A stretch of 63,764 nucleotides of DNA, counting the filler, from Gonapodya sp. JEL0774 (lineage: Eukaryota): the NCBI GenBank assembly GCA_027604505.1. It is 3 parts of 3 records of this genome, joined end to end, with 100 filler letters (N's around TTAATTAATTAA, not from the genome) between each part and the next. Parts side by side here need not be neighbours in the genome. Positions count along the whole stretch, not along the records: positions 1 to 21,503 come from JADIIX010000244.1; 2 more parts are not named here. One strand, 5' to 3'. The notes beneath the pieces are model-generated. The model was not told the DNA's origin and searched no databases. It saw only the letters and a list, made by a program, of their open reading frames with translations. Positions 1 through 63,764 of this stretch are shown in pieces. A program made the position numbers and the translations under genes. The first letter of the stretch is position 1; each line of letters opens with the position of its first letter.

Positions 1-3000
1 CTCGGCGGCGTCGGCAAGACACAGGTTGCACTCGAGTTTGCCCATCGAGTGAAGGACACAGAACGGGACTGCTCGGTCTTCTGGGTACCTGCTCTGAGCA
101 GAGAGAGTTCTGAACAGGCATTCACTCAAATTGGGGAATTATTGGGTATCGGGCGGGATGCGGAGAAACCAAAGGATATGGCGAAAACAGTCCACGATCA
201 TCTCAGCCAGGGAAAGGCTGGCCGCTGGCTTCTGATTGTCGATAACGCCGACGATGATCGCATTCTACGTGATATTGATCCTTTCCTTCCCAAGAATGAC
301 GAAAGCTGCATTTTGTTCACAACGCGCACGCAGACTGTGGCAGTGACAGCAGCACGAAAGGACATTGTACGACTCGACCAAATGGATGAAGTGGAGGCAC
401 GCACTTTCTTTCAAAATGCTCTGATCCGCGGAGAACTTGCTTCAAATGACCCATCTGTTACCGGTGAGCTTTTGAAGGATCTTACATACCTGCCATTGGC
501 GATCACCCAGGCCGCTGCGTACTTGAATACAAACGAGCCCACTACGTGCCAACAGTACATGGATATCCTCAAGCGCACTGAAAAGGATGCCATGGAGCTC
601 CTGAGTGTCAGTTCCAACGTTGGAGATGAACAAAGATCGGACAATGCGGTTGCAACAACTTGGGTGGTATCGTTTAACCGGATCCGTGAGCTCAACTCAA
701 CTGCTGAAAATCTCCTGCTCTTCATTGCTTGCATTGAGTCAAAAGAAATTCCGGAATCCATCTTGCCGGGTGCGGAATCTATTACAGATTTTCGAACTGC
801 GATTGGCGTCTTGGTTGGGTACAATTTTCTATCTGTGTCTCGTCAACAAGAAAACGGAACAAGCGAAGCGTTCTACACAATGCACCGTCTTGTCCATCTA
901 TCGGCCAGACTTTGGCTCAGCAAGAAATCGCGAACAGCGGAAGCGGTTAAAGATGCGTGTCGACATATCTCAAACATTTTCCCAACGCCTGAATGGAAGA
1001 ACCGTGTCCTATGGAGGAAATACTTGTCGCATACTGCGAGTATTCTCAGGATCAGTGAGGGGAAGGAAGTACTGGGGAGATACGACCTACTCCGCAAGCT
1101 GGGGAAGTGTTTGATGGCAGACGGACGATTTGGAGAGGCTGTGCCGTATCTTGAAGAATGCGTGGGTGGGAGCGAAACGTTACCTCAACATCACTTTTCT
1201 GCATCAAAAATGGACACTGTGCACAACCATCCAGCTAAAACATCAAAGTCAAAACAGTGGATTACCAAAATTGGAAGACAGCTCGGAATAACTACCAAGT
1301 CACTATGGACTCCATCTGACCTTGATCTGCGGCAGGAGCTTGCCCTCGCTTATCTTTACAGTGGCCAAGTTGACAGAGCGGCAACGTTGTTACTTTTTGT
1401 TGTCATGGAGCGGAAGCGCACAATGACAGATGGGAATCCCGTGCTCCTGCAGTCCCAACACGAACTCGCTCGTGCCTACCATGTGCAGGGGAAGAAGGAA
1501 GAGGCTCGGAACCTGTTGGAAAAAGTCTTTGCCAAGAGTAAGAATACACTTGAGAGTGACCATGTTGTGCGGCGAGCGATAGAGAGAGAATACCGCAGCT
1601 GGACAATTCGTGAGATTTACTGCAGGTGCTACTTTTATTGTTCGGACTCATGTGAAACACCCTTCTCATTTATTGACCAGTGGGCATGCTTCAAGGAGTG
1701 CATGGAAGCACAGGCACGGTGGTGTGGACCGACGTTCTTCAAGCAAATACCGATGTTGTCGATCTGTCATGTGAGTGGCAGCAATCCAGGGTGATGTCTG
1801 ACTGGGGAACTTGAGGCTCTGCTCACCTCACCTGATTTTGCTGTTATGTGGCATGCATTTGCCAGATAAATCCATTGGGAACGCTGGTGCCTCTATTGTT
1901 GCTAATGCGCTACGAGAAAACAAGACGTGGAGGTTACTCGCTCTTGAATGTGAGTTATTCTCTACAACAGCCGTCTTCCGAGCATGGTACGTAGTTTCCC
2001 AACGCAAGTGTGAGGATGCACCCGACCCGCCTCTTGCCCTGCCAGATGCCCACACAAGTAACACTCGCTCTCCGCACTTGCTTCACAGCTAACGCCATCA
2101 CCGAGCGGGGCGCCGAAGCGCTCACTGAAGGATTAAAATCAAACAGCACTTTGGTGGAGCTTGTTCTGAGCAGTGAGTTCTATGTCATCGGGTGTCTGTG
2201 TCCTCCTCACTCTCTTTGTCCAACTCGCTCCACCCTCCCGTCCCCATGCCATCACACAGCGAACAACGTCGGTGACGCAGGCGCCAGTGCTCTCGCCCAT
2301 GCCCTGGATACCAACAGGACATTGTCGTCTCTTGACCTCCAGGGCGAGTACTGATTCAGAGTGCTACAGCGCCTGCATCCTCACTCCCTCTGTTCGTCCC
2401 ACACGCTCAATCCTTCCGTCCCATACAACAATAAAGAGAACCGCATTGGCGACACAGGTGCCAGTACTCTCGCTGACGCTCTGAAGGTCAACCGGACATT
2501 GACGGCTGTCAAACTTGGGGGTGTGTGCATAGTCCATCCTCCCTCCCTCCCTCCTTTCGTCCCACACACTCAACCCTCCTGTCCCCACGCAATGACACAG
2601 TGAATCGCATTGGTGACGCAGGTGCTGGTGCTCTCGCCGAGGCACTGAAGGTCAATGGGACATTGACGTCTCTTAAGCTTCACAGTGGGTACCGATTCAC
2701 AGTCTCGCAGCGTCTCCGTCCTTCCTCCCTCCCTTCGTGGCACACGCTTAACCCTCCCATCACCATGCAACGACACAGACATCCACATTGGCGATGCCGG
2801 TGCCAGTGCTCTTGCCGAGAGTCTAAAGATCAACGGGACATTGATGACTCTCGACCTCAGTTGTGAGTACTGATTCGCAAATTCACAGCTTGTCTGTCCT
2901 TCCTCCCTCCCTTCGTTTTACACAACCAACCCTCCCGTCCCCACGCCACGACACAGTCAACCGCATCGGCGACGAAGGTGCGAGTGCTCTCGCCGAGGCA

Positions 3001-3395
3001 CTGAAGATTAATGGGACATTGATAACTCTCGACCTCCATGGTGAGTACCGATTCACAGTGTCACAGCGTCTCCGTCCTTCCTCCCTCCCTTCGTCCCACT
3101 CGCTCAACCCTCCTTTGCCCATGCAATGACAAAGGGAACAAAATCGGCGACACAGGTGCCCTTACGCTCGCCGAAGTCTTGACAAGCAACAAGACCTTGA
3201 CCCGTCTCGTCCTCTCTAGTGAGTATCAATCGCAGTGTCACATGTTCTCCTTCCTCCCTCCCACCCACACACTCAATTATCGCTTCCTCATACTACACCA
3301 TAGGGAACTGCATTGAAAAGTCGGGCGTCCGTTCTCTGGAGGCTCTTCAGAGTGCGGAGCGTACAATTAATGTGTCATTCCAGAGAAGGCTCTAA
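1..3395 (+). CDS. NLR paralogue 1 (5' truncated by window edge): NB-ARC, degenerate TPR, linker, 8 RI-type LRRs and a cap
   Basis: Walker A (LGGVGKTQ) at base 1, Walker B (LLIVDNADD), YLPLAI and MHRLVH motifs. Predicted exons: <1..1609, 1681..1770, 1866..1949, 2089..2172, 2260..2343 (GC donor), 2437..2520, 2601..2684, 2779..2862, 2957..3040, 3135..3218, 3304..3395 (TAA). All introns are phase 1 and the frame stays open. Confidence 0.85.
1866..3218 (+). repeat. Tandem exon+intron repeat, mostly ~165-178 bp period, one LRR per unit (8 units)
   Basis: Repeated 84-nt exons encoding NxIGDxGAxALAxALKxNxTLxxLxL, with homologous introns (gtgagtaccgattcacag...ccctcccgtccccatgcaatgacacag). Confidence 0.92.
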
Positions 3396-5476
3396 TATCT
3401 ATTTCTTCATTAATTAAGTGTATTTTCATGTCTGTTGTTATATTAGTACTGTCACCTGCATTTCAATTTGCTCATCAGAGCAGTGCACAAAATGAACAGA
3501 ATACCAGGACAGGCTGTTGTGGTGGTTGGGTTCACTCGAGCAGGCAATGGCAGGCAGTGCCTTCTGCCCTGGCCACGCTTGTTTGGTAATTTGATTGAAT
3601 AGTCTGCACGCAATGCAGAACAACTCTTTGGAATGCATGTCTCAATTACGCTTTGGTACACTACTTCAGCCGTGGGTTGCCCTACTCAAGCCCATCAATG
3701 CAATATTCAAAATGAAACATTCGAGTCCCTATTCTCCAAGGTAGAGTAGACTGAGAGGGCTCACCCCGACATGATGATGTGGTCATTTGCGTTGATTGAG
3801 TTGTGCGTTTCGTACCATTAATTTGGTTTCTCTTTTGGGATGGTGCATCAACTAACATGCAAGAGAATTAATTGACAACGCGATGTGTGATTCTCATGCC
3901 ACTTTGACACTTGGAACGGGCATGGCGTTTTCATTCTTCTTGTGACCATTCAAACACGACAGTTTTCACCCCAAGCCAGAGAACGGACTATCTCCCGTGT
4001 GACGTATGAGAACAAGAGCCGGCTCCAAGCTCGGAATCTGCTTAGTTCTGGGGGCTACGCTGCGCGGTCGCAGTGTGTTGCCCGCGTCTCCGTTTGCTGT
4101 TGGAGCTGGACTCCGCGACCGAAACATCCTCCAGCGGTCAACTTATTTTTAGAAGTGGCATCGGAGATTTGGAGGGGAATCTCGACTGCCGTGTACCGCT
4201 TTTTGGCCGAGCGTGGGAGCAGATGTATGTACGTCGTCGTTGGAAGAAGAATGGGGTATCCGTGAGGTTGTGGTTCAAGTCTTCAATTAGGCGAATGCGG
4301 TGTCTCGCATTCAAGCCACCAAAAATGGTCGACTGTGACATCTTTCCCTTGTATCCTATGTTTGGTTTCCTACGGCATTGCTCTTGGATTCCTATTGCGT
4401 TTCATTCTAGACAGCCACCAGAATGCGCTCCGAACAAGACATCCACCATGACTGATGCTTTGTGGTCCAGTGATATCAATCACGAAACGTGCTCGGTAGA
4501 CGTGGAACGGCAAGGAGGTTGAAGTGACTGAGTTTCGTTGAAACTGACACGAATAAGTGCTATGTATGGAGGCGAATCGACTCTCGATGATATGAAACAA
4601 CGAGAGAAGAAAACATACATCCTGCTTATTTGCAGAGAGATCTCACAAATGGACACCGATGACGATCGATAGTGTGTATGGATCCGCGAACAGCACCGAA
4701 CAGCGCCGCATAGACCGCCGGGGAAGGCCGCTCAAGTTCATGCCTATTCGCTGATGAATCGCGGAATGGTTGGAAGCAATTTTGTAGAATGTCCTCGGAT
4801 AACCATCAAATAAAGCCGGTGCAAATATCATCATTGGAGTTTCTCTTGGTCCCTCCAAACTTGTTGCTCTTCGATTCTGAACCGGGGAGGTCACGGATTC
4901 TCGGCGGCTCAACAGCCTGTGGGTGTTCCAAGTATCGTTGACGCATTTTTTTTCCCGATCATGATGCCCCTCTGAACACGTCTCTGCTCTAGTTTCCCAC
5001 ACACTCGATCACTGTCTCCCACACCCAACACCCCTGTATCCCGTACTCCCTTGTTACGGCAGAAGACATGGGGACGAAAACGAAGAACCCGCACCAAAAA
5101 CAGCAAACATCAAGGCATTCAACCAATCCATTCTCCTCGTAATCCGCTCCACGATCCTCCGTTTCTTCCGCCACGGAGCCGAGGAAAGACGTTTCGGCCT
5201 GAACGGCAGGAATGTTCAATCTGAGCACGGCCAGGCCAAATGCCGGTGAGGCCCAAATGGACCAGTTGAACCTTTGGTCTTCATGGGCTTGTGGGCGAGC
5301 GTGGGCGAGATGGGTGGAGGCTTTCCACGCCGGAAAAGAGCGGTCCATATCGGCCGCACCGGCCAATGTCCACCAGTTGACCCATTGGACGATTGAACCT
5401 TGTGAACCTTTCATGGACTGCTGATGACCCACCCCACGACCACACCTCCACCCCACCCGTCGATCCCCACCCTCAG

Positions 5477-8115
5477 ACCGACCACCTCGACCTGCCCTCT
5501 TGTGTGCACCACCACGGCATGTTCTTCAACCGGTCCTCGTGGTACGACGAGGCCACGAGCGTCACGCAGTGGTGAGTCGAGTCGGTCAGGAAAAAAGTTG
5601 GTAAAGTCGGAGGAGGGGTCGGTCTCACGCACCCCCCCTCAACACTCAAGCCCCCGCGCTTACACCCCCCCATCGCGTGTCTTCGCACCCACCTCCCACC
5701 ACGCTCACGCCCCGCCCTCCCTTTCCCCCTTCGTCAGCGGCATCACCACCAACGCAACCTACACCTACATCGTCGACCCCTCCACGCCGGGCAAGACCGG
5801 CGCCTTCTGGTACCACGGACACACACGTGGGCAGTACGTGGACGGTTTCCGCGCCCCGCTCGTCATCCACCGGAGCGGAGAAAAGGCAAGAAAAGGGCCA
5901 GAGTACCACGACGAGTACGTGGTGGCGGTGTTCGACTGGTACCACGAGGAACATAGGATGTTGCTCGGGCAGCTCTTGGACGAGGCGAATCCACGTACGT
6001 GGCGGCTGGTGTGGCGGTCGAGGGTGTTTGGGGGGTGCGGAAGCGTCCGGTACCCGAGAGAGAGAGGGCACATTCTCATCCGGTACCGGAGAGAAACACA
6101 GCACGTCCTCGTCTCCCGATCACCATCACGTCTCAGTCCACTCCACCTCTTCCCGCCCCCCCCGNNNNNNNNNNGGATCGGTCTCCCACCCCGCAGGTCA
6201 CCGACACTTTCACTATGTCCCTTCCCTTCCCTCTTCCGTTTCTTCCCCCCCCGCCCTCGCCCCCCCCTCCCCCCCCCCCCCCTACCGAAACCCCCTTTCA
6301 AACGCCCCTTCAAACCCCTCACAAACCCCCCAACCCCGCAGGCGGCGCCAAAACCGTCCTCAAATCCGCCGTGGCCCTCGTGGCGCGCGACCTAGCTCCC
6401 GGGGTTGGTTCTTGGAAAATGCCACGATCCCTGTTGTGCCGGGAATGACGTAAATGTTGAGGATCATCAATATGTCGGCGTTGGCGGGGTAGCGCAGGAG
6501 CGGGGGTGGGGTGGGGGTGGTGCGGGTAAATGGGCGGGAGTTGCTCACTGTGTGTCATCTCGTCTCTTTCTGGTTCCGATTCTTGGGCTCCTCGTCGTGT
6601 TGGTTCCCGTATCTTGAATCGTGTCCTCCCGTCTCTCGTGATCAGCAATGTTCTCCATATGGATCGACGGGACAACATTACCGTAATCGAAGGTACGTAC
6701 GTCCGCTTTCTAATCGTCCACCCCCGTCCCTCATCTCCTCTTCCCCCTGCTCACTCCACTCTTCACACTTTCCCTACCCTCACCCCCCTCTAGTCGACGG
6801 TACCAACGTAGAACCGTACCCCATCGACATGGTCACGCTTTTGGTTGGATCAGCGGATCTCGGTATCGGTCAAGAACCAGACGGACACCAATTCGTTGGT
6901 GCGTATGAACTTGGTGCGCACTGGGGGCCGGGGGAACGGGGCAATGGGGAAAGGATGTGAGTTTTTACACTGATTTTTGTGGTTACACAGTCCTGACAAT
7001 TTTGATTTCGTGCCGGACGATGTGCACTTGAGTGAGTGGAACGTGCTCCCCGGCTGACGTGCAGGTACCACAACGATTGTTAGCGTCACTCGCACCATCC
7101 CCCTGCCTTTCCCACCCTTACAGACATCACCACCGCCATCTTCTACAACTCCTCCTTCCCCACCGCCGACAGCACCACCGTCGACGAGGACCTCGAGTTC
7201 CCCGACGCCGGCCTCGTCCCCGTCGATGCCGAAGCCGAAGCCCGGGCCGACGTGTCCATCACCCTGGCGGCCACCTTCGACACGGCCGATGACGGGACCA
7301 ACCGCGCGTTTTTGAACGAGGAGGCCTACGTGATCCCCGTGACGCCAACGCTTTTGACGGCCAGTTTGATGGGGAACTTGGGGGGGGATGCGAGGGTGTA
7401 CGGGCGGACAAGTATCTGTACTGGAATTGGAGCGGAATGTCGAGATGTGAGTGGTTGTATCGCAGGGGGATGTGATGAAGCGACGGCACACGCACCTCAC
7501 ACCTTCAACCCCAAAACAGCGTCGTCCTCAACTTGGACGTCGGTAACCCCTCTTCCACCTCCACGGGCACAAGTTCCAGATGGTGGGCACCACCATGGAC
7601 GTGACCTCAGACGATGTCACGGTGAACCCGCCCGTCCACGAGGGCATCGCCAACCACATGTGGGGAGATATCATCATGATGCCTCCGGGGGGGTCCAGGA
7701 TAATTTGGTTAAGGGCGGATAATCCGGTGGCCTGGCTGTGGGGTTTTGGCGTGAATTGAGGGTCCTTAGGGTCCACCATTCCACCCCCTCCCCGTCCCGT
7801 TACCCCCTTCAGGTTCGACTGCCACGTCAAATGGCACCTCGAGTTCTATCCCCCCACTTCATCGACGCGCCCTCGCCAATCCAGGCGCTGGCCGAAACTG
7901 GCTCAGCACTACCAGGCGCTCGGCGTGTCGGTCGCGGGGAATTCGGGAGAAGACGTTGGTGACGGTGGGTTTTGGGACGTTGGGTTGGGGGACGGTGTGG
8001 TTGAGTACCAAGGTACTAGAAGTGGCGCGGCCCTGGCCATCCAGGCCAAGAAGTGTCCAAGTGGCAGAGGGCGAAGAAAGATGCTCAGTAAAGGACCCGA
8101 GCAGGAGAAGAAGTA
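5477..8115 (+). pseudogene. Fet3-like multicopper oxidase pseudogene, copy A (boundaries approximate)
   Basis: Fragments HHHGMFFN..WYD..SVTQ, FWYHGH..GQYVDGFRAPL, DWYHEEH, IINMSALA, DGTNVEPYPID, FHLHGHKFQ, RADNP and FDCHVKWHLE (His ligand lost). Frameshifts and an internal gap are present. Confidence 0.8.
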
Positions 8116-8512
8116 GAGCGTGTGGGGATGGGGATAGGGTGGGGTGGGTGGTTGGCGTGGGAGGTGGGACTTGGAACGGACGCGTGCGAGCTTTTGTTTC
8201 AGTGATTTATGTAATGTAGATATCACGTGATCTGTAGCACAGAACATTTTGATTCTATTGATGTTGCAGTTCATTGAGAGCGCCGTCCTGCGGTTCCTCT
8301 GGTGCTACGGAGCGGGAAATCCTTCGAGAGCTTCGACACGTTATCAAACTTGCTCATTCACGTTGCGTGTTTGCATCTTATACTTCTTCGTCGGCGTTTA
8401 CTTTTTTGTGAAAATCGTTTCGAGAATTGGGTTCGTCTGCAGATCCCGGCCGGGCTGATCAGTTTTAGCAGCCGGCAACTGGAATCCCTCACAGCCCCCG
8501 TTCTTGAAAACC

Positions 8513-11500
8513 ATGCTGGGCGACACCGCTGATGCCGCGAAATCGACGTTTCCAGATTCAAATGCACGAACGGGGGACATAGCAGTAGCCAAACAGGAGA
8601 TCGGCGGCTCTGCCCGTGTTCACATTGGAAACACCACTATCATCAACAACAATCATCCGACGTAAGTTTCACCATTCGAATTCACAGGGACACACTTCGT
8701 TGAGTCTCACTCATTTGATGTCAGACCTACGATCCCAACAGTGTCTCCAGCAGGTGATGCAGCTCGTCCCTCATCAGCACAGTATTACATTCCATTTCGC
8801 CGGAACAAGCAGTTCGTTGGCCGCGCCAAAACCATCGATGAACTACATCGCAAGTTGTTTCAAGAAAATTGTGGACGCGTCGCTCTAGTGGGACTCGGCG
8901 GCGTCGGCAAGACAGAGGTTGCACTCGAATTTGCCCATCGAGTGAAGGACACGGAACGGGACTGCTCGGTCTTCTGGGTACCTGCTCTGAGCAGAGAGAG
9001 TTTTGAACAGGCTTACACTCGAACTGGGGAATTATTGGGTATCGGACGCGATGCGGGGAAACAGAAGGATATTCTGAAAACAGTCCACGATTATCTGAGC
9101 CAGCAAACGGCTGGTCGATGTCTCCTGATCGTGGATAACGCCGACGATGATCGTATTCTGCGTGACATTGAACCTTTCCTTCCCGAGAGTGACGAAAGCC
9201 GGATCTTGTTCACAACTCGCACACGATCAGTGGCCGTTGCAGCAGCACAAACGCACATTGTGAGGCTCGACCAGATGGATGAAAAGGAGGCAAATTATTT
9301 CTTTCAAACTGCTCTATTTCACAAAGAACTTGCCACAGACGACCTGGTTGTTACCGCTGAGCTCTTGAAGGATCTTACCTACCTTCCCTTGGCGATCAAC
9401 CAGGCCGCTGCGTACTTGAATACAAACGAGCCCACAACGTGCCGACAGTACCTTAACATGTTGCAGGGCAGTGAGAAGTATGCCATTGCGCTCCTGAGTG
9501 ACAGCACGGGTATTGCAGCTTATCACAGATCGGACAATGCAGTTGCAACGACATGGCTGGTGTCATTCAACAGGATTCGCGAACTCGATTCCACTGCGGA
9601 AGCCATTCTGCTATTCATGGCTTGCATTGAGTCGAAGGAAATTCCGGAATCTATCTTGCCGGGTGAAAGAACTAGTCCAGCTTTTCGAAGTGCGATTGGC
9701 ATATTGGTTGGCTACGCATTTCTGTCACTGTCACATCAACAAGTAAATGGAACCAGCGATGTGGTTTACATAATGCACCGTCTTGTCCATCTGTCGGCCA
9801 AGCTTTGGCTCAGCAAGGAATTGCGAACAATGGACGTCGTTAAGAATGCGTGTCAACACATGTCGAACATTTTCCCAACACCTGAATGGAAGAATCGTGA
9901 CATTTGGAGGAAGTACTTACCGCACACTGTAAATCTTCTCGGGATTGGGGAGGGGAAGGAACTTGTTGAGCGATATGACCTGTGCCACAAACTGGCGAAG
10001 TGTATGATGGTGGATGGAAAATTTGAAGACGCTGTACCATATCTCGAAGAATGTGCTGGTAGGAAGCAGAAACTGGACACATCGCAACATGATCACCTCT
10101 ACCGCTCGATGTCAGAACTGTGGTTCAATCATATCGGCAGACAATTGAGAAACTTCACTCAAACATTTTGGAGCACACCTAACCAGTCTACTGAACGACA
10201 GTGGACGGCATCTGACCTTGATCTTCGGCAGGAGCTCGCCCTTGCTTATCTATACAGTGACCAATTTGACAAGGCGGAAGACTTGTTACTTTTTGTTATC
10301 ACAGAGAAGAAGCGCACTATGAAAGATGGGAATCTCTCGCTCCTGCAGTCCCAACACGAACTCGCTCGTGCCTACCATCTGCAGGGGAAGAGGGAAGTGG
10401 CCTGGAACCTGCTGGCACAGGTCCTTGACAACAGCAAGAATACGCTTGCGAGTTGCCATGTTGTGCTGCAAGCAATACACAAAGATTATTGGAACTGGTG
10501 GGATTGTGAGATGTGCTGCATGTGCTACTTTTCTTGTTCGTACTCATGTGACACTGCCTTATCAATTATTGACGAACAGACAGTGGTATAAGCACACACA
10601 CGGTGGTGTGGACTGACGTCCTGAAAACGAACGTGGATGTTGTCGATTTGTCAGGTGAGCGGCAACAAACCAGGGTGATGTTTGACTGTGGCAATGGAGG
10701 TGCTGCTCACCTTCCATGACTTAACTGCTACACGCCGTGCATTTACAAGATGGATCCATTGGGGATGCTGGTGCCTCAGTTGTTGCTAATGCACTACGAT
10801 ATAACAAAATGTGGAGAGTACTAAATCTCAGATGTGAGTTACTGTCTACAACAGCTGTCCTGGGAGCATGGTACGCTGTCCCCAGGCAGATGTGTCCAGA
10901 TATGGGCTAGCGCCCCATCTGCCTCTCACCCTGCCACATGCCCTCAAATGTAACGCTCGCTTGCCCGCCCTCGCTTCACAGCAAACTCCATTACTGAGCA
11001 AGGCGCCGAGGTGCTCACTGAGGGATTGAAATTAAACAGCACTTTGGTGGAGCTTGTTCTGAGCAGTGCGTTGTACGTCATGGGGTGTCCGTGTCCTCCG
11101 TCACTCCCTTCTTCCAACACGCTCCACCCTCCTGTCCTCACGCCACAACACAGAGAACTTCATTGGCAATGTTGGTGCCAGTGCTCTCGCGGAGGCTCTG
11201 AACATCAACACGACGTTGACATCTCTGGACCTCAGGGGTGAGTAGCGATTCACAAGTGACAGCGACTCCGTCCTCCCTCCCTCCTCGACGCTCAACACTC
11301 GCCCCACACCACACCACAGACAACAGCATCAATGAAACAGGTGCAAGTGCTCTCGCCGAAGCCTTGACAAGCAACAAGACCTTGATGGTCATCGACCTCT
11401 CTTGTGAGCCGTGTCACAGCATCTCAGTCCTCACTCCCTCACTTTGTCCCACACGCTCCACCCTTCCATCCCCATGTAACAACAAAGCAAACCACATTGG

Positions 11501-12838
11501 CATCATAGGTGCCAGTGCACTCGCCGAGGCTCTGAAGATCAATGGGACATTGGCGTCTCTGGACCTCCTAGGTGAGTACTCATTCACAATGTCGCGGCTT
11601 CCCCGTCCTTCCTCCCTCCCTTTGTCCCACGCGCTCAACCCTCCCGTCCCCACGCAATGGCACAGGGAACGCAATCAACGACGCAGGTGCCAGTGCTCTC
11701 GCCGAGGCTTTGAAGATCAATGGGACAATGAAGTTTCTCAACCTCCATGGTGAGTACAGATTCACAGTGACACAGTGTCTCCGTCCTCATTCCTCCCTTC
11801 GTCCCACATGCTCAACCCTTCCGTCCCCATGTAACGACAAAGCAAACGACATTGGCATCGCAGGTGCCATTGCTCTCGCCGAGGCTTTGAAGATCAATGG
11901 AGCGTTGACGTCTCTCGACCTCCGTGGTGAGTGCCGATTCACAGTGTCACAGTGTCTCCGTCCTTCCTCCCTCCCTTCGTCCCACATGCTCAACCCTTCC
12001 GTCCCCATGTAACAACAAAGCAAACCACATTGGCATCGCAGGTGCCAGTGCTCTCGCCAGTGCCCTGAAGATCAACGGGACATTGACGTCTCTTAACATG
12101 GGGGGTGAGTACCCATTCACAGTGTCACAGCGTCTCCGTCCTCCCTCTTTGTTCGCACCGCACGCTCGACCATCCTGTCCCCAGGTTATGGCGCAGGGGA
12201 CGCAATCAGGTACATAGGTGCCAGTGCTCCCTCCAGGGCTTTGAAGATCAATGGGACATTGACGTATTTTGACCTCCTAGGTGAGTACCGATTCACAATG
12301 TCGCGGCTTCCCCGTCCTTCCTCCCTCCCTTTGTCCCACGCGCTCAACCCTCCCGTCCCCACGCAATGACACAGGGAACGCAATCAGCGACGCAGGTGCT
12401 AGTGCTCTCGCCGAGGCTCTGAAGGTCAATGGGACATTGACGTTTCTTGACCTCTGTGGTGAGTACAGATTGACAGTGTCACAGTGTCACAGTGTCTCCG
12501 TCCTTCTTCCTCACTTGGTCCCACCCGGTCAATCCTCCTTTCCCCATGTAATAACACAGAGAACAAAATCAGTGACATAGGTGCCATTGCTCTCGCCGAA
12601 GCCTTGAAGAGCAATAACACCTTGACGGATCTCAACCTCTCTTGTGAGTACAAATCGCCGCTTCACAGGTATTCCGTCCTCCCTCCCACCCACACGCTCA
12701 ACACTTGCTTACCCATACCATACCATAGATAACTTCATTGGCGAGTCCGGCGTCCGTGCCCTCGAGGCCCTTCAGAGTGCCGAGCGTACAATTGATGTTT
12801 CAAACCAGAGAAGTCTCTCATATCTATTTCTTCGTTAA
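8513..12838 (+). CDS. NLR paralogue 2: amyloid-like motif, NB-ARC, degenerate TPR, linker, 11 RI-type LRRs and a cap
   Basis: Exons 8513..8661 (MLGDTADAAK...IGGSARVHIGNTTIIN), 8725..10505 (FVGR, GLGGVGKT, LLIVDNADD, MHRLVH) and 10580..10654. Then 84-nt exons starting at 10750, 10982, 11154, 11320, 11488, 11666, 11843, 12021, 12197, 12375 and 12560, and a terminal exon 12729..12838. Splice sites are canonical and the frame is open. Confidence 0.88.
10750..12643 (+). repeat. Tandem exon+intron LRR repeat array (11 units)
   Basis: 84-nt exons spaced mostly 166-185 bp apart, with near-identical introns recurring. Confidence 0.92.
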
Positions 12839-14469
12839 TTCAGTATATTTTGATGTCTGTTGTTCTATCAGTACTTTCATCTGTATTTCCAATTGCTCAT
12901 CGAATCAGGAAATGAACACCGTGCCTCGATGGATGTGGTTGACTCGCTCCCACACAGACTCGCACCGTCCTCCGCCCTGGCCACACTTATGTGAAAATCA
13001 ACTGATTAAATTTGATTCGTCTACGCGCAACGCAGAAGATTTGTATCGTGATGCACCACTTTCTTACGCTCTGGTACATCACTTCAGAGTTCAGCCATGT
13101 GTAACTTTCTCAACCACGTCACTACGCTCTACAGAGAGTATATTTCAATGATATTATGGCTATCACTCTCGACCATAGACTGAGTTGTTTACCCCGACAG
13201 GACGGTGTGGTCATTTGCGAAATTTCTGATTGGGCGTTTTGTCCCCATCCTTCGGATTATAGACGGTACACACATAAAGTCGAAGTCCTTTTTACAATTT
13301 GCAATCGACCGTGAGATGCGTAATTCTCATTTGCTTGAGACTTGGTACGTGCTTTAGCGTATCAAATTTCTGCTACTGGACGGAAAAGTTCAACGGGTTT
13401 CATTCACGACACAGTACAGGCCATCCTCTGTGTGCGCTACGACCGAAATAGCGGGCCCCGCGTAGAATCCCGCTTAGCTCTTGCGTTTAGCGGTCACGGT
13501 TTCTTGCCAGCATCGTCAGTTTGATCTTGGAGCTGGACTCCGCGACAGAACCATCCTCGGGTGTCCGAGTCATTTTCGGAAGTGGCTCGGAGACTCAGAG
13601 TCAAATGTCGACTGCTGTGCACCGCTTTTTGGCTGAGCCGTCGGAGCGGATGTACGTCGTGGTTGGGTTGGAAGATAAGGGGTATCGGTGTGATTTGGGT
13701 TCAAGTCTTCATTTCAGTGGATGCCGTGTCTCGCACCCAATCTACCAGCAATGGTCGACTGCGACTTCTTTTCCTATGGTCCTACGTTGGGTCTTCCTCC
13801 GGCTTCGCTCTTGGATCCGGATTTCGTCTGTGGAGAGGGTGCACATAATACAGGGAGACCGCGGTCGTGACCTCAGCAATCAGTGTGAGCCGCACTCTCT
13901 CTCCGTCACACGCATTCTCGATGAATGAATTGAATCCGCTATCACGCAACGGCATCCGCACAGTCACAGATCGCCGTTCAAATGAAAGATCGTTTCTTCC
14001 CTGCCGCCGACAAACTTACCTCCCCTTAACACACTATGTGCTCGGCCGTAGCCCTCCGTACCCACCAAAGCCGTGTTCACCTCTCAACACGACCTTTTCT
14101 CCGCCATTCTATTCTCCTTCTTTGGGGTTGGTTTTCGAGTTTTGGATCAGGGTCATCGGGCATGGGGTGTGGCCTGGTTGGGGATTTGGGAGTTTTGGTC
14201 TCGCAGCTGGTGCTATGGTTGGGACATGACAGCGGGTGGGAGAGAGTTCGACGTTGATGGAACCGAATTTTCAACGGTTCAATGCCTCTCGATCACCTTT
14301 CCGTCCCATTCCCCGTTTTCCTTCTCCCACCAACCCAGCCACACCACACGATCAACCTCCCCAATCATCAAGTCCAAGCGGTCCTGCACGTGTTGCGCAA
14401 GCGGGCAGCCCGTGGTCATGTGGAGACCTTGCTGGAGGTGGGGCGAGGATGGAGGTGAAGAAGGTGAAG

Positions 14470-17400
14470 GGTCCGTCGAGAACCACAACTTGACGCTGGC
14501 AAAGTCAGTTTTGGTCTGCTCGCAATGTGTGTTCCTCTCAAGACTGAAATCATTCTTGCCCCCTACCTCTATCCCACCCCACCTGCCTACCGCCTAGACG
14601 CCACCCCCGTCGACGCGGCCCGCCTCCACTCCAACACATTCTTCGTGGCGATATTGCAGGCGCACCACGAGATGACGTACCATAGGACGGGGGGTAAGGG
14701 TGACAGCGGGGCCGGGGTGAAGATGCGAACGGTCCAGAGGGCGAGAGCACCGACCTTGACAGTGGTGGGACGGAGGATGAGACGGTGAAGGAGCAAGAGA
14801 TGGCGATGCGGTGTGCGGGGTACGGGTCGACTCGTGTGCGATGGCGTCCACAGCCGTTCACTCGCCCGCACCTCCGGCCACCACCACGACCACCACGGTG
14901 CACGCTGTCGCTGCGGTACCGACGGTGCAGATGGACGAGGTCCTTGGCCACGTGTCCGCAACCGAGTTCGGGAAGGAGGGTCGGTGCTGGCATCGGGGAT
15001 CATTTACGACGAGGAATCTGAAGGAAATTGAACATGTGAAAGGAGAGGAAGAGTTGGATGGTGTGGGATGGTGGTGGTGCCTGAGCTGTGGGGGCATGGT
15101 GGGTCGGTCAGGCTACGGTAACGAGCATCACCTCGGGGACTCGGAACCGGTTGTTCCTCACCGGGCGCCGCCGCCACCGAGCACACGCATGACCACGCAC
15201 CCCTCTTTCCCGAGTTCTTGGTGGACCCTGCGCCTTCCTCGGCCGGGTCCGCGCGGCGCGCCCGGCGGGCGGGGCGCCGCCGCGCGGGGGGGGGGGGGGG
15301 GGCGGGGGGGGGNNNNNNNNNNCCCCCCCCCGCCCCCCCCCCGCGGCGAGGGACCGTGGGTCGCCGTGTCAACTTCTACACCGGTCGGTATCCACTTCCA
15401 CACCGGTCGTCGATCACGTCACCACAGCGCCAGCCCCTTTGTCGGTGCTCCGCTGGCGCGCAACTTTGGTGACAACTGCGCCGGCGATGCAGTATTCGAT
15501 GGTGCCACCGATCCCCGTTTCAACCACACCTGTGCCCACGGATCATCGACCATCCCGAGAGACGGATCCCGAATTTGTCCTAGCATGCGCCTGGGTGCGG
15601 GTACGCGTACGACAAAGAGGGTGTGGCGGTGGCAGGCAAGGTGAGGTGTGTGGAGAGGGAGCATGACCATGCCTGGAGCGAGGGGGGCCAGCAAGGCAGC
15701 GACAGTGAAATATCTTGCGTCAAGTCCGGGTGGTGGGATTCCACCATCTGCGTCTGGTCACTGCAGACGACACTAGTCGCGATATTGCGACTCTCGTGGG
15801 AGAATGGGGCACCGTGCCTCCGACATTCGACCTCGCGGTCCGACTGGAACCACCTGCGATTCTACTCCGAACCCATCGTGTCCGCCAAGCTCACCTCGTT
15901 GCACGACATTCTCCTCAACTACGTGTCCCGCTCCGTCTTTGTCCATTCCCCCCTCACGCCTCACCTCTTCCTGTCCTGTCATCAAACCCCCACCCCACCT
16001 CTAGTCGAAGGTGCCGACGTGGAGCGATACCCCATCTCTATGGTCACCCTTTCGGTGGCGCAGTGGGTGTCCGTGTTGTCACGGCAGAGATTGAGACCGG
16101 CGGCAATTGATTGGTGGATATAAATATGATGCGTGAAAGGGCAGGGGAGTGGGTGTAGGTTATAAACATTCGTTTTCGGTTCGAACGTTGTCATTGTGTC
16201 TTGCAGGCTCCGGACATGTTTGATTTGCACCTGAGTGAATGCAAATCCACGACGGTTCCTCGTGCCAGCTGCCACGGCAACGCGAAATCACTCACACCCT
16301 CGGCTTCACACCCAGACATCACCACCACCAGCCTCTACACCTGGTCCTTCCCCACCGGCCGACGGCACCACTCTCGACGAGAACCTCGAGCTCCCCGACG
16401 CGGACCTGGTCCCCATCGATTCGAACCCCGAAACCTCTGCAGACGTGTCCATCACGCTGGCGGCACGTTCGGCGCGGCCAACGACGGATCCAACCTGCCG
16501 GTTGTCAACGTCACGCGTGACGTACGTGACACCAGTGGCGCACACGCCGTTCACGGCGAGTTCGATGGGGTACTTAGTCGGGGGACACGAGGATGTACGG
16601 GCCGACGAATACTTCTGTGCTTGCGTTGGGGCAGAATATTGAGATGTGAGTTTGGGGGGTGTGGGGGTGGGGGGTGAAGCGACGGCACACACAGACTCAC
16701 CCCACACCTCACACCGCACACCTCACACATGCACCGCCCCACTACGTCAGAATCGCCAACCTGGACGCCAGGTATCACCCCTTCGACCTCCACGGCCACA
16801 AATTTCGAATCTTGGGCACGAGCATGGACGTAACCTCGGACGACGTCAGTGTGAAACCGCCCGACCACAAGGGCATGGCGAACCGCATGAGATGGGATAC
16901 CACTAAGGTGCCGCTCGTGGGGGTCCGGAAAATTTGGTTTAGGACGGATAATCCGGGGCGTTGGCTGTGGGGTGTTCTGAACGGAGGGGGCGCGCGGTGA
17001 CAAGTCGAGCCGTGTGACGATGTGGCGGTTCACCCACCGTTCGAACCCACCCTTCGCCTCCCGTTCCACCTTCGCCCCTCCAGGTTCCACTGCCACATCG
17101 AATGGCACTCGAGTCCTGGCCGCCCACTTCATCGAAGCGCCTTCAGCAATCCAGGCATTGGCCGCCTCTGCCCCGCCACAACTGGCTCAGCACTGCCAGG
17201 CGCTCGGCGTATCGGTCACGGGCAATGCGGGATGGAAGATGTCGGTGACAGGTGGGTTTCGGTATGGCGGGTGGCGGGGTTTGTGGTGGTGTGATCGGCG
17301 CCAGATATTTTATTTTGTTCATCGGTTTTTTGTTTGTTTCGCGCCAACAGGACTTTGGCGCGTACTCGTTAGGTCCGCACGTGCAAGTGCTCGGGTTTGA

Positions 17401-17704
17401 GGCCAAGAGCATCGTGAGTACACCCCTCTATTACCATCTTCTTCATCACCTGCAACCCCCTCACGACTCCTCAGTTCCCACCCCGCCCAGCCCTCTCCCC
17501 AACCAGATCGGACTCGTCTTCTCTACCCTCTCAGCCGTCCTCGGCATCGCCGCCGTCGCGTGGTACCCCCTTTGCGGCGGCCTGGACGACGAGGAGCTGG
17601 AACTGGAAGTGGCCGCGACCACGGCCATCAAGGCCAAGAAGGGGTCCAAGTGGCAGAGGGCGAAGAACATTTTCAGTAAACGGACCGAGCAGGAGAAGAA
17701 GTAA
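14470..17704 (+). pseudogene. Fet3-like multicopper oxidase pseudogene, copy B, with C-terminal TM helix (5' boundary approximate)
   Basis: VEGADVERYPI, YHPFDLHGHKFRILG, FRTDNPGRWLW, FHCHIEWH followed by a frameshift, and TM IGLVFSTLSAVLGIAAVAWY. The tail KKGSKWQRAK..EQEKK is homologous to copy A. Confidence 0.8.
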
Positions 17705-18083
17705 AGCGGCTGGGGTGGATGGTTGGCGCGGGATGTGGGATCTTGGCACGGACGGGTGCGAATGTTTTGATTCAGAGATATATGTAATGGAGATATCACG
17801 TGATCTGTAGCACCGACCACTCTAATTCTATTGTTCATTATTGAGAGCGTCGTCCTTCGGTACTCGTTCGGTGAAATGGAGCTGGAAATCCTTCGAGAGC
17901 TTCGACACATTATTAAAGTAGCTCATTCACGTTGCATGCTTACATTGTATGCGTCTTCTTAGGCATTTATTACTTCGTGAAGGTGAAAATTGTCCCGGAA
18001 CTGCGTTCATAACAAAGGATGGCGGGCTGATCCAGTTCAGCAGCCGAAAACCGAATCCTCCACAACCCTTGTGCTTGAACAGC

Positions 18084-21000
18084 ATGCTGGGCAACACTGC
18101 TAATGCCGCGAAATCAACGTTTCCCGATTTAAATGCACGAACGGGGGACATAGCAATAGGCAACCAGGACATCGGCGGCTCTGCCCGTGTTCACATTGGA
18201 AACACCACTATCATCAACTACAACCACCAGACGTAAGTTTCACATTTCGAATCAACAAGGAAACAGTTCGTTGACTCTCGCTCATTTAATGTCAGACCTA
18301 CGATCCCAATAGTGTATGGAGGAGTTCATTCGGCTCGTTCCTCGTCACCACAGTATCACATTCCATTTCGCCGGAACAAGCAGTTCGTGGGCCGCGCCAA
18401 AACCATCGATGAATTATATCGCAAGCTGTTTCAAGAAAACTGCGGACGCGTTGCTCTTGTGGGACTCGGCGGCGTCGGCAAGACACAGGTCGCACTCGAG
18501 CTTGCCCATCGAGTGAAGGACACAGAACGGGACTGCTCGGTGTTCTGGGTACCTGCCCTGAGCAGAGAGAGTTTTGAACAGGCATACACTCAAATTGGGG
18601 AATTATTGGGTATCGGGCGGGATGCGGAGAAACCAAAGGATATGGCGAAAACTGTCCACGATCATCTCAGCCAGGGAAAGGCTGGCCGCTGGCTTCTGAT
18701 TGTCGATAACGCCGACGATGATCACATTCTACGTGATATTGATCCTTTCCTTCCCAAGAATGACGAAAGCCGCATTTTGTTCACAACGCGAACGCAGACT
18801 TTGGCGGTGACAGCAGCACGAAAGGACATTGTACGGCTCGACCAAATGGATGAAGTGGAGGCACGCACTTTCTTTCAGAATGCTCTGATCCGCGGAGAAC
18901 TTGCTTCAAACGACCCATCTGTTACCGGTGAGCTTTTGAAAGATCTCACGTACCTACCATTGGCGATCAACCAGGCCGCTGCGTACTTGAATACAAACGA
19001 GCCTACTACGTGCCAACAGTACATGGATATCCTCAAGCGCACTGAAAAGGATGCCATGGAGCTCCTGAGTGTCAGTTCCAACGTTGGAGATCATCAAAAA
19101 TCTGACAATGCGGTTGCAACAACTTGGGTGGTATCGTTTAACCGGATCCGTGAGCTCAACTCAACTGCTGAAAATCTTCTACTTTTCATTGCTTGCATTG
19201 AGTCCAAGGAAATTCCAGAATCCATCTTGCCGGGTGCGGAATCTATTACAGATTTTCGAACTGCGATTGGCGTCTTGGTTGGGTACAATTTTCTATCTGT
19301 GTCTCGTCAACAAGAAAACGGAACCAGTGAAGTGGTTTACACAATGCACCGTCTTGTCCATCTGTCGGCTAAAATTTGGCTCAGCAAGGAATCGCGAACG
19401 GTGAAAGCTGTTAAGGATGCATGTCAACAAATCTCAAACATATTTCCAACCCCTGAATTGAAGAATCGTGACATTTGGAGGAAGTACTTACCGCATACTG
19501 CGAATGTTCTCCGGATCAGGGAGGGGATGGAACTCATTGAGAGATATGAGCTATGCTACAAGCTGGCGAAGTCTTTAATGGTAGACGGAAGATTTGCGGA
19601 GGCTGTGCCATATTTTGAAGAATGTGTCTATCGGAGAGAGACCTTGGCACAAGAGAACCATTCTGCGTCAAAAGTGAACACTGTGGACGACCACCGGGGC
19701 AAAAGATTGAAGCCAAATCTGTGGATCTTCAAAATTGGCAGGAAACTTGGCCTAAATTCCACACCACTCAAGAATACACCTGATAGGTTGACGGAACCAC
19801 TATGGACTCCGTCTGAACTTGCTCTGCGGCAAGAGCTGGCCATTGCTTATCTCTACAGTGACCGAGTTGACAAGGCAGAAGAGTTATTGCTTCTCGTGGT
19901 GACAGAGCGGAAGCGCACTATGACAGATGAGAACCCCATTCTCCTACAGTCCCAGCACGAACTTGCTCGTGCCTTCCGTTTGCAGGGGAAGAGGGACGAG
20001 GCCTTGAACCTGCTGGCACAGGTCCTTGCCGACAGCAAGAATACGCTTGAGAGTGACCATGTTGTGCGACAAGGAATAGAGCAGGATTATTGGAACTGGC
20101 TGCGTTGTGAGATGTGCTGCATGTGCTACTTTTCTTGTTCGGACTCATGTAACACTGCCTTCTCAATTATTGACAAACAGACAGTGGCGGAAGCGCGCGC
20201 GCGGGGTTGTGGACCGACGTCCTGAAAAAGAACGCGGATTTTGTCGATTTGTCAGGTGAGCGCCAACAAGCCAGGGTGATGTTTGACTGTGGCAATGGAG
20301 GTGCTGCTCACCTTACATGACTTTACTGCTACATGCTGTGCATTTACAAGGTAGATCCATTGGGAATGCTGGTGCCTCAGTTGTTGCTAATGCACTGCGA
20401 GAAACGAAAATGTGGCGAGTACTCAATCTCAGATGTGAGTTATTCTCTACAACAGCCGTCCTGGGAGCATGGTACGCTGGCCCCACGCGGATGTGTCCAC
20501 ATATGGGCTAGCGCCCCATCTGCCTCTCACCCTGCCACACGCCCTCACATGTAACAGTCGCTTGCTTGCCCTCGCTTCACAGCAAACTCCATTACTGAGC
20601 AGGGCGTCGAGGTGCTCACTGAGGGATTAAAATTAAACAGCACTTTGGTGGAGCTTGATCTGAGCAGTGGGTTCTACGTCATGGGGTGTCTGTGTCCTCC
20701 CTCACTCCCTTCTTCCAACACGCTCCACCCTCCTGTCCTCACGCCACGACACAGTCAACTTCATTGGCAATGTGGGTGCCAGTGGTCTCGCGGAGGCTCT
20801 GAACATCAACAGGACGTTGACATCTCTCAACCTCAGCTGTGAGTACCGATTCACAAGTTACGGCGACTGCGTCCTCCCTCCCTCCCCGACGCTCACCACT
20901 CGCCCCACACCACAACACAGACAACAAAATCAATGAAACAGGTGCAAGTGCTCTTGCGGAAGCCTTGACAAGCAACAAGACCTTGATGGTCATGAACCTC

Positions 21001-21503
21001 CGTGGTGAGCTGTGTCACAGCATCTCCGTCCTCACTCCCTCCCTTCGTCCCACATGCTCAACCCTTCCATCCCCATGTAACGACAAAGCAACCCACATTG
21101 GCATCGCAGGTTCCATCGCTCTTGCCGAGGCTTTGAAGATCAATGGAGCGTTGACGTCTCTCAACCTCAGTGGTGAGTGCCGATTCTCAGTATCACTGTT
21201 TCATCCGTCCTTCCTCCCTCCCTTCATCCCACACACTTATCCCTCCGGTCCCTACGCTATGACACAGAGAACTTCATCAGTGACGCAGGTGCCAGTGCTC
21301 TCGCCGAGGCTCTGAAGATCAATGGGACATTGGCGTCTCTGGACCTCCTAGGTGAGTACTCATTCACAATGTCGCGGCTTCCCCGTCCTTCCTCCCTCCC
21401 TTTGTCCCACGCGCTCAACCCTCCCATCCCCACGCAATGACACAGGGAACGCAATCAGCGATGCAGGTGCCAGTGCTCTTGCCGAGGCTTTGAAGATCAA
21501 TGG
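18084..21503 (+). CDS. NLR paralogue 3 (3' end lost in assembly gap): amyloid-like motif, NB-ARC, degenerate TPR, linker, at least 7 LRRs
   Basis: Exons 18084..18232 (…GDIAIGNQDIGGSARVHIGNTTIINYN), 18296..20106 and 20181..20255. Then 84-nt exons at 20351, 20583, 20755, 20921, 21089 and 21268, and a partial exon from 21446 running into Ns. Confidence 0.86.
20351..21503 (+). repeat. Tandem exon+intron LRR repeat array (6 full units and 1 partial)
   Basis: Same 84-nt exon/homologous intron unit as the other two arrays. Confidence 0.9.
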
Positions 21504-21603
21504 NNNNNNNNNNNNNNNNNNNNNNNNNNNNNNNNNNNNNNNNNNNNTTAATTAATTAANNNNNNNNNNNNNNNNNNNNNNNNNNNNNNNNNNNNNNNNN
21601 NNN

Positions 21604-22940
21604 GATGTGGGACACCGTTTGCAAACTGAGCTCACAGTATTCCTGCACCTTCCCCTCCCACACAAGAATTATTTCCGTGTTCCGTCCTCTCAAAGCTAAC
21701 CTGGGGAACCTCATCGTTGTTTCCGTCATGCCCCGCCCTGCCATTCTCACCCTGTGGATTACCTGAATAGATGGGCAGGTGCGCCTTCCTGAACACCCGA
21801 CGAGCAGTGTGCTCCATTTCCTCGAGCACGTTTGCGGGTACACGAGGGGATGACCAAGCGTAACTGACGATTGACGAACGTTTGGGTTTCGTTGAGAGCT
21901 CAGCTAAGAGCGCCAAGGCCCCCTGTAGCACAGCGGGGGCACTCACCCTGTCAAAGATTCGACTCTACCTCTGTCAACAATAGAGAATCCGTGCAGTTGT
22001 TGCCCACTCTCCAAACCCCTCACATCCACGATGACCTCCCCTCCACCTCGTGGGTGGAGGCCTCTCCGCACCACACCAATCTCAAACCCCGCACTACCGC
22101 TCTCGGGTTTTAGTCCGAGCTTGCCATGCACCACCTCTTGAAACACTTTGGTAATGTAGTCGATCGGAGGCGAGTGGTCCACATCGGTGCCTCCTCGCAA
22201 CACCAGTCGGGTTTCCCCAGGGGTGAACAAAAGGACGGGGAGTGAGCCTTGGATGAGCAGCGACACGGAGCCTGCGGTACCGGTGTCTGCTACATATGAA
22301 CGAGTGGGGGAGTCATCAGAAAGAAAATGCTGGGTGGTGTAAGCGGACGTCGAGTTTCCGAGAAACGGTGGCCGTGTTGCCATTACTGCTGGACTGTTCA
22401 AGGGGAGATCGTTCACTTCTCCGGAGATCATCGGTGGTGTATACAGAAGTTCACACGAGTCGACTCGAGAACCAAAAGTCGTGGCATGTGAGACTTCGGC
22501 GACGAGATTAACGCCTGTCATGTGTTGAGGACGTAGACCTGAAATATGGACACAGTTCGTGAAGCCAATCCTGGTTTTCTAATACAGCAGCGAGGGATGA
22601 TTCAAAAACGAGCTCACCAGGCTTTTCTCTGTTCTTCCGAATATCGCGGATCCGAACAGGGCTACCCAAGATGGCGGCGTATGCGAGCGAACTTCTCAAG
22701 ACTACACCGTCCATCCGGGAACAAGATGAGCGGTGGAAAGTCCCACACTTGGAAAAACTCCATGATTCACGCACTCTGTCCACCGCCCTCGAGAATACCT
22801 CCATCGATTTCGATACGTTCCCGTCCGTCGCTGTCCCCGTCCGAATCCGCGTATTGCTCAAGTCCGGGAAGGAGCGCTTTGCTGGGACGCGCGCGCGATC
22901 CACGAGCTGATTTACCGGACGAGTGGCGGGGTTTTGGCAT
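21604..22940 (-). CDS. RTCA: RNA 3'-terminal phosphate cyclase (RtcA type), 3' end in gap
   Basis: IEIDGGILEGGGQ, IRKNREKPG/LRPQHMTG, DTGTAGSVSLLIQ, LRGGTDVDHSPPIDY and RRGLHPRGGGEV motifs across spliced exons. Confidence 0.88.
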
Positions 22941-23262
22941 CGAGGTCGGTGGATCGAGTGAGAATCTGTTGAACGATGACTTTTCAGAGCGAGTGATATC
23001 CTGCACTCGCCACGCTGCGGTTCATCCCGCCAAGGACTAGTCCGAAGTTCACCAAGTGACAAATGGATTGGAAAATACATTCGACACTACGAAGAAGAAT
23101 ACACATTTGCTACGGAATACCTGAAGGCTCGCTATATTCCCTTGTGCTTATTCGATATTGACNNNNNNNNNNNNNNNNNNNNNNNNNNNNNNNNNNNNNN
23201 NNNNNNNNNNNNNNNNNNNNNNNNNNNNNNNNNNNNNNNNNNNNNNNNNNNNNNNNNNNNNN

Positions 23263-23810
23263 AAATTTGAAACCAATCCTCTCCAAGTGTCCGACCTGTT
23301 GAAAGCCGTTCTTCCCATGGAGCTCTTTTGAGCCAGTGTCTGCCGTTCCAATGACAGCCACCATTTGTCTGTACTGTACTACCCCAACTTTCCACACGTC
23401 GATATCAATCGACGTAGAAGGAGTGATCCCAGACCCTTTCTTTGGTGATCGCGGTGAACATACACCGAGTTCTCAACAGTATACCTGTACCCAAACCGGG
23501 GGCGGTACTGTGCGCAGGCTTATATTCTGTTCGGGACTCGCTAATAAAATTCAACAAGAGCGACAATCGACCAACTCACAGACGATGCATAGCAATATCC
23601 AACTATGATCTCCACCTCACCGTCTCCAAACGTAGCCACATACCATGGAAACCTGCCGTCCAGAACCTTTTTCACGCGGTCCTTCAGCTCCCCCAGTGGC
23701 GGTTCGTCGCACTCCCAGGTCGCCGTACCGGTCCGTACTTCAAACGAGTATATGGAATGGATTGCGTCCAATTTAGTAGAAAGATTGATTGGGCGGATGT
23801 GATAGGTCAT
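23263..23810 (-). CDS. GNAT acetyltransferase, phosphinothricin acetyltransferase (Pat/YncA)-like; apparent 8-nt insertion, possibly a pseudogene
   Basis: IYSFEVRTGTATWE, VGYCYAS|YRPRFGYRYTVENSVYVHRDHQRKGLG and YRQMVAVIG..SKELHGKNGFQQVG..IGFKF. In-frame TAG at 23379-23381. Confidence 0.8.
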
Positions 23811-23948
23811 TGTGTTGGGTGGAGGATGTGGGCTGATTTTCGGGTTGAGTGAACGTTCAAAAACTTGCGTTCCACAGAGTTGGTGGAGGACAAACTGGAC
23901 ACAGTCAGTCACCCAAGCTATTTTTCCTTGTCTCTCTCTGCTGCAGAC

Positions 23949-25485
23949 ATGGACGCTGAAGCAGACGAAGATGCTCTCCAGTCCCCTCGTCGCGGTTCAA
24001 ACTCGCGGAAGCGCTCCTTCTCGGCTGACATCTCGAGTGGAGCTCCTGGTGAAGGCCCCTTCTCAGATCCCGCGTCTGAGCGCTATTTCAAGGCATCCAA
24101 GATGACCAACAATACGATCACTCTCGGCTGTTACCTGCTTGGCGAAAACGTGACTTTTGTAGTCTCCGTAGATCCCTCAGCGACGGTGAATTCTCTCAAG
24201 AAGGCCATCAAGGCAGAGCTCTCGCAAACATTGTCAATCGTTGATGCGAGCATGTTAAGCCTGTGGAAAGTCAACGTCCCCTACACTGCGAGGGGTTCCA
24301 TCAAGGAATTGACATTGAAAGAAGAGGAAGCGATGGAGCCTTTGGAAGACGTGTCCTCTTACTTTCAGTCTCCCCTTCCACCCAAGCACATTCATCTTGT
24401 TGTCCGCCGGCCGCTCGGTGTGTTTCATTGTGTCTAGCCTTGCCGTGGAACATTGTCTATTCTCACCAAAATACTCCGACCAGCGCACATATGGGACGTC
24501 GAGGAATTCTACTCCGCTTCCGAGGACGATATCATCTCTAAGCGTCTGTCTACAGCCTTCCCCATAGATAATGGACATATTCCACTCAGCATTATACAAA
24601 ACATGCTCGCACAACCGTTACCGCTGCGTCTACCTGTAACTTTTGAGCCACCGGAAGCAGTGAAGAGGTTCACGCAGAAATTTATGCCCAACCCAAAGCA
24701 ATCCGCGGACGGTGACTTTTGGCCGCACTTAATCAAAGATGTCTGCTCAGTAAGGTTGATTGAGGCTCAAGGATCCTCCGAGATGACCGGTATGTCGCGG
24801 TACAATAGGAGTTTGGATGAAAAGTACATACAATCACTGATCCCACCATGTACAGGTGTGCGTTTGTGGGATTCTGTAACCACTGACGTACTGCGACACT
24901 TAGGGCGCTCATGTGGTCTGATAACAGAATCGGACCGAAATGTTGTTGACACAACTACCACGTCCCAGCCGGGGTATCGCATCCTACCTGACAGTCTCTT
25001 CTATCTCGAAAGCGTCTTGATGCTCAAGGGCGAAGAGAAGAAAGAGCGCCTCATCAACAGTGCAACGAACGATTTGATGACCAAAGCCAGGTCACTCACA
25101 CCATTATTTTACGGGCACATACAAACGATGTTTGCGTATGCCGCAGATTTCCACACCATTCGGTAGGGCTATTTTTTTTTTGNNNNNNNNNNNNNNNNNN
25201 NNNNNNNNNNNNNNNNNNNNNNNNNNNNNNNNNNNNNNNNNNNNNNNNNNNNNNNNNNNNNNNNNNNNNNNNNNTAGGTACGTTCCACAGAGCAGGATCG
25301 CGGGCGCACCAGTTGAGTACACGTATGGCTGTGATTTATGGATGGTCGGCAAGATGATGCAGGATTTGACACTTTGGAGGACTTCCAGTGAATTTGCGCA
25401 GTTCGGCTTGCGCCTGCAGCAAGTAATGCACGAAAATGACCAAATGATTGCTGCAATGTTCCTGGATGATGATTTTCTAAGATAA
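23949..25485 (+). CDS. Crinkler (CRN)-like protein: N-terminal ubiquitin-like CRN domain, PD-(D/E)XK-like domain, possible kinase-like tail (gap inside)
   Basis: ITLGCYLLGE..FVVSV..LKKAIK..LSLWKV..HIHLVVRRP is the CRN N-terminal signature. Intron 24418..24483. ILPDSLF..KGEEK follows, and DLWMVGKMM lies after the gap. Confidence 0.78.
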
Positions 25486-28400
25486 TGAACTTCTCTTTAG
25501 CATGTTTGCAAGCCTGAACATTGTAGTTCGTAGTTCTTTGTATTCATGATTGTACCGCAAAACAGTGGTTTCAAAGTCCGTCCGAATAGAATTCCCAATA
25601 AGGTCGTCCGAATGCCTCCGAGTCACCATGATGGGGGCGGAGGGGGGGAGTGGTGAGAGACAAGGAAAAGGAGCGGGGTGTGGAGGTGAGGAGGAGAAGG
25701 AAAACTACATCGCGGAGTCCGTGAGCCACGCGCTCAGTCAGCCCCAAGCGCGGTCATCTTGCTGCATACCAGGGTGCCGACAACTTTATCGCAAATTCCC
25801 GTCCTATGACCTGTGGTCATTCCAAACGTACTGCATCCTTACTGCGATGTCCACTGTCCAAAGTCTACTGCCCTCTATCTCGACCTGCGGACACGGGCTT
25901 TGAATCTAAGTCCGTCCTCCTTCGGGCATCCCGCAATCACCTTGGGCTAGCTCCGGGCGAGCATGTGCAGCCTTGCCTGTCCCTTCACCACAATCTACTA
26001 GTTCCCTCTACCCACGGAAGGCGCGACATGGCCGATTACTTCAATGGGAATGCCGTTCTGTGCTCATTCCAAACAACATCCTTACTCTGCTGTCCACTGT
26101 CCCCCGTCCCCCGTTCTTGTATCTGATCCTTCACTGTATCCTGACCCGCGGACGTGAGCTTTGAATCCAAGCCTGTCCTCCACCAGGGATCTCGCACTCA
26201 CCTTTGGTTCCAAGCGAAAGTGTGTAACAGCGCCTGCACCTTCACCTCGACGTAGAAGTTCCCTAGCCACGGTCAGCGCGGAAATGTTCGGTCGAGGAGA
26301 AGGTTCGGTGGGGGTGGGCGAGAGGGGAGGGAACGAGAGGTGGCGAGACAGTTAGGAAGAAGGAGTTGCTGCTACGATGTGTGCGGGGAAAGTGTTGAAC
26401 GGATTTGACTCACCTGCCACCCGAACCATGGCGGCCTGAGCCATCCACTCCACGACCTAGCAGTCCCGACACGTTGGATAGACGGGGACCTTCGGTCGAG
26501 GAATCGGTGTTTCGGTGCTCCTTTGACGACTCGCGAAATCAGCCTTGATGGGGTGGCCGGAAAGGGACAAGTGACGGATGCGATAGGGAAATGGGGAGGA
26601 TGGAGAAGGGGAAAGGAGCGGCAATATAAGAAGCTGAGTACGAAGGGATTGTGATGCTCGACCCCAGGTCATTCGTTTACCGGACGCACCTTCACCACCT
26701 GGTTGTGAACTTGCGCTGCTCTGCGAACGCTTCTGGTCCGGTTCTACCACAACGGTCCGCTCGTCCGCCGTCCTCGTCAAGCGAATTACCACTTGACTCA
26801 CTGGCACGACTGTTGGCTGTGCCCGCACGCAATAACCCGACGCCGCTGTTGGATATCGCTGAGCCCACTTGCTTGCATCGTCTCGACCCGTGTTACCGTC
26901 TGCCGACACACCTTGAATGGGGTGCTCCCCGCGATGACTTCCCGCAGTACCGTCCACTGCAGAGTTCCCTCGTCCGTCATGATCCATATGGATCCCAAAT
27001 TGTGAACGTAATCTGAATTCAATAATCCCTGCAGAGGATCGTCGGCTCACTCGCTCCCGCCCTCGCTATTCTACCCGACATCCTACAGGTGCCGAGACGC
27101 ACCTGCCGCACCTCGTCAACCTAGTAGCAGCCAACAAAAACGACGCGTAGTGAAGTTTGCTTGAGAAGTAATTGGGTCGGGAATCTGTGCGCGCTGTGGA
27201 GACGGGGGAGAGGAAACGACACACGTGGTGTCACAGGATATTTAACATGCGTGGACACGTGCGACTTACCCAGCTATTTGGAGAAAAGGTTGAAGCCGCG
27301 AAGATCATGGCGATACATTTGCTGGGTTCGAGTGCGGGAACATCGGTTTCGTGGGGACGGAGGGGAACGGGTGAGTGAAGGTTGGCAGTGAAGAGCGGTC
27401 TGAGAGGGGAAGGAGGGAAAGGAACAAGAAAACACAAAGAAGCTCGCACACATCATATATAATACGTACCAAGGCGACGGAGTATGTGTTCGTGTCTTGT
27501 CTGGTTTGGCAGACTCTTTTTGGGTTCAAGTGGAGGGCGGCAGGCGATAAGCTGGTTAGGGTAAGAACAGCCAGAGAACAGAAACAACATGAGCAGAGTA
27601 CATGGATGAGTTTAGGGGTAAACGGGGCGTTGAAACGATAGTCAGTTCGCGATAACTCGCATGATTGAGCCCGTCGCACCTATTGATCCGAGAGTCTCGT
27701 TACCTAAGATTTCCTGGGCAGCGATAACATATTAATAAAGGCGTTGCTAGCACGTGGAAAATGGGAAGGAGTATGATGTAGGCGAGTTCCGAGAGGATTG
27801 AGGTGAGCCAGCATAAACTATACTACAAAGAGAGGACACAAGTGACGCGATGCTCGATCGCATAAGTGCATGAGCGATCCATTCCGGCGTACTGTCCCGG
27901 CAACCTTTCCGGGACTCGCGTTCCCTGAACACGCGGTCACCCACTCACCACGCTCACGATATCCAACTGAAAGCCTCGCGGCCGATCAATACATTCTTCA
28001 ATCTTGATAGCGGCATTCCCGGCGATACGATGTCAGACGGGTCTGGTCTGATAGAGTAAGCTTGAGTGGTAGGGAAACGGGATTGGAACAGAATGAAGCA
28101 CAGAGGTACCAGAAGGGAACGGGAAGTCGGAGCCAAAGGGGGAACATTTGTTGGGTGTTGAGAGTGCTGGAGGAGAGAAGGGAAGAGTGGGGAATGCAGG
28201 AAGTTGAAGTGCTGTCGGTTGGACGGGAGGCCACAGCATCCGAAGCATCCACATGCAGCGGTGCTTATGGGCACCGGCGGCGACAAGTGGAATTGAAATA
28301 AATATTAAAAAGACGAGAGCAGAAGGAGAGGGGGGCGAGCGGGAAGGAGGGCACAGTACGGGGGGAATCATTGCGGTGGACATTACAACTTGAAAGCTTA

Positions 28401-29439
28401 AGGAGTTCTGAGCGAAGTATCCAGACGTGATGCTAAACAAATCGAACAGCACTTACGGTCGTAGACAATTCCCCCCGCCTGCATCGCGTTGAACTCACTT
28501 CTCACGTCACCGTCCGTCACCGTCCGTCCGTTCATCCACTATACTCGATCCAGTCCGACCTAATGGTGCCCCAATCATAGTTCAGATAGGCAGTATTGGT
28601 GGAGTAGATCGTGGGTATGTTGCCGGCGGGGGGAGGGGGAGGGGGGGGAGGGGGGGGGGGGGAAAGGGAAGGCAATGGGAATGTCGGGAGAGGATGAAGG
28701 GGCCAACTTGTGTTGACGATACAAGCGGCCGACCGTCCTAAAGAACAGAATTTTGACTCCGTGTGTTCAAAACGAGCCACGCTTTGCAGTTCAATCGTCG
28801 TTGAAATTCAGGAAGGTGGAGCAAAACCTTGACTTGTGTGAGAGGAGTGTACAAGGGGACGGCCTTCCACCGCCGGCGCTTGTGCAAAGGAACCGAGACG
28901 GGAAATTTATAGAGAATGAATGTTCGTAAAAGCCATTGTAAGGCTGAATTGTTTGTGCGGACTCACATGCGAGAGTCCGTGATCTGTGTCGTCCCAAACA
29001 TCTGACCGCAACCGATCCTGACCCCGTCCTCGTTCGACGGACCAAAACCTGCCGGTGATACAGCTGTCTCTTCACTCGGACCTAGTGTCCGCAAAAGGAT
29101 ATGGAGACTTGTGTGCGGTTCCTGGGTGACGGGTCGTGGAAGAGACCGTGAAATGGGTACCTTCCTGCCGTCACGCACGAGGGTTGGCACCAGAAAAAGG
29201 CCCTTTCCGCACGGTCGTCATGACGCTTACTCCGAATGGGGACGCGACTGTACACTGGAGCACGTATCAAATGCTTACGATCAAGTGAGATCCGAGTCGT
29301 TGAAATAGCACAAGTTTGATAGAGTACGAGGGCGGGGATGGTCTCCGTCATGCAGGACGAAAGAAGATGAGGAACAAGTGACAACGGCTGACATGGAACT
29401 CTGCGCCGAGAAGCGGGGAGTGAAGCACCCGCTTGTCGG

Positions 29440-29560
29440 CGCAGAGTTCCAAGCCATCCACAGGCTCGGTGTCATCCGGTATCTTTCATTTGCATCCTCA
29501 ATTTTTGCGAGATAGCCCATGGCGTCTCCGTTCTCCATAAATGGGGAGAGGAATTGCCAT
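29440..29560 (-). pseudogene. Degenerate protein-kinase exon fragment
   Basis: FLSPFMENGDAMGYL resembles the hinge segments of the two kinases in this window (FISPIMENKD, MVSPLMENGD). No intact flanking kinase motifs were found. Confidence 0.4.
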
Positions 29561-31467
29561 TCTATGCCGGTCGTTATAATACCGTAGAGGCGAATGCTTC
29601 GACGATTGTTTCCGTCGCGCGCCCCTCGCGGGTCACCGCCTCCCGAACACCGAACCCCTATTCATCGTCACGCCCACAGCACGCCGCCCACCCATCCCTG
29701 AAAACTCACCGTTTACCTTCCACCGTCAAACTCTCTGACCTCAAATCCCTCCTGACGCAAACCTGCCGCCGGTGCACCCGACGCTCCTTTGCCACCTCGT
29801 ATACGTACGCGCGCCCTCCGGCAGCCGGCAACTTCACCGTCACAATTGCAGCTCTTGCTCATAGAAATTGGACCACTCGAGTTTGGGTGGGTGGGCCCTC
29901 ACTGACGAGAATGCGCGGCTGGTACCTGTCTGGTTGCTCGCAGACTGCCTCTGTGTTTTGATTCTTCACCCACGCCCTACCCGCGCCCACGTCCATCGTC
30001 GGATTCCACGGGATTGATTGACATCCACGAAGACGACTCGGAGGAGGGAGAAGACGACCGTGTGAGCACTGTCTCGCGGAGCAAGTTGTAGTGGTGTGTG
30101 GACCGGTCGATTCCGATCTGAGGCGCGTAATAGATAAACCGCGTGTCGAGCAGTTATCGCTGCTTCGACCCTCGCACACTCCCAAGTCACTTGACGCGGG
30201 GTGACGAAAGTGGGGCTCGACTCGTGCCGGTGCAGCATCTTGACGGGCGGAGTGACACGGTGCCTGACAAACGAGAGCGCGACGGGGAGAAGAGTGTGAG
30301 GCAAAGCGGAGAGAGATCCGCTTCGGCGGGAGTGAAGCAAGCCCATTCTTGACTGTGGCCTGTAGGCTGGCCGCAGCCGCTGTCGGCTGAATCCGGACCG
30401 TGGTTTACCCGAAGCTCGCACACTGGCCAGCGGCGGCACGTGATGACGGGTCAGCTGGCCGCACATTTGTCTGGTCCGGATTGGCCATTGCGGAGGTGCA
30501 TGAGCTCTCGAGTCTGGATCGGCCCATGACGAGCACAGGAGCCTGGAATGAGAAGGCATGCAGATGACAAGACTGGGCTGCAGATCCTGTCGTGGGGAAA
30601 AACGGAATCGGTCGGAGTTTGGGGTTAGGGGAGTCGAACCCAGACAGACCAAGCGCTGTGTGGTCCTCATCACGTGGGACCGAGATTTTGACATCCCAAT
30701 ATTTAACATTCTCATAGCTGAAATTACAGTTGAATTCGGAGTAGATTTGGAGGAGTAGAAGTGCAACAAGATGTTGCAGACAGCTTGAGTCATGCGGACT
30801 TAAGGTTCAGGGTGGACAGTGATGTCATATAATGGCTGGGTGTGGTGGGGGGAATCATCGAATACCATTCAAAGAAAAGGCGAGAAGAAAATGAGGAAAA
30901 GGGACAAAGGAACGAAGTATATCCATCCTACGATGCACCATTCACTCGGGAAACGTCCTGAGGGGTCACCACGAGCAAGAAGCGTGCTCGTTGAACAGTG
31001 ATTACGTGGTTCTTGACTAAACTTCTTCCGCCCTGTAAAACGAACGCCCAGAAGGGCAAACAAGTATATTCGTCGCCGCGCAACTAGTTCTGCGTCTTCA
31101 TACGTGGATCTAGATTCTTCTGGCCTGCTTCATACCCCGGGTGTCAGACTCATCACAATCACCGAATTCTTCTTCCACCTTCAACAGATCCCCCGATTCG
31201 GACTCTGTTCTTTTCTTCTTTTCTTCCTTGAAAATGGTCAGGGCCGAGGGCTGAAGGCTGAGCTTTGGACATCTCTTATCTTGCGCCTATCAAACCGCCA
31301 AGGCCAGGTGCCTGGTGCCAACCACCAATCTCGTCAGTCACCAATCTCGCACTATTCATAAGCTTGAACGAAAGGAAAAAACAACCCCGCAGTCAATTCT
31401 CATTCATCGCCTGATCGAATTCGCTCTCCCCATCCCCCTCGCAAATCGCACGCACGCACGCACCAGA

Positions 31468-34400
31468 ATGGCCCAGTCGGCGCATATTGCGTTCGCAACG
31501 AGCACCGCCGCAGAACACGAGGTCAGCGATCCAGAGCAATCAGCGCTACTCAAGGGCTCTCTCACCAACGAGATTTCCCGGGGCCGTGATGCATCATGGC
31601 CGACCTCTCCATCCAAGTCTGCAGCCGTCGACTCGGACTTGCCGATCAAGTGAGTGTCCTCATGTCCTCCTGTCCGGCTCATGCTCATGCTCATTGGTAC
31701 CCTTCTTGTGACGTTTGCGCACGCACTACCCTCACTTCCTTCCTTCCCGCAGCTTCCGGACCCTCAGCATCCACATCACCGAGGAAGAGATCAAGGCCAA
31801 ACTCGGGCAGCCAGGCGCCCGCGAAACCCGGCCGTGGCTCACCGACTACACGCACCACCTGATCCCCCCAAACGAGTGCTTCACCCGGTTTGGAACCCAC
31901 CCGACCATTGGCCTCGAGGCGCCCGGCGTGGCCATGAGGAAGGAGCGCGACGGCCCCAACAGGATCACGGCCCCGCCCAACCGCTACTGGAGGAAACTGC
32001 TCGGATACGTCTTTGGCGGCTTTTGCGCGCTCATGTGGTTGGCAGCGATCATTGCTTTTGTGAGTACTCCGTACCTAAGCGCCGCCAGGCGCTGACCGAA
32101 GCTGTCCACCCAACGCAAATGATCTGTGTGAAACGCGAATGGCGAAGCGGATTTCTTTTTTTCTGTTTACTGCCCGAATCTGATCCCACTCAATGACATG
32201 ATTCCATTCCATGCAGATATCGTACGAACCGCTCGGGGGCGACAATCCTTCCACGGTCAACTTGTACAGTGAGTTCTTCCTTCTTCTCTCCTTCTCTCTC
32301 TCACATCTCGCTCGTCGCTCATCACTCATTGCTCCCTATACACTACCAATGCCCCCGTGACACTCACCATCAGTCGGTATCTTCCTCCTCGTCGTCATCG
32401 CAGTGCAGTCCAGCTTCTACGCGTACCAAGACTGGAACTCGAGCAAGATCATGAACTCGATCAGGAACCTCATGGCCGAATCTGCCACCGTGTCGCGGGA
32501 CGGGACCAAAGTGCAGATTCCGGCCGTCGAACTGTGCAAGGGCGATCTCATCCATTTGACACTTGGTTGGTTGTTTTGTTGAATTTTCCGTGTGTGTCTG
32601 CGTGTCTCGGTGTAATAGATCACACGCGTCATCACTTCTCGTCAGGGGACCGCGTTCCCGCCGACGTTCGGCTCGTTGAAGTGTCCTCCGACCTCAAGTT
32701 TGACAGAAGTCTCCTCACTGGTGAAAGGTACCAGACTGTTTCCGCCTTTACCGCTTTGTGCAGCCACTGACAAGAGACGCGTGGCACGCCACAGTCTTCC
32801 CGTCTCCGGCGCAGTGAACTACACCGACAAGAACGTTCTCGAAACGCGCAACATCGCCCTGTCTGGAACTTTCGTCCTCCAGGGGAGCGCGTCGGGGATC
32901 GTTGTGGCCATTGGTACGTGAGATGCGTCCTGCGCCGTCACTTTGTTTGCATGATATTTCTGAACAACGTCGTGCTTGCTGATCTGATCATCCGCCTTAG
33001 GTGACGGAACCGTGATGTCGCATATCGCACACATGGCGACGTCCCGCAAGGAATCCATGACGACCCTTCAGCGCGAGATCTGGTGGTTCACCGTCATCAT
33101 TTCCGGGATCGCAATCGTGCTCTTCTGCCTCACCCTCATCGTCTGGGCGGCGTGGCTTCGCGTGGACTACCCAGATTTTGAAACCGTCAGCGTTGCGATT
33201 CTTAACTCGCTTGGGATTCTGACCTCGTTTATACCTCAAGGTGAGGGCGCGCGCAAGTCTCTTGCGGTTAGGGGCGGAGCGCTTTCTGTGGCGACACACT
33301 TTAACTATTCCTTTTCTCCTTTCTCGCAGGTCTCCCGATCGCAATGACGTTGGGACTGACTCTCATTGCGAAACGCATGGCTCGACGACAATTGTTGGTG
33401 AAAAGCCTGACCACGGTTGAAACTCTTGGCTGTGTTTCTGTTGTGTGTTCGGACAAAACCGGGACATTGACCATGGGGAAGATGGTACGATCCAAATTCC
33501 ACACTCGCGTCGGCCGTCTTTGACATGTTCTGTTTTCTGTGATCCTTCAGTTTGTGCAAAAGTGCTCGTTTTTGGACAAAGAGTACGACGACATCAACGC
33601 GATTCCCGAGGGACCTGGCAAAGCCGCGCTTCACGAAGCCTCCGCACTGTGCGTCGCTGCAAGTTTCGACGGCGACACCTCGACTCTCCCGCTCAAAGAC
33701 CGCAAGATTCTGGGCGACCCCACCGACGCTGCAGTTTTGCGGTTCTCCGAGACTCTTGCATCGACTGCAGAAACGAAAGACAAGTTTCACAATGTGTTTT
33801 CAATCCCATTCAATAGCAAGAACAAGTGGATGCTGAACATCAACAAGGATAACGACGGCGTACACATGATGTATGTCATAGGTAAATCAGTAGCAAGCGG
33901 TTCTCTGGCATGAAACCAGTCCATGCAACTCTTTGCCATTGTTAGGGGCGCCTGATATTTTGATCGACCGCTGCACATCAGTCTTGAGATCGAATGGCGC
34001 GTCCGAACCTCTGGATCTTCGCCAGCGAGAGCAGATCTCGAAAGTTCAGGAGAGTTGGAGCGCCTCGGGCGACCGGGTGCTCGCGCTGTGCCGCAGGTCC
34101 CTCCAGGACATCACCATGCCATTTAACTACCCTAACTTGATGGAAACAGCGGCTCAGAAGGAGCTTCAAAGTCTTACTCTTGTTGGCCTGCTTGGTGAGC
34201 TTTCGTTTTGAAGTTTACTTCCAGAACATTGGTCTAAGCCTTTCAACAGGCATCATAGACCCTCCACGGCCTGAAATCAAGGAATGTGTCTCGCAGATGC
34301 GCAAAGCAGGAGTGCGTGTATTCATGGTAAGTGGCATCGCCCCGAACTTTTCTTCCTCTGAGCTGGCCATCACATTGTTACCTCATCTATCAGGTCACTG

Positions 34401-36260
34401 GTGACTTCCGCTTGACAGCTGTTGCAATTGCCAAACAAGTCGGCATCGTTACGAATGAACGGATTGACACACTTGAGAATCTCCGAAATGGCAGCGTGGG
34501 CACGAAAGCAGTCGCGGAGATGGACAGCCAGCACCACGTGCATTTTCCAGCTGACGATGTTGCGCTCGAACAAATTGAGCGGGACAAAACTGATCGGACA
34601 CTAGTGGTAGACGGATCGGAACTTGCGACCATGACCGCGAGTGAATGGGACACCGTCGAGTCCCGCTACACGGAGGTTGTTTTTGCGAGGACTATGCCGG
34701 TACGTTTGGGCATTGGCTATCACTCTTATGTACAGCGTAAGAGCGCTTTGCTCATACACCTCGTTAACTTTTAGGACCAGAAACTGCGCATCGTCGAAGA
34801 GATCAAGAAGCGCGGTGATAATACTGTCGCTGTTACTGGAGATGGTGTGAATGACGCTCCCGCTCTCAAAGGTATTTATTGTCTACACTGTTTGAGGATG
34901 TATATTCCATTGCTAATGCGAGTCTTTCTCAGCCGCTGACGTTGGCGTTGCAATGGGTTCGGGCTCCGATGTTGCGAAAGAGGCAGCTGCAATGGTTCTG
35001 CTCAACAGCGACTTCACTGGAATTTTGGCTGCCATCGAAAGTGGCCGGCTTGTGTTTGACAATCTCCGGAAGGTGGTTCTTTGTAAGTGCATCAACTGCA
35101 TCCGATTGAGCGTTATCACCATCGAGTGTCTCATCACGCAACCAAAGTCCAAATGCCGATGGGTACCTACACCGAATTTTGGACTGTGATTTTCAACGTA
35201 TTTTTTGGCACACCACCAGTTTTGAGCTCGTTCTTGATGGGTAAGTCTGTCGAAAAACTTTGTTAGCGTAACCCACTGGCCATTCACACCATCGCAAAGT
35301 CATTTTCTGCGTCTCGAACGACATTTTGTTGTCTCTTTCCCTGATGTACGAGAAACCGGAGGAAGGTTTGTTCCAGTCGTTCAGCGAAAAGCTCTCGGAT
35401 CTGAAGCGTATCACCTCCTTGCTCCACCAATCCAGATCTCATGACACGAAAGCCTCGCAATGCGAAGAAGGATCGTCTCGCAAACTGGAAGTTTTTTGTC
35501 ATGATTTACGGCCTGCTTGGGAACCTTTTGTGGTAAGCAAGAATGCTTCCTTCTTCTTGCTTTTCTGCCACAGGCAGTAATCGTCAAACTATCGTGGCTG
35601 CAGGCCATGCTGCTTTGGAATGGCATTAATGTACCTGAATGTGAGACCATGCAATATCTTGGACCCTAATTGTCAACTAATGGATCATCATTCGCAACAG
35701 GAAACAGCGGGGATTGGCATTCGCGATCTCGTATTTGCCTTTGACAAGTGGCAAGATGGCTATTTGGGCTATTCAATTGAAGATCTGAGCAACTTCAATT
35801 CAGTTGCGCAGTGCATTTAGTGAGTTCTTTTTGAACGTGCAATAGGTGGTCGAAGATCTCACCCATGCACGCAATAGCTATGTTACGATGGTCATCACGC
35901 AATTTGGCGTTCTTCTGTCTGTGCGCACTCGGCGCAACTCAATCCTGTCCGCCAATCCGCTCTGGGGCCCACGCCAGAATCTTAGACTCTTTGGTGCTAT
36001 GGCTGTTTCAATCCTCTGGGCTCTCGCATGGCTCTACGGACCAGGAATCCAGTTCGCGTTTGGGACAACCCCGGTTCCCGTAAAGTACTGGTTCATACCG
36101 TTTGGATTCGCACTGGGAATTCTGGTGTTGGATGAAGCTCGGAAGCTTGTTGTCAGAACTTACCCTAAGGTAAAGACGCCCATGAATAACCAAAACAAGG
36201 TTTTCGTCTTGTGACACGTCTTTCTCCCAACAGAGTATTGTGGCCAAAGTGGCATGGTAA
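31468..36260 (+). CDS. P-type cation ATPase, Na+/K+-ATPase-like (type IIC / fungal ACU-like), multi-exon
   Basis: [51 protein letters not shown] and [12 protein letters not shown] motifs. The protein ends KVAW* at 36260. Confidence 0.93.
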
Positions 36261-38713
36261 GCTCAGGGGCGAATAACAACACTGAGTAGTATAAGGCTTT
36301 GAAAATGGGAGGGCGGAAAGATGTGGACCTTCCACAGTTCACACTGTAATAGCGATCGTAGATAATATTATCACAGTGATTTTGAGTTTTCGGAATTCGG
36401 TTGGGCAATCATGACATCAATCCGCAACCTTGCTTCCAAGTGTATTGCAATCTCCCATTGTTCACAACTATTTCGGATCAGAGACTGCGCTGGTGGCGTC
36501 AAAGTTCCACTGGTGCCCATTGGTCATCAAAATTGGCTGGGAGAATTAATCACCTTACACACACAGGGTGAAAGACAACATGTCAGGGCGTGGCCTGACA
36601 AGGTATTCGTGATCATAGGACACAGATCGGACTCTGCGACGTCAATAGAGTGAAAGATTGTATTTTTGTAGTTTACATGGACGGATCATATGAGTTTTAG
36701 AAGTTCTGTAAGAGGCGGAGTTGGAGAATAAAGGCCACAGCGCTCCTCAGTGACCAAAGCTACACTGGACTTAGAAAACCGTGTGGAGAGTGCGCAGCAC
36801 TCGGTGTTGGACGATGAATGCTGTGGCACAAGAAATATGAACGGCTTGGATGCCCGGGTCCGCAATTTCGATGCACCAGGTATTTGATTGTTGGCAGTTG
36901 GAAAAGGTAGGGGAGGGCAGCGAGGAGGAAGGGGATTCGTGGCGAGGCGTGAGGCAGCGACGCGAGGTTGGCAACAGCGGCGAGTGAAGAAGATCAACAG
37001 ATTAAGAAAATTTGAGAGCGAGGAACTTACCTATCGTTCCCAGCACCTTTGATCCTCTGTTCATCTCCCGTACGGGGGATGCCAACTCATCTGACCTCCT
37101 GTCATCCCTATTCCGCGTTGCATTCTCACACGATCGTCCAAACTTCATATCTCTCGTTCCACTGATGCAAATTTACCTTTCGCCCGACATGATTTGAATT
37201 CGACCGAGGTGTCAGGGGGTCATTCGCTCGCGGAGACACCGCACTCACCTTCCGCTATCCACCGTACCGTGTTGAGCCCCACCTGAACCACCTCCGCCGC
37301 CTAATAGCCACCAGACCACATGTGGTGAAGTGACGTTCCGTGTAGGGGTGAGTTGGTCGAGCACGCGCATTCGACGGGGGAATGAGGCAGGGAGCGTTGG
37401 GGACGGGAAGACGTATCGCGCAGCGTGGGTCAACGAATCGAACACGAAGTTCAAACTTGAGTTCACGCTCGGCGGAGTCACTGCAGAGGAGGAGATTTGG
37501 CAACAGGTTGGTGGTTGAAAAGCGTGGAAAGTGGTGTGAGTGCTCGAACGGTCTGAAACGGGGGATAAGGCAGATTTCAAGAAAACGTAAGCAAACCAGC
37601 GAGTGCACGTTGGGGGATTTACCGAGCGGAGTGACTGTGTTTTCGTTATACCGTTAGGACAGGCCACGTTCAAGTTGGTGAGTTAGCAGGGATGAATGAG
37701 GGGAGGCGAGCTTTGGGGAAACCAAAGGCGTGCAAAATAGAGAGACACCTAAATAAACTGTAGAGCATGATTTGCGGGGTCATACATCGAGGGAAGAAGA
37801 CAGATTTCTGTTTGCAACTGCTCACTCACCGATCGGAGTCAAACCCCGTAGTTCCACACATCCATCCGTGTCGTACACTCGGGTCACCACACAGCAATGC
37901 GAACTGAGAGGCGATATGGCTCTAGTCGTTGAGCGTGAGTGGCTTCGTTCGGGGTGGATAGACAAAGTTATCGAAGCCGAAGGTCTTACATACAAATCGA
38001 GAGAAGAAAGACTCAAAACGACACAAGTTACTTGGCATCCCGAGTCCGACAGCGAAGGAGCTTATCTTTCCGCGTCCTCGGGTTTCATCCTCCTTCCATC
38101 CTCGCCCGTCCCACTTGCTGATCGCCACTGCCGCACTCACTACGGCCCACCCATCCCGGCGTCCATCAACATTCCCAGTTCCCACACATTAAAATCACTC
38201 TTTCAATCGCTGCAGCGCTGTTTCGAACGGTGTAACGGATCGGTGATGTGTAGCGCGGAAAGGTGTGGGATGCAATGGGATGACGGGAGTGAGGGGTAAG
38301 AGACTGGAACCGAGCGAGAGAGAGACGAAAGTCGGAAAAAGATGAAAGTGATCCGAGATGGTCTAGCGCGGCGGTGCGGGTTGAATGCGGGAGGGGATTG
38401 GTGAGGATGGACTTTCTCTACTCTCTAGAACACTGAACGACAGACCATGCGTGATTCAACGCAACTACTCCTCTCGTCGGCCCACTATGAGAAAAAAGAG
38501 CTCTGAAGTGACAAAGATTTGTAGAGACTACTCAAAATGTTACTTTTACCACAAATAGATACTACAGACAAAGGTTCTCTCGAAATGTGGAAATGTACGC
38601 TACGACAATCACAAGACACCAAACTGAATGCTAGCAAAGTACAGAGTGAAAAGAAAAACTCTCACAACCACCCTGCCATTTCCTGGCTCCCACCTCTCCT
38701 ACAGCCTCAATTT

Positions 38714-40412
38714 TCACCTCCCTTGCCCCGTTCCTGCCCCCCCTCCTACTCCAATCACCTCGGTCTCTGTTCCCATCCTCCTACTTCCACTCCTTGTTCC
38801 CTCCCCTCCACCTCCACCAAACCTCCCAACCCAATCACCTCCTCCCAAATTGAACCCATCGCCTCTCGATTCCACACCCCGCGCGGGCCACGTTCCTGAA
38901 GGTGGTGGCGACGGTCTGGTGGGGTACATTGATCGCTGCGGTGGTCCAGCGACGTCACCATGGTACTTGGACGAGAGAGGTGGTGTGGTAGGGACAGGGC
39001 GGAACGGGTTTGAGGGGGGAGGTGCTGGGGCGAGGTTAAGGCGGGAGTCGTACCGGTGTGTGAAGGAGAGTGTATTGAGTGGTAGTTGGGAGGGGACAGG
39101 TGGGTCGCGGGTGTCGCTGACGCAGGCCATAGGGAACGCGCCAGAGGTACTCGTACGGGTGTTCAGTCCCTAAATGAAGAGTGGGAAGTGCGTGGGGGGT
39201 AAATTTGATCAATACAGTAAAGATTATCGACAAACATGGCGGAGATGACAAACAATTTGCACTCACCGATCCCCACCCGTCGGCAAACTCCAAGTTCACA
39301 AAAATGGCGTCCCCCACTGTGATGTTTAATTCATCCGTGTCCTGTGCTTCAAAGTCAGCAACAGCATACATGAGCCGCTGAACTGTGATGGGTGGTTGGG
39401 GTTCATTAGCTGGGGGAGAAGATGGGAATGACATGAGTTGGGTGCGGAGGGTCCCAACCTCGCGTTCCAGGGTTGCATTTTTTGTGGAGAGGGTGCGGAC
39501 TTCTGTCTGGAGGTCCTGGATTCCTGCTTCTAGAGTGGTGTTCCTGGCTTGAACTTCCAAGATCCGTTGCTCCAGCTCCTGCACTTTGCTCACAGCCACT
39601 GCTGCTGTCACCGACAGCTCCTCATTCCGCCCCTTCACTTGATCTAACTCTCCACGTAGCTCCCTAATTTCGCGATCCTTGTCCGTGAGGAGAGTGAGAA
39701 GGGCTTCAGAGGGTTGAGAGAATGAGGAGGGTACTGTGGTGCGTGGGCGGGATGGGACTGGAGTGGGAGGGTGGGATTGATGGTCTTGCAGGGTTTGCAG
39801 GAATTGAGTGTCAGGCTGTTCGCGAGCGGCATCCAGTTCTCTCTGGGTGACCACAGCACCCTGAGAGAGGAGGAGGCGGACGATGGGGAGGGAAGGGCGA
39901 AGAGTGAAGGGAGAGATGCAGCGGTCCTTGTGCTCCTTGGGATCCTTCAAGTGAACGTTTCCCCCCTTGAGACTGATGGAGAGTTTGTTGTCCGAGGTGG
40001 GTAAATCGCCTGTTCTGCCATTCCACCCTGTCCACTTCCCACCCCTCGCCACCGCCAGTGTCAGGGCAGAAGGGAACGAATTTGTCTGTATCCAACGTTT
40101 CCTGTCCCAATCGTCCGCGGCCGACGATGAAGACCAGTACGCGATCTTCCATTCAAAAACCCCGTTCGCATCAGCACCTCCTTCGAGCAGGGCCTTGACA
40201 ATGTCCTCATGAGCATGCAGAATCGCCAACGCCAACGCCGACTCGCACTCCACAGTGTCTGTTTTGTTCCCCTGCACCCATTGAAACCTGCATGTCAATG
40301 TGACCTTCTTCCTCGCGTTCGGGTTCGCTCCATCCGCGAGCAGCTGTCGCACCAGCTGCGCCTGGCCGTTCTCCACGGCCTCGATCAGTCGGATATCGCG
40401 AGCAGTAGACAT
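38714..40412 (-). CDS. Ankyrin repeat-coiled coil-SH3 protein with Pro/Gly-rich tail
   Basis: LIEAVENGQAQLVRQLLADGANPN and ESALALAILHAHEDIVKALLEGGADAN ankyrins, then a heptad region. SH3 YAVADFEAQDTDEL..DGWGS|GLNTRTSTSGAFPMACV with intron 39170..39266. Confidence 0.85.
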
Positions 40413-43188
40413 GGCGGTTCTCGTTTGGATTTTCGTGATGTTGTGCTTTGTTTGGGTTTCGAGTTTGTTCTGTGACAAGCTGCGCCATCCATTTCTGAGG
40501 ACTTTTCCAAGCACGGGCACGAGCAATGGTGGGCGCCTGTGAATTCATGATACATTGTCTACATTGTATTGCGTACATCGTATATATGTGTCCACTGCTT
40601 CTGCTCCCGGGGTCGGCGCCACTCCAAATGTACTCCCTGTTCTGTACCCGTTACCTCGCCTCCAACACGCTCTATGCCCGGGAGACCGCACAAGGCACAG
40701 GTCCCCAACTTCCGTCTTTAGCACCCTCCCGCCTTCCCCCCCTAACCCCCCCCCCCCCCCCGTCCCCTCCTCGGCCCCCTCTTCGGCAACCCGCTCACAC
40801 CACCCTTCGTGCCCCAACTTACGACCCCCTCCTTGCGGCTGCCCCTCACACCCCTCCTCGCACCCCCCTCGCGCCCCTGCCCCCTCCTGGGCGCCTCCTC
40901 AGCCCCATCCCCCCCATCCGCCCACGCTCCTACCCACACTCCATTCCCCATAGTAGCTGATCCCGATGGCTTGTCACCACTCATACATACCGCGTACTTG
41001 GCAGATCGTTTCGTCCAAGAGGAGTGTGCGATCAACGCCTGCCTCTTCGCCACCAAACACTCGGAAATCGGAATCCACCCCACCCTCATCTTCACCGTCT
41101 ACCCGCCCCAAACCCATCACACACTCACAGTGTTCCCCTTCCCGGTTCCTATGTCTGCCTCCACTTCTCCTCCTACGTCCCGTTTCCAGGTCTCCCTCTG
41201 TTCATGACAAGTCAAATGGGAACTGAATCGGGGTGGTAGCGGCGGCATCGAGGTTGTAACGTGTGGCCTGACGACGGCCATAGGGAGAGGTGGTGATTGA
41301 ACGGGGGAAGACCCGAGGGGAGGGGCCGGTGCTTGTCATTTGAGACACGCGGGTGAGGAGTCAGGGGATCAGATGTTGGAGGAAGTGAGACCCAGTGAAT
41401 AAAACACAATAACTGTACTTCATCTGGCGGAGCAGCTCTCTCCCGAAACCACCCCGATTCTGGTCCCACCGCATCCGGGGCGACTGCCTAAACCTAGGGA
41501 GTAATCCCACCTCGACCCCCACTATATCCCATTCTAGGTACACGCGGACTGGGCAGGCGTCTTTCGCTTTAAACTTCGATTGGCTCACCTTTGATTCCGA
41601 GCCATGGAGGCCCACAGGCATCCCATCTCCACAACCTATTCGTCCCGACTTGTCAGACGCACTGAGGACGGTCGGTCGAGCAATGGGCGTCTCAGTGCTC
41701 ATTTGACGACGCGCGGAGTGGAGTCAGAGGGGTGGGGGTATGAGGAAGGGAAGAATAGCTGACCCAAATGGGAATGAAGAAGGTAGAGAACGTGAGAGGT
41801 GTGTGAGCTGTGCAGACGAGGCAATGGGATGGGAACATCTGGTGGACGCGGTGATCAAAGCACAGCAGGAAACGTGCGGCAGAAGCATGAGTCATACCAG
41901 GTCGATTAAAGAAACATCGAGACTGAACAGAATACGTGGGTCCTTATGCTGCTTTCGAGCGTGGCAAAATAGGTTGCGTGGGCGAGGAATGGGTGAGCGA
42001 ACACCGAGGAGTGACCGAGCTGTCTGCGAGGGTTTTGAGGGAGAACAACGAGAAGACGCAAAAGTCATCGCTCAGTCCAGGGATAATGCTTACTGAAGCG
42101 ACGGAGGAAGTACTTCGTATAGGAGGTGTGATCATTCAGGGATGTGTCCAGAACGAGAGCACCAGGGTGCTGATGGGAACTAAGCTGGAATGGTACGTTG
42201 GAAGGGGAACGAACAGCCACAGAACCACAAAACTTACAAACAATTCCGAGGATGTGGTTCGAGATGAACAGGACGGACGGTGACACGATAAGCTGTTCTC
42301 GACAACTCACAAGACTAGAGCTTGTCGCACCAATGCATCCACGCTCCGGTTACCTTGCATTTCACTGGTGGTATTAACTTCATAATGCAGGCGTGCTTGC
42401 GCGTGGCAAAAATCAGTCGTGAAAGGAGAACATCGGTTTGACTGGAAGGAAGGAATCGTGACTAGTAGGTAGAGAACGGAGAAGGATGAGTGGAGATACC
42501 ATCGAAAGAAGCACAAATCAGCACACAGGACACAACGATGGCGAGATGCTCGACTGCGCTGGTGCCATGGAAGATCCAGTCCGGCGTACTGTCACGGCTG
42601 CCTTTGATGCCGGACAACCATTCCCTGAACACACCGTCACCCATTCACCACGTTCCCTTGATCCCGGTGAAGCTTCACGGCCAAACAACACTGACCTGAA
42701 ACTTGAAATTGGGAGTTCAGATGATAAGGGAACCTCATAGAGTGGTTGACTGGAGATAATAGTGAGTGGGTGGAACGGGATTGGAACAGGAACAGATTGG
42801 AAATAGGATGGATGGAACGGGAGTCGGGGCCAAAGGGGGAAAGTCACTGGGTAACAAGAGTGCTATGGGAGGAATTGAGGAGCGGAGAATGCGGAAAGCT
42901 GGAGAGATTTTGGAGGAAGGCCACAGCAACCGAACCGTGCATCACTACAGCAGAATCGTGGTATTACAATTCCAATCGAAGCCGACCAATGAAGGACAAA
43001 AAACGACGAAACGACGTGTCGTGGCTCATGTTCTATGAGCGCTTTTCTTTCTAGTGCTTCTGACCCTGCAATGACAACGAGGTCCATNNNNNNNNNNNNN
43101 NNNNNNNNNNNNNNNNNNNNNNNNNNNNNNNTTAATTAATTAANNNNNNNNNNNNNNNNNNNNNNNNNNNNNNNNNNNNNNNNNNNNC

Positions 43189-43293
43189 TGCGTCGTGGTG
43201 TGCATTCAATATCGACTCGGTATATTTGGGTTCTTTGCAACGGAAGAGCTGCGCAACGAAGCTCTAGCGAATGGGACTGGGTATGGTAACTAC
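43189..43293 (+). other. Isolated type-B carboxylesterase exon fragment next to gap
   Basis: CVVVCIQYRLGIFGFF...GNY followed by a gtgagc donor. The following carboxylesterase exons are absent. Confidence 0.65.
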
Positions 43294-43350
43294 GTGAGCT
43301 GACTATGCTAGCGATTTGTTCGTGTCCTTTTTACCCAATGACTCACCAAG

Positions 43351-46300
43351 TCGCGAATGGGTCAGCAAGACAGTCCAAGACTACGCAAGTCACCCCGAGA
43401 AGTTTTCAGATGCACCGGACTTCTGGGAAATCAACAGAAGTGAGGTTGAATATGAGAGGAGCGAAGACAACAAGCTTGGAACGGGTGGGTTTGGTAATGT
43501 CTATAGGGACATCTGGCGTGGATGGATTCCGGTCGCTGTAAAGGAGATCAAGCGGACAGTCGAGAAGTACGGTGACATTGACAAGGTGAGCGTTAGTGAT
43601 TGACCCACATAACGATTATTCTTCACAGATACTCAGATTTTCAACGGCGAAGCTCAAGTTTGGTTCAAAATGACATCTCGGCATGCTCTCCCACTCTACG
43701 GATACTGTCGCAGCACGGACAACCCCTTTTTCATTTCTCCGATAATGGAGAATAAAGACGTAACAAATTTTCTGCGGAGGTTTAAACGAGAAGAACGCCA
43801 ATCGAAGGCTCTATATCTGGTTCGTAGACTTTATGATCATCCAAACACTTTTACAATTCGGTATCGTGATTCTTCATAGATGCTTGATATTGCTGCTGGA
43901 ATGCACGACCTTCATGACGAGGGACTGATCCACACTGATCTCAAACCAGCCAATACATTGGTTGACACCGAAGAACGAGGTGTTCTCGCAGATTTCGGCT
44001 TTGCCAACAAAGGGTCTTCGTTTTTCACACTTGAGAGCTTATACAGGTTGACTGATGGCTCAAAAAATGTCGGTACACTAGGATTTATATCACCGGAGCG
44101 TTTGCATTCTTCGACGTTTGCTGAAGCCGAAGACGACACTATGCAACGTCCCGCGAGCGACACTTACCGGGACCCCACTATGTTTTCATACACAAAAACT
44201 AAGCCGCCAACAAAAGAGGGTGACGTTTATGCCTTTGGCGTGATGATCCCAATGGTGCGTGACACTTAGCTGCAGCACACGTTAACCTTCCTGACGATAT
44301 CTCAGATGTGGACAGGGCTGCATCCTTACCCCAAACTCCTCAACAAACAGTCACGAGCAGACTACATCAATAAAATTCGTTCTGGAGAATGTCGCCCAGT
44401 ACTACCGAAAAGCATGCCTGTTGGACTCCGCGAGCTTTCGAAGCAATGCTGGGATCACGATCCCACCAAGCGACCAACGTTTCAGAAAGTTTTCGAAAAG
44501 TTGAAGGAAATCATGTGAGCAACATTTTGAATGGTCTCGTTAGTCTTTTCCCATGCATTGACTGTGAACTCTCCTTTCTCTTCTCTCGCAGCCGTGAATG
44601 GGCCGGTAAAGGCATCAGTGACTCTTCTGATCCACCGATCCCCAGCAACGCGGACATTCTGAAAGAGCACCTTCCTGACTTGCCTGAAAGTCCGGCAGAG
44701 ATATATGCTCTAGCAAAACGCTGTCAGACTGGTTTAACCTGCGACACTAAGCGGGCACTACAATTGCTTGCGAGGGCAGCAGAGCTAAAACACCCTGACG
44801 CACAGTACGAGCTTGCTGAGTTCTATAGGATAGGACTCGGATTGTATCACCGAGACTTTGATCTGGCGATGAAATGGCTCCAAGAAGCAGCCGCTCAAAA
44901 TCATCCTCAAGCGCAGTGTATGCTTGCCGATTTCCTGAGATACCGGAAGGGTGACTGGGGAACTAACTTGGTGGAGATAGCCGAACTTTACCACAAAGCC
45001 GCCAATCAAGATTATGCTCCAGCGCAGTACACCCTCGGAATCTGCTATCGCAAAGGCATGGGGGTAGAAAAGGATGAGAAATCTGCTGCAACATGGCTCC
45101 ACCTTGCCGCAGAGCAAAATCATACACGGGCGCAGAACAATCTTGCAATGTGCTACAGGGATGGAATTGGAGTGGATAAAAACGAGCAAAATGCCTTGCT
45201 ATGGCTTCGGCGAGCTGCCGAACAAGGCGACCCTGGGGCGCAGTACAATATCGGACTTTCGTATTTCAGAGGAAGAAGTGTTGAAAAGAACGAGCGCTCC
45301 GCTGCATTGTGGTTCCGGCGGGCGGGTGATCAAGGTCTGGCTGAGGCACAGTTCGCTCTTGGACTCTGCTATTTAGGAGGGAATGGTGCCGAAAACAACC
45401 GGCACCTTGCTGTAACGTGGATCCGACGGGCTGCTGAGCAAGGCTTTCCTTTGGCACAGACCAGCCTTGGAGTCCTTTACGAAGCAAGCGGCGTGCAAAA
45501 AGATGCTCGAGCTGCAGCACTGTGGTTCTCCCGGGCAGCTGAACAAGGCCTTGCTTTGGCACAAAACTGTCTTGGGCACAGCTTTGCCCAGGGGATTGGT
45601 GTACCTAAGAATGACCAAATGGCCGCAACGTTTTTCCAGTTGGCAGCAGAACAAGGAGACGTGAAAGCGCAGTTTAATCTTGGAACCTTGTACTCCCAAG
45701 GTAGGGGCGTAGCAAAAGATGAGGAGGCTGCGGCAATGTGGTACCAGCGAGCTGCAGAGCAAGGAAGCGCTGATGCCCAGCACAATCTTGGACTGTTTTA
45801 TGTCCAAGGCATTGGAGTGGGCAAGGATCTGCGAGCTGCCGCACGTTGGTTCCGCCGAGCAGTGGAGCAAGGTCTGGCTATTGCGCAGTACAATTTGGGA
45901 GTGAGTTACGAGCACGGGAGAGGGGTGAAACAAGATATGCCAACTGCGCTCATGTGGATGATGCGGGCTGCCGAACAAGGCGAAGTTCAAGCCCAGGTCT
46001 CCCTCGGAGCAATGTACCTCCAAGGGAATGGTGTGACTGTGGATGAACGAGCTTCTACGAAGTGGTTCAAACGGGCAGCGGAGCAGGGTAACGCCAAGGC
46101 CCAGCACAATCTTGCCATTAGCTATGCCGAAGGCTGTGGAATAACCAAGGACAACCAAGCTGCTGCAATGTGGTATCTTCGGGCTGCGGATCAAGGTGAA
46201 AGTATGGCGCAGAATAATATCGGAGTTTGTTATGCACACGGCACTGGGATTGGGAAGGACATCAACGCCGCAGTAATGTGGTTCAACCGGGCGGCAAGCC

Positions 46301-47334
46301 AAGGTAATGCTGAAGCACAGTTCAACCTTGGACGAACGTATGAACTAGGGAATGGATTGGCCAAGGATATGCAATCTGCTGCAATGTGGTACGAGCAAGC
46401 GGCAGAGCAAGGCCACCCTCAAGCGCAGACGTGCCTTGCTCTTTGCTACGCCAAAGGAAATGGCGTAGACAAGAACCAGGAAGCTGCTATAAAGTGGTTC
46501 CAACGGGCCGCAGACCAAGGCATAGCTGAAGCACAGTATCACATTGGAGGTTGCCTCTCAGAAGGAATCGTACTACCCAAGGACGAACGAGCCGGCGCAA
46601 TGTGGTTTCGTCGGTCCGCCGATCAAGGCTTTCCGTCGGCGCAGTATCAGATGGGAATATGCTATGCCGAAGGGAGAGGTGTCCAAAAGGACGAGCGAGC
46701 TGCTGCAATGTGGTTCATGCGGTCTACGGGTCAAGACACTGAAGAGAACCGCCTCAAAATTGAACACAGCCACGCTCAAGGCAAACTTGTTGTTAACAGA
46801 GAGGAACGCACTCCTGATAAGACACTCGCGCCAGCTGCAGAACGAGGCAACGCCGAGACAGGAAGCATAACAGCATCACACGGCAACCCGCCAAACAGAA
46901 AGGAACCCAGCATTATGGAGACTTTGTACATTGCAGCGCAAGACGGTGACATTAACGCTCAATATCTGCTCGCTCAAATGCTTAAAACAAGAACAGATGT
47001 TCCTCCTGCTAGAGTTACCACTTTATACCGTTTAAGTGCGGACTCTGGTCATAAAGATGCACAATTTAACCTTGCCCTTCGCTATATGACTGGTCAAGGT
47101 GTGGATAAGAGTAACAAGAGGGAGAGGGCGGTGTACCGGTTTCGCCAGGCGGCTGAGCAAGGTCATGTTGAAGCACAGTTTCGTCTGGGGAAGGCCTATG
47201 CCGAGGGGCATGGCGTTCTTCGAAGCTACCAGCAAGCACAACACTGGTATGGTCTCGCAGCGTCCAATGGACACGCGCATGCCCAAAGAGTAATTGAGGC
47301 TCTTAAGCTGGATAGTCAAGGGACCAAAAGTTAG
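43351..47334 (+). CDS. TKL-like protein kinase fused to a long Sel1-like repeat array (5' end uncertain)
   Basis: GTGGFGNVY, VAVK, HTDLKPAN, DFG and CWDHDPTKRPTF in exons 43351..43585, 43629..43819, 43880..44254 and 44306..44514. A phase-2 splice leads into 44592..47334, which has about 20 AQYNLGxxYxxGxGVxKD..A..WFxRAAEQG repeats. Confidence 0.88.
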
Positions 47335-50300
47335 CTTTCAAGTACATTTTCTTTATTTTCTACCTGTGTGCACTCTGGTGTGCTGTGTGAAACGTTAAGC
47401 GTCAGGCTAGAGAGTACATTAACGTATCAATGTATGCCTGAAATTTTAATGCATTTTGCTGGGACCGAAGGAGAACGGGAGTAGCAATAACAGTCCGACT
47501 CTCCTAAAACGATCGAAAACTGGTGTCTGTTTTGCGAAGCTTGGGCGACAACCGAATTTGACAGTTAAAAAGAATGCGGATACGTTGCTAGACGCTACTG
47601 TATGCAATGACTGTAACAGTGCGATCGAAAAATGTCAGAATTATTCAGCTGTGGGATCTGGGTCGGGATTCGCGAAGCTTTTCAGCTTTCAAAGGAATTA
47701 ACGAGTTCGATCAACCACAAATCAATTCGTCCGACCACTCGAGATTGCAGCGGACGCTGAATATCGCCATCCTGCACTGTCTTCGACTCTTTGCATGTCG
47801 CTTCGCGAGCTGGAATCACCGTGTCCGCGAAACCTCCCAGCGCCGGAATGGGAGCACCCAGCTCCAGTGGCGGATCTGAAATGGGAACAAGTCCTCACGT
47901 TCAGCCACCAAGGTATGCTCTTGCAATCGCTCTCTGGCGAATCCGGATGTCAGATGGAGCGTCCCTTTTGAGATCCCAACATCCTTCATAATGCTCTCTC
48001 GATCATGGTCTGTTGGGTCAATCTGTTTCCCCTTTTATGCTCTTTTCCAACCGTTTACATTCCTCTCATGTACGTAGTGTCGACGTGGGCTCTTTCGCTC
48101 TCCGAATGTGAATCTTCCACGCGTCCACATCTTGCGTGCACATCTTTCCTCTCTACTGACCGCATTCGTGAGCCAAGACATCGCTTCAAAAGCTCCTTCT
48201 CCCCAACAGCTTCAAGATCTACCGGTGCCTGGACGCAAGCCGGTTTGCCACGTCGTGGGGAAGGTTCGAGGGGTTTGCACCGGCCGAGGGGCACGGGTTC
48301 GTCACACTATATGGCGTAAAAATGAAAGGATAGGTTGAGGATCTGTTCGGGGAAGGGAGTGGGGCCAGGAGGAAGGACAAGAGGATGAGATTGGGCTTGC
48401 CCGGGGTGTGTGCGCAACGGAAGTCGCAAGGTGGCCCGCGAGGTCTCACAAGACACAGGAGCGTTGCTGGCCTCGAGTTGAGTATTGAGAAAACAAATAC
48501 AACCACGCACGCACGCGGTACGGGATTTTGGGTGTTGGGTGTGGAGTGTTGTGAGTCGTGACACCCCACCGCACCAGTGCGATGCGGCGGGGCCAGGGAG
48601 GGAAGATATTGTGGCAACTGGTCACGGACTGTGCTGGTCATGATGACGATTGCGCATTCAGCATTCCCCGCTCACTGTTCAACCTCCGTCCCAACTCAAT
48701 CGCCCCCACCCACATGCCTCACGCCTTATTCTCCCTTCCCCCACCTCCATTGCCCCACGGTACCAAGTAACTTCCAGCGTTCGAAATTTGTGCAAGTAAT
48801 TCAAAGTTCCTTCGGTCATAGTCAAGTCTCGAGCCTCGAGGATGGAGGCGCTGACCTACGACCCACGGCCAAGACACGGCAACAAGGCGACACGACACGT
48901 GGGCCATGAGCCGTGAGTTGGTGCGGGTGGTGGGTGGAAGCGGGGTGGGGGCCCCGGGGTGCGGGGCTCTGTAAGTGCGGTGGTGCGAGAGGTGGAGCAG
49001 GTAGGCGTCAGTTTCGGAGAACGGTATGTGAGAACGAGCAGGTGGAGCACTCTCGTAAGTCGCTTGTCGGTGTGCGAGGAACGGAGTGCGTGCGTGGTGG
49101 TGGTGGGAGTGGTGGGTACCATCTCGGCTCGCTTTGCTCTCCCCATGCCCGATCCGACTCAGCGCCCCATCTCCACCTCCGAGCCCACCGGGACCGAGCT
49201 TATGACAAAGGCAACGTTTTTTTGCCACAAAATTCACAATGGGGTCACAATGATTGGATGTTAAGTTGATTTTCATTTATCACGAGAATCTCAATTGACC
49301 AGTTCCCTGACAAACGTCGCTGGAACACCACAACACCGCAACAACAAGCCCCCCTTCTGGCCACTGAATTTGGTGCTGTTGCGGTGCTGCAGTGTTGCAG
49401 TGTTTGGGAGAGGTGGAATGACTGGCACGTTTGAATCTTCCAGCATGGTTATGAAGATGAGTTGATCAGGTTTGAAAATCAAGGACCCAAAAAGTGTAGT
49501 TGGGAAGTTTCGAATATTAGAGTTATGATGTTGCAGCAATGAAAATGTCGGTCACAAAGTTGATTTGATGTGAAACAGTAGTCGAGATTGAGGTCACAAG
49601 TTGTTCAGATTTGAAATGAAAATCATACTTCCGTGACAAAGTGTGTTGATTTTGTTTTGATACGAGAATCACAATTGGGCACGTTGACGTTCTTTGGGAC
49701 AGACGTCTCTGAAACTGCAACACTATGACAGTGCAACACCGCAATACCACAACAACAGCCTCTCCGACTCGAACTTTAGAAGACTTGAATGTACTTGACG
49801 ATGCATATATCGCGGTATCGCAATGTCGCGGAGAGTTAGCATGGGTTACATGTTGAGCTCATCCATCAATAATGATTAGATTGAGGTCACCAAGTTGTTT
49901 TCGACAGTATGCTGGGAAGTACAGCGGGGACCGGAAAGCAAGACGTTTGTCCTAAACCGCGCAAAGGTTTTCATGGACTACGCAACTGCGGGTCCGAGGA
50001 TGTAACTAATTCCAGAAGGCGTCTTCATCAACACCATGCTCATCTTCTGGCGTCTGAAGTCCAGGACAGAACGACCTGCAGTCCAGTTTGCTTCGCTGGA
50101 TTTGCGATGGTCAAAGTTGCTGTGGCACCTTAGGTCACCCAGCAGCGTGACCCTTTCCAAGGACTCCAAACGACAGCAACCAATTGATCCTTGTTGGTTC
50201 GGCTCTTCCGCTCTTGTGTGGACCGTCGAGATCGAAAACACGTCGTGCTTACAATAGAAGAAACTTTCCTCCGAAGAATTCTCAACGCGTTTTGGACGCG

Positions 50301-50344
50301 GTCTGGGGGACGGTGGTGGCAAAACATTTCTCCCGGCCAATCGG

Positions 50345-52712
50345 ATGGATTCACCTACCGGCGCCCAAGGACTACGAGGGTGGGAGCTGACAAAGGACAG
50401 CGTCCAGTGCACGTTTAATCTCCGATCCTGGATCGGAGGTGGCGGCTTCGGCGATGTCTACCGTGGAACGTATTTGGGCGCCCCTGTCGCGGTAAAACTG
50501 CTTCGAGGGTCTGACGTATCGCTGAAGGAGGCAAGTTCTAAAGTGATGTTGAGCAAACTCTCGGAGTTGAGATTGGGTTGGCTTGTGTCAGGATTTTTTG
50601 CGGGAAGTACAAGGCTGGCTCGGTCTCCGATTCCCCAACGTCCTTCTCCTGTACGGCGCCTGTACAGATCCTCAAGCTATGTTCATGGTCTCACCTCTCA
50701 TGGAAAACGGGGATTTGTTGAACTACCTCCAAAATGTTCGTCCAGACGCTGACAGAGTACTGCTGGTGAGTTCTTCCCCCAAACCATTTGCGGCTGCCGC
50801 TGCCAATGTTCACAACCCCTGCGTTTGACCCTTGGCATAGCTGTGTGACGTGGCTCGTGGTATGGCCTACTTGGAGTCACGCGGAATCGTGCATGCTGAC
50901 CTGAAACCTGGAAATGTTCTTGTGGACAAGGACGGAAGAGCTGTCATCGCAGACTTTGGGCTTTCCAAGTTTGAGGCAACGTCTGTATCTGGCTCGCGTC
51001 CAGGGACTACCATGTACATGGATCCGGAGCGGCTGCGGCTCTTCATGCGAGACACCTCTCAAAGGACCAGGACGCCTGTCTCGACGATGGCAGGAGATAT
51101 TTACTCATTTGGCATTCTATGCTATGTGGTGATTTTGATTTTGATTTTGATACCTTTTAGCTCCTATTAATGGTGTCGTTGCAGGTTTGGACCAAGGACG
51201 GTCAGCCGTACGGACCGATTGAAAGCGTCCGAGACCTCATGACAGACATCGTGTATGAGGGCAAGCGGCCCAATGTATCTGACGCTCGCCTCCAAGACAT
51301 GCCCCCGGCTCTCAAGGGCCTGATGCAGAGATGTTGGGAGGGGAAATCTTCAGCGCGGCCGAAAACGTTCAAGGAGGTTCTTGAGGTTCTCGAAACTTTG
51401 CTGCACTCGAGCGCAAGTACGGTTGACACCAGACTCGAATCTTTGGAGCACCCCCCACGCTTGACCAACCTTCGCCCTCCTTCGACGGCAGGCACCGTAG
51501 CAGGCGCAGCGGCTGCTGGAGAAGGTGGGGCTTTTGGAGTACTTTTTGTTTTCTTCGAGTCTAGTACACATAACATCACGGTTAGAACTAGGTGTTGCAA
51601 CTGCAAACACATCGACCCAGGACCAGCATCGTGACGTTGTGACCAGTCGAGGTCCTCTCCGTTCGGATAAAGAAGCACCAACAGCCACGATACTGAACGC
51701 GTATCCCAGAGGTAGGCCGAAATATCAGATTTTACTTTTCAAATGAAGTTCCTTTGAACAACAGTAAAATACCGTTTCTTTGATAGCTCCCCCTCTTCGG
51801 CCCAACCAGTACACTGTCGGATGGATATGCGCCCTGCCCATTGAGCTGGCTGCTGCAACAGCACTCTTGGATGAGCAGCATCCGACACTTGAGCGGATTG
51901 CCGGTGATGGAAATATCTACACGTTCGGCCGGATGGGCGGGCACAATGTCATTCTCGCGTGTCTTCCGGCGGGCACACCGGGAGGCATCTCCGCCGCGAC
52001 TGTCGCAGCGCAGCTCATGAGGACGTTCACTTCCGTGGAGTTCGGTCTCATGGTGGGCATCGGAAGCGGCGTCCCCAGTGAGGACGCAGACATCCGACTG
52101 GGAGATGTCGTCGTTAGTATGCCCTTTGGAACGCACGGCGGTGTGGTTCAGTTTGACAGTGGCCAGTTGACTTCGAGTGGGTTCCATCGAACTGGACACC
52201 TCGACAGCCCGCCGCGGATGCTGCTCAACGCGGTCACTCACCTTCAGGCCAGTCAACTCGTGGGGAAAAATAACCTTACGGAACATATCGCCAAGCTGAC
52301 TCGCCTCCGAGCGTTCTCTCGCGCCGCGACGGGCAAGGATGTTCTGTTTGACACAACATGCAACCACGTGCCAGGTGTACCTACACAGCGATCGTGCACA
52401 CCATTGCCTCGACAACAGCGACCGGATGAAGAACCGTTTGTTCACTACGGTACGATCGCTTCAGGCAGCCGTGTCATGAGTGATGCTGTCCAACGAGATG
52501 CAGTGAGCAAGGAGCTTGGCGGGGTTCTCTGCTTCGAGACTGAGGCGGCGGGGTTGATGTCCAACTTCCCCTGCCTTGTGATTCGAGGTGTCTGCGACTA
52601 CGCAGACTCGCACAAGAATAACAAGTGGCAGGGGTACGCTGCGGCGACCGCAGCAGCTTGCGCCAAAGAGATTCTGTCTGTGATACAACCAGAAGCTCGC
52701 AGGATTAGCTGA
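50345..52712 (+). CDS. TKL-like protein kinase fused to a PNP_UDP (purine nucleoside phosphorylase/nucleosidase) domain
   Basis: Exons 50345..50530 (GC donor), 50592..50765, 50841..51128, 51185..51524, 51586..51711 and 51787..52712 are in frame. Kinase motifs GGGGFGDVY, HADLKPGN and DFG; PNP motifs YTVGWICAL, LMVGIGSG, DIRLGDVVVS, CFETEAAG and IRGVCDYADSHKN. Confidence 0.85.
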
Positions 52713-53039
52713 AGCTCGACCCTCGATCTTAAAACCTTGCAAATCGGTGCACTGGAAGATGGTCGTGGGGGAGAATTCCTGTCTTTTCAATTTATTTCTT
52801 TTGTTAAGTAAAGAGTATACAAAATTACATGTGTGAATGTACAAAAGAGCGATACATGGATGCATTGGCGAACTAAAACTCACGTTGAACGTGCCTCGTT
52901 GGGGTTGACCCCTGATGCAACCGAAGCCACAGAGTGGACACCTATTCCTCAAAAGGATCTCCAAGAAGGCCAATTTGGAGATTCCTCGATCGAAAACTGC
53001 AGCGAAATCTCTAACCCAACGTCAAAGAAACTGAATTGA

Positions 53040-56000
53040 ATGTCGGACAGGCGTGCCGGAGGTCAGGGGTGCCCCGAACACAATGTTTCTCCGGATCACA
53101 CTTGTCAACTTACCCTACACACCGCTGAACAGCTCCCGATGGCACCACGATGAGACGCCTGCGTTCCGACGAGTATACGGTCGGCTGGGTATGCGCTCTT
53201 CCGACCGACCTCGCAGCGGCGCGGGCAATGTTTGACGAGGAGTACCAACCACTAGACCGTGACACGATGGACACCAACATCTACTCTTTCGGTCGGATCG
53301 GTGTCCACAATGTTATCGTCGCTTGCCTTCCAGCTGGAAATCGCGGGACGAACTCTGCCGCAACGGTTGCGAACAACCTCGGCCGGACCTTCGATTCCCT
53401 GCAGTTCCGTCTCATGGTAGGCGTCGGAGGCGGTGTTCCCAGCTCGGACGCAGACATTCGGCTGGGGGATGTGGTCGTCAGTCAACCCTTGGAAACTCAC
53501 GGAGGCGTGGTGCAGTACGACATGGGGGAAACAACTCCTGAGGGGTTCCAGCGAAAGGGATTCCTCAACAGTCCACCGCTGTTGCTTCTCAATGCCGTCA
53601 ACAGACTACGTGCCAATCATCTTGCCGGAAACAATGACTTTGCACAACACCTTGAGAAGCTTCGTCGGCTTCCAGAATTCCGCCGCGAGGCTACTGGCCC
53701 AGACATCCTGTTCCATCCCACCTACAAGCACGAACGTGGCCGCCACATGTGCACATCCTGCAATCCAATCATGCAGGTGAAATCACGACCAGATCGGTTG
53801 GGTGGAGATCCCGTGGTTCACTACGGCTTGATTGCATCCGGGAATCAGGACATGAAGGACGGGGTCCAGCGGGACCGAGTCAGCAAAGAGCTCGGGGGAG
53901 TCCTGTGCTTTGAGATGGAAGCGGCAGATCTTATGAACCACTTTCCATGCCTCATCATCCGTGGTATCTCCGACTATGCGGACTCACACAAAAACACCTG
54001 CTGGCAAGGGTATTCAGCAGGCACAGCTGCAGCATGTGCCAAGGAACTCCTGTTGGTAATACCAAGGACTGATCCGGGAACTCGAGGTACGCGCCTTCCT
54101 CTGTTTTTGCTGTCGTGCTCCCGGTATCATCCTTATCTGTTGTAACTAAACTGATACCATCCTCGCGGTCATTCATGCAACAGCCTACATCCCTTTCCCA
54201 CGGAATCCCCGTTTTGTGGGCCGCACATCGCAGCTCCAACAGCTGGCGCAGAAGCTGCTGCACAACGAGGAATGCCGGGAGATTGCGCTCATCGGCCTCG
54301 GCGGGGTCGGGAAGACTCAGGGGGGTCGGGAAGACTCAGGTTGCTCTGGAGTTTGCTTACCAAGTTAAGCAAGAACATGCCGACAGGGACGCTCTGTGTT
54401 TTGGTTGCCTGCAGTCAGCATGGAAAGCTTCGAACAAGCATGCAGGGAAATTGCAAGAACCCTGGGCATACCTTCGGAAAAGGATGACGACATCAAGGTA
54501 GTGGTCAAGCAGCATCTGAGTACGAAGAAAGCCGGTGTCTGGCTCATCATCCTCGACAACGCCGACGACATCGGGCTTCTGACTGGTTCCAAGGGATCTC
54601 GGGGTATTGTACACTACCTTCCGGAGAGCGAGGATGGGCTCTTCGTGTATACAACCCGCACTAGAGATGTTCCCTTGTCACTTGGAGTGGCCGATGTTAT
54701 TGACGTGGACGCCATGGACAAACAGGAAGCAAAAGACCTACTTCAAAAGTCCCTCATGCGCAAGGAGCTGCTCAATGACAATGCAAGCGTGGATAAATTC
54801 CTGGAAGAACTTACATATCTTCCATTGGCACTCTCTCAGGCAGCAGCATATCTCAACAAGACCAAGAACATCTCTATTGCAGATTACCTTGGCATGCTGC
54901 AAAGCACACAGGTGGCCGACGTGCTGAGCAGGGAATTCGTCAACATCCAGCGTTACTCCGGATCGAGCAATTCTGTGGCAACAACGTGGCTGGTTTCATT
55001 CAACCAGATCCGCACAAACGATCCACTAGCAGGGGCCCTTCTGGCATTTATGTCGTGTATCGAGTCTAAGGCGATTCCTCGATCTATCTTGCCTGCGTTG
55101 GAGTCAAGATTCAAAATGGAAGATGCTATTGGCACCCTTACTGACTACGCCTTTGTGTCGCCTCGGAAGGACCAGGACATGTATGACCTCCACCGGTTGG
55201 TGCATCGTGCGGCTGGAGACTGGCTCCGCATACAGGGCCTCACGGCAGAAAGGACAAGAGAAGCGATCCAGCATATCGCGAGAATTTTTCGCACAGACGA
55301 TTGGGACCAGAGGAATGTGTGGAGGGCGTACCTCCCGCACGCCATGAAAGTGCTGGGAAGCAGCGAAGGCAAGGAATTGGCGGAGCGATACGACCTTTGC
55401 CTGTGGATCGGGCGATGCTTGCAGAAGGACGGCAGGGTGCCAGAAGCCCTGATGTGGCTTCAGAAATGCAACATCGGAAGACGGGACGAGCTGAAACTGG
55501 AGGAGGACCACCCGGACCGTCTCACCTCGCAGGCTGTACTCGCTTCCGTGTACCAGGACAATGGGCAGGTGGGCAAGGCCGTCAAGCTGCTGGAGCACGT
55601 CGTCGCCGTCCGTGACCGGGTTTTGGTCGAGGACCACCCGGACCGTCTCGCCTCCCAGAACAACCTCGCTTGGGCGTACCAGGCCAACGGGCAGGTGGGC
55701 AAGGCCGTCACGCTGCTGGAGTACGTGGTCGCTGTGTTATCCACAACATTGGCCGAGGACCACCCGTCCCGTCTCGCCTCCCAGAACAACCTCGCTTCCG
55801 CGTACCAGACCAACGGGCAGGTGGGCAAGGCCGTCTCGCTGCTGGAGCACGTTGTTGCCGTCCGTGAGCGGGTTTTGGCCGAGGACCACCCGTCCCGTCT
55901 CATCTCGCAGCTCACCCTCGCTCAGGCATACCAGGCCAACGGGCAGGTGGGCAAGGCCATCACGCTGCTGGAACACGTCGTCGCCGTCGAATCCACAACA

Positions 56001-56903
56001 TTGGTCAAGGACCACCCGGACCGTCTCACCTCGCAGGCCAACCTCGGTTCTGCGTACCAGGCCAACGGGCAGGTGGGCAAGGCCGTCACTCTTCTGGAGC
56101 ACGTCGTTGCCATCCATAAGCGGACGCTGGCAGAGGACCACGAATCTCGACTGGCTTGCGAGGCGGCCCTCGCCAGGGCGTACCAGGCCAACGGGCAGGT
56201 GGGCGAGGCTGTGGCAGTGCTGGAGCACGTCGTCGCCGTCCATAAGCGGACGCTGGGAGAGGACCACCCGTCCCGTCTCGGCTCGCAGGTCAACCTCGCA
56301 TCTGCGTACGAGGCCAACGGGCAGGTGGGCAAGGCCGTCACCCTGCTGGAGTACGTCGTCGCCGTCCGTGAGCGGATTTTGGCCGAGGACCACCCGTCCC
56401 GTCTCGCCTCCCAGAACAACCTCGCATCTGCGTACCAGGCCAACGGGCAGGTGGGCAAGGCCGTCACGCTGCTGGAGCACGTCGTCGCCGTCGAATCCAC
56501 AACATTGGCCGAGGACCACCCGGACCGCCTCGCCTCGCAGCACAACCTCGCTTTGGCGTACCAGGCCAACGGGCAGGTGGGCAAGGCCGTCACGCTGCTG
56601 GAGCACGTTGTCGCCGTTCGTGAGCAGGTTTTGGCCAAGGACCACCCGGACCGTCTCATCTCGCAGGCCAGCCTCGCATACGTCAAACAGGCCATGGCGG
56701 GGGCTGCTCTCTCGGCAGAAGCGGGTGAGGTCAGTGGTGGTGAGGATGCACGCCATGTGAGTGTGAGGTCCATAGTGGGTGGTAGTGGAAGCCAAGTGGC
56801 GTCGGGGCCCCCACTTGGTGGCGGACCATCACCACATGGGAAGAAGAGCAAGAGGAGTGACGGTGTGTTCCAGAGAATGTGGAACAAAGTCATTGGGAAA
56901 TAG
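53040..56903 (+). pseudogene. PNP_UDP-NB-ARC-TPR NLR, reading frame disrupted just after Walker A
   Basis: PNP domain 53150..54086, intron 54087..54183, then YIPFPRNPRFVGR..GLGGVGKTQ. A 19-nt duplication at 54321..54339 brings TAA 54366-54368 into frame, and there is an apparent 1-nt loss near 54389. An intact NB-ARC remainder and TPR array run to 56903. The start at 53040 via intron 53062..53132 is tentative. Confidence 0.8.
55500..56693 (+). repeat. 126-bp / 42-aa highly conserved TPR repeats (9 full and 1 partial)
   Basis: EDHPxRLxSQxxLAxAYQANGQVGKAVTLLEHVVAVxxxxL repeated with near-identical DNA. Confidence 0.95.
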
Positions 56904-57035
56904 CATGGTGTTATTTTGTGACATTTCTTTTATTGAGGTATAACGTTTTCTTCTTGCTGATGTTATTATAATATGTGTTACATAATATTATAGATTATAT
57001 AACGCACACGAACATACGTATTATTAGTCTTTCAA

Positions 57036-57039
<4 letters not shown>

Positions 57040-57075
<36 letters not shown>
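57040..57075. repeat. (CT)n microsatellite
   Basis: Perfect tctctc run. Confidence 0.95.
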
Positions 57076-57076
<1 letters not shown>

Positions 57077-57179
57077 GTGTGAGAATTCTAATGGAGCGTG
57101 CTGGTTTTTGACCACACATGTATATTCGTGCTCGCAAGCTGAATACATAACAATTAAGATCTACTATTCAACCATTACA

Positions 57180-57760
57180 CCAGCAGGTACTGCCGCCAAT
57201 TCAAACAGGGACTACTGGGGGGATGACAACGAGGAAATGTTGGGAGAGGAGGACAGGTATCAGGAGTGTGAACGCACTGCCTACTGGATAGAGTACTGGA
57301 AGGGGCGGGACAAACCTCCCGGGACTGCAGCGGATGGCGCGGGACTATTTGGGGATCCCCAGCACCAGCGCTGTTTTCCGAGCGTATGTTCTCGGATGCC
57401 AGGAATGTGATTGGGGACAACAGGGCAGCTCTGGGTCCGGCGATGATAAGGAACCTCATGTTGTTGAAGAGGTGGAAGAAGCAATGGCACGATATAGCAT
57501 GTATGAAGATATAACAATTATAGAATATGAGACTATTGGAACTAAATTTGGTTGGTGGTACGTAGGTCTCCGCAAATTTCAATCGGGAGTCATGCTAAGA
57601 CGATACAAGATTAGTGGCACTAGTCAACTCGCGAGTAATGACTCGCAAGTTACTAAAAATTTGAGCGAGCGAGTTGCGATATAGGTTAAATCCGGATGTC
57701 AGCGAGCAAGTCACAAGTTAGTCCCAAATAAGCGAGTTACTCGCTTGCTCAGGGCTTTAA
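57180..57760 (+). mobile_element. hAT DNA transposon remnant (C-terminal dimerisation domain and probable right end)
   Basis: LQRMARDYLGIPSTSAV [frameshift] SERMFSDARNVIGDNRAAL..IRNLMLLK matches the hAT dimerisation motif. Downstream gcgag/ctcgc-rich subterminal-like repeats lie at 57620-57756. Confidence 0.7.
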
Positions 57761-60700
57761 ATTTATAAAATAAGTGTGCACGTCACTTTAAGGATGAAGA
57801 CAATTCACTATGAAAACCGGACCAAGAGTGTAGATTGGGACAATAAATCCACGCGATGGCCTCCCCCAAAACAAGGTTCGCTCACCTCAGGTGGACAAGA
57901 CTGATCCTCCGAGCATTTCACGCATCAATGGACTCTGTGTTGTTTTGTAGAATAAGTGTTGCCAAGGTGGGTCCCCGCGAGGTGAGTAGCAGAGCGCCGT
58001 CCGATGTGATGTTGAATCTCTGGCAACGCGAACAACACGAAATGCCCTACTCACCATTCGCCGTCCCTCCCTGCGGTTCCTTCCTCCAATCATATCCACT
58101 CCACTCCGGCCGAAAGAAAACTCCAACTTCCTTCTTTGCGAGATCCAAGTCCGCGGCTCGCAGATCGGCGGCTTCGGAGAGAGCATCCAGCTCGTCTCTG
58201 GTCATTCTGGTGAGGTGGAGCTTTCTTGCGCGAACGAAATTGGCAGGTTGAGCCATTGGGCCGTTGCCGCGAGAATTCACATTCATTCCGATTGAGTGCA
58301 GGTATCGTTGAAATTCCGAGGGGCTTGGAGACCTATTGAACTTCTTGAGAACCATGATGTTAAAGATTTCTGATTATCTCAGTTGCTGATGTTCTCGCTC
58401 GTCCCGTTCTCGACGGATCTCCTCCGTCCCCACAACCGGAGATCCAATGTCGCTCGCGGAATAGCTACTATACGATATAACAGTCGGATCCACAGCACTC
58501 CAGATTGCCCCATACGGCACAATCAGCCCTGTACAGAGGCTAGCAAGTCGAAGATGAGAGTGGCTGTCCTTGGCTCTCTTTCCAATCGTAACATTCTGCA
58601 TCACTGCCTGAAGTGCGGTGAAGAAACTATGCAAAGTGTTCTTGTAGCCTAGTTGAAAAAGCGGTCCAAAAGAGCTCTCTGGTTGAGTGACCGCGATTAA
58701 ACGTCTTGTCTGCAGCCCGAAGACGCTCCTTTACTGCGAAGAAGACGCAAGCGTCGCGAGCGAGATCGACAATCCAGCCTGTAAGATGCGATCCCAGTCA
58801 TGTATCCCGCGTTTCCATCCTCGTCTAGAGTAGTCATTGCTCCCCTCTTGCCTCTTTTCATTGCCGGTGACGCGTCGTGGTTCCCACTCACGCGAGGTTA
58901 AGAGCTCGTTCCAATCCATCGCAATCCTTCTTGCCGAGACCAGGTGGCCGTCCCCCGCTCTTGAGGTCTTGAAAGAACGTTTGGCGCAAACCGTAGCCAC
59001 GCTGTTTCAGGTCGCGACGAATGGGCGAATGATTTCTAGCTACAGAGCAGCCCGTTTGTCGTGAGGGAAACGAGATGGTGAGATCAGTATCTTTGTTGGA
59101 GCAACGCAGAAACGTGTATAAATGCTCACTTGCGCGTCAATTGAGATACTCTGGCCCTTTGATTCATCCTTGGACTTCCGGAGGTGGGCAACAAAGATGG
59201 GAAGACCGGGTAGGGGAGCTGCGGATGATGATACCATCCGAGTCGAAAGCTGAGTACGCGATAGGAAGGATTGAAACCAAAAAATAAGAAGTCCATCACC
59301 GATGCAGATGTGCGAGGAAAGTGGGACAACTTACTACATAGTTTGGTTGTGCAATTGACAGGTTCCGGATGGACACGAAGGAACGACGCGATTCCCCGGT
59401 AAAAAACAACAGACGCCACCTGCGGGAGAGGAAACAGCTCTTTTCTTAGGGTGAGAGCAGAAACCTGGCGCGGGACGCGATGAGATTGACAGGGTAAAGC
59501 ATTGTTGGTCTGAGCGCGAGGGAAAGGGTAGTGGGGCGCGCGGTTTCAGGTCCAATCGAAAAGACAATAGGCGGTCGTAGGAGCAAAGTAGAGACGAGAA
59601 GTGCGCGAGAAGAGGGTGCGTTTTGTCAATATGATGTCATTCGAGGTTGATCCACTGGGTGGTTTGGAGAGTGGTCATAGTTGCTGTGGCCTGTGCCACC
59701 TTAGGTCAGCGTCGGCCGGTTCTTACCCTTGAATATTCCATCCTCACTCTTATCTGCTGAAGCCTACAACACACCACTGTCAGTGAATGAACTGGGACTG
59801 TGGTCACTGGTACTCACTTATCCTTCTCGGCATCCAGTCGCTGACCAGTGCAGCCCCCACCATTCCTACTACTTACCTGCTCACATTGTTGCCAATGAAT
59901 TTGGCACCTGCGGCTGCATGACGCCAGTCCTCAATGATCCGACTGCCTTACTGCTGGACTTCGGGTACCCCGTGCGTGCACACTAAATTCATTATAAATT
60001 ACTGATTGATTATGCTGTGGGAAAAGGGAAGACGTTGGTGCCGATGAACAGAAGAGATAAGTTTCAATGACTGCCGAAACTGAAAGAATGAAGAATCGCG
60101 GATGTTGGAAGAATCAAGAACGGCTTTAAATAAGGGATGATGAAGAGAGTGTGAATAGACAGCGCGAAAGACCGAAATGCAGGTCCTAAACTTCATGACA
60201 CAAGAGCAAAAACCCCGAGCAGCAATCATGTTTTGTTTGCCTTTGATCCCTTGATTTATTCCCTGATTTCAATGAAGACAGCAAAGAAGAAGGCCACCCC
60301 TTGTGACCAGTTCACAGTCACTCCACTTGGCCACACTGATGGCAGTCAGTCCAGATGAACTGGACCAGCAACGAAAACAATAAATATACGAACCAGAATA
60401 GATAGGAACATATATCCAGATAGATTCAGCACCCTCGTGTTCCAACGGCCATCCTCTGATTGAGCAACCAGCATGCCTTACTCATCCACCATCGGAGGCC
60501 ACCAGCGTACACTAATAAATATTAATGTAGCACCAGGGCATTGACCGACTATATGAAGAAGAGTCCTGCTAGCCTCATCAAGTGGATGCTTTTCAGCTGC
60601 TGGCCAGTGTTGGGTGTCAGCTGACGGCACATCACCTTCTCCTGGATGACGTGCTCTCAAAGGACATTGCCCACTCTTCAAGCCACCGAAAGCTATCGAA

Positions 60701-63700
60701 ACTCATCCCTCGTGTGAATGAGCGTTCGAACACCGGAAAGCTCAACTCCACCCAATCCCAAAGGATAGAGTGATATGCTCTCAAAGGACAATACCCCATC
60801 ACAAAAGATGGTGTGATATGTTCTGAAGTGACAATGCCCACTCTTAAAGCAAGGCAAAGCATGCTGTTGGGACTCATTCATCAGTCCCGCTAGCCGAGCG
60901 CATCTGCCTCCCCACGCCGACGCAGCCGTAACAACGGAAGAAGCCGGACTATCGACCGGACTCGGGTCTCTCTAGATGGCGAGACTTGCCCGCGACGATC
61001 AGCACAGCTCAGTGAGAATCCAGATGGTGATGTACCGGCGGCACGGACGAGGTGTGTTGCTGCCCGTTGGGGAGGGTCGTGGGAGTGAGGGAGGGAGGGA
61101 GAGAAGAGAGAACGGGTGGGGTTCGGCTCGCGCGGACGTGATGTGGGATGCGCTTCGGTGGGCAAACACATCACTGGACGATGAATGACACGACTTCGGG
61201 CCCAAACGGCTGCGGGGAACTCACCAGCCGCCCCACCCTCCACCTCCTCCACCTTGACATCATCCGGTCCAGAAGACCAAGCCCTCCACAGTCCTTGTTC
61301 GGTTCAGACTCGGCCACGATCCCCAAGAGCGAAGAACCCAGCGAAGGGAATGGAAGCGCGGTGAGCGCACCATGATACGGGGAGCGGTGTCGTTCGGTGG
61401 ACCGGATGTTCGACATCGTCCGTGTCAGGATAAGTAAGAGGAGAATCTAAAAACATAACGGGGCAAAGAAAGCAACGCGGGAAAATGAGTACTTCCAAAA
61501 TCAGGTGTCAGCACAACAAGAACAGTCGCACATACCGTCGTCCTACGAACCCCTCCTTGTCCCTGACCACACCACGACGGAGTACCCACATACCCATTCC
61601 CCGTTCCGTTGGCTTTGCTCCCATCCGTCCTGTCCTCCTCCATCATGTTCGCACTCCCGTTACTCCCGGCTACCCTCTTCTTGCTCTGCTTCCTCCCGTC
61701 AACTTCGCAAACATCCACTGAAGGAAGTTATGTTTTGGGAGTAAAATGGGCGCGGTGGGAGGTGGAGGCGGCTGTGGGTGGCACAGGGGTCGCTGATCGT
61801 GCTGCTGCTCTAGACCCCCTAGACCCTTTCATCCCAGTCCGTCCCGTGTCCACACCGACATCCCCCTCCGCACTCCTCTCCCTATCACTAACGCTCGGAC
61901 TCGACGCATCTTAGCCTCCCAAATCTCCCCTGCTCCCTCCATCTCACCACCGGCCATCTCCCCTATGACCCCCTCCCATCCCGCCCAGCCCCGAACCCCA
62001 TCACCATCGCCACCGATATGCGGTTGAAAGTGGACAGAGGCAGTACCACAGTCCCCGTCTCGCACGGACCATGCTGTACCTCTTGGCGCGGTTCTGCGGG
62101 AATCGTCACCGGCTCGGGGTCCGTCTCCGTCGCCCCAGGGCTGGTTGGCGCAGTGGACGTGGACGTACGCGATGGAGAGAGCGACCGGTGTTTGAACAGC
62201 CCCGAAGCGCGGGACGGGGATCGGGAGGGCGGTTTGGCTGCCCTCTGGCCGTGACGAGGTGTGAATGACAGAGCGCCAGGAGTACCGGCACCCAATGTCG
62301 TGCTGGATCGCGAGAGACAACTGGCCCGTTGGGTCGGGTTTCCAGCCGCCGCACCGGTTCCACCTCCTCCACCAGCTCCTAGCCGGAACAACGACGCTGC
62401 CGTGCAAACCATCCCCCTCTTCCCTCCCTCCACCTCCACCACCTGAGTACATCATCTCCCTCACCCCGCTCTCAACGAGCATTGACGCCGCATACACCGC
62501 GCGATCCACTGCAAGCGCCTGGGAAAAGGAGTCACCGGTGTTCTAGGTGTCGGAGTAGGAGTCGACGCCACCGAGGCACGCATTTCGTTGGACCGATGCC
62601 CATTCGAGTTTGTTGAGCAGGGGTGCGAAGATGGTGGTGTTCAGGCGTTCAGGCGTCGGTGCCGCTGTGAGATCGTCCATTGGAGTGGTGGCCGACTCCG
62701 TATAACTGCCTGCCACGGGGTCATCAGCGTCAACGCCACCTGTTTCAAGCTACTGTGCTGCTGCTGCGGCGCCGGTCCTCCTCCGTCGACGACGACACGA
62801 TCGACACCAGCCGCCCCATCATGCTCCCCGCCTTCGCCGCCTCACAACGATGACCACGTGGGCCGCCACGGGGAACCCCACGCCCGCGATCGTCTCTGTG
62901 TACAACGTTCCTGACGACGATCCGGTGGACACGGCCGAGAACGCTGAGGCCGTGGTGGCGAGCGAGGTGAGCGAGAGGGACGAGAGGAGGGAGGCCGATG
63001 GGAAGCGGGTCGAGGTGGTGTCTTGGGTTGGGGACGCCATCATTTGAGGATGAGGAATTGGTTGGGTGAGTCGTACGCACCCACCAACAACCCTATACAA
63101 CTCTCCAACTTACGCGTGGTCGTCCAACTCCGTGCCTCATCCACCCAATTTCGTGCTCCCCCTTCCCTCCTCCCCCCTTCGGCGGGGGATGCAAGGGGTT
63201 GGGGTGGTTTGGGTGCTTGGTGTGGACGGGACGTTGAAGGAAGAGGAGGTGGTAGTTACGGAGGAGACGACGGTGGCGACGATGGATGTGGAGGGTGACA
63301 AGGCGCAGGGGTCGGGAGAGGTGGTCGAATTTCATGTACCAGAAGAAGGATGAAAGTCCGAGTGTGAGCGACCAAATGGATTTCAGGGGTTTCAGGGGTG
63401 GAAAGGGGTGAATTGGGAGAGAAACGTGTGGGAGGAGAGAGTCCTTGTGGCCTGTGCACAGAGGGTGATGATTGTTATGGCCTCAGCACACACACGCCCC
63501 ATCAATCCCATCAATCTCTCATCACCTCTCATCATTGATTCCGTTCTCACCCAACGGCATCCGCACTGGCACAGCCATAGATCGCCGCTTAAAAGAAAAA
63601 TCGTTTCTCCACTGCCGCCTGCCGTTCCAATCCCCCATTCCGCCCACTTGCCCCCACCATTGGTGAGCAAATGGGTGTCGCTGTCTCAAGCGCCACATCT

Positions 63701-63764
63701 CCAACATTCTGTACTGAACTACGCGATATGCTGATGGCATTTATGGTTCTGCAAGGGCCACGGA

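Follow-up and report, generated by a model that had tools for sequence, protein, structure and literature searches.

Can a fungus carry a receptor in which a nucleotide-binding switch is followed by LRRs? Surveys and reviews published between 2014 and 2025 describe fungal NLRs as lacking LRRs and NBS-LRR proteins as absent from fungi, at least in the accessible text of PMC4986451, PMC5658179 and PMC12881547. A first-pass annotation of a window of 63,764 nt from Gonapodya sp. JEL0774 (the whole stretch of DNA analyzed, filler included) started from that reported absence, on which the same reviews agree, and proposed that tandem genes here join NB-ARC, TPR and LRR parts by splicing. The analysis below indicates that each of these genes probably specifies a single spliced protein, predicted to be an intracellular immune receptor with a short amyloid-like tip, an NB-ARC switch, a short TPR stalk and about 9-12 ribonuclease-inhibitor (RI)-type LRRs. 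The Gonapodya family would then be a fungal exception to the absence of LRRs and an intermediate with TPRs and LRRs in one chain.

Gene Structure and Predicted Splicing

All features described here lie on the plus strand. Predicted splicing joins an NB-ARC/short-TPR exon to a linker exon and then to 84-nt phase-1 LRR exons without a stop in all three tandem copies (A, B and C). The phase-1 donors proposed at 1610, 10506 and 20107 are each a GT and are borne out in the gene models of all three copies. The frame claimed to run open through the linker into the 28-aa LRR exons likewise crosses no stop in any paralogue and uses canonical introns.

The copy B model (8513-12838) has 15 exons and encodes 1,012 aa with 12 LRR units and no internal stop, and all 14 of its introns are GT-AG. 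Exon 1 (8513-8661) encodes a 49-aa N-terminus with a HET-s-like (HRAM-like) candidate amyloid motif at about 8570-8630, and exon 2 (8725-10505) encodes the NB-ARC, helical domains, a variable insert and about three TPR-like hairpins. The junction intron (10506-10579; 74 nt, phase 1, GTGAGA...AACAG) has the same junction in the public model P0121; with the intron left in, translation would meet a stop after 28 codons. The 75-nt linker exon (10580-10654) supplies a capping helix and the first LRR strand. It is followed by eleven 84-nt, phase 1-1 exons (10750-12643), each encoding a 28-aa RI-type repeat, that start at 10750, 10982, 11154, 11320, 11488, 11666, 11843, 12021, 12197, 12375 and 12560. 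The tenth is degenerate yet open, and the exon at 12197 is open too. The last exon (12729-12838) holds a capping LRR unit and the stop.

Copy A (1-3395) has its 5' end off the window, so that its P-loop begins at the window edge. Its NB-ARC-TPR exon runs to 1609, the linker spans 1681-1770, and the 3' part to 3395 comprises eight 84-nt LRR exons and a last exon at 3304-3395; all ten introns are canonical (nine GT-AG, one GC-AG) and there are no stops. Copy C (18084-21504) comprises exon 1 (18084-18232), the NB-ARC-TPR exon (18296-20106), the linker (20181-20255) and at least seven LRR exons, with nine of nine introns GT-AG and no stops; its 3' end is lost at the N gap after 21504.

In all three copies the linker and first LRR exon are free of stops in the phase-1 frame, and stops occur in five of the six alternative frames. 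The linkers are indeed 90, 75 and 75 nt long in copies A, B and C. The argument that these lengths reveal selection on the join is weak alone, the difference being one 15-nt indel, and copy A, too, would have a 75-nt linker if splicing used the second in-frame AG at 1695. A repeat HMM run on the six frames of the window found 28 LRR units, all directly 3' of the three NB-ARC exons (9, 12 and 7), and none elsewhere in these frames; it found no spare or inverted LRR exons in the introns of the window.

Public Models and Host

The exons match GenBank protein models of Gonapodya (Monoblepharidomycetes). The letter-for-letter matches agree with the earlier reading of the contig as fungal and, together with the lineage, identify the host as a fungus. 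A protist or choanoflagellate host, suggested by the intron style, is ruled out by the same matches. The automated models P0121 (the copy B gene), P0002 and P0001 use the same junctions; P0002 matches copy A letter for letter over residues 1-591, and P0001 does so for copy C through the end of the linker. Because these models are automated and P0121 wrongly runs on into a neighboring oxidase gene, they are not independent proof of the junction.

Six more Gonapodya models (P0122, P0003, P0004, P0031, P0028 and P0251), 34-81% identical, show the join or its start, with a similar linker in the same place. Model P0046 stops after the TPRs, which counts against the spliced-receptor reading. GenBank already has this architecture among its automated models, where the proteins are hypothetical and unnamed. 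A literature search whose coverage mostly excluded subscription papers found no description of an NB-ARC-TPR-LRR architecture. The pan-fungal set of PMC12258605 includes Gonapodya prolifera and allows for LRRs, and its per-proteome table could bear on novelty; in the 17 files of that paper that were available, "LRR" has no match.

Domains and Predicted Fold

Pfam NB-ARC scores over its cut-off in all three copies; exon 2 of copy B gives NB-ARC at 8e-18 and TPR_12 at 1.5e-5, and its Walker A, Walker B, sensor, LPLAI and MHR motifs are intact. With this NB-ARC, C-terminal repeats (the TPRs in the NB-ARC exon, the LRRs in the same chain by predicted splice) and a fungal host, the proteins have the make-up of fungal NLRs. 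The expected combination of NB-ARC, TPR and LRR_6 is found in P0003, with all three over cut-off; P0121 gives NB-ARC and LRR_6 (LRR_6 at 1e-22). Single exons of 27 aa are too short for Pfam and gave weak LRR_6 matches in two of four cases. Pfam found no NACHT in the window copies or P0121 and no TIR, CC or RPW8 N-terminus.

An AlphaFold model is confident over the NB-ARC, TPR, linker helix and LRRs, with pLDDT of about 90 for the NB-ARC/TPR exon and low values for the exon 1 N-terminus. The linker forms a helix (652-659) and a strand (664-666), and residues 661-770 alternate strand and helix at pLDDT 76-92. The TPR array is shortened, as had been claimed, but not to exactly two repeats: the predicted fold has about three helical hairpins and a capping helix. 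In fold comparisons the model comes closest to NOD2 and NLRP proteins, at domain level only (TM 0.2-0.3, rmsd ~27 A). Among PDB structures, the LRRs of the paralogue P0031 have RI, NOD2 and NLRPs as relatives, and its TPR part matches the Podospora TPR structures 4y6c/4y6w. For P0121, folding from the single sequence gave no usable model (pLDDT 40.5). The 28-aa units, LRR_6, the RI and NOD2 matches and the predicted strand/helix fold place the repeats in the RI class, in keeping with the first identification.

The proposed amyloid motif fits the HRAM pattern in part. G19 and four of five hydrophobic positions are present; position 8 is polar in all four motif copies, and Pfam HET-S on the copy B N-terminus stays under its cut-off (E=0.018; 15.4 bits against 24.3). 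Compared with HRAM/HET-s motifs as described in the accessible text of PMC4518210, the candidate shares G19, R15, hydrophobic residues at 5, 10, 16 and 18 and a single copy at the NLR N-terminus. It differs in having Q/E at position 8 and I at position 3, and no adjoining HeLo effector with a double motif was found in the window. The search for a cognate effector found no other motif copy in the window's six frames.

Selection and Alternative Explanations

Purifying selection acts on the linker and LRR exons, not on the read-through tail. Between copies B and A, dN/dS is 0.31 for the NB-ARC, 0.29 for the linker and 0.34 for LRR1-4, and pN is below pS for the linker with LRR1-4 (p=2e-6) and for the linker (p=0.012); the tail shows 10 non-synonymous changes and 1 synonymous. 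Between copies B and C, dN/dS is 0.7-1.0 for the linker and LRR1-4, with few differences. These values bear on the possibility that splicing often leaves a weak junction intron in place, with one gene then yielding a short NB-ARC-TPR protein as well as the full LRR receptor. The junction splice sites are weaker than those of the repeat introns: donors score 2.8, 5.2 and 6.8 against a minimum of 6.0 among the other 30 introns, and acceptors (-1.6, -2.4 and 0.4) fall at or under the low end of that group, on a matrix biased by repeated introns. Retention would also leave the NB-ARC and TPRs intact. Frequent retention is nonetheless unlikely, given predicted tails that are Cys-rich, unequal in length (61, 28 and 39 codons in copies A, B and C) and under no purifying selection. 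It is quite improbable that two neighboring genes, an NB-ARC-TPR gene and a stand-alone LRR array, were duplicated together and joined by a prediction artefact. The join is known as a predicted splice only and the copy A linker holds an in-frame ATG (1686), but copies B and C have no in-frame ATG upstream of mid-LRR1, and no polyA-like hexamer was found between the TPR exon and the LRR exons. A terminator and a promoter would not fit in that interval, the read-through frame and the linker exon overlap, and the same arrangement occurs in models only 34-47% identical.

Even with a single spliced protein, the LRRs might be a structural or regulatory scaffold, with relaxed constraint and gene conversion as the sources of their variation. 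Parts have been exchanged between tandem copies, giving mosaic copies, and no effector was found in the window. Sequence comparison indicates that LRR residues on what is the ligand-binding face in known LRR proteins are hypervariable, with pN/pS of 1.24-1.32 against 0.42-0.43 for framework positions in random disjoint repeat pairs. The selection signal on this face is modest, its excess over its own synonymous rate reaching p=0.08. Variation is limited to the ligand-facing positions and the framework is constrained, however, and the tandem expansion, unequal repeat numbers and mosaics fit birth-and-death immune families as outlined in the accessible part of PMC3341825. A scaffold role is accordingly a very improbable account.

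Relatives and Origin

LRRs occur in only one of 289 other NB-ARC relatives, a distant protein, and of the 240 matches listed, 4 carry an LRR Pfam family, all four from Gonapodya. In quick trees and FastTree, with plant NB-ARCs left out, every Gonapodya NB-ARC, whether or not LRRs accompany it, falls in a single clade (support 99-100) that adjoins ascomycete NB-ARC-TPR proteins; the LRR array was therefore likely grafted on within the Gonapodya lineage. The clade includes a TPR-only paralogue in the window (53129-56903) that has PNP_UDP, NB-ARC and a full TPR array, no LRR exons and, at about 54270-54400 in the P-loop region, a disrupted frame. A graft behind a shortened TPR array, as first proposed, fits a clade shared with TPR-only paralogues and outside relatives without LRRs. 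Tree support for a single origin of the graft is 69 and 20. The tree position suggests that the NB-ARC-TPR part may have been transferred from ascomycetes; by an AU test (p=0.661), monophyly of the ascomycetes is still compatible with the data.

Among named proteins, the nearest LRR arrays come from Mortierella (~53% over 320 aa), and a word search with the linker and LRRs returned only 8 proteins, which gave no clear source for the LRRs. A metagenome scan with a single protein found no relative. An alignment-based search found the LRR unit in none of 80 metagenome loci (5 kb flanks) and none of 80 prokaryote loci (1.5 kb flanks). In the ESM Atlas, searched with P0031 and with small clusters excluded, all ten clusters listed are NB-ARC/TPR types, none with an LRR family.

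Comparison with Known Systems

Pezizomycotina NB-ARC-TPR NLRs are often labeled kinesin light chain and have PNP_UDP, patatin, HET or amyloid N-termini, according to the accessible text of PMC4986451. The Gonapodya proteins share with them the NB-ARC and TPR_10/TPR_12 type (34-45% identity over exon 2) and the tree neighborhood, but the host is an early-diverging fungus and the TPR array is shortened and then followed by LRRs. This LRR_6 array departs from the repeats of surveyed fungal NLRs, which are TPR, WD40, ANK and HEAT in the available portions of PMC4986451, PMC5658179 and PMC12881547. Animal NACHT-LRR receptors (NOD2, NLRP, NLRC) likewise have 28-aa RI-class LRRs behind a STAND switch, and NOD2 and NLRPs are among the top matches in both sequence and fold. 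The Gonapodya switch, in contrast, is an NB-ARC, a TPR stalk lies between it and the LRRs, there is no death-fold domain, and the nearest named LRR arrays are those of Mortierella rather than animal NLRs.

Plant NB-ARC-LRR proteins, as in the resistosomes 6j5t and 9cc8, also have NB-ARC and LRR in one chain, which holds for Gonapodya by predicted splice; these two structures are weak fold matches (ranks 48-49). Plant NLR LRRs belong to another class than the RI type. The Gonapodya proteins differ from plant NLRs in their TPR stalk and in having ascomycete nearest NB-ARCs, in trees without plant sequences, and no plant proteins appear among the matches listed. Known exon-per-repeat LRR families on ROCO GTPases and kinases resemble the present one in symmetric phase, clustering and diversifying selection on repeats. 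In that system LRRs sit on those proteins and TPRs on NB-ARC, whereas the Gonapodya NB-ARC carries both.

Proposed Receptor and Its Evolution

By analogy with known STAND receptors, an ADP-bound switch would be held shut until a foreign or altered-self molecule on the concave LRR face freed it, and ATP binding could then lead to ring formation. Once clustered, the N-terminal motifs may induce amyloid folding of a cell-death effector that is a separate protein; in paralogue P0028, clustering might instead switch on a fused PNP_UDP enzyme. As to origin, an ascomycete-type NB-ARC-TPR gene would have expanded in the Gonapodya lineage; most of its TPRs would have been lost, and an LRR array with one repeat per exon acquired via a phase-1 intron.

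According to PMC9815663, an NBS-TPR form has been put forward as ancestral. We give about an even chance to the wider proposal that NBS-LRR was here invented independently once more, within fungi: an ascomycete NB-ARC-TPR gene would have arrived by horizontal transfer, exon-per-repeat LRRs would have replaced most of its TPRs, and exon shuffling or skipping, helped by an intron that splits a highly variable codon, would have diversified binding. The codon is among the most variable, and with the intron inside it new exon neighbors would create new residues. The coexisting forms would then show the proposed change from NBS-TPR to NBS-LRR in progress. One genome holds TPR-only genes, TPR+LRR genes and differing N-termini together, and with TPR-only sister genes beside the LRR-bearing ones the repeat swap should be datable, mappable and testable.

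Gene models of the tandem copies

The three tandem NLR copies belong to a real, intact and expanding gene family of Gonapodya. The host is fungal: the window NLRs are matched best by Gonapodya sp. JEL0774 models in GenBank, and Gonapodya is a monoblepharid fungus. Copy B runs from an ATG at 8513 to a stop at 12838 and encodes 1,012 aa with 0 internal stops and 14/14 GT-AG introns; these coordinates, proposed in the first-pass annotation, were recovered on re-derivation of the model. The gene comprises intron 1 (63 nt, phase 2), a 1,781-nt NB-ARC and TPR exon, the junction intron (10506-10579; 74 nt, phase 1), a 75-nt linker exon directly 3' of it, and eleven LRR exons of 84 nt each (phase 1-1), followed by a last exon with the stop. 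The same exon pattern and predicted splicing are seen in copy A (1-3395) and in copy C (18084-21504), which a gap truncates. A repeat HMM run in all six frames detects 28 LRR units in the window, every one of them downstream of an NB-ARC exon of the three tandem copies (9, 12, and 7 units, respectively); the TPR-only paralog at 53-57 kb is followed by none.

The public model of copy B, P0121, matches its exon 2 at 100% identity and splices at 10505/10580 and 10654/10750, as predicted here. P0001 is identical to the copy C model, and residues 1-591 of P0002 to the copy A model. These models are automated and labelled hypothetical protein, and P0121 shortens one repeat, skips the final two exons and fuses into an adjacent oxidase fragment, so they offer no independent proof of the junction.

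The predicted NB-ARC/TPR-to-LRR join

Predicted splicing very probably yields a single fused NB-ARC–TPR–LRR protein, counting the case in which two isoforms are made. Between copies B and A, dN/dS is 0.29 over the 24 linker codons and 0.34 over LRR1-4, similar to the 0.31 of the NB-ARC (pN<pS by Fisher tests, p=0.012 for the linker and 2e-6 for the linker plus LRR1-4), while the frame read when the junction intron is retained carries 10 nonsynonymous changes to 1 synonymous. Copies B and C, with few changes and dN/dS of 0.7-1.0, are uninformative on this point. Read-through tails end after 61, 28, and 39 codons in the three copies. A separate start for the repeats is disfavored in copies B and C, where no in-frame ATG lies upstream of mid-LRR1 and the interval holds no polyA-like hexamer, but the copy A linker has an in-frame ATG at 1686. 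Six further public Gonapodya models (P0122, P0003, P0004, P0031, P0028, and P0251; 34-81% identity) have a short TPR stalk, a linker and then the start or whole of an LRR array, whereas the model P0046 stops after the TPRs. In an AlphaFold model (38-row alignment), pLDDT is ~90 in the NB-ARC–TPR part and 76-92 from the linker helix into the first repeats. Against the join, the scores of the junction donors (2.8, 5.2, and 6.8) and acceptors (-1.6, -2.4, and 0.4) lie in the lowest part of the range of the other 30 introns or beneath it, a comparison biased by the repeated introns that dominate the scoring matrix. The linker lengths of 90, 75, and 75 nt, earlier offered in favor of the join, carry little weight by themselves.

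Domains and the N-terminal motif

NB-ARC scores above the Pfam cut-off in all three window ORFs, with nucleotide-switch motifs intact. P0121 shows NB-ARC and LRR_6, and the full combination expected from the first-pass annotation is present in P0003 (NB-ARC, TPR_10/12, and LRR_6, each above cut-off). The repeats are of the ribonuclease-inhibitor (RI) class: PDB sequence matches for P0031 include RI, NOD2, and NLRPs. The TPRs of P0031 match the Podospora structures 4y6c and 4y6w. NOD2 and NLRP chains also rank best in Foldseek, where a TM of 0.2-0.3 and an rmsd of ~27 Å mean that the likeness holds per domain only. We infer an immune-receptor role for the fused protein.

The proposed N-terminal amyloid motif stands as an HRAM-like candidate, although not as a member of the HRAM class. 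It agrees with HRAM, as described in passages of PMC4518210, at G19, R15, and 4/5 hydrophobic positions, but position 8 is Q or E and the Pfam HET-S score falls under the cut-off. The motif occurs in 3/240 proteins among the matches listed, all from Gonapodya, and no partner protein bearing it lies within the window. P0122 has the motif-bearing exon in two tandem copies, preceded by ~270 unrelated residues, which may be a mis-joined gene.

Diversification of the repeats

Across 19 internal repeats, unit positions 1, 3, 24, and 28 vary most and framework residues are near-fixed; the most variable codon, position 1, is the one interrupted by the intron. At six ligand-facing positions picked from the LRR pattern, dN/dS over all repeat pairs, which are not independent, is 1.7 versus 0.32 for the rest. 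Disjoint pairs (1,000 random sets) give pN/pS of 1.24-1.32 versus 0.42-0.43. For the closest repeat pairs, p=0.009 against the pooled synonymous rate, which the choice of closest pairs depresses, and p=0.08 against the local rate. The window copies are mosaics. Copies A and C share 93-97% across most of the NB-ARC versus 73-83% with B, and copies B and C share 88-94% at the junction and first repeats versus 71-82%.

Distribution and origin

LRRs were sought in 383 sequences (380 matches plus three window models), drawn from the best 120 of 2,195, the best 120 of 805, and the best 150 of 95,020 matches. Among the matches listed, 9/304 sequences with an NB-ARC core carry LRR units by a repeat HMM that is incomplete (13 distant LRR proteins escaped it), and eight of these are Gonapodya or window models. 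Outside Gonapodya the count is 1/289 among the matches listed: P0374, a distant protein of 2,480 aa at 25% identity, which by its Pfam NB-ARC and LRR_6 domains is another NB-ARC and RI-type LRR architecture. Along with TPRs it has NB-ARC in two stretches and an extended LRR_6 array, and it belongs to a distant NB-ARC lineage. Neither Gonapodya prolifera nor another chytrid is among the named matches listed.

Two trees, one built with FastTree from 302 rows and the other a quick IQ-TREE run on 76 rows, unite all 13 Gonapodya NB-ARC rows (10 from LRR-bearing groups and three TPR-only) in one clade with support of 99; both omit three duplicates of window copies, matches with <300 aligned residues, and plant NB-ARCs. 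In both, the clade sits among ascomycete NB-ARC–TPR proteins. Under a prokaryotic root it is nested, but ascomycete monophyly is not rejected by an AU test (p=0.661, 40 rows), so horizontal transfer of the NB-ARC gene is likely from distribution only. With or without transfer, the nearest relatives lack LRRs, and the repeats therefore appear to have been grafted within the Gonapodya lineage, in one or two events. The closest named LRR arrays among the matches listed are Mortierella proteins (~53%). An Acidobacteriota MAG NB-ARC (L001:1501-2694) matches the Gonapodya family at E 4e-71, which may reflect transfer or a binning error; the other 79 prokaryotic loci are much farther away (E 1e-20 to 4e-34).

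Passages of PMC4986451 report LRR motifs in 0 of 5,616 fungal candidates and no matches in chytrids, and those of PMC12881547 describe fungi as apparently without NBS-LRRs. PMC12258605 scanned 122 proteomes, G. prolifera among them, with LRR profiles, and the passages available from its text and supplement contain no report of LRR-bearing NLRs. Literature searches, including portions of PMC5658179, PMC10197012, PMC9815663 and its preprint, PMC13449251, PMC11291939, PMC3341825, and 10.1101/2024.11.26.625400, found no description of a fungal NB-ARC–TPR–LRR architecture. The Gonapodya family is notable because it runs counter to a repeated generalization, that fungal NLRs lack LRRs, and keeps the intermediate state.

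Neighboring genes

Multicopper oxidase-like genes at 5400-8120 and ~14000-17705 are intron-rich, with Pfam Cu-oxidase_3 and a C-terminal membrane-like helix; they alternate with the NLR copies in a tandem unit of ~9.6 kb, and the second looks degenerate. In the PNP_UDP–NB-ARC–full TPR paralog, the P-loop (54270-54400) contains a short tandem duplication and the frame changes a second time, which may mean a broken gene or an assembly error. Immediately upstream, a stand-alone PNP_UDP gene (51768-52712), whose ORF has no amyloid-like tail, is a possible effector. The region 23853-25166 encodes a Crinkler N-terminal domain (Pfam 2e-21); the ORF that comes after it gives no Pfam match. The window also encodes a protein with ankyrin, coiled-coil, and SH3 regions (39036-40544, minus strand) and a single ORF with an array of 19 Sel1 repeats (44374-47334).

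Follow-up and report, generated by a model that had tools for sequence, protein, structure and literature searches.

The row of 84-nt LRR exons in this stretch of Gonapodya sp. JEL0774 probably encodes the sensor at the C-terminus of an NLR-type fungal receptor, in which repeats have been recombined and surface codons outpace silent sites. We put the probability of this reading, which draws on gene models, at roughly three in four. The array is predicted to form the C-terminal part of an NB-ARC-TPR NLR, a connection absent from the earlier sequence-only reading of this DNA and the more surprising point. The exon layout is of a known kind; its placement on a fungal NB-ARC-TPR protein is new.

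The window (the whole stretch of DNA analysed, 63,764 nt) consists of three contigs joined by N-flanked linkers, and the first contig covers positions 1-21503. An N-flanked linker at 21504-21603, to which no strand applies, lies between unrelated contigs, so the sequence beyond 21503 is no neighbour of the NLR genes. Gene models built from coordinates place three genes in tandem along the first contig's plus strand, each ending in a row of LRR exons, and all three splice into one open frame. Gene 1 (1-3396) lacks its 5' end. It comprises an NB-ARC-TPR exon (1-1609), a linker exon (1681-1770), eight LRR exons (1866-3218) and a last exon that begins at 3304. Gene 3 (18084-21503, public model P0001) comprises exon 1 (18084-18232), an NB-ARC-TPR exon (18296-20106), a linker exon (20181-20255) and an array of six complete LRR exons plus one that is cut by the contig end (20351-21503).

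Gene 2 is the complete member of the row. Its first exon (8513-8661, plus strand) encodes 50 aa and has the same start in public model P0240. The second (8725-10505) carries an NB-ARC domain with intact Walker A and B motifs followed by TPR repeats, as recognised by Pfam, alignment and AlphaFold. A predicted 74-nt phase-1 intron (10506-10579) leads from this TPR exon to the LRR region, which opens with a 75-nt, phase 1-1 linker exon (10580-10654); the 3' end of the linker resembles the first strand of an LRR, and its LRR frame contains no Met. Eleven 84-nt exons of the RI/NLRC3 type follow (10750-12643), beginning at 10750, 10982, 11154, 11320, 11488, 11666, 11843, 12021, 12197, 12375 and 12560. 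The final exon (12729-12838) supplies a capping LRR and the stop codon, and the last exon of gene 1 is homologous to it. The predicted product is an NB-ARC-TPR-LRR protein of 1,012 aa in a single open frame through to the stop. A multicopper-oxidase-like gene lies on the plus strand between genes 1 and 2 (5700-8116, approximate boundaries; Cu-oxidase_3, E=5.3e-5). With a second such copy near 15500-17704, it belongs to a duplicated unit of roughly 9.5 kb, whose spacers are 70-77% alike.

Pfam finds NB-ARC (E=7.5e-18) and TPR_12 (E=1.3e-5) in gene 2 exon 2, NB-ARC scores above the Pfam cut-off in 3/3 genes, and Walker A and B are conserved in the alignment. NB-ARC and TPRs share one exon; the LRRs attach via predicted splicing only. 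In each gene the TPR exon ends at a phase-1 donor and is followed by an intron of 71-74 nt, a linker exon of 75 or 90 nt and the LRR exons. This TPR-to-linker intron is the same in all three genes and in public models P0240, P0001 and P0002. Retention of intron 10506-10579 would yield an LRR-less NLR with a Cys-rich tail.

We consider it quite improbable that the LRR exons form a gene of their own or a tail that is not expressed, the product being an ordinary NB-ARC-TPR protein with that Cys-rich tail. Such an arrangement would fit the read-through frame past the TPR exon, which meets no stop for 28-61 aa in any of the three genes, as well as public model P0046, which ends after the TPRs, and the Met within the linker exon of gene 1. 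Against it, the read-through stops vary from paralogue to paralogue, falling in the linker exon or adjacent to it; in genes 2 and 3 the LRR frame lacks an upstream Met and the unspliced frame stops within the linker exon; and 4/4 differences between genes 2 and 3 in intron 10506-10579 would be replacements in the read-through frame. On these grounds, and because the P0240, P0001 and P0002 models adopt the same intron, we argue that the TPR-linker intron is used. Purifying selection on the LRR core positions (pN/pS 0.19) also speaks against a separate or silent array. Since the ATG at 10750 does not share the LRR frame, the array is not a gene start. The public protein models may themselves be ab initio, and paralogues outside the window are known from such models alone. 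P0240 departs from our gene 2 model in using two other acceptors, in leaving out LRR exon 11 as well as the last exon, and in being fused to the next oxidase gene; P0002 tracks the gene 1 model up to a GC donor and ends there.

The sequence-only reading had described symmetric 84-nt, phase 1-1 exons, and this description holds for 25/25 complete LRR exons across the three genes, all with an AG acceptor. The donors of these exons are GT in 24 cases and GC in one (at 2344). The copy numbers it gave are also correct: gene 1 has eight LRR exons, gene 2 eleven and gene 3 at least seven, so that the paralogues differ in LRR exon count. Tandem Repeats Finder recovers these arrays with a period of 178-179 nt; exon and intron thus repeat as one unit. 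The introns of the gene 2 array measure 82-148 nt and are mutually homologous from L2 onward. The array introns beginning at 11572, 12281 and 21352, which had been singled out as recurring behind different exon 5' halves, are 97-98% identical, versus 75-86% for the exons preceding them. The split codon, said to fall in the variable strand, immediately precedes the conserved Asn, and no column of the repeat varies more (3.33 bits). Single LRR exons are hard for Pfam to see (one weak match in five), and public model P0240 matches LRR_6 with E=1.1e-22. Gene 2 L9 is degenerate.

The arrays bear marks of recombination. Near-identical tracts of 55-260 nt join non-equivalent positions within and between genes. 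One of 217 nt on the plus strand (11507-11723) recurs in gene 3 at 21287-21503 with 6 mismatches, and a 166-nt tract overlapping it matches 12271-12436 with 7 mismatches. A PHI-type test over 87 informative sites gives p=0.0005. An exon's upstream and downstream introns show no correlation (rho -0.05), and the end of an exon correlates weakly with its adjoining intron (0.24-0.34). The earlier proposal that units are exchanged is therefore upheld as to recombination, for which the PHI result and the mosaic tracts speak, but exchange does not proceed by whole exons, since the tracts start and end inside exons and inside introns. We also considered that most crossovers might lie mid-exon and transfer a strand together with its intron, which the data bear out only in part, since linkage is tightest between the middle of the exon and its 3' part (rho 0.52).

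On sequence identity, gene 3 is a putative sensor swap between paralogues. It is chimeric: the NB-ARC part, up to about 19300, resembles gene 1 (95-97%), and the stretch after 20030, which runs from the last TPR through L4, resembles gene 2 (88-95%). Mechanistically, homologous exon-plus-intron units of about 178 nt may misalign and undergo unequal crossover or gene conversion, which would change repeat number and mix strands while leaving the frame intact. It is very improbable that the mosaic pattern and the copy numbers are an assembly artefact. The contig does break within a tract common to genes 2 and 3, but no two units are identical, and the frame is kept in all 25 exons. Misassembly is unlikely because the longest exact repeat is 126 nt (the next is 78 nt).

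Selection was assessed on 19 units of 28 codons from L3 onward, all from one genome, with the six divergent L1/L2 units excluded and with a custom implementation of the codon site models. Variability is highest (2.4-3.3 bits) in four columns, namely the split codon, its immediate predecessor, the second codon that follows it and a single strand position. Model M2a is preferred to M1a across the 19 units (2dL=35.9, omega 4.2), and the sites assigned to the selected class at P>=0.99 are the split codon, the codon directly in front of it and the second codon behind it. With the split codon removed, 2dL is 26.9 and omega is still above 1. On trees of the flanking introns the statistic is 25.4, and the maximum in 75 neutral simulations that include recombination is 16.0. 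The evidence supports positive selection on three codons that surround the intron, and the signal survives the recombination control. When genes 2 and 3 are compared in four positional pairs, 12 replacements and 0 silent changes fall on the variable sites, at an intron divergence of about 8%; the pairwise Fisher tests are marginal (p 0.03-0.16), and the site set is partly post hoc. The predicted excess of replacements is found at the codons flanking the intron; across the a-priori five-site strand set xxLxLxx, pN/pS is only 1.28. The selected sites lie at the end of the strand and in the loop behind it and, by analogy with RI-type LRR structures, may face ligand.

These data also bear on whether the fused protein could be real and its repeat turnover a passive by-product of tandem homology, with variable codons that are merely unconstrained. 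We judge this unlikely. Any 178-nt tandem repeat recombines, the selection data comprise only the 19 units of a single genome, and, of the three selected codons, two abut the splice site. Omega nevertheless exceeds 1 without the split codon and beyond the recombination control, and the variable sites in the pairs of genes 2 and 3 show replacements only, against that intron divergence.

The array layout would permit exon skipping. The reading frame survives every skip, as had been claimed, and 116/123 skip junctions are open; the remaining 7/123 read TAG, among them the single skip of gene 2 L2, so that free skipping holds for the frame and not all skips are harmless. The junction residue is altered or a stop made in 76/123 cases and the residue kept in 47/123. 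It is possible, if doubtful, that receptors are diversified within an individual as well, by regulated exon skipping or somatic recombination; this would add to the recombined-sensor reading and replace no part of it. The many open junctions and the frequent change of residue are in its favour, as are precedents in the available text of two sources, brown-algal ROCO genes, where it is proposed (PMC11378527), and NLRP3, where splicing is shown (PMC6642158). The TAG junctions count against it, and tandem duplication suffices to explain equal exon length and phase. Furthermore, an nhmmer DNA profile detects no spare or reversed LRR exons in the window, its 27 hits all being annotated plus-strand exons; this departs from Ectocarpus, where introns and the reverse strand supply them.

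At the N-terminus, residues 23-40 of gene 2 (8579-8632, plus strand) resemble a HET-s-type amyloid signalling repeat. The best Pfam match of exon 1 is HET-S (PF17108) in gene 2 (E=0.018) and gene 3 (E=0.0066), both under the cut-off. The HRAM motif, as given in the accessible part of PMC5485727, spans 21 aa with hydrophobic residues at positions 3, 6, 8 and 14 and Gly at 17; the exon 1 motif fits 4/5 of these positions, with Gln at position 6. Public model P0241 has a second motif copy just upstream. A PDB search with exon 1 returned no meaningful match. In six frames of 1-21503 no partner or effector gene carries the motif, which occurs there only in the two NLRs; the 5' side of gene 1 lies off the contig. 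We regard the weak HET-s-like amyloid motif as a lead, not a membership. By analogy with known fungal NLRs, a ligand that binds the LRR/TPR region may release the NB-ARC switch, whereupon the receptor would oligomerise and its N-terminal motif would template an effector encoded elsewhere.

Structure prediction separates the two halves of the protein. AlphaFold on P0240, with 40 sequences, gives pLDDT values mostly of 80-96 for the NB-ARC-TPR block and of 50-69 or less for the LRR part. A single-sequence fold of P0031 reaches 64-81 in the LRRs and is poor elsewhere. Foldseek places NOD2 at the top for both models, with low whole-chain TM-scores; at the domain level, the matches include the NB-ARC of NRC1 (TMt 0.71) and the LRR of NLRP1 (TMt 0.79).

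Gonapodya is a monoblepharid fungus (supplement table of PMC12258605), and the closest proteins among the listed matches are public models labelled Gonapodya sp. An LRR profile matches 5/240 listed NB-ARC hits, all from Gonapodya (best 120 of 2,168 plus best 120 of 667). In the distant paralogues P0003, P0004, P0028, P0031, P0241 and P0369, the TPR continues into an LRR start, and P0028 bears a PNP_UDP effector domain. The partial models P0003, P0028 and P0241 stop at the residue matching the intron sites of the window, an indirect sign that the distant paralogues may share the exon border. The NB-ARC-TPR core is 34-42% identical to Pezizomycotina proteins, 34-45% to all other listed NB-ARC-TPRs and 23-34% to bacterial relatives.

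In an unrooted tree of 123 rows, one branch (SH-aLRT 98) sets 12 Gonapodya-type rows apart, which suggested transfer of the NB-ARC from Pezizomycotina. A tree rooted on bacteria gives this idea no support. It contains 55 rows (10 Gonapodya, 31 ascomycete and the best 14 of 132 bacterial ORFs) and omits rows without an organism name, two near-duplicate ascomycete rows and duplicates of the window. The 31 ascomycete rows group in a single clade (100/100), outside which the 10 Gonapodya rows sit without a resolved placement; a transfer from ascomycetes thus finds no support in it.

The LRRs have relatives of a different kind, namely RNI-like proteins of Mortierellaceae and NLRC3-like proteins of animals (42-65% identity, best 120 of 924). 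None of the 119 new matches in that set has this type of NB-ARC. Walker A precedes the LRRs in 28/119, one of which comes from a named fungus (P0185, Linnemannia, NACHT plus LRR). Nucleotide-binding and LRR parts are both matched in 3/129 new representatives, namely P0484, P0369 from Gonapodya and P0487 from Cladochytrium; the nucleotide-binding match of P0487 is weak, with no Pfam call. A metagenome scan with the NB-ARC exon gave 45 pattern matches and 0 relatives.

Surveys and reviews from 2014 to 2025 state, in the portions available, that fungal NLRs are without LRRs (PMC4986451, PMC5658179, PMC9815663 and the 2025 review PMC12881547), and one proposes a fungal loss of the NOD-LRR layout. 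According to the accessible text of PMC10197012, they predominantly use other repeats. The screen of 122 proteomes in PMC12258605 included G. prolifera and allowed LRRs; its available text reports no LRR NLR, 'LRR' is absent from 17 supplements, and the corresponding part of its preprint agrees. The sections available of PMC13449251 survey LRR proteins of non-Dikarya fungi, with proteins carrying two repeat types discarded; those of PMC11291939 treat NACHT-WD40 receptors of Mortierellomycota with LRRs unmentioned; and those of PMC7145615 add nothing further on fungi. We found no description of a fungal NB-ARC-TPR-LRR gene in the literature searched, which covers few subscription journals. The same search yielded no paper on 84-bp exons with NLRC3 and intron phase, and the text of the Hoss supplement gives no exon border position.

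The nearest known systems each share part of this architecture. Like fungal NB-ARC-TPR NLRs, those with amyloid motifs of the NWD2/HET-S type among them, as described in the accessible text of PMC4986451 and PMC5485727, the genes have an NB-ARC and TPR core and form a tandem cluster. As in these NLRs, repeats turn over and are under positive selection, and a short candidate amyloid-like motif at the N-terminus would stand in for an effector domain. Unlike these fungal proteins, as far as their available descriptions go, the Gonapodya genes add an RI-type LRR array after the TPRs, one repeat per exon. The repeats of fungal NLRs described so far are WD, ANK, TPR or HEAT only. Unlike HET-s-type NLRs, no HeLo-type effector gene with two C-terminal repeats was found on contig 1-21503.

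Plant NB-ARC-LRR resistance proteins likewise carry an NB-ARC switch and, at the C-terminus, an LRR whose beta-strand is diversified. The Gonapodya genes differ from them in LRR class, in the intervening TPR block, in having neither TIR nor CC, and in that their closest listed NB-ARC relatives are fungal TPR-type proteins.

One LRR per exon is already known from human NOD/NLRC genes (PMC6642158) and brown algae (PMC3341825, PMC11378527), in the parts of these sources at hand. The earlier parallel with vertebrate NOD2 and NLRC3 is supported by the available text of PMC6642158: both systems place one 28-aa RI-type LRR on each frame-preserving exon, with the border in or beside the beta-strand, and NLRC3 proteins appear among the best 120 of 924 LRR matches. 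However, NOD/NLRC proteins have NACHT and no TPR, whereas the Gonapodya genes have NB-ARC and their array introns are homologous parts of the repeat. The NOD2 intron site probably lies about three codons further 5' than that of Gonapodya. Brown-algal genes for ROCO or NB-ARC-TPR proteins, in the accessible accounts (PMC3341825, PMC11378527), also have one repeat per exon in variable number under diversifying selection, and intra- and intergenic recombination is common to both. In contrast, the brown-algal LRR exons on ROCO GTPases are of 72 nt and phase 2, instead of 84 nt and phase 1 on NB-ARC-TPR, and there the long introns hold spare or reversed exons and splicing data exist.

The boldest reading is that the NB-ARC-LRR immune receptor of this early-diverging fungus arose separately from those of plants and animals, when an LRR cassette with one exon per repeat was joined to an amyloid-signalling NB-ARC-TPR protein, with a sensor repertoire generated within one individual by exon skipping or recombination; we hold this as a speculation with the odds well against it. 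The Gonapodya NB-ARC-TPR-LRR family, together with the P-loop-LRR models from Linnemannia and Cladochytrium, would break the rule that fungal NLRs are LRR-less, and the family would add a further origin of the NBS-LRR layout. With compact 178-nt units and three strongly selected codons in each, it offers a testable case of exon-modular receptor diversification.

Two multicopper-oxidase-like copies (5700-8116 and 15500-17704) are interspersed with the tandem NLR-type genes 1-3, which are predicted to encode NB-ARC, TPR and LRR domains. Since the oxidase-like copies alternate with the NLR genes, the duplicated unit comprises an oxidase plus an NLR and spans ~9.5 kb.

On the third contig, apart from genes 1-3, a PNP_UDP domain is followed by NB-ARC and then a TPR array (53129-56903). 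This array consists of 9.3 repeats of 126 nt with 79% matches and contains no introns. A 19-nt duplication at 54303-54340 falls on the P-loop region of the locus and appears to disrupt the reading frame. An additional PNP_UDP frame (51768-52712), kinase-like sequence (~50258-51634) and a Sel1 protein with 19 repeats (44374-47334) are found on the same contig. The second contig carries a Crinkler N-terminal domain (23853-24437, Pfam E = 2.3e-21) and a protein with ankyrin, coiled-coil and SH3 regions (39036-40544).

Database models that pair a P-loop with RI-type LRRs include P0185 (Linnemannia, NACHT-LRR), P0487 (Cladochytrium, 15 LRRs) and P0484, which combines TPR, two NB-ARC and LRRs. The distant Gonapodya paralogue P0241 has a tandem pair of HET-s-like motifs at residues 275-365, preceded by 270 unannotated residues. 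This pair may arise because the gene model has merged an upstream effector gene with the NLR; alternatively, the first exon may be duplicated.

Within the LRR arrays, the ninth 84-nt exon of gene 2 (12197-12280) is degenerate, with the ladder Asn replaced by Asp and core Leu by Pro and Phe, making it a candidate decaying or skipped unit. Despite this degeneracy, its 3' intron is 97% identical to that following the fifth exon. A GC donor lies at 2344, 3' of the third LRR exon of gene 1; the public model P0002 runs through it and then terminates. Finally, retention of the TPR-to-linker intron (regions 1610-1794, 10506-10591 and 20107-20225 in genes 1, 2 and 3, respectively) would yield a predicted LRR-less protein with a Cys-rich tail from all three genes.
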